64,000 nucleotides of DNA from Raja brachyura. Lineage: Eukaryota. Positions within the stretch are counted from its first letter, which is position 1; each line of letters begins with the position of its first letter. Below, piece by piece: positions 1-64,000 of this stretch. A program made the position numbers and the translations under genes. Where the stretch lies: contig OY740821.1 in NCBI GenBank assembly GCA_963514005.1, forward strand, positions 14,012,001-14,076,000, read 5' to 3'. Under the pieces are notes generated by a model that saw only the letters and a list, made by a program, of their open reading frames with translations, was not told the DNA's origin and ran no database searches.

Positions 1-844
1 TAAGCCAACATACTGCTATTTGGTGGACCAGGTGAATCAGATTGCTGCTTGTACTTATTTACATTATAAGTATCATAAGACTATAGGTTTTCTGCAACAA
101 AATAATCTATTAATATATTTCTTTAAGTTTCTCCAAATAAAATAATGAGTCTCTATTTCTACATGTAGTTCACTAGAAAGAAGCTATATTAAAAATTTGT
201 GCCTGCACTTTTTCTTAAATTCAGTAAGGATATATTTTTATTTTCTTTTGGTATGTATTACATTCAAAATCATAAAATCATGACAATTGTTTGCTTGGTT
301 AGCAGTGTTTCTCCAGGAAATCAGACAAAAACAAATGTCCTACATGTGTGACAGAACAGCAATGAATTCTGCAGGTGTGAACTGAAGTATGTGAAATGAG
401 TTACACCATCAGAACGGAGAGATTGGTTTATTGTATTGCCGGTGCCCTCAACAGCCTGCAATCAGCACAGGTTTTAAAACTTATAAGATCAATTGGAGGA
501 CGATTGCAATATATCAGGCATTGGTTAGGCCTGATGAATGGTACCCTGAGGAGCAGAATCAAGCTAACTTACACCAAAGCATCATCGTTTCATCCTCCTC
601 CTTCTCTTCATCCTCCTCCTCCCCTATTCCCTTTTGAAAACCCATTCAGACATCAGCATGTTCGCTTTCAGAGTTCAGGGATATACAGTAATCCAAATGA
701 ATAAACCACCTCAGTTGGCTGTGGATATTAGTATTCAGCAGCCGCTTCATGATTATCCACAATTTATTCATTTGGATCTTGTTTGGATTGAATTACAGTC
801 ATGACACTTACCCAAGGATCACATCCAAACAAATGGCAAAGGGT

Positions 845-2184
845 GGAATGTACATTTTTAAGTTTATTCTATTTAATGATTTACTGGTACTATTCCACAG
901 CACTAAGTAGAAATAAAAATACTATGTGTATTGTTATATTGTTGCACTGAATCATCCATCAACTCGAAAGAATTGATTAAAGAAACAGTTAATAAAATTG
1001 TCGGTGGCAATGTTTTCTTGCAATTTTAATTGTTAAGTCAGGAGACTTTATACATGCTTTTGGAGGAAGCAGCTTAAATCAACGTACAAGATGAGATGCA
1101 TTTCATGATTTTGCATTTAATTTAGCATATCTTTGCAAGTAAATTTTGGAAAAGATTATTTTCTAATTAGAGACAAGGAACTACAGATGTTGGAATCTAG
1201 GGCAAAACAGAATTAGTTTCAAGAAGGGTCTCGACCAGAAACATCGTATGTCCATTCCCTTCATAAATAGTGCCTGAACATCTGAGTTCCTCCAGCACTT
1301 TGAGTTTTGCTCTTTTCTAATTAGATAATTTCTAATTATAATTGCAGCATTTTAGGATTTCAAATAATTATTCCCTCCTGCAAATTATTTATAACTGGAG
1401 AAAAATCATGCAATTGGTAATCATGTGTTTTGCGTCCCCTCCTCAAGGGTCTTAATAGGAATATTACTGCTAGCAGGCTGATGAGGGGTACAAATGACAA
1501 AGGCCTCTCCAAACTATTAGTAAGGAAGTAGAGAACATTTTTAAAATAACTGGCCATGTGGTATGTTAGTAGTGATTTTAGTTTGTACAGTATATTGCAC
1601 AGCAAGTTGCTTTATTACTTTGTACGGTAACATTTAGTGATCAAGATACATGTAAACATATTTGATAGTCAGAATTCTTTCATGCAGAGACATGAAAACA
1701 TATTGAAGTGTAGAAATCATTAAACAGCACTAATAATCACAATAATTGTGATAAGTACATAACAAACCTAATTAATTATTTCAATCTATATATCAAACAT
1801 CTCAAATTATATGCTGGTTAGAGATGAAAACCTTTCAAAGGTTACGTTTTTTCAATCAGGCTTTGTATTACAAAACTGAAAATTTTAAAAATATGCAAAA
1901 TTACACTGATTTTCTTCCAAGAATTTAAACGTATTAACTTCGGCCAATCTAATTGCAACAAAAAAAAATCAAAATTAAAATTAAATTAAAAAATTTGGAC
2001 TTTTCTTTGAAAGGCCTTATTGGGGTTCTGAGTACTTAAAATGACAATGTGCTGCCTTCAATTTGTTTGTTTCCAAGGATCTTCCATGAAGTATTGCGAA
2101 TATCCAATTGCAAGTCCTTCTATTTTGGCTCTTCCCTGAGTCAATTACAACTTCATCCCTCTTTGTCAAGGTTTGGATTTAATC
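845..2184 (-). other. SLC4A8: Putative terminal 3' UTR exon of SLC4A8 (3' end uncertain)
   Basis: Acceptor gtttatttcttag|GATT at 2184. Candidate minus-strand AATAAA signals at 1616-1611, 868-863, 768-763 and 242-237. Confidence 0.5.
1173..1312. mobile_element. Penelope-like terminal-repeat remnant (short inverted end plus plus-strand copy)
   Basis: AAGAAGGGTCTCGACCAGAAACATCG...CTGAGTTCCTCCAGCACTTTG; same family as 62131-62261. Confidence 0.6.
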
Positions 2185-2841
2185 CTAAGAAATAAACAAA
2201 AAACTCAGCATTTCTATCATGTCAAAGAAAAGGATAGTTCAGAGTACTTTGAAAAGAGTAAGAACATTGAGAAATTGGGGTGGGAGCTGAAAGAGATGAA
2301 GACATGATTAGAGGTTTCTTTTTAAAAAGCACACACTGGAAGGTAGAGAGATAGTAATGCAAAATACCTTTAAAGGAGATGCCGGGGACATAGGCATGGC
2401 CTGTAATAACCATTTTAGTTTGTTCGGATACACCTAACATTAACAGACTTAATAACTTAAACCAACAGAAATAGTTGTTGAACGACTAAAAACTAAAAAA
2501 GTTTTTTTAAACAAAATTATCTAAACCCAAATCAAGAGAAGCATGGTACCAACAATTCTTATTTAAAGTTGAAAGAATCCCATAGTATTTCATTGGGTAC
2601 ATGTATTAGTTCCAAACCACAAAGGTCCATAGTTTTGCCAGAGGTACAGTAATACTAGTGATGTGCAGAATGGAAATTTCAATCTGGTGTACTGTGGCTG
2701 CTCCTAGTCTTGGGTTAAACATCATAGTTAAAGTGAAGTAGGCGAAACTTTTGCTGGATCTGACCCATGGTATATAGTCTAAAATGTATTTTAATTAAGA
2801 CAAAACTTCACATTAAAAAAAAAACCTAAGCTTTGACTCAC

Positions 2842-2887
2842 CTGATTCAAGGTACCATCGTTTTACATTGGTTTTTCAATGGATCTG
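2842..2887 (-). CDS. SLC4A8: SLC4A8 candidate exon 25 carrying the stop codon ((S)RSIEKPM*, TAA at 2865-2863)
   Basis: Strong poly-T tract with tandem acceptor tttacagcag|ATCC and consensus donor CAG|gtgagt; 43 or 46 nt; in frame with exon 24. Confidence 0.7.
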
Positions 2888-5800
2888 CTGTAAAAAAAAG
2901 AAATATGAAGAAAAAAAGAACAAATATGTTTCTTTTTAATAATTAGTGGCTGATTTCCATCTGGCATGTAGATTAGGTGGAGCAACTCATCCTGATTATT
3001 GCAAGAGGCCGGAACCATTTTCATGCTAATGCATCATGGAATTGGTAAAATGCCACTGATAAATAAGCTTTGATCAATTAACTTGCCATTTGCGGTGGGT
3101 AAAGGGTAAACATTTGACTGTTTCTTTGTAGAGCAAAATTAGAATTAAGCATTTGAAGAGTAGGAGACCATTGAATTGCTATCAATGGTATGGAAGATTT
3201 TAAGAGACCGTTCAAGGTTTCAATTCAGAGCTGCCTCCAGCAGTCCCAGTGAGGATTACTGGTTAGGCTGCTCTATGTTTAGTGCCAAACCGGCAGAACA
3301 ATCATTCAGAACATCAGTATTTGAAAATTGCACTGGAATCCAACCACCAGTTTAAAATCATACACCAAGACCGTCATCTAATTTAGTAGTGTTGGCTGAT
3401 CTTTTAGGAGGATACTGAAAACACTAAGCTGAGCACATCTCAGATGGCAGGTAATTTTAAAAAAAATGCTCATGTCATTTTGTCTGCTTATCACCTGTTT
3501 TCACAGTAGATGGGGTATTAGACAACTCAGACTTAAAAATTAAATGTTTATGCATATGAACAGAATTGTGAAATAAAATTAACTCAAAAGTCGAGCATGC
3601 TAACTTGCATTGTTGTCTGATGTAAAGAATACAACCATTGGGTTTTTAACTATAGTAAGTTAAATATCAATAGTTAACTGCAACAAGAATCCATAATGCA
3701 AAATTAATGCTTATTGTCTCGTTTCTTCTCCTAACCTCAAGTCACAACTGTTAATGCAAGCATTGACTGCAAGCGTTGCAAGTTATTGGACAAGGTGAGG
3801 TATCATTTTCCCCTTTGAATTGCAACCTTGTCGTAGTCGGGGAGCTTGTGTATCTCAGTGACCCCGAGAGCTATGCCAGCGGGAGATTTGTCTCCTGTTA
3901 AAGTCTCCCATGCTGGACAGATGGAAGGGTAGAGGTGAGACAAAGAGCGATCCACTGATCCTCCAGGTTGGAGGTTGAGCACAGGGCTAACAACCCTGTC
4001 TCGTAAAATAAGTATGTTATGGAAATAGCAACTGAAGGAATCAACACTACCGAGTGGAGGACCTTCATTGCTGCCCTACATGCCAGGAGGCATAATAGGC
4101 AGTAAGTAAGTAAGAAGTATCATTAGAGAGCAGTCAGGACTGGGAACCCACCCCTCATCTGTCTTAACCAGGGACAGAGGTCAATTTAATTCTTCTCCCA
4201 CCCTGTGAATCAAACTCAGCACAAATTAGAGATGGAGTGATCCTTCCAATCTGAGTTAGTAATAGAGTTACCAAAAAGAAAAGGCTTGAATCTTTGTCCA
4301 TATAACTGACAGAAAGATAGGCACATCAGAAAACAGCCATTTCCTTGCTCTAGAATATGTCCTGGTGAATTGACCATCATGCCACAGAGAAAGCCATTCA
4401 TTATTTTTGAAGGAATACATTAAAATGACAATAAGATTTCAAAAAGCTCAGGACTGAAACATATCAGCAGCAATTTACCTTTTTGAAGTTGTGTTATCCT
4501 TAGTTCTGTTGCTCCCTGTATTCATGTTAAGTGCCTTCCAAACAGTAGATCTGGACATTTCATCAGATATATTAATTTCAGATGGATCACACCTATAAAC
4601 AAAATTTGAGTGAGGATTAATAACATTTGTGTAACATAATAAAACATCTCAAGGGACTTCACAGGAAGTTTATCAAACAAGATTTGACACAAACCACCAC
4701 AAGGAGATATTAGGTTTGAGGGGTGACTTTAAGCAGCGTTTTAAAAGAGGAAAGGTGGAGGTGAAAACCCTTTAATGTGGAGCTTAAGGCACGAGCATTA
4801 GCGGTGGAGCGATTAGAGTGAAGATGCCAAGAGTTAGAGCATATACGAGGGATGTGAGGGCCGAAGGAGCATAGAGATAGGGAAAGGTGAGAACAGGTCA
4901 GGATTTGAAAACAAGGATTAGAATTGTAAAATTAATGGTTCCTTGTTAAGGAATATCATGCACATTAGCAAGTTAATGAAGATTTAGGACACAAGCTGCA
5001 GAGTTGTGGATGACCACATGTTTTTGCATTGAAATAGTCAGGTCTGGAGTTCTCAAATGACAGTTGAGCTGAGGTAGGGGCAAATTTGGGCACGGTTATG
5101 GAGAAAGATGTTCTTGGTGATGGCTAAGTAATTAATCTTAAGTTCTTCTTAGGGTTAAATATAACACCATGGTTGCAAAGAATGTGGTTCAGCCTTAATT
5201 ACCAGACAAGGAAAGAGGCAAGGAAATAGAGTTTGAGGCAAGAGCCAAATATAAAGGCTTCAGTTCTCCCAGGAATTAATTAGAATAAATTCTTGCTCAT
5301 CATGTACTGGATACTGGGCAAACAAATTAGTATAGAGGTGATGGTGAGGTAGAATTACATGTCATCATGTACATTGGAAATTTGGATGAAGTTGCCAGGA
5401 GATAGGAAATGAGAACGGGCCAAGTACAAATCTTTAATAAGTAGATAAACTCAGTTATTTGCCTTCCCTCATTTTAGTCACCTACAATATAAATTACATC
5501 TGCAGAGAATCTCGTTCAGCGCAAAACCAGTGGACTGCAGATTTGCTTAATGCTGCTGCACCTTCCAAGTACTGGTGTTTGCTGTGAACGATTGCACTCT
5601 TATGTTCACCAGAGGGGAAAGTATTTCCTTCCATCTTTTAGATTTTAAAGCTGTGTAGAATGCGACTGGAATTTTGCTGCATGTACAAAATCGCTGCATT
5701 TGGTAAAACACAATTAAATTGTCCTCTTTAACAATATTTAGAGAAGCCGTTAGATACAATAGTAAATTTTAGTGACTGAAGTACACCCATGAATACATTA

Positions 5801-8800
5801 AATCCAACATTGTCAGTGCAATAAGACACAATCATATGTTGGTAGAGTGAAGATTCTCAAACATATTATGTTGCAGTTCACATTTGGAATTCCTTCCATT
5901 TATTTTAATTTGAAGGAAAAATAATAATTAATGTAGAGGAACACAAGAATTTGCCAGCTTATGGACTTCCCTTAAAATTGCACCCAATTTTAATAGCAGC
6001 AAGGTAGGTTGTCACCTAGTGCAGTTGATTTAATCAGTATTTCTGTCACTAGACTTAATATTCACTACTTTAACAAGAAACACATTGTGGCTACAGTATC
6101 TAACATCAATCACCCAACACTACAACAGTCATTCCCATGATCTTGAGCATACAGGTAAGAGAAATGTCGAGAACATCTTCAAATTCCCCATCCAACTTTC
6201 ATATAATCCTGACTTGACGGACAACTCTGTTCCCTTATTACCACTAGGAGAAATTCTTAAAATTCCCAGCTTTTGCAAGAACTGCAGCAGTTCAAGGCAG
6301 CCCAACAGTTTTTAATGGCAACCAGTCTTTTGACAGTTTGGTCCACAACTCAAAAATAATTTGTAAAGAGAATCATTCTTTGTCATGTCCCATTTCATTG
6401 TTGCTTTATTTGACTGCACAAGGTTTGGGAAACAAGGAGAAACACTGACTATTCCATTGAAAGTAAAACTGCATTCAAGTGTAGTAATGCACATGTTTTT
6501 ATTAATCACAAGTATAAAACCAATTTGTACATGGCATGAATACGGACTCAAAGACTGCAATGTTCCCAATCTCAGTTGCACGATTGCATTTTATTTTCTG
6601 CGTCACCACACATTGCGAGGCAATGATTTGCTGCGTACCATTTGAAAAATTTGCTAACCTTGTTTATTGGTACATGGGTTCTGGTAATAAGCATTCTGAA
6701 ATAGGAAACAAGCAGCACTGTTGCCAAGAATATTTGAACTTGGGCTGCAAGGCTGTTTATAACAAGCAGAAAGAACAGTGAATGCAGGGCATTCTGCGTG
6801 TAATTAACCCATTTCCAGCTGACAGACAGAAGAAAAGTAGATTATGAGAATGCTGCTGAGCAATGCGCAGATTTTGCAGATTTTAGCTCTGTTAACATCC
6901 TAACAAATGTTTCCGTAGTCATATGGCAAGAAGGAAACGATCAACTCTTCAGTTATACATGCATTGCAATGCATTCCACTTGCAAAAACATTCAAGAAAA
7001 TAGCGCAAAACTGCAAGTTAGAAGTCACTGAAATGTAAAGTAACACAATTTTCAGATTGTTATTTTTAGCATGTCACAATTATGATGCAAGAGAAAATGA
7101 GACACAATACAAGTCCTAATACTACTCACAATGAATATATTGTCGATGGTAATTATGCCTGTTGTTTGCATTGCGCTTTCAGTCATTGTGCTGTTATCCA
7201 ACATGTAAAATATTGCCTTTCTCCAGTACATTATTGCATTGCTTTACTATAAGCATGAAATCTGTCAGATGAGTATGACATTGCATTGTAAGACATTTTA
7301 TTAAAATATATTGGTCATACACCAATATAGAAGTGCTGCAATTGTGAGTTTAATCTTACTGCACAGAAGATTTTAGACCAGTCATTATTTATGCTGGTAT
7401 ACCTCTAGTGAATCAATTCTAGTTCTTTGAATGAATATTTTCAATAGCATTTGGAAAAACAGTGGCATCATTTTACCTGGTCGACAACTGAACAGCAAGT
7501 ACGAAATACTCCAAAGCTGGACTGATACTTACAAGGAACATTTAACCTGATTGATGTACAAGTGTTGGTATTTTTAAGGATATCAATATGGTGTCTGTTA
7601 TCATTTGGGTAAAAATGTAGATGGTGATGCATCAAATAGCATGAAAACATCCAAATGGCAGATAAAATTGCATAAACTTAATTGCAAACAGTACTAGAAG
7701 CACTATGGACTGGATTACCTATAAACATTACTCTTTACTGGACTCTGAAGCAGTTTTCTACTTTCCATTGGCAGCTGCACACCACTGTCCCCTGGATCCA
7801 ACATTTTCTCAGATTCCTGTTGGAGAAATAAAAACACTGTACCAGATCAAAAAACTATCCGAAACGATGCACTGATCTGCTGAAATATTTTCCACTGCTT
7901 GTCACAAAAGCAAATCAGTAGGAAGCCAGTTATACTGATAGTCAGTGAGAGAGTCTTTTTTTATGAAATGGCTGAAAATTACGTTTTATTCTGGTTAAGT
8001 TTCGCACTATTTGGCACTGCATATTTTATTATACACAGACTCACTTGGAAATACCAAGTTGATCTTGCATATTTAAAAATTCCACAGAGACACAGAATGA
8101 TCAATAGAACTACAAGTTAACGTGTGAAACATCACTTTTTAGACCTCAAAGTTGACCAAAATAAAGTTGGTGCCAAACAAGGAAAATTATCCTAAATGGC
8201 TTTTTTTTTCCCCATTAATGTTCGAGAGAAATGAAGTTGAGCAGAGAAAGCAAGGTTTGTGAACATCCATTTCTCTGTATACTCACTTGCTAATACTAAA
8301 ATAATGCAGTGCAGTGATTCAAGCCAATCCTCTCCTTACTAAAGTGTTTTCAGTGTCTACTGAAACATCTGGTCAAGTACATACTCAGCCATGTCCAAAC
8401 AAGTCAAGGGGATTTTCACACAGAGAGTGGTTGGTCTCTGGAACTCTCTGCCACAGAGGGTAGTTGAGGCCAGTTCATTGGCTATATTTAAGAGGGAGTT
8501 AGATGTGGCCCTTGTGGCTAAGGGGATCAGAGGGTATGGAGAGAAGGCAGGTACGGGATACTGAGTTGGATGATCAGCCATGATCATATTGAATGGCGGT
8601 GCAGGCTCGAAGGGCTGAATGGCCTACTCCTGCCCCTAATTTCTATGTTTCTATAATTGTATAATGTGTAAAATTGAGTAAATGTGTAAATTGTACATTA
8701 AGTAATTCAGATCACAAGGGTCCGATTGTTGCATCCTGAAATGTGTGTTCAAGTCAGTCAGAAGAAGGGTTTCGACCCAAAACCTCACCTATCCATGTTC

Positions 8801-11800
8801 TCTGGAGGTGCTGTCTGAACTGCTGAGTTACTCCAGCACTTTGTGTCCTATAAAATAACTAAATATTGGGCAAAATGGGGCATTGGTGGATGCAGAATAC
8901 CCAATCTGCTAATGGGAACAATTGAGACAATATCTATGGTGTATCTGCAATTGGTAATAGATACCATAACAAAACTGCACTGGATATATATCTATATCTA
9001 TCTATCTATCTATCTATATATATATATATATATAATCATGTAATGAAAATCAGATAAAATTAAGTGAAATTGCAACGAGTACAAGTTAAATATTCTCCAT
9101 CTCCCTCCCTTGAACAATCTCCACCAAAAGATAGTGTAATCGAGATCTTAATGCAAATTCTGTACACGACTTTCTCTTCTAAAGAAGTCACTTGCTTTAA
9201 ACCAAAATCAGATTGCAAAACGACCTACGAGTTAGTTTACTCCATGTCATGGTTCGTAGGTGGAGTGATGAAATATCAGTTTTGAATCACTCTTCTACAT
9301 TGTGACAATGCAACTTTAAAATTAATTCCTTGCACTGAATTCAAGTGCATTCATTATGAAAGCTGGGGAGAACAGGGAAATTCAAAACAAACCAGACTGG
9401 TCCTGTGGCCAATTCAAATTGTCATTTGAAAAGATTGGGGAAGGTTGGAAAGTTGTTCCCATCAGATGTGATCAAATAATGTTTATGTCAAAGTAGCTTC
9501 AGGTGCACAAATCTTTTGGAAAAGAGGAAAATTTCACTTTAAAAAAAGCAATTGGATTTTCCCTTTCAACGATTAAAAGCAAAAGACAATGGTTAAAACT
9601 GGTCTGTCAAAACAAAAGAGTCATTATGACAATTGAATCTTACCCCATCTTCCTTGACTTTTTTGGCGTCATCTATTTTTTTCTTCTTACTTTCAGGTAT
9701 TAAATCATCAAGCCAGCTTAGCTCGCGCTTCAGAAAGCAAAGGTCCATCAATTTTCTAACAAAAACTAGAGCTAATACCTGCAATATAGTATCAGATATC
9801 AGATTAAGAAATATTGGGACAACACACTTGATAAAGATTAATTCTTAATAATTAATGTACACCTATCAAAATATACAAAAGAGCTAGATTTATTTAGTAA
9901 GTATTCTTTACAATGTAGTTTCTTTGCAGTCATTTTCCCCCAGAGTTATTAAAGGGAATAATGCATTTCGTAGTGTTAAGATATCTGTAACTTTTCCAGA
10001 CCTAAATAAATGGACATCACTTCACATTCTTATTGCTAAATTATCTGTCATTATACACATTATATGTGCATTCTAACATTCAGAATTTAGTTATCACAAA
10101 GGACAGATGAAAGCAGTAATATAAAGCCTAAATATTAAGCATATAATTTTTTCTTCAATTAGATTTATTCACAAGCAATCAAATAGTAAGTACTCTCCAA
10201 ATAATGCTTGGGTCCATTAATTGCTAGCTGCTTCATCAATGATCTTCTTTCCAGCATTAGGCTAGAAGTGGAGATAATTGCCGAGTGCACAATATTCAGT
10301 TTGCTTCTCAGCAAAATGAGCCAGTACACCTGTACAAACAAGACCTAGACAACATTCAGGTACAGGTTGATAAATACCTTTTGTGCTACAAAAGTACCAG
10401 GCAATGACCGTCTCCAACAAGAAGTCTAACCACCTACCCCTGAAATTCAAAAAGCACTATAATCACAGTGTCCCCACCATCAGCATTTTGGTCGCCATTG
10501 GCCAAACTCTCAACTGGACCAGATACACAAATGTGATGGTCAAAAAGGACAAGCCAATGCCTGAGCATTTTGCACCAAATGACTCGCCTCCGGACACGCT
10601 AAACCACATTCCGCTGTCTATAAAGTGCAAGACAGAAGCTCACTGGAACCCATCCACACGGGTGCAATTCCAACAACTCAGAAAGCACCTCACTCAAGAC
10701 AAAGTGGGTCTCTTGATTGGCAGTTTATCAACCAACCTAAATATTTATTAGTGGCATCACGAGCATATAGTGGCAGTCCTGCAGTATTAAGTTAGCCTCT
10801 TCAGAGTAAGAATGCAGTATTCTTGGCAAAAGCACACCACACGCTCACTTTGTTCAAATTGAAGAGATATTTCAAGTGAAAACTGAATTAGTATCAAAAA
10901 TCAAGTTGGATGTATTGATGTAGCTAGGTACCAACATTCATAATACCCAAAAGTGAACGAATTAGTAAAATAACAGCAAAGGAAAATAACAATAATGAAA
11001 AATTTGTTATGCAAATATAAATTGTACATGACACAAAACAATATTGAAGAACTGTAGGCATAAAACCCATCTTTAACTCATACTCCCAACAAAAGAAAAA
11101 ATGTATATTGTAAAAAAAAGAACATTGCAAACCATAAATGTGACCATTATGCAGTGCCCACAGTTAATGTAGACTACCATTATCTATGAGGGAAAGAGAC
11201 ATTGAACACGACAGATAGAACAAAGTGCTGTTGCTCTACAAATAAAAGCCCTCACAAGGAGGATGTTAAGACAGATCTTGGTCTCAATAAGAACAATTAT
11301 ATTCAGCCTTATATCCTTCGATATCCAGGAAGCCCAGTCATTTGTCCACTTATTTGGGATACTTGCACCAAAATGTCTCATCTGCCCTTGGGAACAGGGC
11401 TTGTTCTCTGCTACTCGCTTAGTTTAGTTTATTATTGTCACGAGTACTGAGGTACGGTGAAAAGCTTTTGTTTGCGTGCTAGCCCGTCAAAGAAAAAGAC
11501 TATTCATGAATACAATAAAGCCGTTCAAAGTTCAAAGATAAAGAATAAAGGGTACAATATTTAGTGCAAAGATATAACTTTGAAGTCCGACAAAGTCCGA
11601 TTAAAGATAGTTCAAAGATCTTCAATTAGGTAGATGGGAGGTCAAGACCGCACGATAGTTGGTGAGAGGATGGTTCAGCTGGGAAGAAACTCCCTTAATC
11701 TGGTGGCATGAGTTTTCACACTTCTGTACCTCTTTCCTGATGGGAGAGGGGAAATGATGGAATGACTGGGATGAAGCTGGTCCTTGATTATGCTGGCGTC

Positions 11801-14800
11801 CTTGCCGAGGCAGCGTGAAGTGCAGATGGAGTCGATGGAAGGGAGGTTCATTTGCGTGATGGTCTGTGCTGCGTTCACAACTCTCTGCAATTTCTTGCGG
11901 TCTTGGATGGAGCTCTTCCCAAACCATGGTGCGATGTGTCCCGATAAGATGCTCTCTGCGGCGCTTACCAATTTTGATCCTTATCATTCTCCATCCTCCA
12001 ATGTGATTATTCTCCTCCCTTTTTCAAATGACTTCTCACTCTAGTTGTAAAGAATGAATCTACTTGCATTTGCATGGCGCTTTTCGTGATCTTAGGACAC
12101 CTCAGTGCTTTATGCGCAAAGTAGTATTTTTGAAGCATAGTCAATGTTACAATACAAAAAAAAGCCACATCACCAATTTGCGCCCAGCAACATTGCACAA
12201 ATAATAACACTGTGTGTATGTTTTTTTAAATCCCAACCACACATCTCCCTCCCCAAATTACATTGATTGAGCAATAAACATTGACCAGAAAAACAGGGAT
12301 ATACCCAAAACGTCACCCATTCCTCCTCTCCAGAGATGCTGCCTGCCCCGCTGATTTACTCTAGCTTTTTGTATCTATATGTGATATATCCCCTGTTCTT
12401 CTTCAAAATAGTGCCACAATATCATTTTTACCAGAGCCTTGTTTGAACATGATAGCTTAAAAAAAAAGAAGCACTTTCAATGGTGGAGCATTCTCTCAGT
12501 ATTACTCTGGTTGTTCAGTCAACATTTTAGTGCTCATGTATTTTGTATAAGCTGGAAGCCAAAAAACAAGGGCTTAACATGAAGGGCTCAGAGCTGGCTC
12601 TTTGTCTTTTAGATAACCGAGGAAGAGATGTTAAGAACATTCACAAATCCTTGCCACAACAGTTTTCACAAGGAAGAGATTGTTAAAAGTCTATTAGAAA
12701 ATAATTTTAAAAGTGACTACATTAATGCTTATTTTATTTGGATAAAATGCCATGCAAATATCTTTTAAAAACAATTTGAATCCATTGCAGTATGGGGTGG
12801 GAAGATACAAACTGGCCAGTTCTGATGCAAGTTATTAAATTAACACTCAGATAACCCGCCTTTTCAACTTGAGCTAGAAATAGCCAGTTTAGATGCAACT
12901 AGACTGTTTTGATGCAACTAGCAGTTTCAATATTATTTTGGTTTCTCTCTCCTCTGTTCCCTTTAATCTTATTTTATTCACACCTCTTCGGGACAGGTCA
13001 ACTGCCATTAACAACCTTTTAGCACCCTTTCTCAGCTTGCACCTATGCCATCTGTGTCATTCAATCTTTTGGTCCCCACCCTGTATTCCTTCCAACCCGC
13101 TTCCTTCTTTAGCGTGTAAAGCATTCTTGTTTTATAACTCTTCCTAGTTCTGATGAACGGTCGTCAATCTGAAACATTCTGTTCCTTTCCCCACCAATGC
13201 TGCTGAACTGCGGAGTATTTGCATCATTTTCTGCCATTCTTATGGGAAGATGCAGATTTGTGTTCATTGCTTCAAATGTCACTTAAATGTTTGGCAAAGA
13301 CGGGGGGGGGGGGGCGTGAAAAAACACAAAAACCTAGCAAGGTCACTTTTGTATGTTGCCCGATAGAAAATTGTAGGAGAACCTTGTTATGGACAAATCA
13401 GTAAGTCCCCTTGCACACCTTTTACAAAAGGGATAGTACAAATGCCAGAGACCTAAATGAAGGGAAGAGGAGAAAATTAACTTTAACAATCAGGTAGACA
13501 AAATACATTAAAAAGTCAATTTTTTACCATCATAGGAAAGACAATAGCAGCAGGTGATGCTTTGATGACCCAGAGCAGGATTAGACAGGTGAGCTGTATG
13601 AATGTAAAAAGGTGAACTTTGCGCAGCGGCACATGACGCAGGTAGATAAAATCTGGCTGGTGCTTGGCTGGCATCGCAAACAGTTGCAGACGATCAAAGA
13701 ACTGGAAAAGGCAAGTGTTAGTACAATTATACAATTGTCCATTTAGATCACAATAGCCTATGAAAGTGTTAAAACTCATTTGCAATGAATAGTGTAGATA
13801 TAATATTTTAAAATCTGAAAAACCTTTAATAAAAGGTCTGAAACATCAATGTAAAGTTAAGAAATCACTAAAACAATCTTCACATGCAGCAAGTTTCTCA
13901 AAATCCTCCTACATTGGAGGTTGCATCCCGTGGGATGTATTATACTTTTTAAAACAAAAAATTAAAAATACTAGAAAAAAATATGCAGGTTTCCAACGTT
14001 TCAAAATTCTTTCTCAAACAGAACGATTCAGTTGGCATTTCCAACATACTTTTCTGCACATGAATACATTCATAGCCCCGACTACTCCCGTTCCAGGATG
14101 CCTCTTATATCTCCACCACTCAATTCACAAACTTCAAAAGATATATTGTTCTGACAGTAGAATGTAAAATTACATTTTATAAATACACAAATGTGATCTA
14201 TAACAAATGGGAATAATTTGTTCCATTTGCTTTTGATTGGAACAACATAAGAAACAGGGCAAGGCTGATGGTAATCTGACAATAATCATTATCTACGATT
14301 GTTAATTGGAATATTTAAAAACACAATTATTAATATATGCCATTTTCCGTTGGATAAAGAAAGGGTTAAATTATACAATAGACAGTGATTGTTCAAGTTA
14401 AAACCACCAAATTACAGATGGAATAATCATCTAGTTAACCTTATTAAATGTAAAATCTCTTTGTCAAGACATTATACGATGGAAGCTTGTGTAAACCGAG
14501 CTGTAGGACACATTGTCACAGACAGGGCTAAACCACAATCAAAATATTAAACAATGGCTACATAGGGAATATCCCAAATTTAGATAGAGAGCGGGAGCAT
14601 GTACATGTATAAACGTACATGGTCCATTTTGAAAATATAATTCTCACCTGAATTCCTTTCAGCGATGAAACCCCCATGTAAAGAAAGACTCCGTAAAGTA
14701 CAGGCATTGGAATGAACTGAAAACACAAAGTGATTGCAAATATCACAATGGAACATTCAAATGTCACTCAAGTCATTCTGCACCTCCTCCCTTCACCACA

Positions 14801-17800
14801 TCAAATGCTGGAGTGAAGAGAAAGGGTTAATAGCAAGCTTATATGATTACAAAGTTGCTTTGGCATAGCTTTTCAACACAGGACCTTACTCATATCATCA
14901 TTGCATATAAAAAGCAGTTTGAGTAAATCTTGAATTCCGATTTTAACTTCCTCACTTTCAGCAAAAACCACAACTTCTCAGCTGTTGCTCAGATAGTAAA
15001 CATTTGGGAAGTTATTCATACAAATCCATGTTCAATAATGTTATGGTGTGGTGTTAGGTGTGATAATGCCTTCCGGTTAATCAATAATAAATAACCAAAT
15101 AATTAGCCAAAATCATAAATGTTATGGGATCTATATGGGCATTTTCATACTGATGAAACCCAAAAGATGAACTTTTGCTGCCATTTATCTTTTATCTTTT
15201 CATTACATAAAGCAATCATTCTTTTTAAGGTTGTCATATTCTAGGCATTTTATTTTGATGAAGATGTCATCAAGCTTTAAACTGGCTATAACAAAACTCA
15301 AAGATTTTAGCAGTAAACATTGGAAGTAAATAAGAGTCAAGAGGGTTTATTCTTCATATGCACTGGATATGAACCGGAACAATGAAATTCTTACTTGCTG
15401 CAGCTTTACAGGCACATCAGATACAACGGTAAACATCGCCTATTTCCTTCGCTCCATAGATGCTGCCTCACCCGCTGAGTTTCTCCAGCATTTTTGTCTA
15501 CCTATGATATTCTTGCTGTCAACTAATGAGCTCCTGGATTGTTTAACAAATGATCTAGATTTCCATAAACTCAATAAGAAAGTTTATTGTGATGGCCCAA
15601 TAGTCAGGAATTGGATTGATTTATTTCAGCAGCAAATAATTTGATAATACATTCAGTATACCAAATTAAATGTGCTTGTGCTGTATAAATGCGTTATTTA
15701 TTTGAGCTCCACATTTTGCAACAAACTATTTATTCTGGAATTCATGTTATGCGGAATTTAAATTTGGCTCAATCAAACTTCAAAGAAATTGCAATTGGTA
15801 AAAGCAGGAACTTGCCATCATACTTTTTAATTCATTGAGTTGCAGAATTGGTTAGATCAAAAGATCCTTGTGTACTAACGTGAGGCTTCTGCTACACAAA
15901 TCACATTTTGATCTCAATCAAAGCAACAAGATTGATGACAGCACAAAAGGATACTTTATATTTAATTCACTATGGAATAAACATTCAAGCAGAAACTGTT
16001 CCACTTTGGTTGAAATTCCCAAAAGAAAATTCAATCCATTACTGGCATTGTCTATTATATTTACTCATCCCAGGAATCAGTCTGGTGAACCTTCTCTGCA
16101 CTCCCTCTATGGCAATAATGTCCTTCCTCAGATTTGGAGCCCAGAACTGTACGCAATACTCCAGGTGTGGTCTCACCAAGACCCTGTCTACTTCAGTTGT
16201 ACAGGGTCTTGGTGAGACCACACCTGGAGTATTGCGTACAGTTCTGGTCTCCAAATCTGAGGAAGGACATTATTGCCATAGAGGGAGTGCAGAGAAGGTT
16301 CACCAGACTGATTCCTGCGATGTCAGGACTGTCTTAGACTCGGTTTATACTCTCTAGAATTTAAGAGATTGAGAGGGGATCTTATAGAAACTTACAAAAT
16401 TCTTAAGGGGTTGGACAGGCTAGATGCAGGAAGATTGTTCCCGATGTTGGGGAGGTCCAGGACAAGGGGTCACAGCTTAAGGATAAGGGGGAAATCCTTT
16501 AGGGCCGAGATGAGAAGGACTTTTTTCACACTTTTTTCTGGAACTCTCTGCCACAGAGGGTAGTTGAGGCCAGTTCATTGGCTATATTTAAGAGGGAGTT
16601 AGATGTGGCCCTTGTGGCTAAGGGGATCAGAGGGTATGGAGAGAAGGCAGGTACGGGATACTGAGTTGGATGATCAGCCATGATCATATTGAATGGCGGT
16701 GCAGGCTCAAAGGGCCGAATGGCCTACTCCTGCACCTAATTTCTATGTTTCTATTATAAAATTTGTGCTTATCACCTCCTAATCTTTGTTTTCCACGTTT
16801 ACATTCAGTTGTAAATTCATACAAGCTGTGGCTGGTAGATTCAATGGCTCATGCATGATGCAGAATATAGTGTACAGTATACAGTGCATCGCAGTTCTAA
16901 ATTTAATCAAGTCAATTATGTGTCCAATTTGCAGCATCAATGTAAAAGACAAATTCTTGAAAAAGGCAAAAGCCCAAAAATTGGATCACATAGGCTTTTG
17001 TTTATGGTTGCTAACCAGGGGAAATTAGGTTTACCCAGAGTAATGCATTTCAGCAATTATTTCCAGGCAAAGATTGTATTGATCACACAATTGGACTGGG
17101 TATTTTCATGCACAATCCACTTTAGCAAGCTCAAATTATTCCAGGCATCAGGTGCTCTCCTTTAATGATGCCACAAGTCACACACATTTCCACCCATACA
17201 ATCACAGACTGAGCTCAAAGCTCCATATAGTGACAGGAATGGAAGAGGCTCAGTCAAACCAGGGGCAGTTGACTAGTTTGTGGCATTTCTTTCTATCTGA
17301 AGGTACGCTGCTATCATGACCAGGTAGCATTTGACTAGTGGTTGATCAGAAACCTTTTGCTTATGGTCTTCGAGGACTGTTCTCTCCGAGAAGTTCAAGG
17401 TCAGGTTGACTCAACGTCCCCCCACAAAACCTATCCAAGCAGCTGCAGCAGATTGCTGCATGCCTCCCAATTTTCTGCCTCCTTCTGTGCTGTATTTAAT
17501 AATAAATAATTGTATCTCGCTTTGATTTCAATGAGAAACATATGGCATCTCAGGAGATGATTTGTCAGCTTTGCTGGCTCCCCAAGAATTTAGGCAGCCA
17601 TTTAATACATTTGTGTGTCCACAAAGGCTTCCTTTATGAACCCATTCTATTTTCAGTCCAGAGGGACCACGTCAGCCAGAACCCACAATTTGAACTTAAA
17701 GTCAATTAAATAGCAAGATGGCTGAATGTATAATGGAAATTAGATCTAAAGATTTGCCAACAGATAATTAATGTCAAATATTGATAATAAGGGACACGAT

Positions 17801-20800
17801 AATTCTAAACAAATATACATTCCATAATGAAATTAAAAGATAATATTTATTCAAATTACCCGACTGCCATGGCGGGATTCAAACTCATCTTTCCAGAATA
17901 ATAACTCAGGCTTGTGACCGCCAGTAATTGAATTACTGTTTTGCTGTACATCACATATTTGCAACATACTTTCACCAGTAGACATTGGAAACGTCCGTGC
18001 TTTATAACACATTATCAATTTAATTTAATGTTAAAATGATAAAAATCTATTACAAGCAAAGCTGGGAGATTAGGCGTATATGGAAGTGTTGCTCCATCTT
18101 GCCCTATCATTATCTACCCACAGCCAGCACAAATGGCACCCCACTGGTGGGGCTCATCTCCGGGGGGGACGAGTACGCCTATCGGGATGAGGTGGAGCAG
18201 CTGACAGTGTGGTGTGGTGTGGAGAAAATAACCTGCTCCTGAACACCTTAAAGACCAAGGAGATAATAATAGACTTCAGGAAGAACAAAACAGAACTGGT
18301 ACCACTAATCATCAGAGGGGACTGTGTGGAGAGGGTGGCGGATTTCCGCTTCCTGGGAATCCATATTAAGGAGGACCTGACGTGGAGCGTGAACACCTCT
18401 ACGCTGCTGAAAAAGGTCCAGCAGAGACTGCACTTCCTGAGGGTGCTCAGGAAGAATAACATCACACAGACACTGCTGCTGTCCTTTTATCGGTGCTCCA
18501 TTGAGAGCATCCTAACATACTGTGTATGCGTGTGGTACACCAGCTGCACAGTGGCTCAGAGGAAAGCACTCCAGAGGGCCATTGACAATGCCCAGAGGAT
18601 TGTTGGCTGCCCTCTCCTTACCTTGGAAGACTTACACAGTTCCCGCTGCATCAAAAAATCCCAGAATATTATAAAGGACATTTCCCACCCCGGACACTCC
18701 CTGTTTGAACTGTTGCCGTCAGGCAGACGGTACAGATCTACAAGGACAAGGACAAACAGACTTAAAAACAGTTTTTACCCCACTGCTATAAAGGCACTAA
18801 ATGTAGCTGCCAAGGAACGCGGGGACTAAGGGACTGTGGTTGGTACACTGTGAAATCAACAGAAGGATGTAGGGTTGGGTGTTTATGCGTGCTATTTTCA
18901 TATTTCATATTTATTTTAGTTGTTTATCTTTTTTAATATTTTACCTTGTATGTATCGTTAGCTTTTATGGTTTGAATGGTGCACTGACTGGTTGACATTT
19001 TTTCATTTCGTTGTACATGGTTCATGTTACAATGACAATAAAGAAACTATCTACCTGTGAAACACCAGGAAATTAGGACATAGCAGTCCGTAATTTAAAA
19101 AATGTTCAATTAGAAATGTGGTTGTGAACTTCATTAGTTATTTTGCAGTTTATTTCTAAAGTTTTAAGTTTGTTAAATCAATTGGATTTTGAGCTGATAT
19201 TTTTCTTCGCAAGCATTAAACAGAATTTGTTACAATCTAAGTAAATGTCTGGTTTGTATTTCACACTACATTGCAAACAATTTCTTCAAATTAGCATGCT
19301 CCATTGAAATTAACAGCTCCAACCAGTTGCTGAATACTTCCACTATTGACCCACCTTTAAGAAAGTCGTCATAAAGACCGAGCAGCCCATGAGAACGAAG
19401 ATCATCAGACCGGTAACACGTTGTTCTCGAATACCGAGGAATTTTGGCTGTTCACCAGGAGCTGAACATTCTGATTCCAGCTTCAGACTGTTCACGTGAG
19501 AGATGGAGAGAACAGTTGCTGCGACAAACCATGGCAGGCCCATGATTGAACACACACCCAACATTACAGCCACTATCAGGAGGTCAAGGTGATAGCCGCA
19601 TCCTTTCTATGGAGAGGAAGAACTGATTAATTAGAATCTAAATTGTGACCAACTGACTACAACGGCACAGGAACAGACCCTTCAGCCTATGAGGTTGGTT
19701 CTGGCCATGTCAGTTTAAACTGTGTATCTACCTGATACCATCTCTATCCATCCATTCCCTGCCTGCTCATGCATCCACTGAACATGAAATGACACCGAAA
19801 CATTGCTATTATAAAGTTATTGCACAAATTTCAAAAACCAAAGCAGTCAACTTAAAGATTAAAATGCAGCTTTCAATTGTACATTACACTAATTTTGCAA
19901 TGGATGCAGACAAATCCAATCTGCACAACATTAAACTATCGATTACATTTTTATTTACTAAATTATCTGTAAATTTCATTTACATCAAAAAACTTAAACA
20001 TTAGTACGAATTCATACTTTCAGTTTGTGTTCCTTCCTATTTATTATGACAGCAGTGATCTGTTGGTCCATGAAAATAAGAATAGTACAGAGTAGAGCTG
20101 GGATAATGGCAGCAATGACAGTCCACCAGGGATTTGGGCCGATGGGATTAATTAGCCATCCTCGATCATCTCTTGTTGGCTGCAAATGAACACACAGCAC
20201 AAGGATCACAGTTTTGTTGTTAATTTCAAAGATATTTTTGCAAATTACTGGCATCAGTGCAATCTTACACCCTCTCATTAGCAACATATATCCGAGGACA
20301 GTATACAGTATGGTAATACTGTAGTTTCCCTTTGCAGATGTCATCAAATTGAATACTGTCGTCAGCCAAATTTTGAAGTTATTCAATGGCATTTCTAGTT
20401 AGGTGGCTCTCACCATGACTATAATATTACCCTGCATATATTAAGCTTTTTGTGCTCAGTGCCTTCCTTTTGACTCCAAGCAGAAACCGAGATTGAATGG
20501 CTTCAGATATATTCTTGGAGTCACTTGGGCCGAATCAACAATGAGATCTTTCTCAACAAATGAACCAGCCTACTGTCCATATAGATCTCTGCAGAATGCT
20601 CATCAGCTTTGCTGCATGAGACAAAGATCACGTGTCTCTGTGGCATGTGGAAACAAAGAACTGCAGATGGGTCTCGACCCACAACGTCACCTATCCACGT
20701 TCTGCAGCAATGTCTGCCATAGACTCTGCGGCAGGGCCAACCAATGAGCCATCTGTCATGTAAAAGATCAGAGCTCCGATACAGCAAAGTCGGGCAAGAT

Positions 20801-23800
20801 TTTAATTCTGTATTCCCACTAACAACTGGAAGAACCCTCTGCACAATTGGTCAGTCTGGTCAAAGCTACTGCAATTACTACAGAGACCCAGGAAGTAGTG
20901 TGTTGCAAACTCCATTTGGCAATTAGACTTGCAGCTACAATGGAAGGTTTCTCATTTATGATTCAGATCTTCTCCCACTGGCAAGCAGCACAGATCAAAT
21001 GAGCTGTTGTAATGGTTCAAGATGCACAAGTTGCCAGAATTGGAGGTGTTTTTGAGGGGTGGGGGTGTGTGCACAGTTAAAAAAAGATGGAGGGGTCACA
21101 CAAATAAAGAAGAGCATAGATCATGAAGGGATTTTAAATTCATGCCTATGTTTTTAAACGGAAGCATTAGTTAATTGGGAATGCATCAGTTAGCAGGCAT
21201 TAGGGGTGAAGGGCAGAAGGGGCAATGCAGGGTTGGACAGAAGCAGCAGAACTTTGTACAGGTAATCTGTGGTCAGGTACATTCCCCATCATTGCTTTCT
21301 CTTCCAATTTTATATATTGAATGAACACATTCCTCTGGGTAATCTTCCAGATTATCACCACCGGCTAAGTAATTAAATCTAAACTGTTTGGTCTCTGAGA
21401 TTCAGTACATGATACGCTATTGTGGAATAAGATTATTTTACAAATGTGCGTGCTGTTTATCCATACCCCTTAGAATACAAAGTACCTTGTACTCATTATT
21501 ATCATGACACATGCCCATCGCACTGCAGCCTTTACTTTGCTAGTCTCAAACTAATTACCAATTACTTATTCCTTTGAGTATCTAGAACAGTCTTCCAAAT
21601 GATGTTTATTTTGTTACCTTAAAGATGCTGGGAACTTGAAGCTTTGGTGATGGTATTCCCAGGACATAGTCAATAAGAACCATAGAGAAGATGGTCAGGA
21701 AAACAGCAAAATCACTTATCATTGATCGCACCTGCCAGTAAATATAATTAATGAACAAAACGGTGTTACGGGCCATCAGGAATAATAAATGGGAGAATAT
21801 TTTTTAAATAAAAGTCACGTTTGCCAACGATCATTTCTAGCTTCATGCAATAAATGGTATCCAGAATCAAATGGAGAAAAATAATGAACAGCATAGGCTT
21901 GGCTAAACGTAATTGCATCCAAAGGAATACATTATAAATAATGCTCTACCCATGTTCGGTAAAATTCTCTTTCCAGTGATGGCCTATACCAAACCAAAGT
22001 ATTCCATTGGAAGTCGAGAACAACACCGTATACATGTCCTTGTATTCATTACTTGGTATTTTTTATTTAAATAAAAACAGCCTTATGTGGTAAATAAGAA
22101 TCTGTAAAACTCTTGACAAATATAGTTTTGTTTAATAGAAAATGAGACAAAGAAATTATACATACCTTAGTTGGGAAATAGTGACTTGTTTTAAACTGTT
22201 TGAGGAACCCTGATAGGGTAAATGTAGAAAAGAATAGTATTACAGACCAGAAGAGGACATCTGGGGTGTATGGTCCATGCGGTCCACACGAAGGGCCAAC
22301 AAATTCACCGTGAAATGTCCTGCAGTCCTAAATGATGAAGAGCAGCAAACAGATCATGTTAAAAATGTTGCAGTAGACAACATTTTGGAGCACCATTGCA
22401 TTGATTTCTTCACTGTATGGAATGCTCCATACACCACTGAAGTCATCTTCAGAGACAGGACCAGGTTATGACATATACAGTATGAAATGTTTTTCACATG
22501 ATATCACCACAAAAGTCTTCCTTATGCAATCCTTACCCATCTTTCACATTAATACTGGCCAGCAAAGAGGAAATATCCGACTGACCCTGCCTTAGGTGGA
22601 AGCAGTGTCATGTACTCTCTACCATCCATTTATTAATCTACAACTTTCTCCTGAATTTGACTTTTATCCTTGCACCACAGAAAATAAATAGCAGAGAACC
22701 TGGGCCTTGCTCATAATGTAGTTTCCCCAAAGCGCTGTGGCCGTGTGTAGAAGGTTCCACAGGAATTAATATTACATTTGCTGAATAATTCAATTTACAA
22801 AATAATCACGAACGTTCAACAGTAGAATCCATTAGTGTTTACCATCTCAAGTTCATTTACATTACACACGTAACTATTGCTGAATAAAAATGTTTATAAG
22901 TTGATCTAGACTCAGATACAGCACAGAAAAGCCCACCAAGTCTGTGCCAACCACGAGTTTACACTAATCTCATATTAATCCAATTTATTCCCCAGACATT
23001 CCCATCAACTCCCCCAAGATTTTTTTTTGTCCAAGTTATTAAACCCACACAAATATCAGAATACATAGCACCTAAACGTAATCCTCCATAGCTATTAATG
23101 ATAATAATTATGCTTGACCGCTCTCTTCAATTTTAAATCCCTGACATTATCTTTAAAACAATGGAATATCCACTCCCTGTAATTAGCAGCCCACCTACAA
23201 AATTACAGCAAAAGAGAGTCAAGAGTGCTTTATTGGTCACAATAGCCATGAAAACTAATTTTAAAGACACAATGTGTTATCTATTACGTTCTTCACAACA
23301 TTAACAGGGCTAATCAATAGACTGTTTATAATCCCCCTTCAACCGTACTCTTAATAATTTCCTAAACACAACTAATCAACATTCACTTTAACTTACACTG
23401 ACAGTCAGATTTGCCCAAGGGACCGATGATTTTGTAATATTTTGCATCTCCCAGTACACCATAGTTCTGTTGTTAGGATTATGAGGCTCTGCGCATATAC
23501 AGCTAAAGTAAACAGAAAATTACATACAAGATACATTAATGTGACCAGATGAATGTGTGGTTTTCAACATGAACCAATCTTAACCAGATTATTGGCAGGA
23601 ACAAAATTAATATATTTCATTCAGTGAAAATAGTTTTGTTTTAATTTGGAGAAAATAGTGTTCTATTAAAATCACCGGTCACAAAAGCCGAATTTGCAAT
23701 GCCCACTGATTGGGCACGATGGGGGCACTTTAATACTTAAAGTAGGATCCATGGCACATGCACATAGCTCTGAGATATGCCAACTGGAAAATGAAAGTGC

Positions 23801-26800
23801 ACACATTTCAATTCTACAAGTTTGGTATTTTGCACTTTTTAGTCGGCTGTGGAGGCCAAATCATTGGGGGTTTTTTTTTTTTTTTTTAATTTGTTTTTTT
23901 TAAGGTGGAGATTGACAGATTCTTGATTGGTGAGGATGTCAAGGGTTATGGGGAGAAGGCAGAATAATGGGGTTGAGGGGAAAGATAAATCAGCCATGAT
24001 TGAATGGTGGAGTAGACTCAATGGGCCGAATGGCCTAATTCTGCTCCGGTTTGAACTTCTGGAATCAATTGCTCCCATATATGGATGCATTGGCATAGCG
24101 CAACTGGGAGAATACGCAGAGGGGCAGTGATGCAGGACAAACTGTTGCAAGTGTTCTCAATAGGAAGCAGAATCTGCCCAAGATGTTCAGATAGTAACAT
24201 GTTCAGGCAAGTGGGACTAGTGTAGCTGGGACATTGCTGTTTCCACATTGTATCACTCTATGATTCTCTCTATGACTCTATAACTAAAGTTCAACAAAAA
24301 AAAATGTGTAAGAAATGTGCACAAGACAGGAGACCCTGAATGAAATTTACCAAGTGCTGCAATCATCACATCAGCCTTTGCAGGGCAAAGTGTGCGTTGG
24401 CAGTGCCTGTGAAGATGGCAGTGATGATGAACTTTTGTCCATTTGAATCCTTCCAGGATAGAACTGGGGATATTTTCAAACAATAAGGTTGCTGGGACTG
24501 TGACCATCCCATGGTAGAGGCCACCAGCTACCAAAACAGTAGCTTAAGAGCAGGACATACAGGTACAGTACATGGGAGTCAGGGAAAGAGGCGAGAAAGA
24601 CAGGGTGAAGGGAGGAAGTGGCAACCCTTCCTCATGTTGCATGTGAAGGATTAATCTGACATAGCAGTGATTGCAATTCCAATTCAGCATAGGTTCCCAC
24701 AGTCACTAACAGTCATATTATAATCTTGACCACAATGTAAAAACGCATCACAACAAAGATTTAAAATAAACGTAATCTATTGCAAATCTACAAGCTATTT
24801 CACACCAATTACACTCCCGCATTTCCCAATGTCCCAGTTTCCAAGTGCCTTTGCAGTGTTCCTGTGCAGAGCTGCCCTACACAACTATTATTTTCAGGAG
24901 GCGACTGCAAGAGATTTTGTTGCTCTATCTTGAGCAGCTAAGAGCCCCGAAGGCCCAGCATCAGTTTGACACGGCTGGGAGGAAAGTAATCTAGCATACA
25001 GCAGATTATAAATCGCCTGGGTCATCCAGAAAGTAAAATGCGATTTTAGCCCGAGGTAGATATTCAATGACTTTTTGCTGGGTCCATAATGAAACAGCAT
25101 TTAAATTGTTATGATGAAATATCTGTCCAATACTCAGTCTTGGCTCACACTTCAAAAATAATAATTCAACTTAAGTACAGCAACTGGCTCCCATGGAATG
25201 CTAACACTGCAGAAACAGAGAACATTTGACAAGGAAGAAAAACTATAATGCTTACAAGTATTGAGTAAGCTGGTCCAGATCTGAATGCATATTGAAAGAG
25301 TAGATTTCTCCCAAATGGATCAGCTTTTCCAGAGCTTCATAGATGAAAATAATACAGATGAGAGAGGCAAATGCCTCCTCTGTAAATCGAGTTATGTAAC
25401 AGACAAGAGAGCTTGCATCTGTGGCAACAAGCAAGATACACATGAATGATGTCCAGAGTCCAATAGTCGCTCTCAAAGAAAGGTAGGATAAGTTATAGTC
25501 CCTATAAACAGGAGAGATAAATGTTTTTAATTAGAAACAGGTGAAATTAGATTTAGTGGTGAACATATCTGAATTCCAGGCAACATCATCAAACTTAGGA
25601 AAAGCTTCAGAAATGCCATTCCAAGCAAATATGTTCTGCAGTAGAGGAGTGAGAGATGGTGAATTATTATCTTTGTACTATACTTTATTCCCACAGTCTG
25701 GATCTGCAGTTGTGAATTTATGTTAGGATGTCTTAGATCTGTATTGATTCAACAGGAGTGGGGCTCCACTGGTCTCAACAGATCAATGAAGACATTGAAC
25801 AAACTCATTGGGAGAGAGATAGAATCTAACAAGGTGAAAAAAAACAATAATACCAGAGAAACAAGAAAACCTCTATGTCCACTGTTAATGCTGCTCCCTC
25901 ACCTAATCATCTTAGTAATTTCTCCTTCTGTCACACTCACTATTGCAATAAAATCGAAAAAAAAATAATCACAAGTTAATCAGAAAATTCAAACATAGAA
26001 ACATAGAAATTAGGTGCAGGAGTAGGCCATTCGGCCCTTTGAGCCTGCACCGCCATTCGATGTGATCATGGCTGATCATCCAACTCAGTATCCTGTACCT
26101 GCCTTCTCTCCATACCCTCTGATCTCCTTAGCCACAAGGGCCACATCTAACTCCCTCTTAAATATAGCCAATGAACTGGCCTCAACTACCCTCTGTGGCA
26201 GAGAGTTCCAGAGACCCACCACTCTCTGTGTGAAAAAAGTCCTTCTCATCTCGGTCCTAAAGGATTTCCCCCTTATCCTTAAGCTGTGACCCCTTGTCCT
26301 GGACCTCCCCAACATCGGGAACAATCTTCCTGCATCTAGCCTGTCCAACCCCTTAAGAATTTTGTAAGTTTCTATAAGATCCCCTCTCAATCTCCTAAAT
26401 TCTAGAGAGTATAAACCGAGTCTATGCAGTCTTTGTTCATAAGACAGTCCTGACATCCCAGGAATCAGTCTGGTGAACCTTCTCTGCACTCCCTCTATGG
26501 CAATAATGTTCTTCCTCAGATTTGGAGACCAGAACTGTACGCAATACTCCAGGTGTGGTCTCACCAAGACCCTATACAACTGAAGTAGAACCTCCCTGCT
26601 CCTATACTCAAATCCTTTTGCTATGAAAGCTAACATACCATTCGCTTTCTTCAATGCCTGCTGCACCTGCATGCCTACTTTCAATGTCTGGTGTACCATG
26701 ACACCCAGGTCGCGCTGCATCTCCCCTTTTCCTAATCAGCCACCATTTAGATAATAGTCTGCTTTCCTATTTTTGCCACCAAAGTGGATAACCTCAAATT

Positions 26801-29800
26801 TATCCACATTATACTGCATCTGCCAAACATTTGCCCACTCACCCAGCCTATCCAAGTCACCTTGCAGTCTCCTAGCATCCTCCTCACAGCTAACACTGCC
26901 CCCCAGCTTTGTGTCATCCGCAAACTTGGAGATATTGCCTTCAATTCCCTCATCCAGATCATTAATGTATATTGTAAATAGCTGGGGTCCCAGCACTGAG
27001 CCTTGCGGTACCCCACTAGTCACTGCCTGCCATTGTGAAAATGACCCGTTTAGTCCTACTCTTTGCTTCCTGTTTGCCAGCCAGTTCTCTATCCACATCA
27101 ATACTGAACCCCCAATGCCGTATGCTTTACGTTTATATACTAATCTCTTGTGTGGGACCTTGTCGAAAGCCTTCTGGAAGTCCAGATACACCACATCCAC
27201 TGGTTCTCCCCTATCCACGCTACTAGTTACATCCTCGAAAAATTCCACAAGATTCGTCAGACATGATTTACCTTTCGTAAATCCATGCTGACTTTGTCCA
27301 ATGATTTCACCACTTTCCAAATGTGCTGCTATCCCATCTTTAATAACTGACTCTAGCAGTTTCCCCACTACCGATGTTAGACTAACTGGTCTGTAATTCC
27401 CCGTTTTCTCTCTCCCTCCCTTCTTAAAAAGAGGGGTTACGTTTGCTACCCACCAATCCTCAGGAACTACTCCAGAATCTAAAGAGTTTTGAAAGATTAT
27501 CACTAATGCATCCACTGTTTCCGGAGCTACTTCCTTAAGTACTCTGGGATGCAGCCTATCTGGCCCTGGGGATTTATCGGCCTTTAATCCATTCAATTCA
27601 CCACTTCCCGACTAACCTGGATTTCACTCAAGTCCTCCTTTGACCCGCGGTCCCCTGCTATTTCCGGCAGATTATTTATGTCTTCCTTAGTGAAGACGGA
27701 ACCAAAGTAGTTATTCAATTGGTCCGCCATATCCTTGTTCCCCATGATCAACTCACATGTTTCTGACTGCAAGGGACCTCCATTTGTTTTAACTAATCTC
27801 TTTCTCTTCACATATCTATAAAAACTTTTGCAGTCAGTTTTTATGTTCCCTGCCAGTTTTCTTTCATAATCTATTTTTCCTTTCCTAATCAAGCCCTTTG
27901 TCCTCCTCTGCTGGTCTCTGAATTTCTCCAAGTCCTCTGGTATGCTGCTTTTTCTGGCTACTTTGTACGCATCATCCTTTGCTTTGATAATATCCCTGAT
28001 TTCCCACGGATGCACTACCTTCCCTGATTTATTCTTTTGCCAAACTGGGATGAACAATTTTTGTAGTTCATCCATGCAGTCTTTAAATGTCTTCCATTGC
28101 GTATCCACCGTCAACCCTTTTAGAATTGATTGCCAGTCAATCTTAGCCAATTCACGTCTCATACCCTCAAAGTTACCTTTCTTTAAGTTCAGAACCATTG
28201 TTTCTGAATTAACAATGTCACCCTCCATCCTAATGAAGAACTCGACCATATTATGGTCACTATTACCCAAGGGGGCACACACATCAAGACTGCTAACTAA
28301 CCCTTCCTCATTACTCAATACCCAGTCTAAAATAGCCTGCTCTCTCGTTGGTTCCTCTACATGTTGATTCCACATGCTCCAAGCTAATGTCCTTCCTTTC
28401 CATTGCGTTAATCTCCTCTCTAACCAGCAACGCTACCCCACCTCCTTTTCCTTTCTCTCTATCCCTCCTGAATATTGAATATCCCTGGATATTCAGCTCC
28501 CAGCCTTGGTCACCCTGGAGCCATGTCTCCGTGATCCCAACTATATCATACTCATTAATAGCTATCTGCGCGTTCAACTCATCCACCTTATTACGAATGC
28601 TCCTTGCATTGAGACACAAAGCCTTCAGGCTTGTTTTTACAACGCTCTTACCCCCTATACAATTTTGTTGAGAAGTGGCCCTTTTTGATTTTTGCCCTGG
28701 TTTTGTCTGCCTGGCACTTTTACTTTTCACCTTGCTCCCTATTGCTTCTACCCTCGTTTTACACCCACCTGCCTCTCTGCTCTTGTACCCATCCCCCTGC
28801 CACAAACAGTTTACCAATGGGCAAACTTGTTGGTCACAGCTTTTCAAACTGGGCTCCACATGATCCAGAATGTCACGGAATTCACATAATCATTAGATTT
28901 ATCTTCTATTCATAGTTGCTGATTTACTGCTATATTTTCATTTTTGTTTAGAATTGAAAAAGCAGGCAACTTGCAGTAACTGCAGTTTTATTAACCCCTC
29001 TATTAATAGTTACTTACTTGCAGAATTTGTACAAAATCTTTTCAAACACTAGCACAGGACCTGTACTGCCCAATATAGTGAGAGGTTGCCCAGCAAAGAG
29101 AGAATAAGCAATTCCAGTCATAGATGCTCCAAACAAGGACTCGATCGCACTCTGGAGAAGAAATCCATAAATTAATTTCAGGTAATGGCAACAGAAACAA
29201 AGGGGGTGGGGGGGGGGGGGGGGGAGGAAATGCAGTAATTGTATTACTAAATGTCTTTATGAATATCTGTGTTTGGTAAATAGCCCACAAATGACACTAA
29301 AGCTTTAGAAAAACTATTGGCCAGACCTCAATCAGAGTATTATTTCAATACTGGGTACCCCATATCAGGAAGAAATTCAAGAGTGGTTGCAAAGGAGATT
29401 CACTGATGTATTGCCAAGGATGTGGGACTTCAGTTGTATGGAAAGACTAGAAGAGACTGTTCTCTTTACAGCAATCTAAGAAATGATTTGATAGATGCCT
29501 TAGTAGGTTAATTGGCTATGAATGTAGATGTAAAAAGGTAGAATCTAAGCGAGTTGATGGGAATGTGGGAAGAATAAATAAAATGTGATTAGCATAGGAT
29601 TGGTACAGATGGGCGTTTGATAGTCAGCGTGGATTGGGTGGGATGAAGGGACTGTCTCCATGATGTGTGACTAAGTTTTGCAAAGCAATGACTGTTTTTG
29701 CAAATTCATCAATTACTTTTACATCTCAAATTTCCCAAACCTGACATTTCCATCTCAGTGATATTTCATTTTTCCAAAGATTAATCCTCCCGTTTGTTAA

Positions 29801-32800
29801 GCAGGGTATTAAAATGACACCAAACTAGCAATTTAAACGCATCAACATCCTCGGCTTTCTTACTATGCATCCATCTGTTGCTTCTCCCAAGAGGCCACCA
29901 AATGTGATAACAGGGGACATGCAGGCACAGTACAGGAACAGGAAGGATGCCACACACTGCAAGCTAAAGGCATCCCTGAAGTCACTCCAGAAACAAGGCA
30001 GCTTCCGCTTAATGTCAAGGATCAAACCCCCAAACGGCCTGGAAGAATTGAAATAAATCACATGAAACAAAAAAGATTCCAACAACCGGTTACTTCAGGA
30101 CAATAAAAAACAGTGCATTAAATGCCAATGACCAGTCGGTTAAATGGTATAGAATAGGAAAGGTACGGGAAAACATCATCTTGAACACACTTTAAGTGTG
30201 TAGTTCCACAGTTTTATAATATTCAATAATTGACATAACAAAATTCATTAAAATTGGCCCCAATTTGACATGAAATTAAAAAAGTTCAGATGGATTGGAC
30301 ATTTGCAGAAATGTAAAGATGCTAAAAGCTTATAGTAAGGATAGAAATACTGGTGGAAATCTAAAAGCAAAAATGATGGATATCAAGAAGAAATCAGAGT
30401 TATTAGAACAGCCCCAACCAAAATATTCCAACATCAAATTCTTCACTAAACCTACTTGCTTGCATCTCTGCATTTATATGTTGTATCACTTCATAGCTGT
30501 AACCAGTGTGCACGTACAAAATACCCACTGGAATCTTAATTCCTTTTCTATTTCTTTCTTCCACATGTAAAATGTCCACTGCTGGATATGTTACTTCCTA
30601 CTCTCGACCATTTTACTTTATCACCTGGCATGTTTGGAGTTTTCACTATTATTGTTGGCCCAATCAGATTTCTAATGGAGACTTTCATTGTGGAATATGA
30701 GAAGAGCTTCAGGAGTAATTAGTCCAGTGCCCTTATGAACTGCATCACTTGACACAATAAGCATGCACCATGGCGGTTGTACTGAATGGGATTCAAGATC
30801 TGGGAATGGGATTCTAAGTGGCCAATTAGTGGAGTGGCACAGTGGCACAAATTGAGCCCAAACGAAAAAAACAGGTTCTAGTTTCATAAGACTTACAAAT
30901 TTCAAATACTGTTGCTGATATTAAGTCAATAGAGTAAACATTTCTTTCTTAAAGACTTGAATGTGCGTAGGGGCGCTTTGTTTTGATTGAATCGAAAAGT
31001 TTTACAAATTCAGTGTTGGTGAACAGAGTTTGCTTTCAGAGAAGGAAAATGTTTGGAACTTCCATAATATCTGGTGGAGTCATTTTCTCGAGGTCATGAG
31101 GCATAACGCAATCTAGATCCAAACCTTGCCATATGTCTCTCAGTCACATCAAACATCTGCACAGGTTCCAGTCAAGGTCACGGCAATAGCACGCACTATA
31201 ACAGTGGTCATTTAGCTGAAGTTTACAATTTGCAAAGAGGAAGGAAGGAGAGAGACTGAGTGTAGTAGGTGTTGAGAATGGGTTCAACAGAGGGAAGTTA
31301 AATTAATTAACAATACCATACAAGAAGCTACAACAAACCTTCCTGTGCGCTGCAGTTCAGGACCAGTGTGGCCCACTTGTGGTTCGGGCTCAACGTGGAA
31401 TGCATTACCATTTGGGATCCCTGGTTGCTTCCGTTTCTCCTATTATACAAATGGAGGTACGACTGAGACATGGCACAGTGAAACATAATTTCCACCTAGT
31501 CTCCAAAGATTCTGCAGGTCTGTAGATAGTCCGTTACACACCTTCAAAGTGATGAAGCAGTTATCCCAGACTAGAAGTTTAATTTTTATTTAATGTTTAA
31601 ATGCTAAATGCCTTCTGATCCCCTTTTGATAGCTCAGCATATCTCTATAGTCCCAGTTGTTATTACATGATTGTGATTTACAGTTCAATTTGCTGGTGGC
31701 ACACGTGGACAACAAAAACAAAATAGCGCACAAGTACCCTCTTCAAAGATTTCAGCGATTGCGATGGAAAGGCTGTACCTGAGATGGAACGTTTTTTGGC
31801 GGTTCAATTCGGATGGAGGGGTCCCATTCACCAGGGGGGAGAACAGTCACCTGATCAAGAAATTCATCAATCCCAGCAAGAAGATCACTGCGATCCTTTG
31901 CTTTGTAGGCTACATCATGAAAAATCTGAAATGCAGGCAGAAAGATTATTTTTCAGATTAGTCTTTTTATTAAAGTGAAGTGTATGATAATGACTATATT
32001 TTGAATGCCATTTGTTAAGATTAATAAAAGATCTGCAATTCTTGTTTGTGGTCTGATCAGAAATCTAATTTAGTTTAATTTACCCTAAACATCCCTATTC
32101 CGTCTCTCCATAGATGCCGCCTCACCCGCTGAGTTTCACTAGCATTTTTGTCTACCTTTAGTTAATCAAGGTATCAGGTTACAGTTTTGTTGTCAATCTG
32201 TTCTCAGCTTTATTTAATGATGGTGTTTCATGAAGCATCTTTGCAACTTACTGTTTGGCAAAATTCCTCCACTCAAGCTGAGCAGAGTTTAAATTGGAGG
32301 AGACTGTTCACTCTTTCACACATCAACATTCACTCATGCTGCTCGTTTTATTAAGGATTTTTGATTTTAAATTCTCTGATCAGCGGTACCCCTGGAGGAC
32401 ATATTATGATTGTTTCAATCACACATATAGTTCACAGAACATCATTAATTCTCAATGCCTTGATCTGGTACTTTTCTCCTTGGGGGAAAAAAAATAATTC
32501 AAAAGAACGAATTTACTTTCTTTCCCAGATCTGATGAAGGGCTTTGAGCTGTAATGTTACCTCTGTTCCTCTTTCCACAAATGTTGCCTGACCTGCTCAA
32601 CATTTTCTACATATTCTCGATTTATCATTCACAAATGTATAAAATGACGCCCTATCATTTTGTGATGCACATCGATAATACTCCATACCGCAGGGTTGTA
32701 TTAACATGCAAATGCAACCCCAGATTGTGCCATCAGGATTCCTCGGGTCTCTTCCACAAGTGCCATTGTCCCTCAATAATATTTAGTAGTCTGCTCTTGC

Positions 32801-35800
32801 TCTTCCGTCCAACTTCTCTCCTTGTGTGTTGGTAGGTGTCAAAAGAAGTGGAAAAATATAGGGGGGGGGGGGGGGGGGGGGAGATGAGAGGGAGAGTGTA
32901 TGAATTCCTCTTCATCACTGGATCACAACCATTTCTCCAATACACCGGGCAGCACGGTGCGTAGCAGAAGAGCTACTGCCTTACAGCGCCAGAGACCCTG
33001 GTTCGATCCAGACTACGGGTGCTTGTCTGCACAAAGTTTGCATGTTTCCCCCTGACCATGTGGGTTTTCTCCAAGATCTTCAGTTTCCTCCCACCCTTCA
33101 AAGACATACAGGTTTGTAGGTTAATTGGCTTAGTATAAAAATGTAAAAATTGTCCCTAGTGTGTATAGGGTAGTGTTAATGTGCGGGGATCGCTGGTCAG
33201 TGCAAATTCCATGGGCCGAAGCGCCTGTTTCCGCGCTGTATCTCTCAACTAAACTAAACTTGCTTTTCCACGGAATGAAAGCTGCAATTTTTTGGGCCAG
33301 AGGTAGTTCCTTTAAAAAAAAAACTTACTGAGGTGCATTGTATATTGCTATATTTAAGAGGGAGTTAGATGTGGCCCTTGTGGCTAAAGGGATCAGAGGG
33401 TATGGAGAGAAGGCAGGATACTGAGTTGGATGATCAGCCGTGATCATATTGAATGGCGGTGCAGGCTCGAAGGGCCGAATGGCCTACTCCTGCACCTAAT
33501 TTCTATGTTTCTATGTATGTTATCCTTACATCTTGCAAGATCTCATCACCAGCAAACTTGATTCAAATTTTGTGAAGGATGAATCATTTTAGAATCTCAT
33601 TAGAAATAATATCCATATGAAAAATGCCCGTTTAAAAAATATTATATGAAAATTGCTTAAAGCACTGTACGAAAGGCAGAGTGCAACTATAATGCACTTC
33701 TCATTTGTTTTGTCACCAGTTCAGGAATTCTATCTTAAATCTGTGATGCACATAGAACGCATCATAAGCAGCAGTGGTAGATTGTAGCTACCGTCAGTCA
33801 TGAAGCTGACAGTCAATGGATGCAGCACCCAGCTCACTACTGGCACAGACAGATTTCTTAAATTCAGAAATAGAAATGAAAAATAGCTTCATTTTAAGTA
33901 TTGCTCAGTTTTCCAGCAGTAAATGAACCTGCCCAATTCTTTAATTTGTTTATGATTATTGCTCTCCAAAATTGAATAGTTAAATCAAATCTCACTGGGG
34001 GGGGGGGGGGGGGGGTGCGCCTGGTGTGATCAGAAGAGCTTTTGACTTTTGCCTATCCAGTGATTGGCTTAAAATCCCCAAAATCTATGTAATCTGTAAA
34101 ATGCATGGAAATTAGAGTACAAAGACAGGCATGGGACACAATAAGGAGAGCAGTATTTGTATCGCCCACGTAAACACTGGTCCTGACTCGCTCCGTTTGA
34201 TACTTTCCAAGATGGCAGATAGAGGAACTGACACATGCAACCAAATGTGGCAAAAAAGGTCTGGTACATATATAATAAAAATTAACTGCAGATGCTGGTT
34301 TATACTCATCTGTTGCCAGCTCCGTTTTGGCCTGATCCTTTATTGCTTCCAGTCTCTTTCCCCAACCTACCCTCCATAATCAGTCTGAAAAAGGGTCCCA
34401 ACCAAATGGTCACCTGTCCATTTTCTGCAGTGATGCTGCTTGACCAACCAAGTTACTCCAACACTTTGTGTTTGTTGCATAGGAACTGGAGATTCAGCCC
34501 AGATTTCACTTATTAAGTACTGAAATCCTCGGGTAAATTGAGATCAGGAGACACAGACATTGGAGTATCTATAATCAGAACTCTACCAAAAATGTTACCC
34601 TTTGATTCAGAGATAGACAATAGACAATAGACAACAGGTGCAGGAGTAGAGGCCATTCGGCCTTTCGAGCCAGCACCGCCATTCACTGTAATCATGGCTG
34701 ATCATCCCCAATCAGTACCCCGTTCCTGCCTTCTCCCCATATTCCCTGACTCCGCTATTTTCAAGTCCCTATCTAGCTCTCTCTTGAAAGCATCCGGAGA
34801 ACCAGATGTGCCATTGATTAACTTTTCTCACCCCAAGAACTACAGAGCAGTATCGTTGTTCAATGGTCTCACCAAATGAGGCACAGTAACGTGTTCCTTC
34901 TTCCCCCCTCCACTCGAAGGAGAAATTGGTGCAGAAGCAAAATAAGAGACACCTGGAATGAGATGTTCCCACACAAACACTTGACACTCGATGTGGGCAG
35001 CAAACAGAGAAACTTTGATGTTCCATTTTGCCTGTCTGATTCCATGACATCATTTATCTGCAGCTGATTTGTTTGAAAGGTGATAATTAGCGGGCAAGAC
35101 AGGATGAAAGGGCGGCTTGGAGTGAACACCAGTGGCACATCTTTTGTTCAATTTTTCTACCGTATTTGCTTACTCGGATTTTGTCATGAATATTCCAAAA
35201 ATGGTGATAGAATTCACTTCAAAACACATTACTTCACAGAAATTTAGCATAATTCCTTTCAATTCAGAAAAGATTATCCTTCCCGTCCCTCTGCATACTA
35301 TCAATCTTTCCTTCTCTCAGCATCACAATCTGATAGAGCTGATAGCTAAACAAATCAGTTTTTAGCACTGCCAATAATAGACAGAAACCGAAGGCACAAC
35401 TAGCATTCATTTAGCCTATTAATATCATTCAAGTATCCCAAAGTTCTTTCAAGATCGTCAATTTAACACCCAGCCACTGACAAATATCCGAGCAGGCAAG
35501 CAAAGGTTTGGTCAGAAGAAGCTTCAAAGGTCATTCAGAGAGAGGGGTGCAGAGGCAGAGGGATGCAGGGTTGAAAATTCAGACTATAGTCCAGTCGGAG
35601 AAAATCTGTTGTTTTGTTGGCAGGGCCATGAATCTGTTAATTGCATTCCAAGTGAGAAAAAAAGACTGCAGTCAAATTAAAACAACACAACCAGTAAACC
35701 ATCATCTACTTTACCATGAGATGGCAAAAAGGCATGTCAAGCAGGTTTTTAAAATGTCAGAGCGGAGCAGAAATCAAACAAAATATTGATTTACATTAGC

Positions 35801-38800
35801 GAAAGTATTGGGAGAGTAGAATTAGAGGCTATCTCATTAAAATCACTCAGTGCTTTAGTCAAGCCACAAAATATTCAAGAGAAAACAATTCTAAACAACT
35901 GCAGATGTTAAGAAATTAAAGCAGACATGAAATGCTGTCAATACTCAGGTCAGGCAGCATATATGGGAAGTTAACATTTCAGGTCTGAGACCCTTCATCA
36001 GCAATGAAAAGGAGTCAAAGAGAAGCTTGTTGAGCTGTAGGGAAGGCGGAGTGAGAGTGAGGGGTTGTCTTTGATAGGACAACACTGGGATCACCATGGT
36101 GAGAAGCTGCAAACAAAGTGATCAGTGAGCAATAGGGAGCAGTTAGCGAGACCAAGACCAAAGAATGCTGGAGTTGCAACAGGCAGAGCTATTTTCATTT
36201 CCACCAACCACTCCTTTTCCCTTCAACCCCAGGCGATGCGACACCACTTCTTCTCACCATCAACAGACCCAACTATTTCTTCCAGGTCATGCATGTTTCT
36301 CTTGCACTTCCTCCAAAACTAGTGCACTGCATTCGGTGCTCACAATGTGATCTTCTCGACAATGGAGCAACCAAACGCAGATTAGGTGACCACATTGTGG
36401 AGTACCTGCATTCAATCTAAAGCTTCCCATCGACACTTTAATTCTCCATCCCACTCTGACCCGTCAGTCTGTTACCTCCTGCACAGTCACAGTGAGGCCC
36501 AACAAAAACTTGAAGAACAGCACCTCATCTTCCATTTGTGCACGTTGCAGCCTTCTGGATTCATGTCGATCTCAAAACCTTGAGATGCTCAATTTTGGTC
36601 TTTATCAGTCATCCACGTGTGAAATCAACTCATCCCCTTTGCCCGATCTTTTCATCTCGTCTGGGAGTGGGGAACATGTCAAGCCTGACCTGCTGGCTGG
36701 AAGGGCCGAATGGCCTACTCCTGCACCTGTTGTTTATTGTCTATTGTCTTCCTGCTCTGCATTTCATAATGCCTTCATTCATTAGTGCATGTTCTTACTC
36801 TCTAACTGTTCCCATTCACTCATGGAGATAACCATGTTTACTACCCCCAACTCTCCTATAACTTTACAAACTTCTTCCGACTCCTTTTTCCATTCTGACA
36901 AACAGTCTTTGACCTGAAAGGTCAACTTTCTCTTCCCACAGACATAGCTTGAGCATTTCCAGCATTTTCCATTTTGTACAAGATGTTTAATCCGAGGAAG
37001 GTAACAGTCACAGAGCTGATCGCTAGTGATCGAGTGACTGAATGAGGAAAAACTGGGATTTTATCCTTGAAAAGGTACACATGGAGAAATACACAATACA
37101 TTTACAAAGCAGTAATCTTATTTGGGGTGTAGCTCATACAAAACAGCACCATCCCTAACCCAAATGACATACGTACCAAATACCCAAGTACAGACTTACC
37201 TCATCAGTCATTATAGTGGCCATAGATCTCCCAATCTCATGGTATTGCTGTGCCTTTCCAACTGGTCCGAGCAATATGAAAATGAACCTGGAAGAGGATA
37301 GACTTTAGTGTCACTAGTGTAATTGAACCTGTTGCTCCAAAAAAAGACTGCTGTCGTTATTACACAACTCACTAGATTCGGCTCAAATTGGAAATGAATT
37401 ATATTTTTAAAAAAAAAGAAAAAAAAAATCTACATCCAAGTCTGTGTCCACTATTAGATGCGGTTCGTTAGTATTAATGTAACCAGGAAACTACATATTG
37501 TTGTATCAAGCATTTGGTTCACAAACACCCTAGTCTATGCAACTCGAGACCCACCAAACTCTGCCGACTGTTCACTGCTCCCTACGTTCTGGGCAATTTG
37601 GGACGAAAACTAAATACCAGCATTGCCAGAAATGTCCACGCCCTACGAAAGACTAAAAGAAAATCCTTCATTCATGGGGTCATTTTTCTTGCTGCTCAGG
37701 TCCCATAGAAACAAAAATTATGTTCTTAGAAAATTGAGGCAGAAAACATTTGGCTTTGATTGCTACAAGAATAATGGTGTGAGCATTGGTACACAGTTAT
37801 AAAATAAATTGGACAATGATTTAAGTGTCCAAGCTATCGTAGATAAATACTGCAACAACGTTGTGGTTCGAGTTACTCTGCTCTTCCAACAGATGGTTAA
37901 TTTAACACCATCATACCAAAACATTTTTAGAACGTGCAAATTTGCAGAATTTACCAACTAGATTACCATTAAACATAACAAAAAAAATGTATGGCTAATC
38001 TATTCAAGTTACAAGTGGTATTGCCAAACAACATCTGACACAAAAAAAAAAATCTAATTTTATAATTGTGAAGATTTGTTCCTTTTGATAGAGATTCTAG
38101 ATCTTCCTTGCAAGTTCAAGTGGTTCGCAGTTGGTATTTCGTTTTTTAAATGGAAGTGCAGAATTTTTGCATTATCAAGACACAGGCAAAATGCTCTATT
38201 ACTATTATCACAGCATTTATGCTGGGGAATTGGTGCAGGATCCGATCCTCCGTTGACTTTAAGGGGGATTGTTAGGCAGCAGTTACAAGACAAAGCAGGA
38301 TAATTTTATACATTTTGCTTCAGTTACAAAGGACAAAGGACATTTATTATCACATACACCAATTGGTGTAGTGAAATTTGTATGAAAAGTTAAACAATTA
38401 CTTTTGATTTTAGGCATTTATAGATGATTTTAATTCACTCAAAAGTTGTCCAAGAATTAAAATATTTTCTTCATTTTTAATGGTTTTTAAAAGTTTGAAG
38501 TTTGGAACAGCAAAATCAATTACAGGGCATCTTGGTCGACATGGGCTCCCCATCTCTTCCCTCTCATCATTTCTGATTTCAACTACCTCATCTCTGCCAC
38601 ACAATCAGCCCTCATGCTTCATTTTAAACAATTTCCATGGTCACAATAGATTTTAAATGCTTCCTGCTCTCCCACATAGCTGTTCAGCAAATCTCTAAAC
38701 CCTTGAATCATACTCACGGCTTGTTTAGTTCTAGTTTTTGGCTAACAGAGAATAAATCATTGGCGTAATTTTGAGATTCATTTAATCAAGCTAGTAAGGG

Positions 38801-41800
38801 CACTTCAAAGTATGAGGTATGAAATTTACGCAATTCATGATCAGAACAACAAAATTGCAAATTTGAATACAACTGCCAATATATGAACTGGAAAATATTG
38901 TCATTTTCCACAATCTAAAGAGATAACAGAAACAAAATTAAAGGTAATCTAAGATGTGAAAGTAATAGTATCATTTAAATTTCATAGAATTAAGGGAATA
39001 AGATTATATATCAATAATGATTAAGCAAGCACAGAGGTGGCAAATGGAAATCAATATGAATTGCATAGTGAAATATCAGGGAGGGTATCAAGGCAAGGGA
39101 TTGCATGCACGATAAGTAGCAGTATACTGTGATGTAAAACATGTTCTTAGATCCCTGAAGGTAGCAGAACAGGCAAGATAATGGCAGCATGTGGAAGCAG
39201 CTCTAAAAAAAGTTGTTGACAATGCTGTTGGGCCAGGAATTTGGTGACAGTCCTGAATGGTGACAGTCCTGAACCCCACATCTCAGTGCTTAGAAACCAG
39301 TTTGTCCAGCCTACAGAATACCAACCCTCATGGTCAGCCACTGCGCATAGCCTCACAGGTTCATTCCACAGGAGATCAGGAGAGAAGGTCCATGGGGAGG
39401 AGTGACTGCCACCTGAACACAAGTCGTGGTCTGATCAACCATGGCTGGGTCGCCTGGGTGAGGGTGTCTGATGTTGAAAGACCCGAAACACCCAATGACC
39501 CCAGGTTACATCACTGATGATGTGTTCAGGAGCATCAATAGATGTATTTGTAGCAATCACACCTCGTGCTGGGTAATGGGACAGCTGCTTCATTGCAACA
39601 GGAATGCCAGAGGAAGGCACAGATTCACGTCGGATTCCCAGCACAGGAAATGCTTCTCAAGTGGATGTCTTTCTGGTACAAAGACTCTCAAATTAAAATG
39701 CCCCCAAATCTATGTAACCTGTAAAATGCATGTATGGGTATTGAATGTTACCAAAACTTGTGATCAAAAAGCAAATAGTGAAAAAATAAAATCCACAATT
39801 AGAAGACGCTGAAGAGACTGAGGCAGGTAACATTTGTGGAGAGAAAAAAAGTGAAAAATCTATTTAATTCAAAAGTTAATCAACTTCAATAGTGGATGAA
39901 AATTTTACATTCCACTAATGTAATGTTGGAAAGCGTGAAGGGGAGATTAAAAAAAAAATCAATTGACATGCTAAATGTTATGCAGTTACTTTGCAAGTGG
40001 ACACATCTGATGCACAAACTTAAAGATCCTTGCAAATACATGCGTCCATGAAGACAAACAAAAAGGTACAACTGCAGATGCTGGAGTCTAAATAAACAAT
40101 GCTGGAACTCAGGTCATGCTGCATTGTTTCAATGGTACTTTATTTGTCACATGTTATTAGGGTTGTGTCATTCATTTTTGTATATAGTTCAGTACAGGTA
40201 TCACTGTACATAAGCTCTTAGATACATCTTAGCTAAACATCCCAGACACAATACGTGTGTATAGCAGTAGTACACTGAGACAATATACAGAGTCGCCAGA
40301 TATTGCGCCAATTTCAAGTCCCAGCTGTTGTTCAGTGCTCCATGCAGCTATGAGCCATGTTCAGCCACGTGCTCAGCCTTTTGGATCGGCACCAGATCCA
40401 GCCGAGCCCCAAGCTGCTGCCGGGCCTCCAGCAGCCCACTCCACCGATAACATGCACTTCCGGTCTGCTCACTGGCCCTCTGTTCTGACTCCCTCTTGTC
40501 TGGTCCACAGGGCGAGTAGGGGCCGGGCTCGATGGCTTTCATCGGCAGGCGAGTTCCGCAATGGCTAGCAGCACCTCGAGACGTGGTGGAAGCTAAAGGT
40601 GCAAGTCAACGTTTTAGGTCGAGACAATGCATCAGTCCTACGTCACCAACCCGAATACTTGACTTACACCTTTTGCCATCACAGATGCTGCATGACCTGC
40701 TGAGATATTCCAGTGTTCTATTTTTTTGGCGCACTAAAAAAGGGACCCACACGCTGATCTGACCACTGAATTTACCGCAAGTTATTATTCCAGTGCTGCA
40801 TTGTCAGGCTTTTTCATTTTTCTGCTGAAATATGGCATCTTCCGATCCATTTCAGATGCTGTTGATCACACAGCTGAAATTCCTGCTTAACGAACACACA
40901 CTAAAATAACAAATGGCAATGCCACATATGTTTCTTCCCCAGCACATTACTGCTCAGGTGATTTCTACATCTACCTACATGTTAATCGTTTCAAAACCTA
41001 CCACTCACGTGCATAATTAGGTGCAGCATAGAAGCATCTACTACTTTTATAGGAAACCATTCACTCCTACCAACTATAGCAGATAGAAAACATCAGCATT
41101 AGCTACCTGGTCGGTATTGGGACTTCAGTAAGTCCTGAGAGAAGGACAGCTGGAGAGAGACGTACAAATGCCACAATTGGCCGGTTGAGAAAATCGAGCT
41201 CACCAACCAGGACATTGGAGGCTTCGGCACCAATAGGTATCTTCTTCATGAAGTGGAGATCAACCTGCCAAAACAAAAACATACAGATTCCACAAGTAAT
41301 AGGATGCGGTCTCAAGTCAAGTAAGTCTTTTAATTTTTAATCAAAGTATGGTGGTGCGGGCTATGGGAAGGGAAGTCAAATACCTTAGTTGTTCTTTAAT
41401 GACCTATTCAGGAAAAAAGCTTCTTGGGCTCAGCCAAAGCGCACACTGAGTTGAGTAGTCTTAAAATCAAAGCTGCAACAGCATGGATACTACAATTCAT
41501 CTGAGTTTTTCAGCAGCAGAGGGACGATAAATAAAAATCAATGAACACCCCTGATGCTATCCAATGACTAACCATGGAAACTGCACATGGGATCAGGCTA
41601 TTCATTTAATACTCAAATGTGACCTTGAGATAACCTGGACCCTTCCACAAGGAAAGCAGATAGTCAACTTCAATCAATCTCAATAGCAATTCGACCCCAG
41701 TTGATCGAAGAATGCATTTAGACTTTAGACATACAGGGTGGAAACAGGCCCTTCGGCCCATCGACCCTACGCCTGCCAGCAATCACCTCGTACACTAGCA

Positions 41801-44800
41801 CTATTCTACACATTAGGGACAATTTACAGCGGCCAATTAACCTACAAGCCTGTACGTCTTTGGAGTGTGGGAGGAAACCTTAGCACCCAGAGAAAACCCA
41901 TGCGGTCATAGGAAGAAAGTATAAACTCTATACAGACAGCACCTGTATTCGGGATCGAACCTGGGTCACTGGTGCTGCAAGGCACCAACTCTACCACTGT
42001 GCCACTGTGCCACCCCATTTTTAGACCACTTCTCCAGAGTAAAGACAGGCCAGGTTATCAGGTGACTGGCACAACTGTGGCCTATGCCTGAAGCTTAAGC
42101 CACATTGGTTCATTCATACTTCAAAGGTTAGCTATGATTTTCTATCATTGATAGGATTTCAACAAAAAACATGCTTGTCTTCACTAAGGATTAACCAAAA
42201 GGCCAAGAAAGCGTAGGCAGTGCTATGAAACAACGATGGATGGAGATTTATAAAGTTCTCCAGAAAAGGGGAATCCATGATCCCCGCTCGAATCTGGGGT
42301 TTGGGAAAAAAAAAAATTGGATGTATCACAACTCCGACCATCATAACCAGACAAGCCAAAGCGACCATCTTACCTTGCTCGACTCAACATTTGCAATGTC
42401 ATGGTTGATTCCATTCTTAATGTCAAGATGAGTTGAAAGGGACAGTGGGGATAACATTTGACCTAAAGAGACATAACAAAAACAATAAAAATTTGAAAAA
42501 TAGTTAATATTTGGAATGGGACATTGCTGGTATTAGAAGGGCTTTATTAGAGTCAGAGGGCCCATTTCCATGCTCTTCAGCCCAACTTGCACACGTTGAG
42601 CGAGATGTCCCATCTACACTAGTTCCACCTGCCTGCGTTTGGGCCATATCCTTCTAAACCTCTCCATGTACCTGTCCAAGTGTCTTTTAAATGCTGTGAT
42701 AGTACCTGCCTTAACTCACTTCTCCAGCAGCTTGTTCCATATACCCACCACCCTCTGTCTCAAAATATTGCCCCTCAGGCTCCTATTAAATTTTTCCTCT
42801 CCCACCTTACACCTATGTATTCTAGTTCTTAATTCCCCTACTCTGGGTAAAAGACTGTGCATTTACCTATCTATTTCCCTCATGATCTTTATGAAATTAT
42901 CCCTCATCCTCCTGTGCTCCAAAGAATAAAGTCCTCGCCTGCCCAACCTCTCCCATAGCTCAGGCCCTCGAGTCCTGGCAACAGCCTCGTAAATCTTCTC
43001 TGCACCTTATCCAACTTGACAACATCTTCCCTATACCAAAATTGGGTGACCAAAACTGAACACATAAAGTAACAAAACCAAACTAACAAAAATGGCCTTG
43101 CCAATGTCAGATACAGATGCTTTTAAAGTAATTGAAAATGGAGCTGAATCATCTGTAGACTTCTGCTTTTTGTCCTCCCCAAGCAGATTTGCTGAATTAG
43201 CAAGTGGTTACTTGAATGTAGAGATAATAGCCCTTCAGACCTACCAAGGAAAAAAATAATGGGTCGTCTTCCTAGCGAAGCACCCGCACCCGGGTGGGAC
43301 CGTAACTGGGGAGGAAAACACCTCAGAGGTGCGTGGAGTGGCCACTGCTGTAAATGCAAGTACTGCGGGCAGGTAACCTCAGGCTCAGCTCGGACCTCGA
43401 TGAGTACAACCTCCAAGGACAACTTAATTTTAGTTCAAAGTTTCCAAGATCCAAGGTCAGTATGACTGCTCCATCAACCAGTGCCAGCCCGGGCTTGGAG
43501 ATGGTATTGAGGACTTGAATGAGATGAGTGACCCTGGTACAGCATTGATTTGACAACTTTTATTTTAATGCTTTTATGTTTTTAGCAAGCCAATCATCAG
43601 ATAATTTTAGTGTACTTAACTGTGGTTTTAAGCTTTTAGATGTTTCTATTTTAGTAGTTAAATCAAGTTTCCTTTTAGATTTGGATTCCCGGGTAGACAA
43701 TTCAAATATAAATTTAGATGACTGCTTGATTTTGACTGTGGGCCAGCAGCCAGGTCTGATTCAGATAATTATGCCAATTAGCGAGCAAATGGAGAAAGTC
43801 TTGAGCAGATTGTACACAGCAACTCATGTCTGAAGTGCATGATCTGCATTTCCTTTGCTAACAAACTTGTACAGAAACTTAAATACCTCCCAGTATCTCT
43901 TGCAATGTTGGCAAATACTTTCAAAAAGATTGGTAGCTGAGAAAACAACAGAAAAGAGCTAAAAAACTTCACAATTTTCAACTTCATGACTTGTCAGGCA
44001 AAAAATTTCGTTGAGACACTGTCACTGTTGCCAGCACATTTAAATATATCTGCGAGCAAGCATGCCAATTTATTTTGTTTACAACAGGAAGGGCCTAATT
44101 GCCTGTGGGAGACATCACCTATAATGTGAATAGAAGCAAATTTCAATGCTTTTAATTACTCATTTAGCCAGAATTATACTGATGACAAATATGGAAAAAG
44201 CAGTGAAATAAGCAGTGAGCAAAGAGCTTAGTCTATCAATGTGTTTGTACATGGATCGATCACAAATGAGGAAACCAGAGATAATGCACATCAACAGGTA
44301 ATTATGACCCAGCCGGTTAAGCTGACCAATTTAGTAAATCAGCTATCACCCAATGCCGTTCATGAAAGTGGCATGAAGTTGGATTAATAGACCAGGATCA
44401 TTAGGTTTCCTTGAGTAACACGGCACTGAAGTTAACTTCATTGGTCTCAGCTGGTGCACTCCCTGACTTACAGCAAAATCTTGCACCTTCTGGCATTTAA
44501 TATTGCGGCTGTAAATGATGCAGTTAGCTGTTTATGGACCATTCTTCTGGATTAGGGGACTGCTGTTACTGAATAAGTGGATCCAGCAGCGATTGGTGGG
44601 TCCAGGTCGAAGTGGCGCAACAAGGGAGGATTTTCCCCAAAGGATGGGAGGAAAATGAATAGGTTGTGAACGACATGCCTGCTGTATCCATGGGGACCAT
44701 CCACGAATTCAGACAGGTATTCCAGACAGAAAGATCTCCAGAAGGACGAGAATGCTGTCGCATTCACATTTTCTAAATCCAACAGAAGCAAGTGAGGTGG

Positions 44801-47800
44801 GCACAGGCATTTGCCTGCGTTACATGGCAGACATTTCTACAGCCATTAAAGTGGAGTAAATTTCTAAATTAGTACATTTCTAAAGTGCAGCCATGAAGAC
44901 TTCTGTCCCTGAGTTTGGCTGCTCTGCTCTAGTTAAAAATAGTTGCATTGGGCTTTTTCTCTTTTGGGGAATTGTGCAAAAGTTCTCCCCCTGACCAGTT
45001 TCAAAAAAGTCACGGTTTGCCTCTTCCTTGTCTTGCACCCCTTCATACCCAACCACCCAGTCATTATATGCATGCAATACCGACATAAACAGCTCAAAGA
45101 AAGATATCCTTTGGATTTCCGTTCTTGTTCTTACCAGCTTTGTCCATGGAATGAGGTTCAGATTGCTTTTTCCCAACCTCTGCAAAAGACCTGACCATTG
45201 GAATGAGATTATTCCTCTTCTTCTCAATTTGATGGTGATGTTTTTTCAGAAGAACTTCACGTACTTTCGTACGAATACTTTCATCCAGCTCCATGGATGC
45301 TTCCTGATGATCAAGAACCATATCTAACAGAAGAAAATTGACAAGATATTACCCCAGGATTAGACGAGGAAACACTTTTTCTCACAGAGAGTGGTGAGTC
45401 TGGAATTCTCTGCCTCAGAGGCTGGTGGAGCAGGTTCTCTGGATGCTTTCAAGAGAGCTAGATAGGACTCTTAAAAATAGCAGAGTCAGGGGATATGGGG
45501 AGAAGGCAGGAACAGGGTACTGATTGTGGATGATCAGCCGTGATCACATTGAATGGCGGTGCCGGCTCAAAGGGCCAAATGGCCTACTCCTGCACCTATT
45601 GTCTATTGTCTATTGATTAAGGTTATTGCAGTTAAAATAGAGTCAATTTAGCATCCTCAAGAGTTGCCATTCATAAGAAAAACAAATCTCATTCAAATTG
45701 GTAAGAGTATAAAGCAGTTTTGTGTTTGAATAACATATTTTCTCCAATATGTGTGTAAAACTAATTTGGGAATTACTTATGTGGGAGAATATTCTACTGC
45801 AGTCATGCAAATTCTACTTTGAAAAACATATTGCAAGTTGTGCAAACGCAGGCACAGTACAACCTGGAATTCCCTGGTCCTTCCAAAACGACATGACCAC
45901 ACACTAATGACACCAAAGGAAAAATAATGGAATACAGTTCTAGAACTAGATTTGAATGCTCTTCACATCCACAGTTTCTCCCTGTAGAAGTTCCCATTGG
46001 ACGTATAAGAAGCTTTGTAACACAATTTAGACCCGTATAATAAATAAACTCAATCCGAGGTCACTTTTTTCCATCTTTTTTAACTTTATAATAAAGCAAA
46101 TTATCAGCACACCTCTTGGACATAAGAACATTCCCTCTCCAATCCATTTTGCAATTTAAGAATGAATTAGCAGCATATGCATCTGACCTCTTCTCTGTCC
46201 ATGGATTTACCATCAAGACCTGAGGCATTCCAGAACAATTATACCCTAGGAGTCAACTACACTGGTCTGGCCCCTCAACCTTATACCAGCCAAGGCATCC
46301 GGCAGAGTCCCATGCATTTGAATGGGACCACCAACCCTCATTTAAAAAGGCAAGTGAAAGTATGTGTTTTGTAAAAATATTTTAATAACCATCATTTCAA
46401 TTAACTTAGTTAATTGTTTTAAAGTGAATTTTAGTTTTTTTAATTAAATTTAGATAAAGAGTTGGAAAAGTTCAAACAATTGCTAATTGACAGCATTTGA
46501 AAACAGTGAAAAGGCCTAACAGCAGCATAACTGTCAGAAAGCAATTAGCATAGTCCATGCCCATGACCTTAACTTATTTATGCTGCCCGAGACATGGTTG
46601 CTATTTGCAGCCTACTCCATGTCATAGAACAGCCATGGCAGCAAGGACTCAAGGTCATTGAAAAAGGACAGGATAACAGAAGGCAGCAACATTACATAGA
46701 ACTTGGACCTTGTCCACATCAATTTGAAAGATGAAAATGTACATTGTTGTTTTTACTCTTGAATTTCAAGGCTGGGTTTGTCACTGCAACCTTCTCCTTT
46801 CTTTGGAATTCTCAAGTCTCCCAAAAGCCAAGTTATCTATTCACTACTCATAGCTCTCTCATTACTTCTGTCCTTTCAGTCTTGGTAATGTCCTTCACTG
46901 TGGGTGGCAGCTCTTTATCTTTGGTTTAAAAGCTACCTCATGCAGTTCCAAATATAAAACTTGAAGAAAACACATTTTATTGCATTTTCCTTTCATTGCT
47001 CTTTCTAAATTAAATAAACCCAGTTTAAGTCACCTTTACCTTTGTCGTCCAATTCCAATTACATGGTGACTCGTGTTGGGGAGAAATGTTTGTTAGTTTC
47101 CATAGTAACAAGAGATGGAAAAGTTGCAGTGACATCGTTCAAACCACTACTTTTCCACAAGGTCCCGACTTACCGTCCCCTTCACTTAGCACAATTATTC
47201 TTGATATTTAAGGTCACCTATTCACTGCTTCACCATTCATGATCACAGGCCACAATTAAATCAACAGATGAGAGACAGGTGAAGAGGGAATTAAAGAACT
47301 AACCATAAGTCTCCAATAACACGGTAAAAATATGAGAACTACATAATTCATATAAATTCAATTGCTCCTCAGATGAGAAAATTAAATACAAGATAACCAT
47401 GAGGAGCCGGGGTAAACTACAGGGAATGTTATCATTGTGCACAAAATTAATTAAAAGGTGTTTTCACAAGCGAGTAATTTTGTTTATTCCCACTGTCAGG
47501 AGGAGAAAGGACAAGTTATGTTGACATTATGATACAAATGCCTTGAAGAGTGATGTATGAGCCATTAAGCTTAAGTCAGTATATTATAGCCATGTCTAAC
47601 ATTTTTAATATTTTAGTTTTTATCTGTCTGTACTTTTGTAGGTGGGATTTGATACGTAGAAGGGGTGTGTCTATTTCTAGGGGAGACTAGCGCAGACTCA
47701 TAGATTAGGAGGCAGTTGGATCTTGGAAGGATGGTGAGAATATAGTTTTTTTAAATCACACACGAATCATGATCACGACGCACACAAGTTAATGAGACAA

Positions 47801-50800
47801 CATACTTTTATAAACTTTCATACGATTTATATGACAAGAATGGAACAGCGATTAAGAACGGAAAGTGATGGATTATTTCTTTGCTATGTACAACTTCAAT
47901 AAAAGACTAATTAATCAAGAAACAACGTTTGGAAGATTAGTTTTTACTATCTTAAGTGTGTCGTGAGTGCGTAAACTATACCTCCAACCCATCCCCGAAG
48001 AGTAATGGCTATCAAAGTTGGACTTTAAGAACGTAATAAGAAACTGCCATTATAAATGATATCTTTACACTTTTTACTTCCAAGCAATAAACTCTTTTGA
48101 TGAGAACATTGTCCTTCATTAGACATACTTGCAATCTCTTGAATGCTGTTTGCTTGCATGTCCAGCAAGACTGTTCCATTAATGATGCAGCTCCGCAACT
48201 CAAACAGGCTGTGTAATGACAACGTGGCAACATATGGTTTACTCCAGCGGTCTCCACCGTCCTCAACATCTTCCTCAAACTTCAACCACCTGTCAAACCA
48301 CAAAAATACTGTTTCAATTTAATGCTAAGCTTATGCAGAAACCTTCTCAGAGCAAGCAAGTTACTGTTAAAAACAGAGGATCAAGGAACGACTGATGCTG
48401 GCTTACAAAATAAAAGTACCGGAGTTACTCAGCAGGTCAGGCAGCATCCCTAGAGAACATGGACAGGTGGCGTTTCGGGTTGGGATCCTTCTTCAGACTG
48501 ATTGGGGTTGGGGGGGAGGGGGTGGGGGAAGAAAGCTGGAAGACAGGTGGGGGCAGGGTAAAGCCTGGTGAGTGATAGGTGGATACGGGCAAGGGGGCAG
48601 TTGATAGGCAGATGGTTGGACTAAGGGCAGGGATGAAAAGACAACAGGTGTGTCTTAAGGAAAGAGGATAGTGTATTGTGAAGCCAGAGGAGGAAGGAGA
48701 GGGGGAAGGGAAGAAATTGATAAAGTCCAGGTGGGGCACAGGGAAGGGAAGGGGGAAATTGGTGTTTGTAGGTTAGTTACCTAAAATTGGAGAATTCAAT
48801 GTTCATATTGTGAGGTTGTAAGCTACCCACGCTTAAAGATAAAAACAGGGAAGTTGTGAAGACCATTTATTATAAGAGTGAAGATGGAACAAGAGTCAAC
48901 TGAATGCAAACATGTGATTCATTCCTTTATATCTTTTTAACAATCTGAGGACATACAATAGGAGGTTGCCTATATTTTTTTCACCCTGTGCACATTCTTG
49001 TAATTGATAAGAGATCAAGTTAACAGCCACAATCTTTCATTTTCTCTCATTCAAATGGATGCATTTGTGATCGATTTCATCAGCGATCACAAATTTTCTG
49101 GGAGAAATAATTTGTTTATTCCTAGAATATATATAAAACAGACAATAAAAAGCATTAATTTGGGAAAGATTTGAGGCAGCTGATAGGGGAAAAAAGTGAA
49201 GGGAGCCCATCATTAATCATTCCTGGAAATAAATAAACCGCATGAAACATTTGTCATCAGCAACATTTTCTCAGAACACAAATATTGCAGACAATTCACA
49301 CACCTGGCCGTCTCCTTCCACTCAGCATCTTCACCCCCTCGCTGGCAGATTTCATCAAGCTCTGTGAAGAGTTCATGTGGAACATGATCTTCATCATCTT
49401 CAGTACCCAGAATGAACTGAACTCTCTGAGAAGGGGTGTCTAAAAAAGGAGATGCAACATTGCAGGTAATAAGATAGTAATAGATTTTGAAGGACAATCA
49501 CCACAGAGACCCTACAAAGACTCAGATTACATTGAAATGGTGAAGGTTTTAATCCTCATCAGCTGCTGCGAAATGACTCGGAGGCTGCAGCAAGAGATGT
49601 GCCTCAATCAATACGCCCTTTCTGTGGCATAAAACTGGTTTGAGGGCCTTCAAAATACCAGACATTCATTTTGCCTGCTTGAGTTTTCAATACTGTTCAT
49701 ATTTGTTATGATATTATGTACTACACATTTTCAAAATCATGCAGAGCACAGATAAGCTGCAAACTCTGCCTGAATAATGAAGTCCATGCCTGGAAGTGGC
49801 TTAGGGCCGCTTGCATCATAGGATTGTGAGCAAAAATATATACTGTTGTCCTATGGCTGCCATGGTGACAGTTGTAAGACTGGAACCTGCTTCTCAAGGC
49901 ACAGACGTAGCAACTAAAATCTCTACAGGCTGATGCACTGGGAACTGTGCATGTTGCATTTTAACTGGGGAGAAACCATCCTTATGACAAATATTCCCAA
50001 TTTTGAAACTTTTCAATGAATCAACTAATTAGCCCACCAAATAAAATAAATTCAAATTCTAGTCTGCGGTGTATGGTCATACGGAGCTCCAGGCTGAGAG
50101 AGCCCCGCGGACTGTGTGGCACCAACAGGAACATTGACGGCAAACAGCAGATTATTTCTCATGAATCCCTGCCACCTTCAAGATTGGGCCTCTTGCAAAC
50201 GGTGTTCATGCCCAACTTGAAGGAATTGGCACCATGCTCTGCGCAGATTCGGATTCAAAGCTTCGTTTTGTGCCACTATGTACAAACTCACTGCCCGTCT
50301 GATATGTCTAACTTATCCCTCTTTTTTATAATCTGCTTTCCTTGGCAGATTGGGTCTTCAAAGTCCATATGCAGGACCTTAAATAAAGTTAAAATATGAT
50401 CTTACCCACAGGCAAGCTGTTGCCTATGGATGCCGCCCATCCTAACCTGCACTCAAGCAAAATAATTCACCATATAACTTGTGCCAGTCTTTGGGCTGGT
50501 GGGTCATAACGAGTGATAATGCATCTTTAGGAAAATTCAACTCCTGTTCCTGAAGTTGTACATGGGCCAACATATCTTTATCATCTGTGATATAAGAGAA
50601 GGCCACGGTCAGCTTTTTTTTTAAACAAAAAGAATGGAGAGAGAGAGAGAGAGAGAGGGGCTGTTGGTAGCAGCTGACAGTCTGCTTACAGTGTGTCTGG
50701 CAAGAAAGAAGAAAGACTGCAAGAGGATGCTGGCTCGAAGGGCCGAATGGCCTCCTCCTGCACCTATTTTCTATGTTTCCATGATAAGTCCGTGTAGAAG

Positions 50801-53800
50801 TCCTATACAATTACTCTTCCAGTACTGCCACTCATCATGGTCATCAGTCTCCCCTGCCTCCAGGACAGTCTTTAATTCATGAGGGGGCTACTGTACCTGT
50901 AAGCTTGGCCTCCTCTGCATGGGTTCTCCTTTCAAAGATTGTAGCACATTAGTGCAATCCGTAAAGAGATTAGATGGTTCCTGCCTCTCTGAAACCGCCA
51001 GTGTGTGGAGTGCAAGAGATAGATAGATAGATATATATATAGATATATGTATATAGAGATATATATATATATAGATAAATATAAATAAATAAATATAGTG
51101 GTGCCCCATTCAAATATTTACTGCAAGAGGATTGCATGTGCCTCACCACAAGGGAGATTATCCTTTTCTTCCTCTTGGATGGTATCTTTTGCTCTATCTC
51201 GCTTCTTGTGCTTTGATCCATGGGTCCTGTGGTGTCGGTGACTCTGTCTACCCAAAGGCATACGCACTCCAACATACAAGGTCCTGTGCCCTACAACACA
51301 AGAAAGAATACACATTTGTAGATTGTTGAACATCAGAGCAAAAGCACAAAATAGCTATTTTGGTTAAACCACGCAAATAACAGTCAATTTTGTTGCCAGC
51401 ACACAAGAGTTGGAACATTGGAATGCGCAAAGAAGAGCCACAAGACGGAGTCAGAGTCTTTAGGGCTGGTATTTTGAATGTTCAGCTTGCACACAGTGAC
51501 TCACATGTAAAGGCAAAAATCTGGGATCATTTAAGAGACAACTGGCTGCTCTAATGGGGGATTGGGAGGCCAGTGGCATCTGTGAAAGAATTTACCCAAT
51601 GGACTCGGATGAATTCCATCATCCATAGTTATCTAAGAAAGAAGGGAATCTGCCAATATTTGATCAATTAAGAGTTAACTGCACTCTTCCATTTAATTGG
51701 GATACCAATTAAATTATAATAAACTATTTACCATTGTTAATTTGACACATTTTATTATATTTGTGGTGGTGATTGACACTTGCACTTTAAATACAAGCAA
51801 AAGTAAATATCCTCTAGATTTTAAGCTTCATGACTGATAGAAGCTGCAGCAATCTTCCCTTACTTGGGAATAAATAAAGATAATATATATATTCCCATTC
51901 AGTTTAATTTGCCCACTCAACATACACAACCTGTGATTTGCTCCAAAATCAAAAGACTCTGCTATTTTTATGCTGGTGGGCTTTGAAGACTCTATAAATT
52001 ACAGAAGGCAGGCCTTCCTATCAAACCTGCCACAATGCTGAATACAGACTTACTAAACATGTAATTATGACAAAGCTATAACAGGATTTCACACTGTTTA
52101 AAAAAAAGTCCCTGCAATGGAGTACAATCAGTATAATTGTGGAAAATGGCACACAACTATTGGCAATAAACAGTCCATATTTAGTGAAACAGACTCTTTA
52201 CGAAAATAACAGACCTTAATGTTCGTGTTCGGATATGTAGACGCTTAAATGGCAAGATGTGAATTTACACACTCCCAATCAACTACACACCAGTAAAAGT
52301 CAAATGACTGGCTTTGTGTTAATGTGCATCTCTCCAACTACAAACAAACATACAATTTTATTTTTGGAATAAATAATTATGAAACCAAAATGTTGAGCTT
52401 GTCTTTCTTCATCCAGTCTCTTGCTGTTTGCCAAAATTACTACTTTTGTATTGGCAAAAAGTTGTGGTTCCCTATATGAATCATCAGAATCAGAATGCCT
52501 TTTATTGTCACTATACACATGTACAATGAGATTAAAAGCTGCTCCTACTCAGTGCAAAAACAAAACAAAAAAGTGGGGGGGGGGGGGGGGGATAAGGTGC
52601 ACGTCCGAATTATCAAACTACACACAAGTGGATCCATGACAGACACCTGGCACATTCTAGCTTTCCCAAGCTGTCCACACCTTACTTCTATCTATTAATC
52701 TTTCCATCCATACAATATGTCCTCTGAACCCACTCAACCACATTTTCTAACAAACTTCAGTGACATTAACAGGGCTGACAGATTAGCTTCCTCAGCAATC
52801 CACTGGTCATACTGAAGGCAGAGATCATCTTCTAAAGTGAATTTTCTATCGCTTGACCTTCAGAACTGTGATATAATTACAATTCAAGAGTAAGACTAAT
52901 TGGAAACTCTTTCATCAGAAGCAAAGTTAACTTTCACATTGATGGCTGTACAAGTGACATGGAAGCTGGCTGCAACATAGGACACCACACAAGACAACAT
53001 TGCAGACTAGTCTTTATTAAGAACATGAAACAAAAAGACAGTGCAAAAAGGGTCCTAACCCAAAACATAACCTATCCACATTCTCCAGGGATGCTGCTGA
53101 ACCCGCTGAGTTTTTCCAGCATTTGGGTCTTTCCATGCAGTGCAAAAAGATGCTAATACAATGAAAAACTGAAATAATGACTAGGAATTAAGAAACCTTT
53201 ACACTTGGACCACTTCAAGCAGATTTTTCAACAACCTATCCTTCATCCGAATTGGGTTTGCCTTCGACAAATGTAGTAATCTAGCGTTAAATAATTAGAT
53301 ACTTCTGAAAACACAAAGATTTCAGGAAGCAGACCAAAGCACCTGTTGAACAGTAGTTTGTGCTAGTCTTACAGTACCCTCCACAAAATAACTCCATATC
53401 TATCTCTTGCAGTCCATTTGACAAGACCAAGTCAAGTCAAGAGAGTTTATTGTCGTGTGTCCCAGATAGGACAATGAAATTCTTGCATTGCTTAAGCACA
53501 ACAGAATATAGAAGGCATGAATACAGAACAGATCAGTGTGTCCATATACCATTATATAAATATATACACACATTAATAAATAAGCAGATAACGTGCAAAT
53601 AAAGAGATAATGGTCTATTAATGTTCAGAGATTAGTTTCAGTTGAGTTTAATAGCCTGATGGCTGTGGGGAAGTAGCTATTTCTGAACCTGGACGTTGCA
53701 GTCTTCAGGCTCCTGTACCTTCTACCGGAAGGTAGTGGAGAGATGAGTGTGTGGCCAGGATGGTATAGGTCCTTGATGATGCTGGCAGCCTTTTTGAGGC

Positions 53801-56800
53801 AGCGACTACGATAGATCCCCTCGATGGTAGGGAGGTCAGAGCCAATGATGGACTGGGCAGTGTTTATTACTTTTTGTAGTCTTTTCGGCTACAGGGCGCT
53901 CAAGTTGCCGAACCAAGCCACGATGCAACTGGTCAGCATGCTCTCTACTTTATACCTGTAAAGGTTCGAGAGAGTCCTCCTTGACATACCGACTCTCCGT
54001 AATCTTCTCAGGGAGTAGAGGCGCTGATGTGCTTTCTTTATGATTGCATCAGTGTTCTGGGACCAGGAGAGATCTTCGAAAATATGCACGCCCAGGAATT
54101 TGAAGCTCTTGACCCTCTCCACCATTGACCCGTTGATATAAACGGGACTGTGGGTCCCCATCCTACCCCTTCCAAAGTCCACAAAAGGAACCATCAGTTC
54201 CTTGGTTTTGCTGGTGTTGAGTGCCAGGTTATTGTGCTGGCACCATTTTGTCAGTCGGTCGATCTAACTCCTATACTCTGACACGTCCCCATCAGTGATA
54301 CGTCCCACAACAGTGGTGTCGTCAGCGAACTTGATGATGGAGTTCGCACTATGATCGGCTATGCAGCCATGAGTATAGAGTGAGTACAGCAGGGGGTGAG
54401 CACGCAGCCTTGAGGTGCTCCCGTGCTGATTGTTATCAAGGATGACACATTTCCACCAATACGGACAGTCTGTGGTCTTTGAATGAGGAAGTCGAGGATC
54501 CAATTGCAGAGGAATGCGCAGAGACCCAGATCTGAGAGCTTGGTAACCACCTTGGAGGGGATGATGGTATTAAATGCCGAGCTGTAATCAATGAATAACA
54601 GCCTGACATATGAGTTTTTGTTGCCTAAGTGGTCCAGAGTGAAATGGAGAGCCAGCGAGATCGCATCCACCGTTGATCTGTTGTGGCGGTCGGCAAACTA
54701 CAGTGGGTCCAGGTTTTTGTCGAGGTAGGAGTTGATTTGTACCATGATCAACCTCCCAAAGCACTTCATCACCACAGGCGTTAGTGCCACTGGTCGATAG
54801 TCGTTGAGGCATGTCACCTTGCTCTTCTTGGGCACTGGTATAATTGAAGCCCTTTACAACAGGTGGGAACCTCCGACCTCAGATGTGAGAGGTTGAAAAT
54901 GTTGTTGCCCATTCCCAAGTTACATTTATATTAGTATCTGAGAGATCTGCCTCTACAATTTATTTGAAAAGACTATCGCAAACTGACGTACTGGCAATTG
55001 CTTTATTTGTCTGGCAAGCCTGTTCCAACTGATTCCAACCAATTTGTCAAGATATCTAATAACAAAACCAATACCTTTCCAGAATTGTTCAGTAGGCAAG
55101 TTTCAGTACCATACAATCAGGTGAATAGGACATTGCTTAATTCTTCGCTTTATCAGCTTTGTTTTCAATATTACTTTTAAAAAAAAACTGTTTTGTCTTT
55201 TCTGGGTACTTACCAAGTATCTTTCTGGGGACTATTTCTGGTCAGAAGCCAACATTGCTGACCACACAAAAAATCTCTCCATCAAGATCATACACTTTGC
55301 CAAAGTCTGCTGTGGACAAAGTCAAGTTCAAATGGATCCTTGGCACCATCAGTTGCGTTGTCATTGAGATGGCCGAACAGACAATTGTATTTATAGAATT
55401 CTCACAAATAGCATATCAGGAAACAATTTTGATTTTACTATTTTTCTGACTTTATTATTTTGGGTTTGCCATTATTTTTTTGGATGGGCACCATGGTGCA
55501 GCGGTAGAGCTGCTGCCCTACAGCGCCAGAAACGGGGTTTGATCCTGACCACAGAGTTTGCACGTTCTCCCTGTGACAGCACAAGAGGTGCTCCGGTCTC
55601 CTCCTACAGTCCAAAGTAGTACAGATGTGTAGGTTAATTCACTTCTGTTAAGTTGTAAATTGTTCCTGGTGTGTAGGATAGTTGTGTGCTGGGATCGCTG
55701 TAGACTCTGTGGTCTGAAGGGAGTGTGTCCGCACTGTATCTCAATATCGGGTACTAAATAACAATTGGAACCCAGGATTAGAGCGGAAGTTTAAATATCA
55801 TAAATTAAAGGACTTGCATTGAAATATTCATGTGATTTAATTATAATGCACAAAATTAGCCTTTTTGGTCCCTACATATTTTGCAAAGCCATAATTATTA
55901 CTTAGTACACCATTAAAAGCTCACTTCAATCTCATGTAAGATTTTCAGGGTGCTTTATGGCAAGGTTGGTTCATAATTGTTTAAATTCATGTCCTATCGA
56001 TTTCCCTTGTATGCTGTGGAGCAGGTGGGCCCACATTTGCCTGTTCAAACAAACTGAATCACTGGCAGCACCTTGAGCATTTCCATATCAAACGATTCAA
56101 ATGAAAATCTTGGTTGCTGTCAGCTTCACAGAGTAACAATAGAAAATGGCAACATTTGTCATGCCAACTGCAAAATCCAGAAATATATTCTGCGGCGTGG
56201 CATTTCATCTGGTCATATCATCACAGACTACGGATGTAAACGATTTACAGTGAAGACTGTTTAAGAAGGAACTACAGATGCTGGAAAATCAAAGGTAGAC
56301 AAAAATGCTGGAGAAACTCAGCAGGTGAGGCAGCATGTATGGAGCGAAGGAAATAGGCAACGTTTCGGGCCGAGACCCTTCTCCAGACCAAGTACAGTGA
56401 AGACTGTGCTCCTTTAACATGCTCACTCTGTTATTTCAAAACTGTGACATCGTTCTGATGGTGTTCTGGACAAGTGAAACACCTTAATTTCCCATAATTA
56501 TCTATAATAATCATTACAATATATGTCATGTGCATTTTTTTTTTGTTTAAAAATAGTTGAATCAAATCCAAGATAGCAACCATTAGCAATGGGACTAGTC
56601 AGAAGCTAGGATATACTCAGTGGCAGGAAGATGCTCATTTACAGTAAAGCCCCAGGTTTGGAGTAAGAACAAAAGCACAAGAAATAGTGGTTGACCCTAC
56701 GAGCTTACTGTGTTATTTTACAAGATGGACCCTCTACCTCAACTCCAGTTCCCACCATCTTGGAACAGATTCTCTTATTGTCCAAAAATCAATCGATCTC

Positions 56801-59800
56801 AGCCATAAATAGTCTCAATGTCTTTGTATCCACAGTGCCAAGATATTCTAAAGACTTGCAATCCCCTGGATAAATTTATTCTCTAATGATTCTTAAATAA
56901 TCAGTAACTTACTGACATTTGGTCCCTGGTTCTAAATTCTAATTAAACAAAACTGTATGCCTGACTCACTGAGTTACTCCAGCACGTTGTGCCTATCTTC
57001 AGTATGTACCAGCATCTGCAATTCCTTTGTACACAGTATCTACCCTGTCAATTCCTCTTAGAATCTGTGTTTCAATGAGATCATAATTCAATTTTCCATG
57101 TGGCAGAGAGTGTAGGCCAATTTTATACTCCCTGCATAGGGAAAGTCTTTCAAGCCAAACCTCACATTTAAGGAATTAATCTAATTAATTAGAGTACTCC
57201 AACGGCCTGGCAATAAATAGCAAGATTGAACAATACTTGGTCAATTCTTCAATTCTTTATTTCACATTATAGCTTTGTCTGCCATTGTCTCCACAGGGCC
57301 CACATTTAAAGCCCTGTCCCACGGTACGAGTTCATTCCAAGAGCTCTCCCGAGTTTAAAAAAAATCAAACTCATGGTAAGCACGGAGAATGAACGTAGTG
57401 GGTAAGTCGGAGCTCGGGGACGTCTCTTAGCGCTAACTGCAGGTACTCGGGAAGACTCACTAACGGCAGGTAAGCACGGGAAGACACGTGAAGATTTTTC
57501 AACATGTTGAAAAATGTCCACGAGAGCCCCGAGTACCGACGAGTGGCCATTACCGTAAATCTCCGAGTTCGAATCAGGGCAAACTCGGAAGAGCTCTTGA
57601 AATGAACTCGTACCGTGGGACAGGGCTTTTAGTTCTTGTTATCACTAAACTCCACCGACTCCTTCCCACCCCTCCTCCCCCAACCGCACACAGGGTACAC
57701 TGTGTGGCTGTGGGAGAACAAACTTGGTGAGGTGGTGAGGGTTAGATATATCCCCAGGGTACAATTTTGGTTCTTTAAAAAAAAAAGCTATTTTGGATTG
57801 ACACATACTAATCACGGCGCGTAACAGCACTCCAAAAGACTTTTGAATTATGAAAATTCTAAAATGAACCAATGATACAAGCAGACCAAGTCATGATTAG
57901 TTTTTGATCCAACAAAATACATTTTAATCTGCCCTTCAATGTTGCCTCAACATATCAATTAATCAGCCAACCAGCTCTGACTTCTGGTAAAGAAATTTAT
58001 TGATATTTTGTCAGAGCACTTTTCCGATAAGATGAGGCTTCTATGTGCAGGCATGGTCAGAAATATGGGCCAACATTTTGTATTTCAGTCTGTATTTTAT
58101 ATACTTGCACTCTGGCTTTCTCTTCCAGATATTTGTCTTTGTTCATGTTCAAGTCCTTTCTTTCGTTCACTAGGTTTCCATTGTATAATAGAGGATTTAA
58201 AATATAGCATCCAACAAGCATGCTTTGACATTCCACTGAAACGTTCAAGAATCTAAATACTTCTATTTTCTTCCACTCTAAGTTTAATTTTATTTATTCA
58301 TACTCTGAGACAATGTCTAATCCTGATGAAGGATTTAAAGGCAGTATTTGGGATATGATAGTGGCAGCACACTAATTAAGTCATTCATAATCCAGAGACC
58401 CAAAATTAGGTCCCAGGTGTAGAATTTAAAATTAATTTGGAAAAACCAAGTCATGCATAAGTAGGATCAACATTAAAAGCTGTATCATTACCACTACTCT
58501 CAGGAAGAATAAAATCAAACTGACTGCCTGCAATAGACCAAAGCACCAATTCAGACATGGCCAAGTTGTTCCCACCGCAGGCGATTTGACAAATTCTCTC
58601 AAAAACATCTGGGAGCCATTTAAATTGGTGACATGTGGGTTGATAGATGGCAGATGACGTTTACAGCACAAAAGGCAATGGGCATCTTCAACAAGAGGGC
58701 GAATTTTACTATTCACCCTTGGCATCAACAAATTCCCACCACGAACATCCCGGACATCACCATCAATATAAACACGTGCACTAGCCACATAATTACTGTG
58801 GCTATGGAGCAGGTCAATGGCCTGGTATCCCGTGGCAACCGACTCACCTTCTGATACCCCAAAGCCTTTTCACCAAATATAAAGAAAATGTCTGAAGCAT
58901 CTTTCTCCCTTTTAAGAACAATGTGTATTGCCACAATTTACTGCTCCTACATCATAGATCTAGTACTTGCCATTTGCTTTTTTGTTAAATCCCCTTTTAA
59001 TCACTTGCCATTTATATTTTTGCAAGGAATACCTGGAATTTTATTCTAAGGGCTTTAACTTCTACATATTTTACATTAATTCAATACACCATCATGGCTT
59101 TCACCCCACCAGCCTCCACATCCAGGTAATCTATGTGCTAGATGAAGAAGATTTACTTATTTTTTATTTTATTTCAAAATAGACTTTATTCAGGTAATAA
59201 ATATATACAAATACATGTATTTACTTAATATCGTTAAGACCAGTCTAGGGCTTTTTTTCTATTTGAAGGAACATTTAGCTTTTATGACTGGTCATTGGCA
59301 GACCATTCCCAGTACATTTTGGGGAATGGCGAGCTTAAGTACACAATGGATTATCAGAACTCACAGTAACTCAGTATATTTAAAAGGAAATCTCAGCAGT
59401 GGGAATCAAAACTGCACTTTGTTAATCCACACCAAGCTTAATTGAGCAGGTGACAAATTAAGTGTGGGCATCAAATGCTCTCCTAAAAGGTGGACATCTG
59501 TTTTGATTTGTCTGTTAATAATTATAATCACAGTAAAACATGTAGTNNNNNNNNNNNNNNNNNNNNNNNNNNNNNNNNNNNNNNNNNNNNNNNNNNNNNN
59601 NNNNNNNNNNNNNNNNNNNNNNNNNNNNNNNNNNNNNNNNNNNNNNNNNNNNNNNNNNNNNNNNNNNNNNNNNNNNNNNNNNNNNNNNNNNNNNNNNNNN
59701 NNNNNNNNNNNNNNNNNNNNNNNNNNNNNNNNNNNNNNNNNNNNNNNNNNNNNNNNNNNNNNNNNNNNNNNNNNNNNNNNNNNNNNNNNNNNNNNNNNNN

Positions 59801-62800
59801 NNNNNNNNNNNNNNNNNNNNNNNNNNNNNNNNNNNNNNNNNNNNNNNNNNNNNNNNNNNNNNNNNNNNNNNNNNNNNNNNNNNNNNNNNNNNNNNNNNNN
59901 NNNNNNNNNNNNNNNNNNNNNNNNNNNNNNNNNNNNNNNNNNNNNNNNNNNNNNNNNNNNNNNNNNNNNNNNNNNNNNNNNNNNNNNNNNNNNNNNNNNN
60001 NNNNNNNNNNNNNNNNNNNNNNNNNNNNNNNNNNNNNNNNNNNNNNNNNNNNNNNNNNNNNNNNNNNNNNNTGACAAACATGCACCAGCGGTACTGTTGA
60101 GGACAAGAGGTCAGTAACTCAACCCAAGGATGGGAGCAGGAAGACGCACAATCAAAATGACAAGTAAATGAATAACACCATTGTCAATCCCTCAAACAAA
60201 AAGCACTCCCCAGTTTCCCCCAAGTGCCACGGCATCTTATTTTATTTCCTCTATCGGTTCCCTTAGAATACATCACCCCCCCCCCCCCCCCCCCATCTAT
60301 ATCCCAATCCTACCTACGACTCTGATTTCATCCCTCCAATTCTATTTTCAGCTCCTTCAATACAAAAATCCCTTGCTCTCAAAATGCGTTCCTTGTGACT
60401 AATTAAGCTTGACCTCCTGAACGCTTCCAGCATTTTTGATGGTCTTCAACCTGAAACATTGTCTCTCTCCACGGATGCTGCCTAACCTGCTGAACAATTC
60501 TAGTTTTTAAAAAAAATTTATAACAGCAATTTTTGGAATTCCAGCATCCATTGTGCATTTGAAATAACATTGCCAAAAAAGACCAAACTATTCAATATTT
60601 ATTTTCCATAAAGTTGCTGAAACAAAATTAAAACTCAGTCTACACCTAGTATGATTATGGCAACAATATTAATTTATCTCACAACTCAGATGGCCAACTA
60701 AAATCTGCAGCTTGGTGTTCATTTCAAGTCTGTTCTGTAATGTCAGCTTATAACTAGACAGCAGATCTAAAAGCTACCCATCTCTGGCATCAGATCATCT
60801 TTCTGAAAAAACATTGTGGCATCAGCCAAAAGGGCATGCTACTGCTCAGAAAAACAAAGTTCCACATGTTATTCTGTAAGTCATTCTTCCTTCTCTCCAC
60901 TTGTTGTTGAGGTCCAGTTGCCTTTGAATAAATTTCCCCAGTAGCCATGCTTCATGTACAAATCAAATTATTGGCCATTTAATTCCACATTCAACTATAT
61001 CCCGGCTGCCAGGCACACGCAAGGGGAGGAAGTGAGGGGCAAAAACAAGAGGGAGGGAAGAGGAGAGCAAATTAAGTGAAAGGAGTAGTTTTCCCTACAC
61101 TTGTACCAATGATTTCTTACTGCCATTTGTACACAGATATTCCAAGTGGCCAGGATGTGAGTGTTTAAACATTACTGAATGTCATGAAATATTGCTCCAG
61201 ACAGCAGTACTGAAGGTATTCAATGCTTACCATCATTAGAACAGGTGCTGGCACCCACATTCTTAACACACTTCATTTACTAACAAAGGAAGCATCTCTC
61301 AAACTAACATTTACAAGTAATGATCACAGTGGCCACACTTGGTGTTAAACTGGCTTGTCCTGGTTCTTTATTGCAAATCCAGATAGCATTGCATGAACTG
61401 CAAGATAGGCAACCTGTTCTGGTTAGCACCCAGGGACAAGAATAGGAAGCTATTGTGGAGACTAAAAATAGCTCCAGTGCAGTGCATTAGTCATACATCT
61501 GGCACAAAAGATCAATTAGACTTGATGAGATGTGATGGCTTGTTTTCCAAAAAAGCGATGGAACATAATTTCCCGATTCCATAAGTGTCCTCCGCCCACT
61601 GTCCAGAACATAGATTGTTTTCTGGATACATTAGCATTTTGTTCACACATTAACAAAAAGCAGTTACAATTTAAAAATAAAATCGGATACTGGAAGTTGA
61701 AAATAAAAACCAAAAAGTGCTGGAAACAAATCAGGTTAGGCAGCATCTGTTGCAAAAGAAGCAGAGCTGATGCTTTAGTTTGAAGACCTGGAGAAGAAAG
61801 GTAGAGTTGCTGCGTTACAATACCAGAGACCCAGGTTCAATCCCGACTACAGGTGCTGTGTGTGTATGGAGTTTGTACGTTCTCCCACCGTGATCGCGTG
61901 GGTTTTCTCCGGGAGCTCCGGTTTACTCCCATACTCCAAAGATGTGCGGGTTTGTACACCTTGAACAAATCGAAAATCATAAACCCAACATCACTGAGCA
62001 CATTCCACATACCAAAGCCACACGTTTGAATGGAAACTGCCCATGTAAACTTGTCATGTTGCAATTTCATTTTTTTTTCCACTGGAAGTTTTGCCATCCT
62101 ACCATTTCTTTTGGTCAATTTATGTAAAGCAGGTCTGAAGAAGGGTCTCGACCCGAAATGATACCCATTCCTTCTATCCAGGGATGCTGCCTCTCCCGCT
62201 GAGTTACTCCAGCATTTTGTGTCTTTCTTCAGTTTAAACCAGCATCTGCAGTTCCTTCCTACCCTGATTCTAGATGTTGGAAATATTCACATCGCAAGTT
62301 AGACAACTTTATTTTGACTTGAGTAATAATTGCCTGGAACTTGCAGTTGCAATTACAGAGAAATTACAAGCATAACTATCAGCATTCATAGTCACTGACA
62401 GCAACTTCTGCCATCCCGCACCTACGCAGTTCAAAAACAGAAATCCAGTTGATGTCACAGTTCCCTGTTCCTCCGCATCTTTGTGGGTGCAAACACACAG
62501 AATCAGTGACTTGACAAGGATTTCAACATGCATTATTCTAGATGCAAAAACAAATTAAAATGTAAAATGGACTGCTAAATGAGATGTAGCTGTCTTAACA
62601 GCTCACAAGCTCAATTGTTGCTGAACAATTTCTCAAACTTTGGATGTAACAAATTGTGTGTTGATTGTTATTCCTATGGAACAATAGGTGCTAATTTCAT
62701 GGACTCCAAAAGAAAATCAAAGTTTGAGATTTCAGGTCCTACTTTAACCCAATGTGTCGTTCCTAATACAGTATTTCTGTTAAATACAGAGAAGGTGAAA

Positions 62801-63933
62801 TTTAGTGACTTTTACTTCCTGGTCTAAGGTTTGAAAATTCATCAATTTAAATGGCTGTTCAGCCAGTTTGAAACATTTCCATTGCAGGACAATATAGATA
62901 CTTTACAAATGGCATCTGATTGTAAATCATAAGAGTAAAGGAGAAATTCATGCCATTTAATCTTTGTGGGTGGGATTTTATAAAATCAGCAGTCAGCGCT
63001 ATCCTTTGGACATCAAATGGAAATTTTAAGCATCTTTTAAGCCCAATGTTAAGAGCAACAGGCCAGAGGCCACAATAAGCAGTACTACTGTAGCACACTC
63101 AACAAACATTCAGGAATGGGAGCTAGTCTTATGGTGTCACTTACATTTACGCTGTGGACACGGTCGAGACACATGCAAGTTGAACAGCTCTCGTACTTAA
63201 AGCATCCTTCATAACCCAAAATTGCCAAAATGTTTCTTAGCCATTGAAGCAAATGGCAAAATATATAATAAAAACAGGTTTATACAACAGCTTAGATGCA
63301 GATGGCAGAAGTATGGGCGGCACAGTGGCACAACAGTAGAGACCCAGGTTCGATCCTGACTATGGATGCTGGTTTGTGCGGAGTTTGTACATTCTTCCTG
63401 TGACCGTGTATGTTTCCTCCGGGTGCTCCGGTTTCCTCCCACATTCCAAAGACATGCAGGTTTGTAGGTTGAAGGGTCTCGACCCGAAACGTCGCCTATC
63501 TCCTTCGCTCCTTAGATGCTGCTGCACCCGCTGAGTTTCTCCAGCTTTTTGTGTAACCCCAGGTTTGTAGGTTAATTGGCTTCTGTAAATTACCCCTAGC
63601 GTGTAGGTAGGATGTGAAGGTGTGATAAGATAGAACTAGTAGACATGTGATCGCCGGTCGGCATGGATTTGATGGGCCGAAGGGCCTGTTTCCATCCCGT
63701 CTCTCTAAACCTATATTGATATACCAATGGAATATTCTGATCCACAATAAGTGATCCGGCTATTACTTATTGACAGGTTTGACATGCGATTAGGAAACAT
63801 TTCAAACATGTTCATCAGAAAGTTGTAAAACTAATGCATGCACAAATATACCTTCTAGCTCTTCTTTTTCATAGTGAATGTTGAGAACTGAACTCGTTCC
63901 ACCTTGGTCAACCACAGCCTCTTCATCGTGCCT
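2863..63933 (-). CDS. SLC4A8: Sodium-driven chloride/bicarbonate exchanger (NDCBE), multi-exon gene, 5'-incomplete (exon 1 outside window)
   Basis: 24 exons with canonical GT-AG boundaries and compatible phases join to 3258 nt (1085 aa + stop). Peptides [46 protein letters not shown] and [12 protein letters not shown] match recalled SLC4A8 better than SLC4A7 or SLC4A10. Confidence 0.92.
3808..4113 (+). mobile_element. Non-autonomous RTE-clade retroelement (5' UTR-like part joined to 3' end)
   Basis: Begins with RTE-like CCTTGTCGTAGTCGGGGAGCTTGTGT...GAGAGCTATGCC and ends GCTGCCCTACATGCCAGG...(TAAG)3. Flanking direct repeat GAGGTATCATT / GAAGTATCATT at 3797-3807 and 4114-4124. Confidence 0.6.
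4479..4592 (-). CDS. SLC4A8: SLC4A8 exon 24 ([37 protein letters not shown])
   Basis: tatag|G ... AAAAG|gtaaat; 114 nt, phase 2-2. Confidence 0.92.
4625..5430 (-). mobile_element. Old degenerate L2-like LINE fragment
   Basis: Purine-rich antisense signature (AGGAGATATTAGG, GGATTTGAAAACAAGGAT, AGAATTACATGTCATCATGTACA) typical of L2 3'/RT regions; no intact ORF. Confidence 0.5.
7719..7816 (-). CDS. SLC4A8: SLC4A8 exon 23 ([33 protein letters not shown])
   Basis: caacag|GAA ... TATAG|gtaatc; 98 nt; resembles recalled human EAEKMLE...PLESRKLLSSPGK. Confidence 0.9.
8413..8653 (+). mobile_element. CR1 LINE 3' end (5'-truncated)
   Basis: Encodes [33 protein letters not shown]; near-identical to the 3' end of the 25992-28803 element; TTCTATGTTTCTAT tail. 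Confidence 0.9.
8752..8850 (+). mobile_element. Penelope-like terminal-repeat remnant
   Basis: CAGTCAGAAGAAGGGTTTCGACCCAAAACCTCACCTATCC...GCTGAGTTACTCCAGCACTTTG. Confidence 0.65.
8983..9034. repeat. (TA)n/(TATC)n microsatellite
   Basis: Directly visible. Confidence 0.9.
9644..9778 (-). CDS. SLC4A8: SLC4A8 exon 22 ([45 protein letters not shown])
   Basis: tgcag|GTA ... GGG|gtaaga; 135 nt. Confidence 0.93.
10465..10750 (+). mobile_element. Degenerate CR1-like LINE fragment (same family as 58600-58890)
   Basis: CCCACCATCAGCAT...AAACTCTCAACTGGACCAG...CTTGATTGGCA; resembles the 58600-58890 fragment. Confidence 0.4.
11419..11962 (-). mobile_element. Rex1/Babar-like LINE 3' fragment
   Basis: ESILSG..WFG...[14 protein letters not shown]...IIKD..HP.H...LPSGKRYRS; tail GACAATAATAAA followed by (CTAAA)n. 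Confidence 0.85.
12055..12560 (-). mobile_element. Deu-SINE (SacSINE1/AmnSINE1-related), interrupted by a Penelope-end fragment at about 12303-12382
   Basis: Minus strand reads GGCACTATTTTGAAGAAGAACAGGGG...GCGCAAATTGG...CTTCAAAAATACT...AAAGCGCCATGCAAATGCAAGT, matching the recalled Deu-domain and 3' tail. Confidence 0.65.
13528..13701 (-). CDS. SLC4A8: SLC4A8 exon 21 ([30 protein letters not shown]...AAIVFPMM)
   Basis: ttccag|TTC ... ATG|gtaaaa; 174 nt. Confidence 0.95.
14648..14716 (-). CDS. SLC4A8: SLC4A8 exon 20 ([23 protein letters not shown])
   Basis: tttcag|TTC ... CAG|gtgaga; 69 nt. Confidence 0.95.
16066..16753 (+). mobile_element. 5'-truncated CR1 LINE with a 122-bp inverted duplication at its 5' end
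   Basis: [22 protein letters not shown]...[13 protein letters not shown]... with TTCTATGTTTCTAT tail; 16066-16187 is the reverse complement of 16201-16322. Confidence 0.92.
18138..19052 (+). mobile_element. Rex1/Babar-like LINE, RT C-terminal part and 3' UTR
   Basis: ORF 18209-18829: [23 protein letters not shown]...FRFLGIHI...QRLHFLR...SIESILTY...LPSGRRYRS...SFYP. A GTGTG duplication causes a frameshift near 18210; ends GACAATAAAG. Confidence 0.9.
19355..19606 (-). CDS. SLC4A8: SLC4A8 exon 19 ([10 protein letters not shown]...[12 protein letters not shown]...[24 protein letters not shown])
   Basis: catag|AAA ... AAG|gtgggt; 252 nt. Confidence 0.95.
20018..20179 (-). CDS. SLC4A8: SLC4A8 exon 18 ([19 protein letters not shown]...[19 protein letters not shown])
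   Basis: tgcag|CCA ... AAA|gtatga; 162 nt. Confidence 0.95.
21618..21731 (-). CDS. SLC4A8: SLC4A8 exon 17 ([38 protein letters not shown])
   Basis: ggcag|GTG ... AAG|gtaaca; 114 nt. Confidence 0.95.
22166..22327 (-). CDS. SLC4A8: SLC4A8 exon 16 ([28 protein letters not shown]...[10 protein letters not shown])
   Basis: tttag|GAC ... AAG|gtatgt; 162 nt. Confidence 0.95.
23397..23502 (-). CDS. SLC4A8: SLC4A8 exon 15 ([35 protein letters not shown]), glycosylated extracellular loop 3
   Basis: tttag|C ... AGT|gtaagt; 106 nt; CxC motif and NRT/NIT/NLT sequons. Confidence 0.92.
23898..24050 (+). mobile_element. Older CR1 3' end fragment
   Basis: GGTTATGGGGAGAAGGCAG...TCAGCCATGATTGAATGG...GGGCCGAATGGCCTAATTCTGCTCC. 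Confidence 0.75.
25256..25501 (-). CDS. SLC4A8: SLC4A8 exon 14 ([16 protein letters not shown]...[24 protein letters not shown]...)
   Basis: tatag|G ... TACTT|gtaagc; 246 nt. Confidence 0.95.
25992..28803 (-). mobile_element. CR1 LINE, about 2.8 kb; ORF2 (APE endonuclease + RT) disrupted
   Basis: APE: NARSIRNK...DIVGITETW...[10 protein letters not shown]: YRPVSLTS...QHGF...[13 protein letters not shown]...[10 protein letters not shown]...KFADDTK. Stop at 26736, frameshift near 27596, internal deletion near 28365; (ATGTTTCT)n tail. Confidence 0.95.
29018..29151 (-). CDS. SLC4A8: SLC4A8 exon 13 ([45 protein letters not shown])
   Basis: ctccag|AGT ... TGCAA|gtaagt; 134 nt. Confidence 0.95.
29310..29672 (+). 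mobile_element. Degenerate CR1/HER1-type LINE 3' fragment
   Basis: Decayed ARPQ.EY...QRRFT...LP motifs followed by an HE1-like tail GGATGAAGGGACTGTCTCC. Confidence 0.55.
29864..30038 (-). CDS. SLC4A8: SLC4A8 exon 12 ([12 protein letters not shown]...[25 protein letters not shown]), TM1
   Basis: ttccag|G ... ATA|gtaaga; 175 nt. Confidence 0.95.
31339..31439 (-). CDS. SLC4A8: SLC4A8 exon 11 ([34 protein letters not shown])
   Basis: aatag|GAG ... GGAAG|gtttgt; 101 nt. Confidence 0.93.
31779..31925 (-). CDS. SLC4A8: SLC4A8 exon 10 ([49 protein letters not shown])
   Basis: tttcag|ATT ... CAG|gtacag; 147 nt. Confidence 0.95.
32947..33259 (+). mobile_element. HE1-type tRNA-derived V-SINE, full length
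   Basis: GGGCAGCACGGTG A-box region, GGTTCGATCC B-box, V-domain GTTTGCATGTTTCCCC...GTGGGTTTTCTCC...GGTTAATTGGC, tail GGGCCGAAG...(CTAAA)n. Confidence 0.85.
33347..33516 (+). mobile_element. CR1 3' end
   Basis: Near-identical to the 8413-8653 copy; TTCTATGTTTCTATGT tail. Confidence 0.9.
34280..34472 (+). mobile_element. Penelope-like 3' terminal remnant
   Basis: ATAATCAGTCTGAAAAAGGGTCCCAACC...GATGCTGC...TTACTCCAACACTTTG, preceded by a short inverted end AACTGCAGATGCTGG. Confidence 0.6.
34612..34795 (-). mobile_element. CR1 3' end, second subfamily with (CTATTGT)n tail
   Basis: AGACAAT repeats, then AGGTGCAGGAGTAGAGGCCATTCGGCC...TGGCTGATCATCC. Confidence 0.85.
35895..36975 (+). mobile_element. 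5'-truncated Penelope-like element: inverted terminal repeat, GIY-YIG endonuclease remnant, 3' terminal repeat
   Basis: 36200-36570 gives the decayed peptide [29 protein letters not shown]...HFNSPSHS...[22 protein letters not shown]. 35895-36150 is an inverted copy of the 36750-36975 end. A small CR1 tail is inserted at about 36690-36748. Confidence 0.8.
37200..37287 (-). CDS. SLC4A8: SLC4A8 exon 9 ([29 protein letters not shown])
   Basis: ttccag|G ... GAG|gtaagt; 88 nt. Confidence 0.95.
39190..39550 (+). mobile_element. Internally deleted HERO (R2-group)-like retroelement
   Basis: [13 protein letters not shown] followed by CTGATCAACC...GGGTGAGGGTGTCTGATGTTGAAAGACCCGAAACACCCAATGACCCCAGG...CATCACTGATGATGTG, which I recall as the HERO ORF end and 3' UTR. 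Confidence 0.5.
40068..40725. mobile_element. Nested repeats: Penelope terminal repeats interrupted by a GC-rich element with a Rex1-like tail (minus strand, about 40125-40575)
   Basis: CAACTGCAGATGCTGG...GCTGCA is broken at about 40124 by GTACTTTATTTGTCACATG and resumes at about 40580 with CAACGTTTTAGGTCGAGAC...CATCAG. Confidence 0.5.
41107..41264 (-). CDS. SLC4A8: SLC4A8 exon 8 ([22 protein letters not shown]...EVPIPTR)
   Basis: ggcag|GTT ... ACCAG|gtagct; 158 nt. Confidence 0.95.
41717..42016 (-). mobile_element. HE1-type SINE, full length
   Basis: Reverse complement of the 32947-33259 family (GGGTGGCACAGTGGC...CAGGTTCGATCCC...GGGCCGAAGGGCCTGTTTCC). Confidence 0.85.
42374..42462 (-). CDS. 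SLC4A8: SLC4A8 exon 7 ([30 protein letters not shown])
   Basis: tctttag|GT ... AAG|gtaaga; 89 nt; restores the phase between exons 6 and 8; resembles recalled human GQTVSPQS...KNGVN...SK. Not in the ORF track. Confidence 0.85.
42555..43105 (-). mobile_element. HER1-type CR1 LINE 3' fragment
   Basis: [30 protein letters not shown] with an HE1-like 3' tail. Confidence 0.75.
45135..45323 (-). CDS. SLC4A8: SLC4A8 exon 6 (MVLDHQE...[37 protein letters not shown])
   Basis: gttag|AT ... GCTG|gtaaga; 189 nt. Confidence 0.95.
45356..45615 (+). mobile_element. CR1 3' end, (CTATTGT)n subfamily, about 30 nt from the exon 6 acceptor
   Basis: [15 protein letters not shown]-like sequence; GGCCTACTCCTGCACCTATTGTCTATTGTCTATTG. 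Confidence 0.88.
48129..48289 (-). CDS. SLC4A8: SLC4A8 exon 5 ([34 protein letters not shown]...)
   Basis: gacag|G ... GCAA|gtatgt; 161 nt; conserved SLC4 ETARWLKFEE motif spans exons 4/5. Confidence 0.95.
48380..48832 (-). mobile_element. Penelope-like element 3' end (ORF end plus 3' terminal repeat)
   Basis: Minus strand encodes [16 protein letters not shown], then a pyrimidine-rich UTR and CAGTCTGAAGAAGGATCCCAACCCGAAACGCCACC...GATGCTGCCTGACCTGCTGAG. Confidence 0.8.
49304..49439 (-). CDS. SLC4A8: SLC4A8 exon 4 ([32 protein letters not shown]...WKETAR)
   Basis: tttag|AC ... GCCAG|gtgtgt; 136 nt. Confidence 0.95.
50636..50657. repeat. (GA)n microsatellite
   Basis: Directly visible. Confidence 0.85.
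51016..51097. repeat. (GATA)n/(TA)n/(TAAA)n compound microsatellite
   Basis: Directly visible. Confidence 0.9.
51147..51290 (-). CDS. SLC4A8: SLC4A8 exon 3 ([47 protein letters not shown])
   Basis: tgtag|GG ... TGTG|gtgagg; 144 nt, phase 1-1. Confidence 0.92.
53428..54905 (-). mobile_element. Rex1/Babar-like LINE, RT region and 3' end, frameshifted
   Basis: YRPVAL...[15 protein letters not shown]...GAPQGCVL...[10 protein letters not shown]...FKFLGVHI...QRLYSLRRL; (TTGAC)n tail. Confidence 0.9.
55486..55743 (+). mobile_element. HE1-type SINE (internally shortened)
   Basis: GGGCACCATGGTGCAGCGGTAGAG...GGTTTGATCC...GTTTGCACGTTCTCC...CTGAAGGG...CTGTATCTC. Confidence 0.8.
56263..56390 (-). mobile_element. 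Penelope terminal-repeat insertion
   Basis: AAGAAGGAACTACAGATGCTGG...GCAACGTTTCGGGCCGAGACCCTTCTCCAGACC; flanked by the direct repeat TACAGTGAAGACTGT at about 56247-56261 and 56393-56407. Confidence 0.8.
57309..57628. mobile_element. PIF/Harbinger-type MITE, 320 bp
   Basis: 48-bp terminal inverted repeats (57309-57356 and 57581-57628, 2 mismatches) starting AAGCCCTGTCCCAC; TTA target-site duplication on both sides; internal palindrome TTTTCAACATGTTGAAAA. Confidence 0.9.
58600..58890 (+). mobile_element. Degenerate CR1-like LINE RT C-terminal fragment
   Basis: [13 protein letters not shown]...TNIPDITI...CTSHIITVA-like motifs. Confidence 0.5.
59547..60071. other. Assembly gap (525 N)
   Basis: Run of N. 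Confidence 1.
61800..61956 (+). mobile_element. Partial HE1-type SINE
   Basis: GGTAGAGTTGCTGC...CCAGGTTCAATCCCGACTAC...GAGTTTGTACGTTCTCC. Confidence 0.75.
62131..62166 (+). ncRNA. Minimal type I hammerhead ribozyme-like motif (degenerate copy)
   Basis: GGT-CTGAAGA-A-GGGTC TC GACCC-GAAA-TG-AT-ACC: core boxes, stem II and a 3-bp stem I are present, but the cleavage triplet is mutated relative to the family consensus CGTC. Confidence 0.45.
62131..62261 (+). mobile_element. Penelope terminal-repeat copy
   Basis: AGGTCTGAAGAAGGGTCTCGACCCGAAATG...GATGCTGCC...CCGCTGAGTTACTCCAGCATTTTG...CCAGCATCTGCAGTTCCTTCC. Confidence 0.8.
63315..63710 (+). mobile_element. HE1-type SINE with a nested 89-bp Penelope-end insertion (63471-63559)
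   Basis: GGGCGGCACAGTGGC...GGTTCGATCC...GGGCCGAAGGGCCTGTTTCC; insert flanked by a 14-bp direct repeat CAGGTTTGTAGGTT. Confidence 0.85.
63852..63933 (-). CDS. SLC4A8: SLC4A8 exon 2 ([28 protein letters not shown])
   Basis: Acceptor ttccagcag|AGG, donor AAG|gtatat; 82 nt, or 85 nt if the upstream AG of the NAGNAG is used. Confidence 0.9.
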
Positions 63934-64000
63934 CTGCTGGAAATAGAAATCATTGCATAAGTCTCAACGTTACAGATAGCGTTGTGTGTACCACTTGATG

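What the first reader, a model, noticed from the sequence alone, without database searches (positions are those of the whole stretch)
62131..62261. High-copy Penelope terminal-repeat family whose consensus is a minimal hammerhead ribozyme
Seen: about 15-20 related 90-140 bp repeats occur in the introns and 3' UTR (near 1218, 8755, 12303, 13148, 20668, 32530, 34381, 35970, 36893, 40600, 48470, 53046, 56357, 62131, 63471). By-eye consensus: (G)GT CTGAAGA A GGGTC-TC-GACCC GAAA CG TC (A/G)CC. This has the CUGANGA box, stem II, the GAAA box, a minimal stem III with palindromic ACGU, a GUC cleavage triplet and a short stem I. At 48380-48832 and 36200-36975 the repeat follows the end of a GIY-YIG ORF, which ties it to Penelope. 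Established: Penelope pseudo-LTRs carry minimal type I hammerheads thought to act as dimers. Inference: this is a large, mostly non-autonomous ribozyme-bearing retroelement population. No copy here is fully intact (62131 lacks GUC, 63471 lacks CTGA, 56357 has CTGGAGA, 48470 has GCC).
Basis: partly seen in the sequence, partly recalled or inferred. Interest (0 to 1): 0.7.

Follow-up and report, generated by a model that had tools for sequence, protein, structure and literature searches.

The report
Penelope retrotransposon ends with hammerhead motif
This repeat is the end piece of a very abundant Penelope-type jumping gene in a cartilaginous fish and carries the small hammerhead motif known from such elements; the copy flagged here is a decayed stub that is unlikely to cut RNA, and the many stubs that start exactly at the motif's first letters likely mark where the element's RNA begins.

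Summary
In detail: all 15 listed places hold the repeat, with 20 hits in the window and none in shuffles. It is the hammerhead-plus-tail end of a Neptune-type Penelope-like element (PLE). The repeat follows 26 of 30 GIY-YIG ends, and young copies with a 1,204-codon open frame show classic tandem and inverted pLTRs. At least 37,710 exact intact-core copies exist genome-wide. The focal copy has lost its cleavage site. Corrections: it lies antisense in a 5' intron of an SLC4 gene, not a 3' UTR; helix I of young masters is only 2 bp; copies decay neutrally; intact copies are not depleted on the sense strand of introns. Most copies are stubs, often with target-site duplications, that share their sequence with the autonomous element. 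Their 5' ends pile up at -4..0 of the motif (64/259, replicate 42/120) and not at the cleavage site. They are likely run-off cDNAs from the uncut RNA's 5' end; no RNA evidence tests this. The scan already noted this family and this reading on other DNA of this genome. New member of a known kind.

The parts
62133..62261 (+). Focal copy: hammerhead-plus-long-tail stub starting at position -2 of the motif; cleavage site decayed; about 89-91% identical to its nearest fetched copies; no clear target-site duplication
62135..62141 (+). CUGANGA box (C3-A9), intact
62143..62154 (+). Stem II, 5 bp with 2-nt loop (or 4 bp with 4-nt loop), after one unpaired A
62155..62162 (+). GAAA box intact; palindromic ACGU and GUC site broken by three substitutions
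62163..62261 (+). Tail region; long form, about 36 nt beyond the short end
63471..63559 (+). Young-subfamily stub lacking the CUGA box, short tail, 14-bp target-site duplication (63457-63470, 63560-63573), inserted in another dispersed repeat
56261..56388 (-). Stub starting at -2, long tail, 15-bp target-site duplication (56246-56260, 56393-56407), 4 extra bases at the 5' junction; A6 changed to G
48380..48842 (-). 5'-truncated element: last codons of the GIY-YIG frame (48780-48842), pyrimidine-rich 3' region, hammerhead and tail (48380-48503); GUC changed to GCC
36259..36559 (+). Frameshifted GIY-YIG endonuclease remnant
36884..36987 (+). Old-subfamily copy downstream of that remnant
1212..1316 (+). 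Decayed copy
8753..8849 (+). Decayed copy
12303..12388 (+). Copy truncated inside the motif
13136..13245 (+). Old-subfamily copy (CUGAUGA)
15431..15514 (+).
20661..20715 (+). Partial copy
32082..32172 (+).
32519..32629 (+). Old-subfamily copy
34378..34479 (+). Decayed copy
35893..36010 (-). Old-subfamily copy with both boxes and a GUU site
40642..40729 (+). Decayed partial copy; a weak opposite-strand hit lies beside it (40566-40638)
53045..53139 (+). Copy truncated inside the CUGANGA box
56958..57034 (+). Tail-only fragment
60439..60508 (+). Old-subfamily fragment
61700..61789 (-). Old-subfamily fragment
63852..63936 (-). Likely early coding exon of the SLC4-family host gene (edges read by eye from AG/GT); places the focal copy antisense in a 5' intron
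   Evidence: downstream exons

Best explanation
The repeat is the hammerhead-plus-tail end segment of a Neptune-type Penelope-like retrotransposon, and the copy at 62133-62261 is a decayed stub that likely arose when reverse transcription began inside the element's uncut RNA at the tail and ran off the RNA's 5' end at the first letters of the hammerhead. Shown: the segment sits at both ends of full-length elements, 3,991 nt apart; copies end at two tail positions about 36 nt apart; many stubs have 9-16-bp target-site duplications; their 5' ends cluster at -4..0 and not at the cleavage site; copies decay neutrally. Inferred: transcription starts at an initiator-like YCAGT overlapping the 5' arm of helix I, so the RNA reads R-ORF-UTR-R. 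Priming at the 5' R gives the stubs; priming at the 3' R gives the variably truncated long copies; jumps between R copies give partial tandems. Inferred from other PLEs: the motif would cut only as a dimer and with protein help, and cutting is not needed for insertion. Single intronic copies are predicted to be inert.
For: Link to PLE: a repeat lies within 450 nt downstream, same strand, of 26 of 30 best GIY-YIG loci. Full-length copies L192-L195 show partial-tandem pLTRs, and L192 and L194 an inverted upstream copy. [quoted passage not shown] Copy number: 9,355 and 28,355 exact matches to two disjoint intact-core patterns, 0 for reversed controls. A family-independent descriptor gave 55 hits in 779 kb against 0-2 in 5 shuffles. 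5' ends at -4..0: 64 of 259 solo and 44 of 145 inverted copies; replicate in 400 kb of other genes, 42 of 120 and 21 of 78; about 8 and 3 expected for solo copies. At the cleavage site (+26..+30): 11 and 2, background. Of 126 young copies, 64 extend 0-5 nt upstream, 3 extend 7-17 nt and 59 extend 32 nt or more; 22 of 48 solo stubs have a duplication of 9 bp or more against 0.15 in shuffled pairs. Both short copies that run on into the ORF leader with the motif intact start at -1 and -4, not in the UTR. Contigs of two other coded organisms have loose ends at -4..-2. Neutral decay: mismatch 7.7% in the core, 8.5% at free positions, 10% in the tail. Internal priming, the tail and dispensable cleavage are shown for an anole PLE (PMC11167929).
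Against: No RNA 5'-end data: only assembled contigs were available, several probably DNA. Of 16 long-frame copies fetched, none begins at -3; 4 run through into an upstream tandem copy and the rest are truncated, which fits read-through transcripts as well as jumps. The same CAG could be a splice acceptor, as in D. virilis Penelope where the intron ends at helix I (PMC4209133). C at -4 matches in 11 of 21 young stubs that reach -3, more than a start at -3 alone predicts. The leader-bearing test has n = 2. The extra-G signal (15 of 32, p about 0.013) was post hoc and junction extras are G-rich anyway. Pfam RT and GIY-YIG scores on the full frame are below curated cut-offs and no tree was built, so 'Neptune' rests on the linker motif. 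In D. virilis the start site lies about 120 nt upstream of the hammerhead (46 nt plus a 75-nt intron; PMC2377424, PMC4209133).
Confidence: 0.7

Rival explanations
1. The 5' pile-up is a reverse-transcriptase stop and not an RNA end: the enzyme stalls just after stem II, at a bound protein, or at a branch point in a splicing intermediate, on a longer read-through RNA.
For: Endonuclease-linked copies have a pyrimidine-rich region and CURAC-like words just before a conserved CAG. D. virilis has its intron's 3' end at helix I (PMC4209133). Some stubs reach -4 or -5. Full-length copies pass the point seamlessly.
Against: No spliced endonuclease-to-hammerhead junction in the genome (0 hits with the corrected pattern; one search was mis-specified) nor a leader-to-hammerhead junction. 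No GT..AG joint among the joints displayed (101 and 41 further joints were not shown). The branch-like A lies only a few bases from the AG. Partly repeated starts and extra bases at junctions look like jumps at a template end.
Confidence: 0.25
2. The stubs are a SINE-like non-autonomous family transcribed from their own internal promoter and mobilised in trans.
For: Fixed 5' end, fixed 3' ends, target-site duplications and very high copy number. D. virilis Penelope has an internal promoter (PMC2377424).
Against: Both tail variants of the young subfamily occur in short and in long copies (45 and 48 of type A, 9 and 2 of type B). Stubs usually lose the C, often the A, of the initiator-like word. 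Copies decay neutrally.
Confidence: 0.15
3. The family is an active ribozyme population (retrozyme-like): cleavage and circularisation create the inserted units and intronic copies cut host RNA.
For: Masters keep every core base; rare head-to-tail arrays exist (54-nt units in L025, 142-nt units).
Against: No ends at the cleavage site. 76 short head-to-tail junctions for one pattern against 37,710 exact-core copies. No sense depletion: fully intact 22 sense against 25 antisense; motif-spanning 165 against 151. Helix I is 2 bp in young masters. The focal copy folds no better than shuffles (z -0.5). 8 of 9 Xenopus dimers did not cleave in vitro (bioRxiv 10.64898/2026.07.22.740005).
Confidence: 0.07
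4. In the young subfamilies the hammerhead is a non-catalytic relic, kept because the same bases serve as promoter or protein-binding site. This is compatible with the best explanation.
For: Helix I fell from 4-5 bp in the old subfamily majority to 2 bp in young ones while YCAGT was kept across unrelated upstream regions. A competing hairpin is predicted for the isolated motif.
Against: All core bases, the palindrome and NUH are kept in the main clusters apart from CpG-type decay. D. virilis also has a 2-bp helix I and the anole motif cleaves when protein is added (PMC4209133, PMC11167929).
Confidence: 0.3

Closest known systems
Minimal type I hammerheads in pLTRs of metazoan Penelope-like elements (Cervera and De la Pena 2014, PMC4209133)
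   Same: CUGANGA and GAAA boxes, unpaired base before stem II, G10.1-C11.1, palindromic 15.2-16.2, no helix III loop, mostly single dispersed copies, few in full elements.
   Different: Stem II is 5 bp (schistosome families 7-8); helix I is 2 bp in young masters (4-5 in schistosomes, 2 in D. virilis); intact copies are far more numerous (at least 37,710 exact against about 4,000 in coelacanth and 9,000 in Xenopus). Cartilaginous fish are not named in the text read.
EN+ Penelope-like elements, Neptune type (PMC8557442)
   Same: Single frame with RT then GIY-YIG, CX2-5CxxC linker, partial-tandem pLTRs, inverted 5'-truncated upstream copy, optional 30-40-bp tail.
   Different: Frame of 1,204 codons with a long Pro/Ser/His-rich stretch; a sharp class of roughly 95- and 130-nt stubs is not described in the passages read.
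Anolis PAc (Poseidon) element, in vitro (PMC11167929)
   Same: Two 3' ends defining the tail; no ends at the hammerhead site; short helix I and ACGU palindrome.
   Different: In PAc the frame starts inside the hammerhead; here the first ATG is about 160 nt downstream of it. Different clade. No 5' pile-up reported there.
Non-LTR retrozymes of vertebrates (bioRxiv 10.64898/2026.07.22.740005; PMC7229834 seen as listing only)
   Same: PLE-derived type I hammerhead units; reported in one chondrichthyan; rare short arrays exist here.
   Different: This family is overwhelmingly single or head-to-head, tied to a coding element, not tandem.
Retroviral minus-strand strong-stop DNA and first strand transfer (recalled, not from a call)
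   Same: Proposed analogy: a terminal R sequence copied first from the RNA's 5' part, then transferred to the 3' R.
   Different: Priming here would be by nicked target DNA at an internal tail, not by tRNA; stubs integrate directly. Untested.

Membership tests
EN+ Penelope-like element | Single ORF with RT and C-terminal GIY-YIG endonuclease | tested here: met
   1,204-codon frame; RVT_1 E 5e-4 and GIY-YIG E 2e-3, both under cut-off; a fragment passes the GIY-YIG cut-off
EN+ Penelope-like element | Partial-tandem pLTRs | tested here: met
   L192-L195; period 3,991 nt in L195
EN+ Penelope-like element | Inverted 5'-truncated copy upstream | tested here: met
   L192, L194, L205, L207, L208; 145 of 404 and 78 of 198 non-tandem copies have a head-to-head partner
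EN+ Penelope-like element | Optional 30-40-bp tail | tested here: met
   3' ends at about +93..95 and +129..131; two peaks
EN+ Penelope-like element | Target-site duplications | tested here: met
   22 of 48 solo young stubs, control mean 0.15; two window copies
EN+ Penelope-like element | RT groups with PLE/telomerase RTs in a tree | not tested
   no reference set; PDB sequence search found nothing
EN+ Penelope-like element | Intron in the pLTR/5' UTR (some families) | tested here: inconclusive
   acceptor-like CAG present; no spliced junction in DNA or among displayed contig joints
Neptune clade | CX2-5CxxC linker between RT and EN | tested here: met
   C-x4-C-x2-C in P0010; feature from PMC8557442, shared with Nematis and Naiad
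Minimal type I hammerhead (family masters) | CUGANGA, GAAA and NUH | tested here: met
   cluster majorities; exact counts; descriptor scan
Minimal type I hammerhead (focal copy 62133) | A15.1-U16.1 pair and NUH site | tested here: not met
   UGAU in place of CGUC
Minimal type I hammerhead (family masters) | Unpaired base after A9, G10.1-C11.1, palindromic 15.2-16.2 | tested here: met
   G-C in 225 of 306 copies with both boxes
Minimal type I hammerhead (family masters) | Helix I of several base pairs | tested here: inconclusive
   2 bp in young subfamilies (third position A x C in 198 of 288); 4-5 bp in the old-subfamily majority
Minimal type I hammerhead (family masters) | Compensatory changes in stems | tested here: inconclusive
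   old versus young majorities differ G-C to A-U at 10.1/11.1 and G-C to U-A at 2.2/1.2, with N7 and N17 varying; from 33 decayed copies, and not visible in the few single old copies with both boxes
Minimal type I hammerhead (family masters) | Mg2+-dependent self-cleavage as a dimer | not testable with these tools
   needs bench work; indirect signs (ends at the site, sense depletion) absent
Non-LTR retrozyme | Tandem units each with a hammerhead | tested here: not met
   76 short head-to-tail junctions for one pattern against 37,710 exact-core copies; none in the window
Non-LTR retrozyme | Circular RNA | not testable with these tools
   only contigs available

The most novel reading that the evidence does not exclude
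The hammerhead-plus-tail segment is a retrovirus-like R region: the capped RNA starts at an initiator overlapping helix I, and the hundreds of thousands of stubs are integrated strong-stop cDNAs. Pseudo-LTR tandems then arise by R-to-R template transfer on uncut RNA and not from a ribozyme-made circle, and the hammerhead bases double as the core promoter.
Probability: 0.4. Interest if true: 0.65.

Novelty: new member of a known kind. Interest (0 to 1): 0.38.

Why it matters
The motif itself is expected in Penelope ends. What could matter is the record of copy ends. How PLEs build their tandem pseudo-LTRs and what their hammerheads do is still open, and the usual proposal is cleavage and circularisation. 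Here thousands of young insertions give base-level ends that ignore the cleavage site and favour uncut linear RNA with a fixed 5' end, and intact young elements exist to test this. The lack of strand bias suggests that the many intact-looking motifs in introns do not harm host transcripts.

Tried and rejected
Rfam scan: no hammerhead hit; two weak snoRNA hits are chance. Selection against sense-strand copies: the window alone is skewed (15 antisense to 3, p 0.008, post hoc) but 1.18 Mb inside other multi-exon genes shows none; rejected. The 261:233 count includes tandem tail units; later counts drop tandem members (99 of 509, 13 of 215). A third planned gene sample was not obtained. Spliced or back-spliced junctions in DNA: 0 hits (one search had a surplus base and tests nothing). 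Sequencing runs: only contigs, so no start, end or expression can be read; small-share runs give no habitat evidence. One search had an off-by-one error, corrected. In one search the upstream background was entered as 20; one search gives 22, which changes the expectation from 8.1 to 8.3. The dimer energy evaluation failed and is not used. No target-site duplication found for the focal copy (best 7 bp). NCBIfam and PDB searches of the ORF were empty; no Atlas result was obtained. Lunse et al. (dimer cleavage) could not be read.

Full report
Observation. The focal stretch holds the CUGANGA box (62135-62141), one unpaired A, a 5-bp stem II and GAAA, but UGAU replaces CGUC, so the cleavage site is gone. 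A profile seeded from window copies found 20 hits, none in five shuffles or the reversed window. Rfam shows no hammerhead here. The host is an SLC4-family gene on the minus strand. An early exon lies near 63852-63936, so the focal copy is antisense in a 5' intron, not in a 3' UTR. Whether the copy at 1212 is intronic was not settled.

Link to Penelope. GIY-YIG remnants lie at 36259-36559 (+) and weakly at 48780-48842 (-), each upstream of a repeat. Among the 30 best genomic matches to an endonuclease fragment, 26 have the repeat within 450 nt downstream on the same strand. The named protein relatives are from rays and a shark (5 of 9 hits), so the genome is inferred to be a cartilaginous fish. 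A search with one relative found 93 matches without internal stops. In 19 element loci fetched, L192-L195 show a full frame preceded by a truncated tandem copy, several have an inverted upstream copy, and the period is 3,991 nt. The frame is 1,204 codons with an RT (YIDD), a C-x4-C-x2-C linker and a terminal GIY-YIG. Pfam scores on the whole frame are under the curated cut-offs; one fragment passes. These are the features given for EN+ PLEs, the linker pointing to Neptune (PMC8557442: passages and section 6 read). No tree was built.

Copy number. Two disjoint intact-core patterns match 9,355 and 28,355 times, with 0 for reversed controls. In 1.18 Mb inside multi-exon genes chosen without regard to the repeat there were 701 hits including tandem tail units, which extrapolates to over a million; 47 passed a strict intact test. 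A family-independent descriptor gave 55 hits in 779 kb against 0-2 in shuffles.

Is it a hammerhead? The main cluster majorities among 607 copies keep the core apart from CpG-type decay and match the pattern described in PMC4209133 (parts 1-2 of 4 read; two supplements searched for shark and skate names without a hit, one file could not be searched and may bear on whether this lineage was listed). Helix I is weak: 2 bp in young subfamilies. An older subfamily (33 decayed copies) has a 4-5-bp helix I, U at N7, a GUU site and A-U in place of G-C at the base of stem II. These are compensatory changes at majority level only; single old copies are too decayed to confirm them. After insertion the core decays like its neighbours: 7.7% against 8.5% and 10% over 271 spanning copies. 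Intact copies are not depleted on the sense strand: 22 against 25 fully intact, 165 against 151 motif-spanning. The window's own skew did not generalise. The focal copy folds no better than shuffles. Short head-to-tail dimers are rare: 76 junctions for one pattern.

Where copies begin and end. 3' ends fall at two places about 36 nt apart, the PLE tail, which in an anole element corresponds to two internal priming sites (PMC11167929: parts 1-3 of 4, main text and methods, read). 5' ends pile up at -4..0 relative to C3: 64 of 259 solo and 44 of 145 inverted copies (99 tandem members dropped and 6 unaligned, of 509). An independent 400-kb sample gave 42 of 120 and 21 of 78. About 8 and 3 are expected for solo copies. 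The cleavage site shows background only (11 and 2). The sequence upstream of such stubs has genome-like composition, so they are not copies with an unrecognised UTR. In the young subfamily, 64 of 126 copies extend 0-5 nt upstream, 3 extend 7-17 nt and 59 extend 32 nt or more; the long class is inflated by loci chosen for the ORF. In the unbiased genic sample 21 of 32 were stubs. 22 of 48 solo stubs have a 9-16-bp duplication, against 0.15 in shuffled pairs; several read duplication-AGU or duplication-GU directly, others carry extra or partly repeated bases. Two window copies have 14- and 15-bp duplications. Both tail variants occur in short and long copies. The two short copies that continue into the ORF leader with the motif intact begin at -1 and -4. 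Contigs of two other coded organisms have loose ends at -4..-2.

Mechanism. Shown: the segment is at both ends of the element, stubs are separate insertions, and their ends ignore the cleavage site. Inferred: the RNA begins at the YCAGT kept across unrelated upstream regions, which fits the initiator consensus (recalled). Priming at the 5' tail then gives a run-off stub, priming at the 3' tail gives long copies, and R-to-R jumps give tandems. Against: there are no RNA end data; none of 16 long-frame copies starts at -3; the CAG may be a splice acceptor as in D. virilis, where the start site is further upstream (PMC4209133; PMC2377424, passages), although no spliced junction was found in DNA. 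Arkhipova et al. explain head-to-head structures by self-priming on an antisense template (PMC3846280, passages), which was not tested here. Cleavage, if any, would need a dimer and probably protein: low activity in PMC4209133, protein-assisted and dispensable in PMC11167929, 1 of 9 dimers active in bioRxiv 10.64898/2026.07.22.740005 (parts 1-3 of 5 and passages read; supplements closed, and they may list this family). Lunse et al. is known only from its title and the review passages in PMC6765202. PMC6155905 was read as passages.

Novelty. The kind is known. Searches for a description of this family in cartilaginous fish or of a 5' pile-up at the hammerhead turned up none in the listings, but subscription journals and Repbase were not searched. 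My reading was recorded before I looked at earlier notes. Several notes on other DNA of this genome report the same family and the same shared start; they are not independent support. One hints at sense-strand avoidance, which my samples do not show. Verdict: real, correctly recognised, a new member of a known kind; the focal copy is inert; the end-mapping gives a testable model of PLE replication. Interest 0.38.

Noticed in passing
G000:C1:153807901-153886000 (L121-L128): About 14 short tandem arrays, on both strands within one SLC4 paralog, of a 54-nt unit made of the tail only (no hammerhead); 93 of the 95 hits with that start in the 779-kb sample lie here. Suggests local hopping of a tail-derived minisatellite.
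   Followed up: partly
L025:1431-1642: 3.9 tandem copies of a 54-nt hammerhead-only unit, a miniature retrozyme-like array; only one unit keeps both stem II and GUC.
   Followed up: partly
G000:C7:30925546-30925879; L287, L288: Head-to-tail units of 142 nt made of the whole hammerhead-plus-tail segment with a few leader bases; three successive junctions on C7. Candidates for natural dimers.
   Followed up: partly
L201:1-5005: About 26 identical 193-bp repeats of the ORF's 5' part directly upstream of a young element; real array or assembly artefact not settled.
   Followed up: no
L195:4777-4785: The first ATG of the frame sits inside a strong splice-donor-like AAG/GTATG word; no spliced partner found.
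   Followed up: partly
window 26085-28889 (-): Long LINE copy with endonuclease and RT matches, broken by stops; CR1-like by recall.
   Followed up: no
window 18191-18829 (+), 53889-54697 (-): 3' parts of another LINE-like family whose C-terminal region matches Pfam ALKBH8_N, with RT pieces.
   Followed up: no
window 61797-61956 and 63330-63710: Copies of another abundant short repeat; the second is split by the young Penelope stub.
   Followed up: partly
window 572-618 (-): Purine-rich stretch that could encode an acidic run; weak Rfam sR52 hit is chance. Possibly a late exon of the host gene.
   Followed up: no
L216, G000:C1:659996-660324: Inverted copy, then a copy running 99 nt into the ORF leader, then a second stub: looks like a template jump.
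   Followed up: partly
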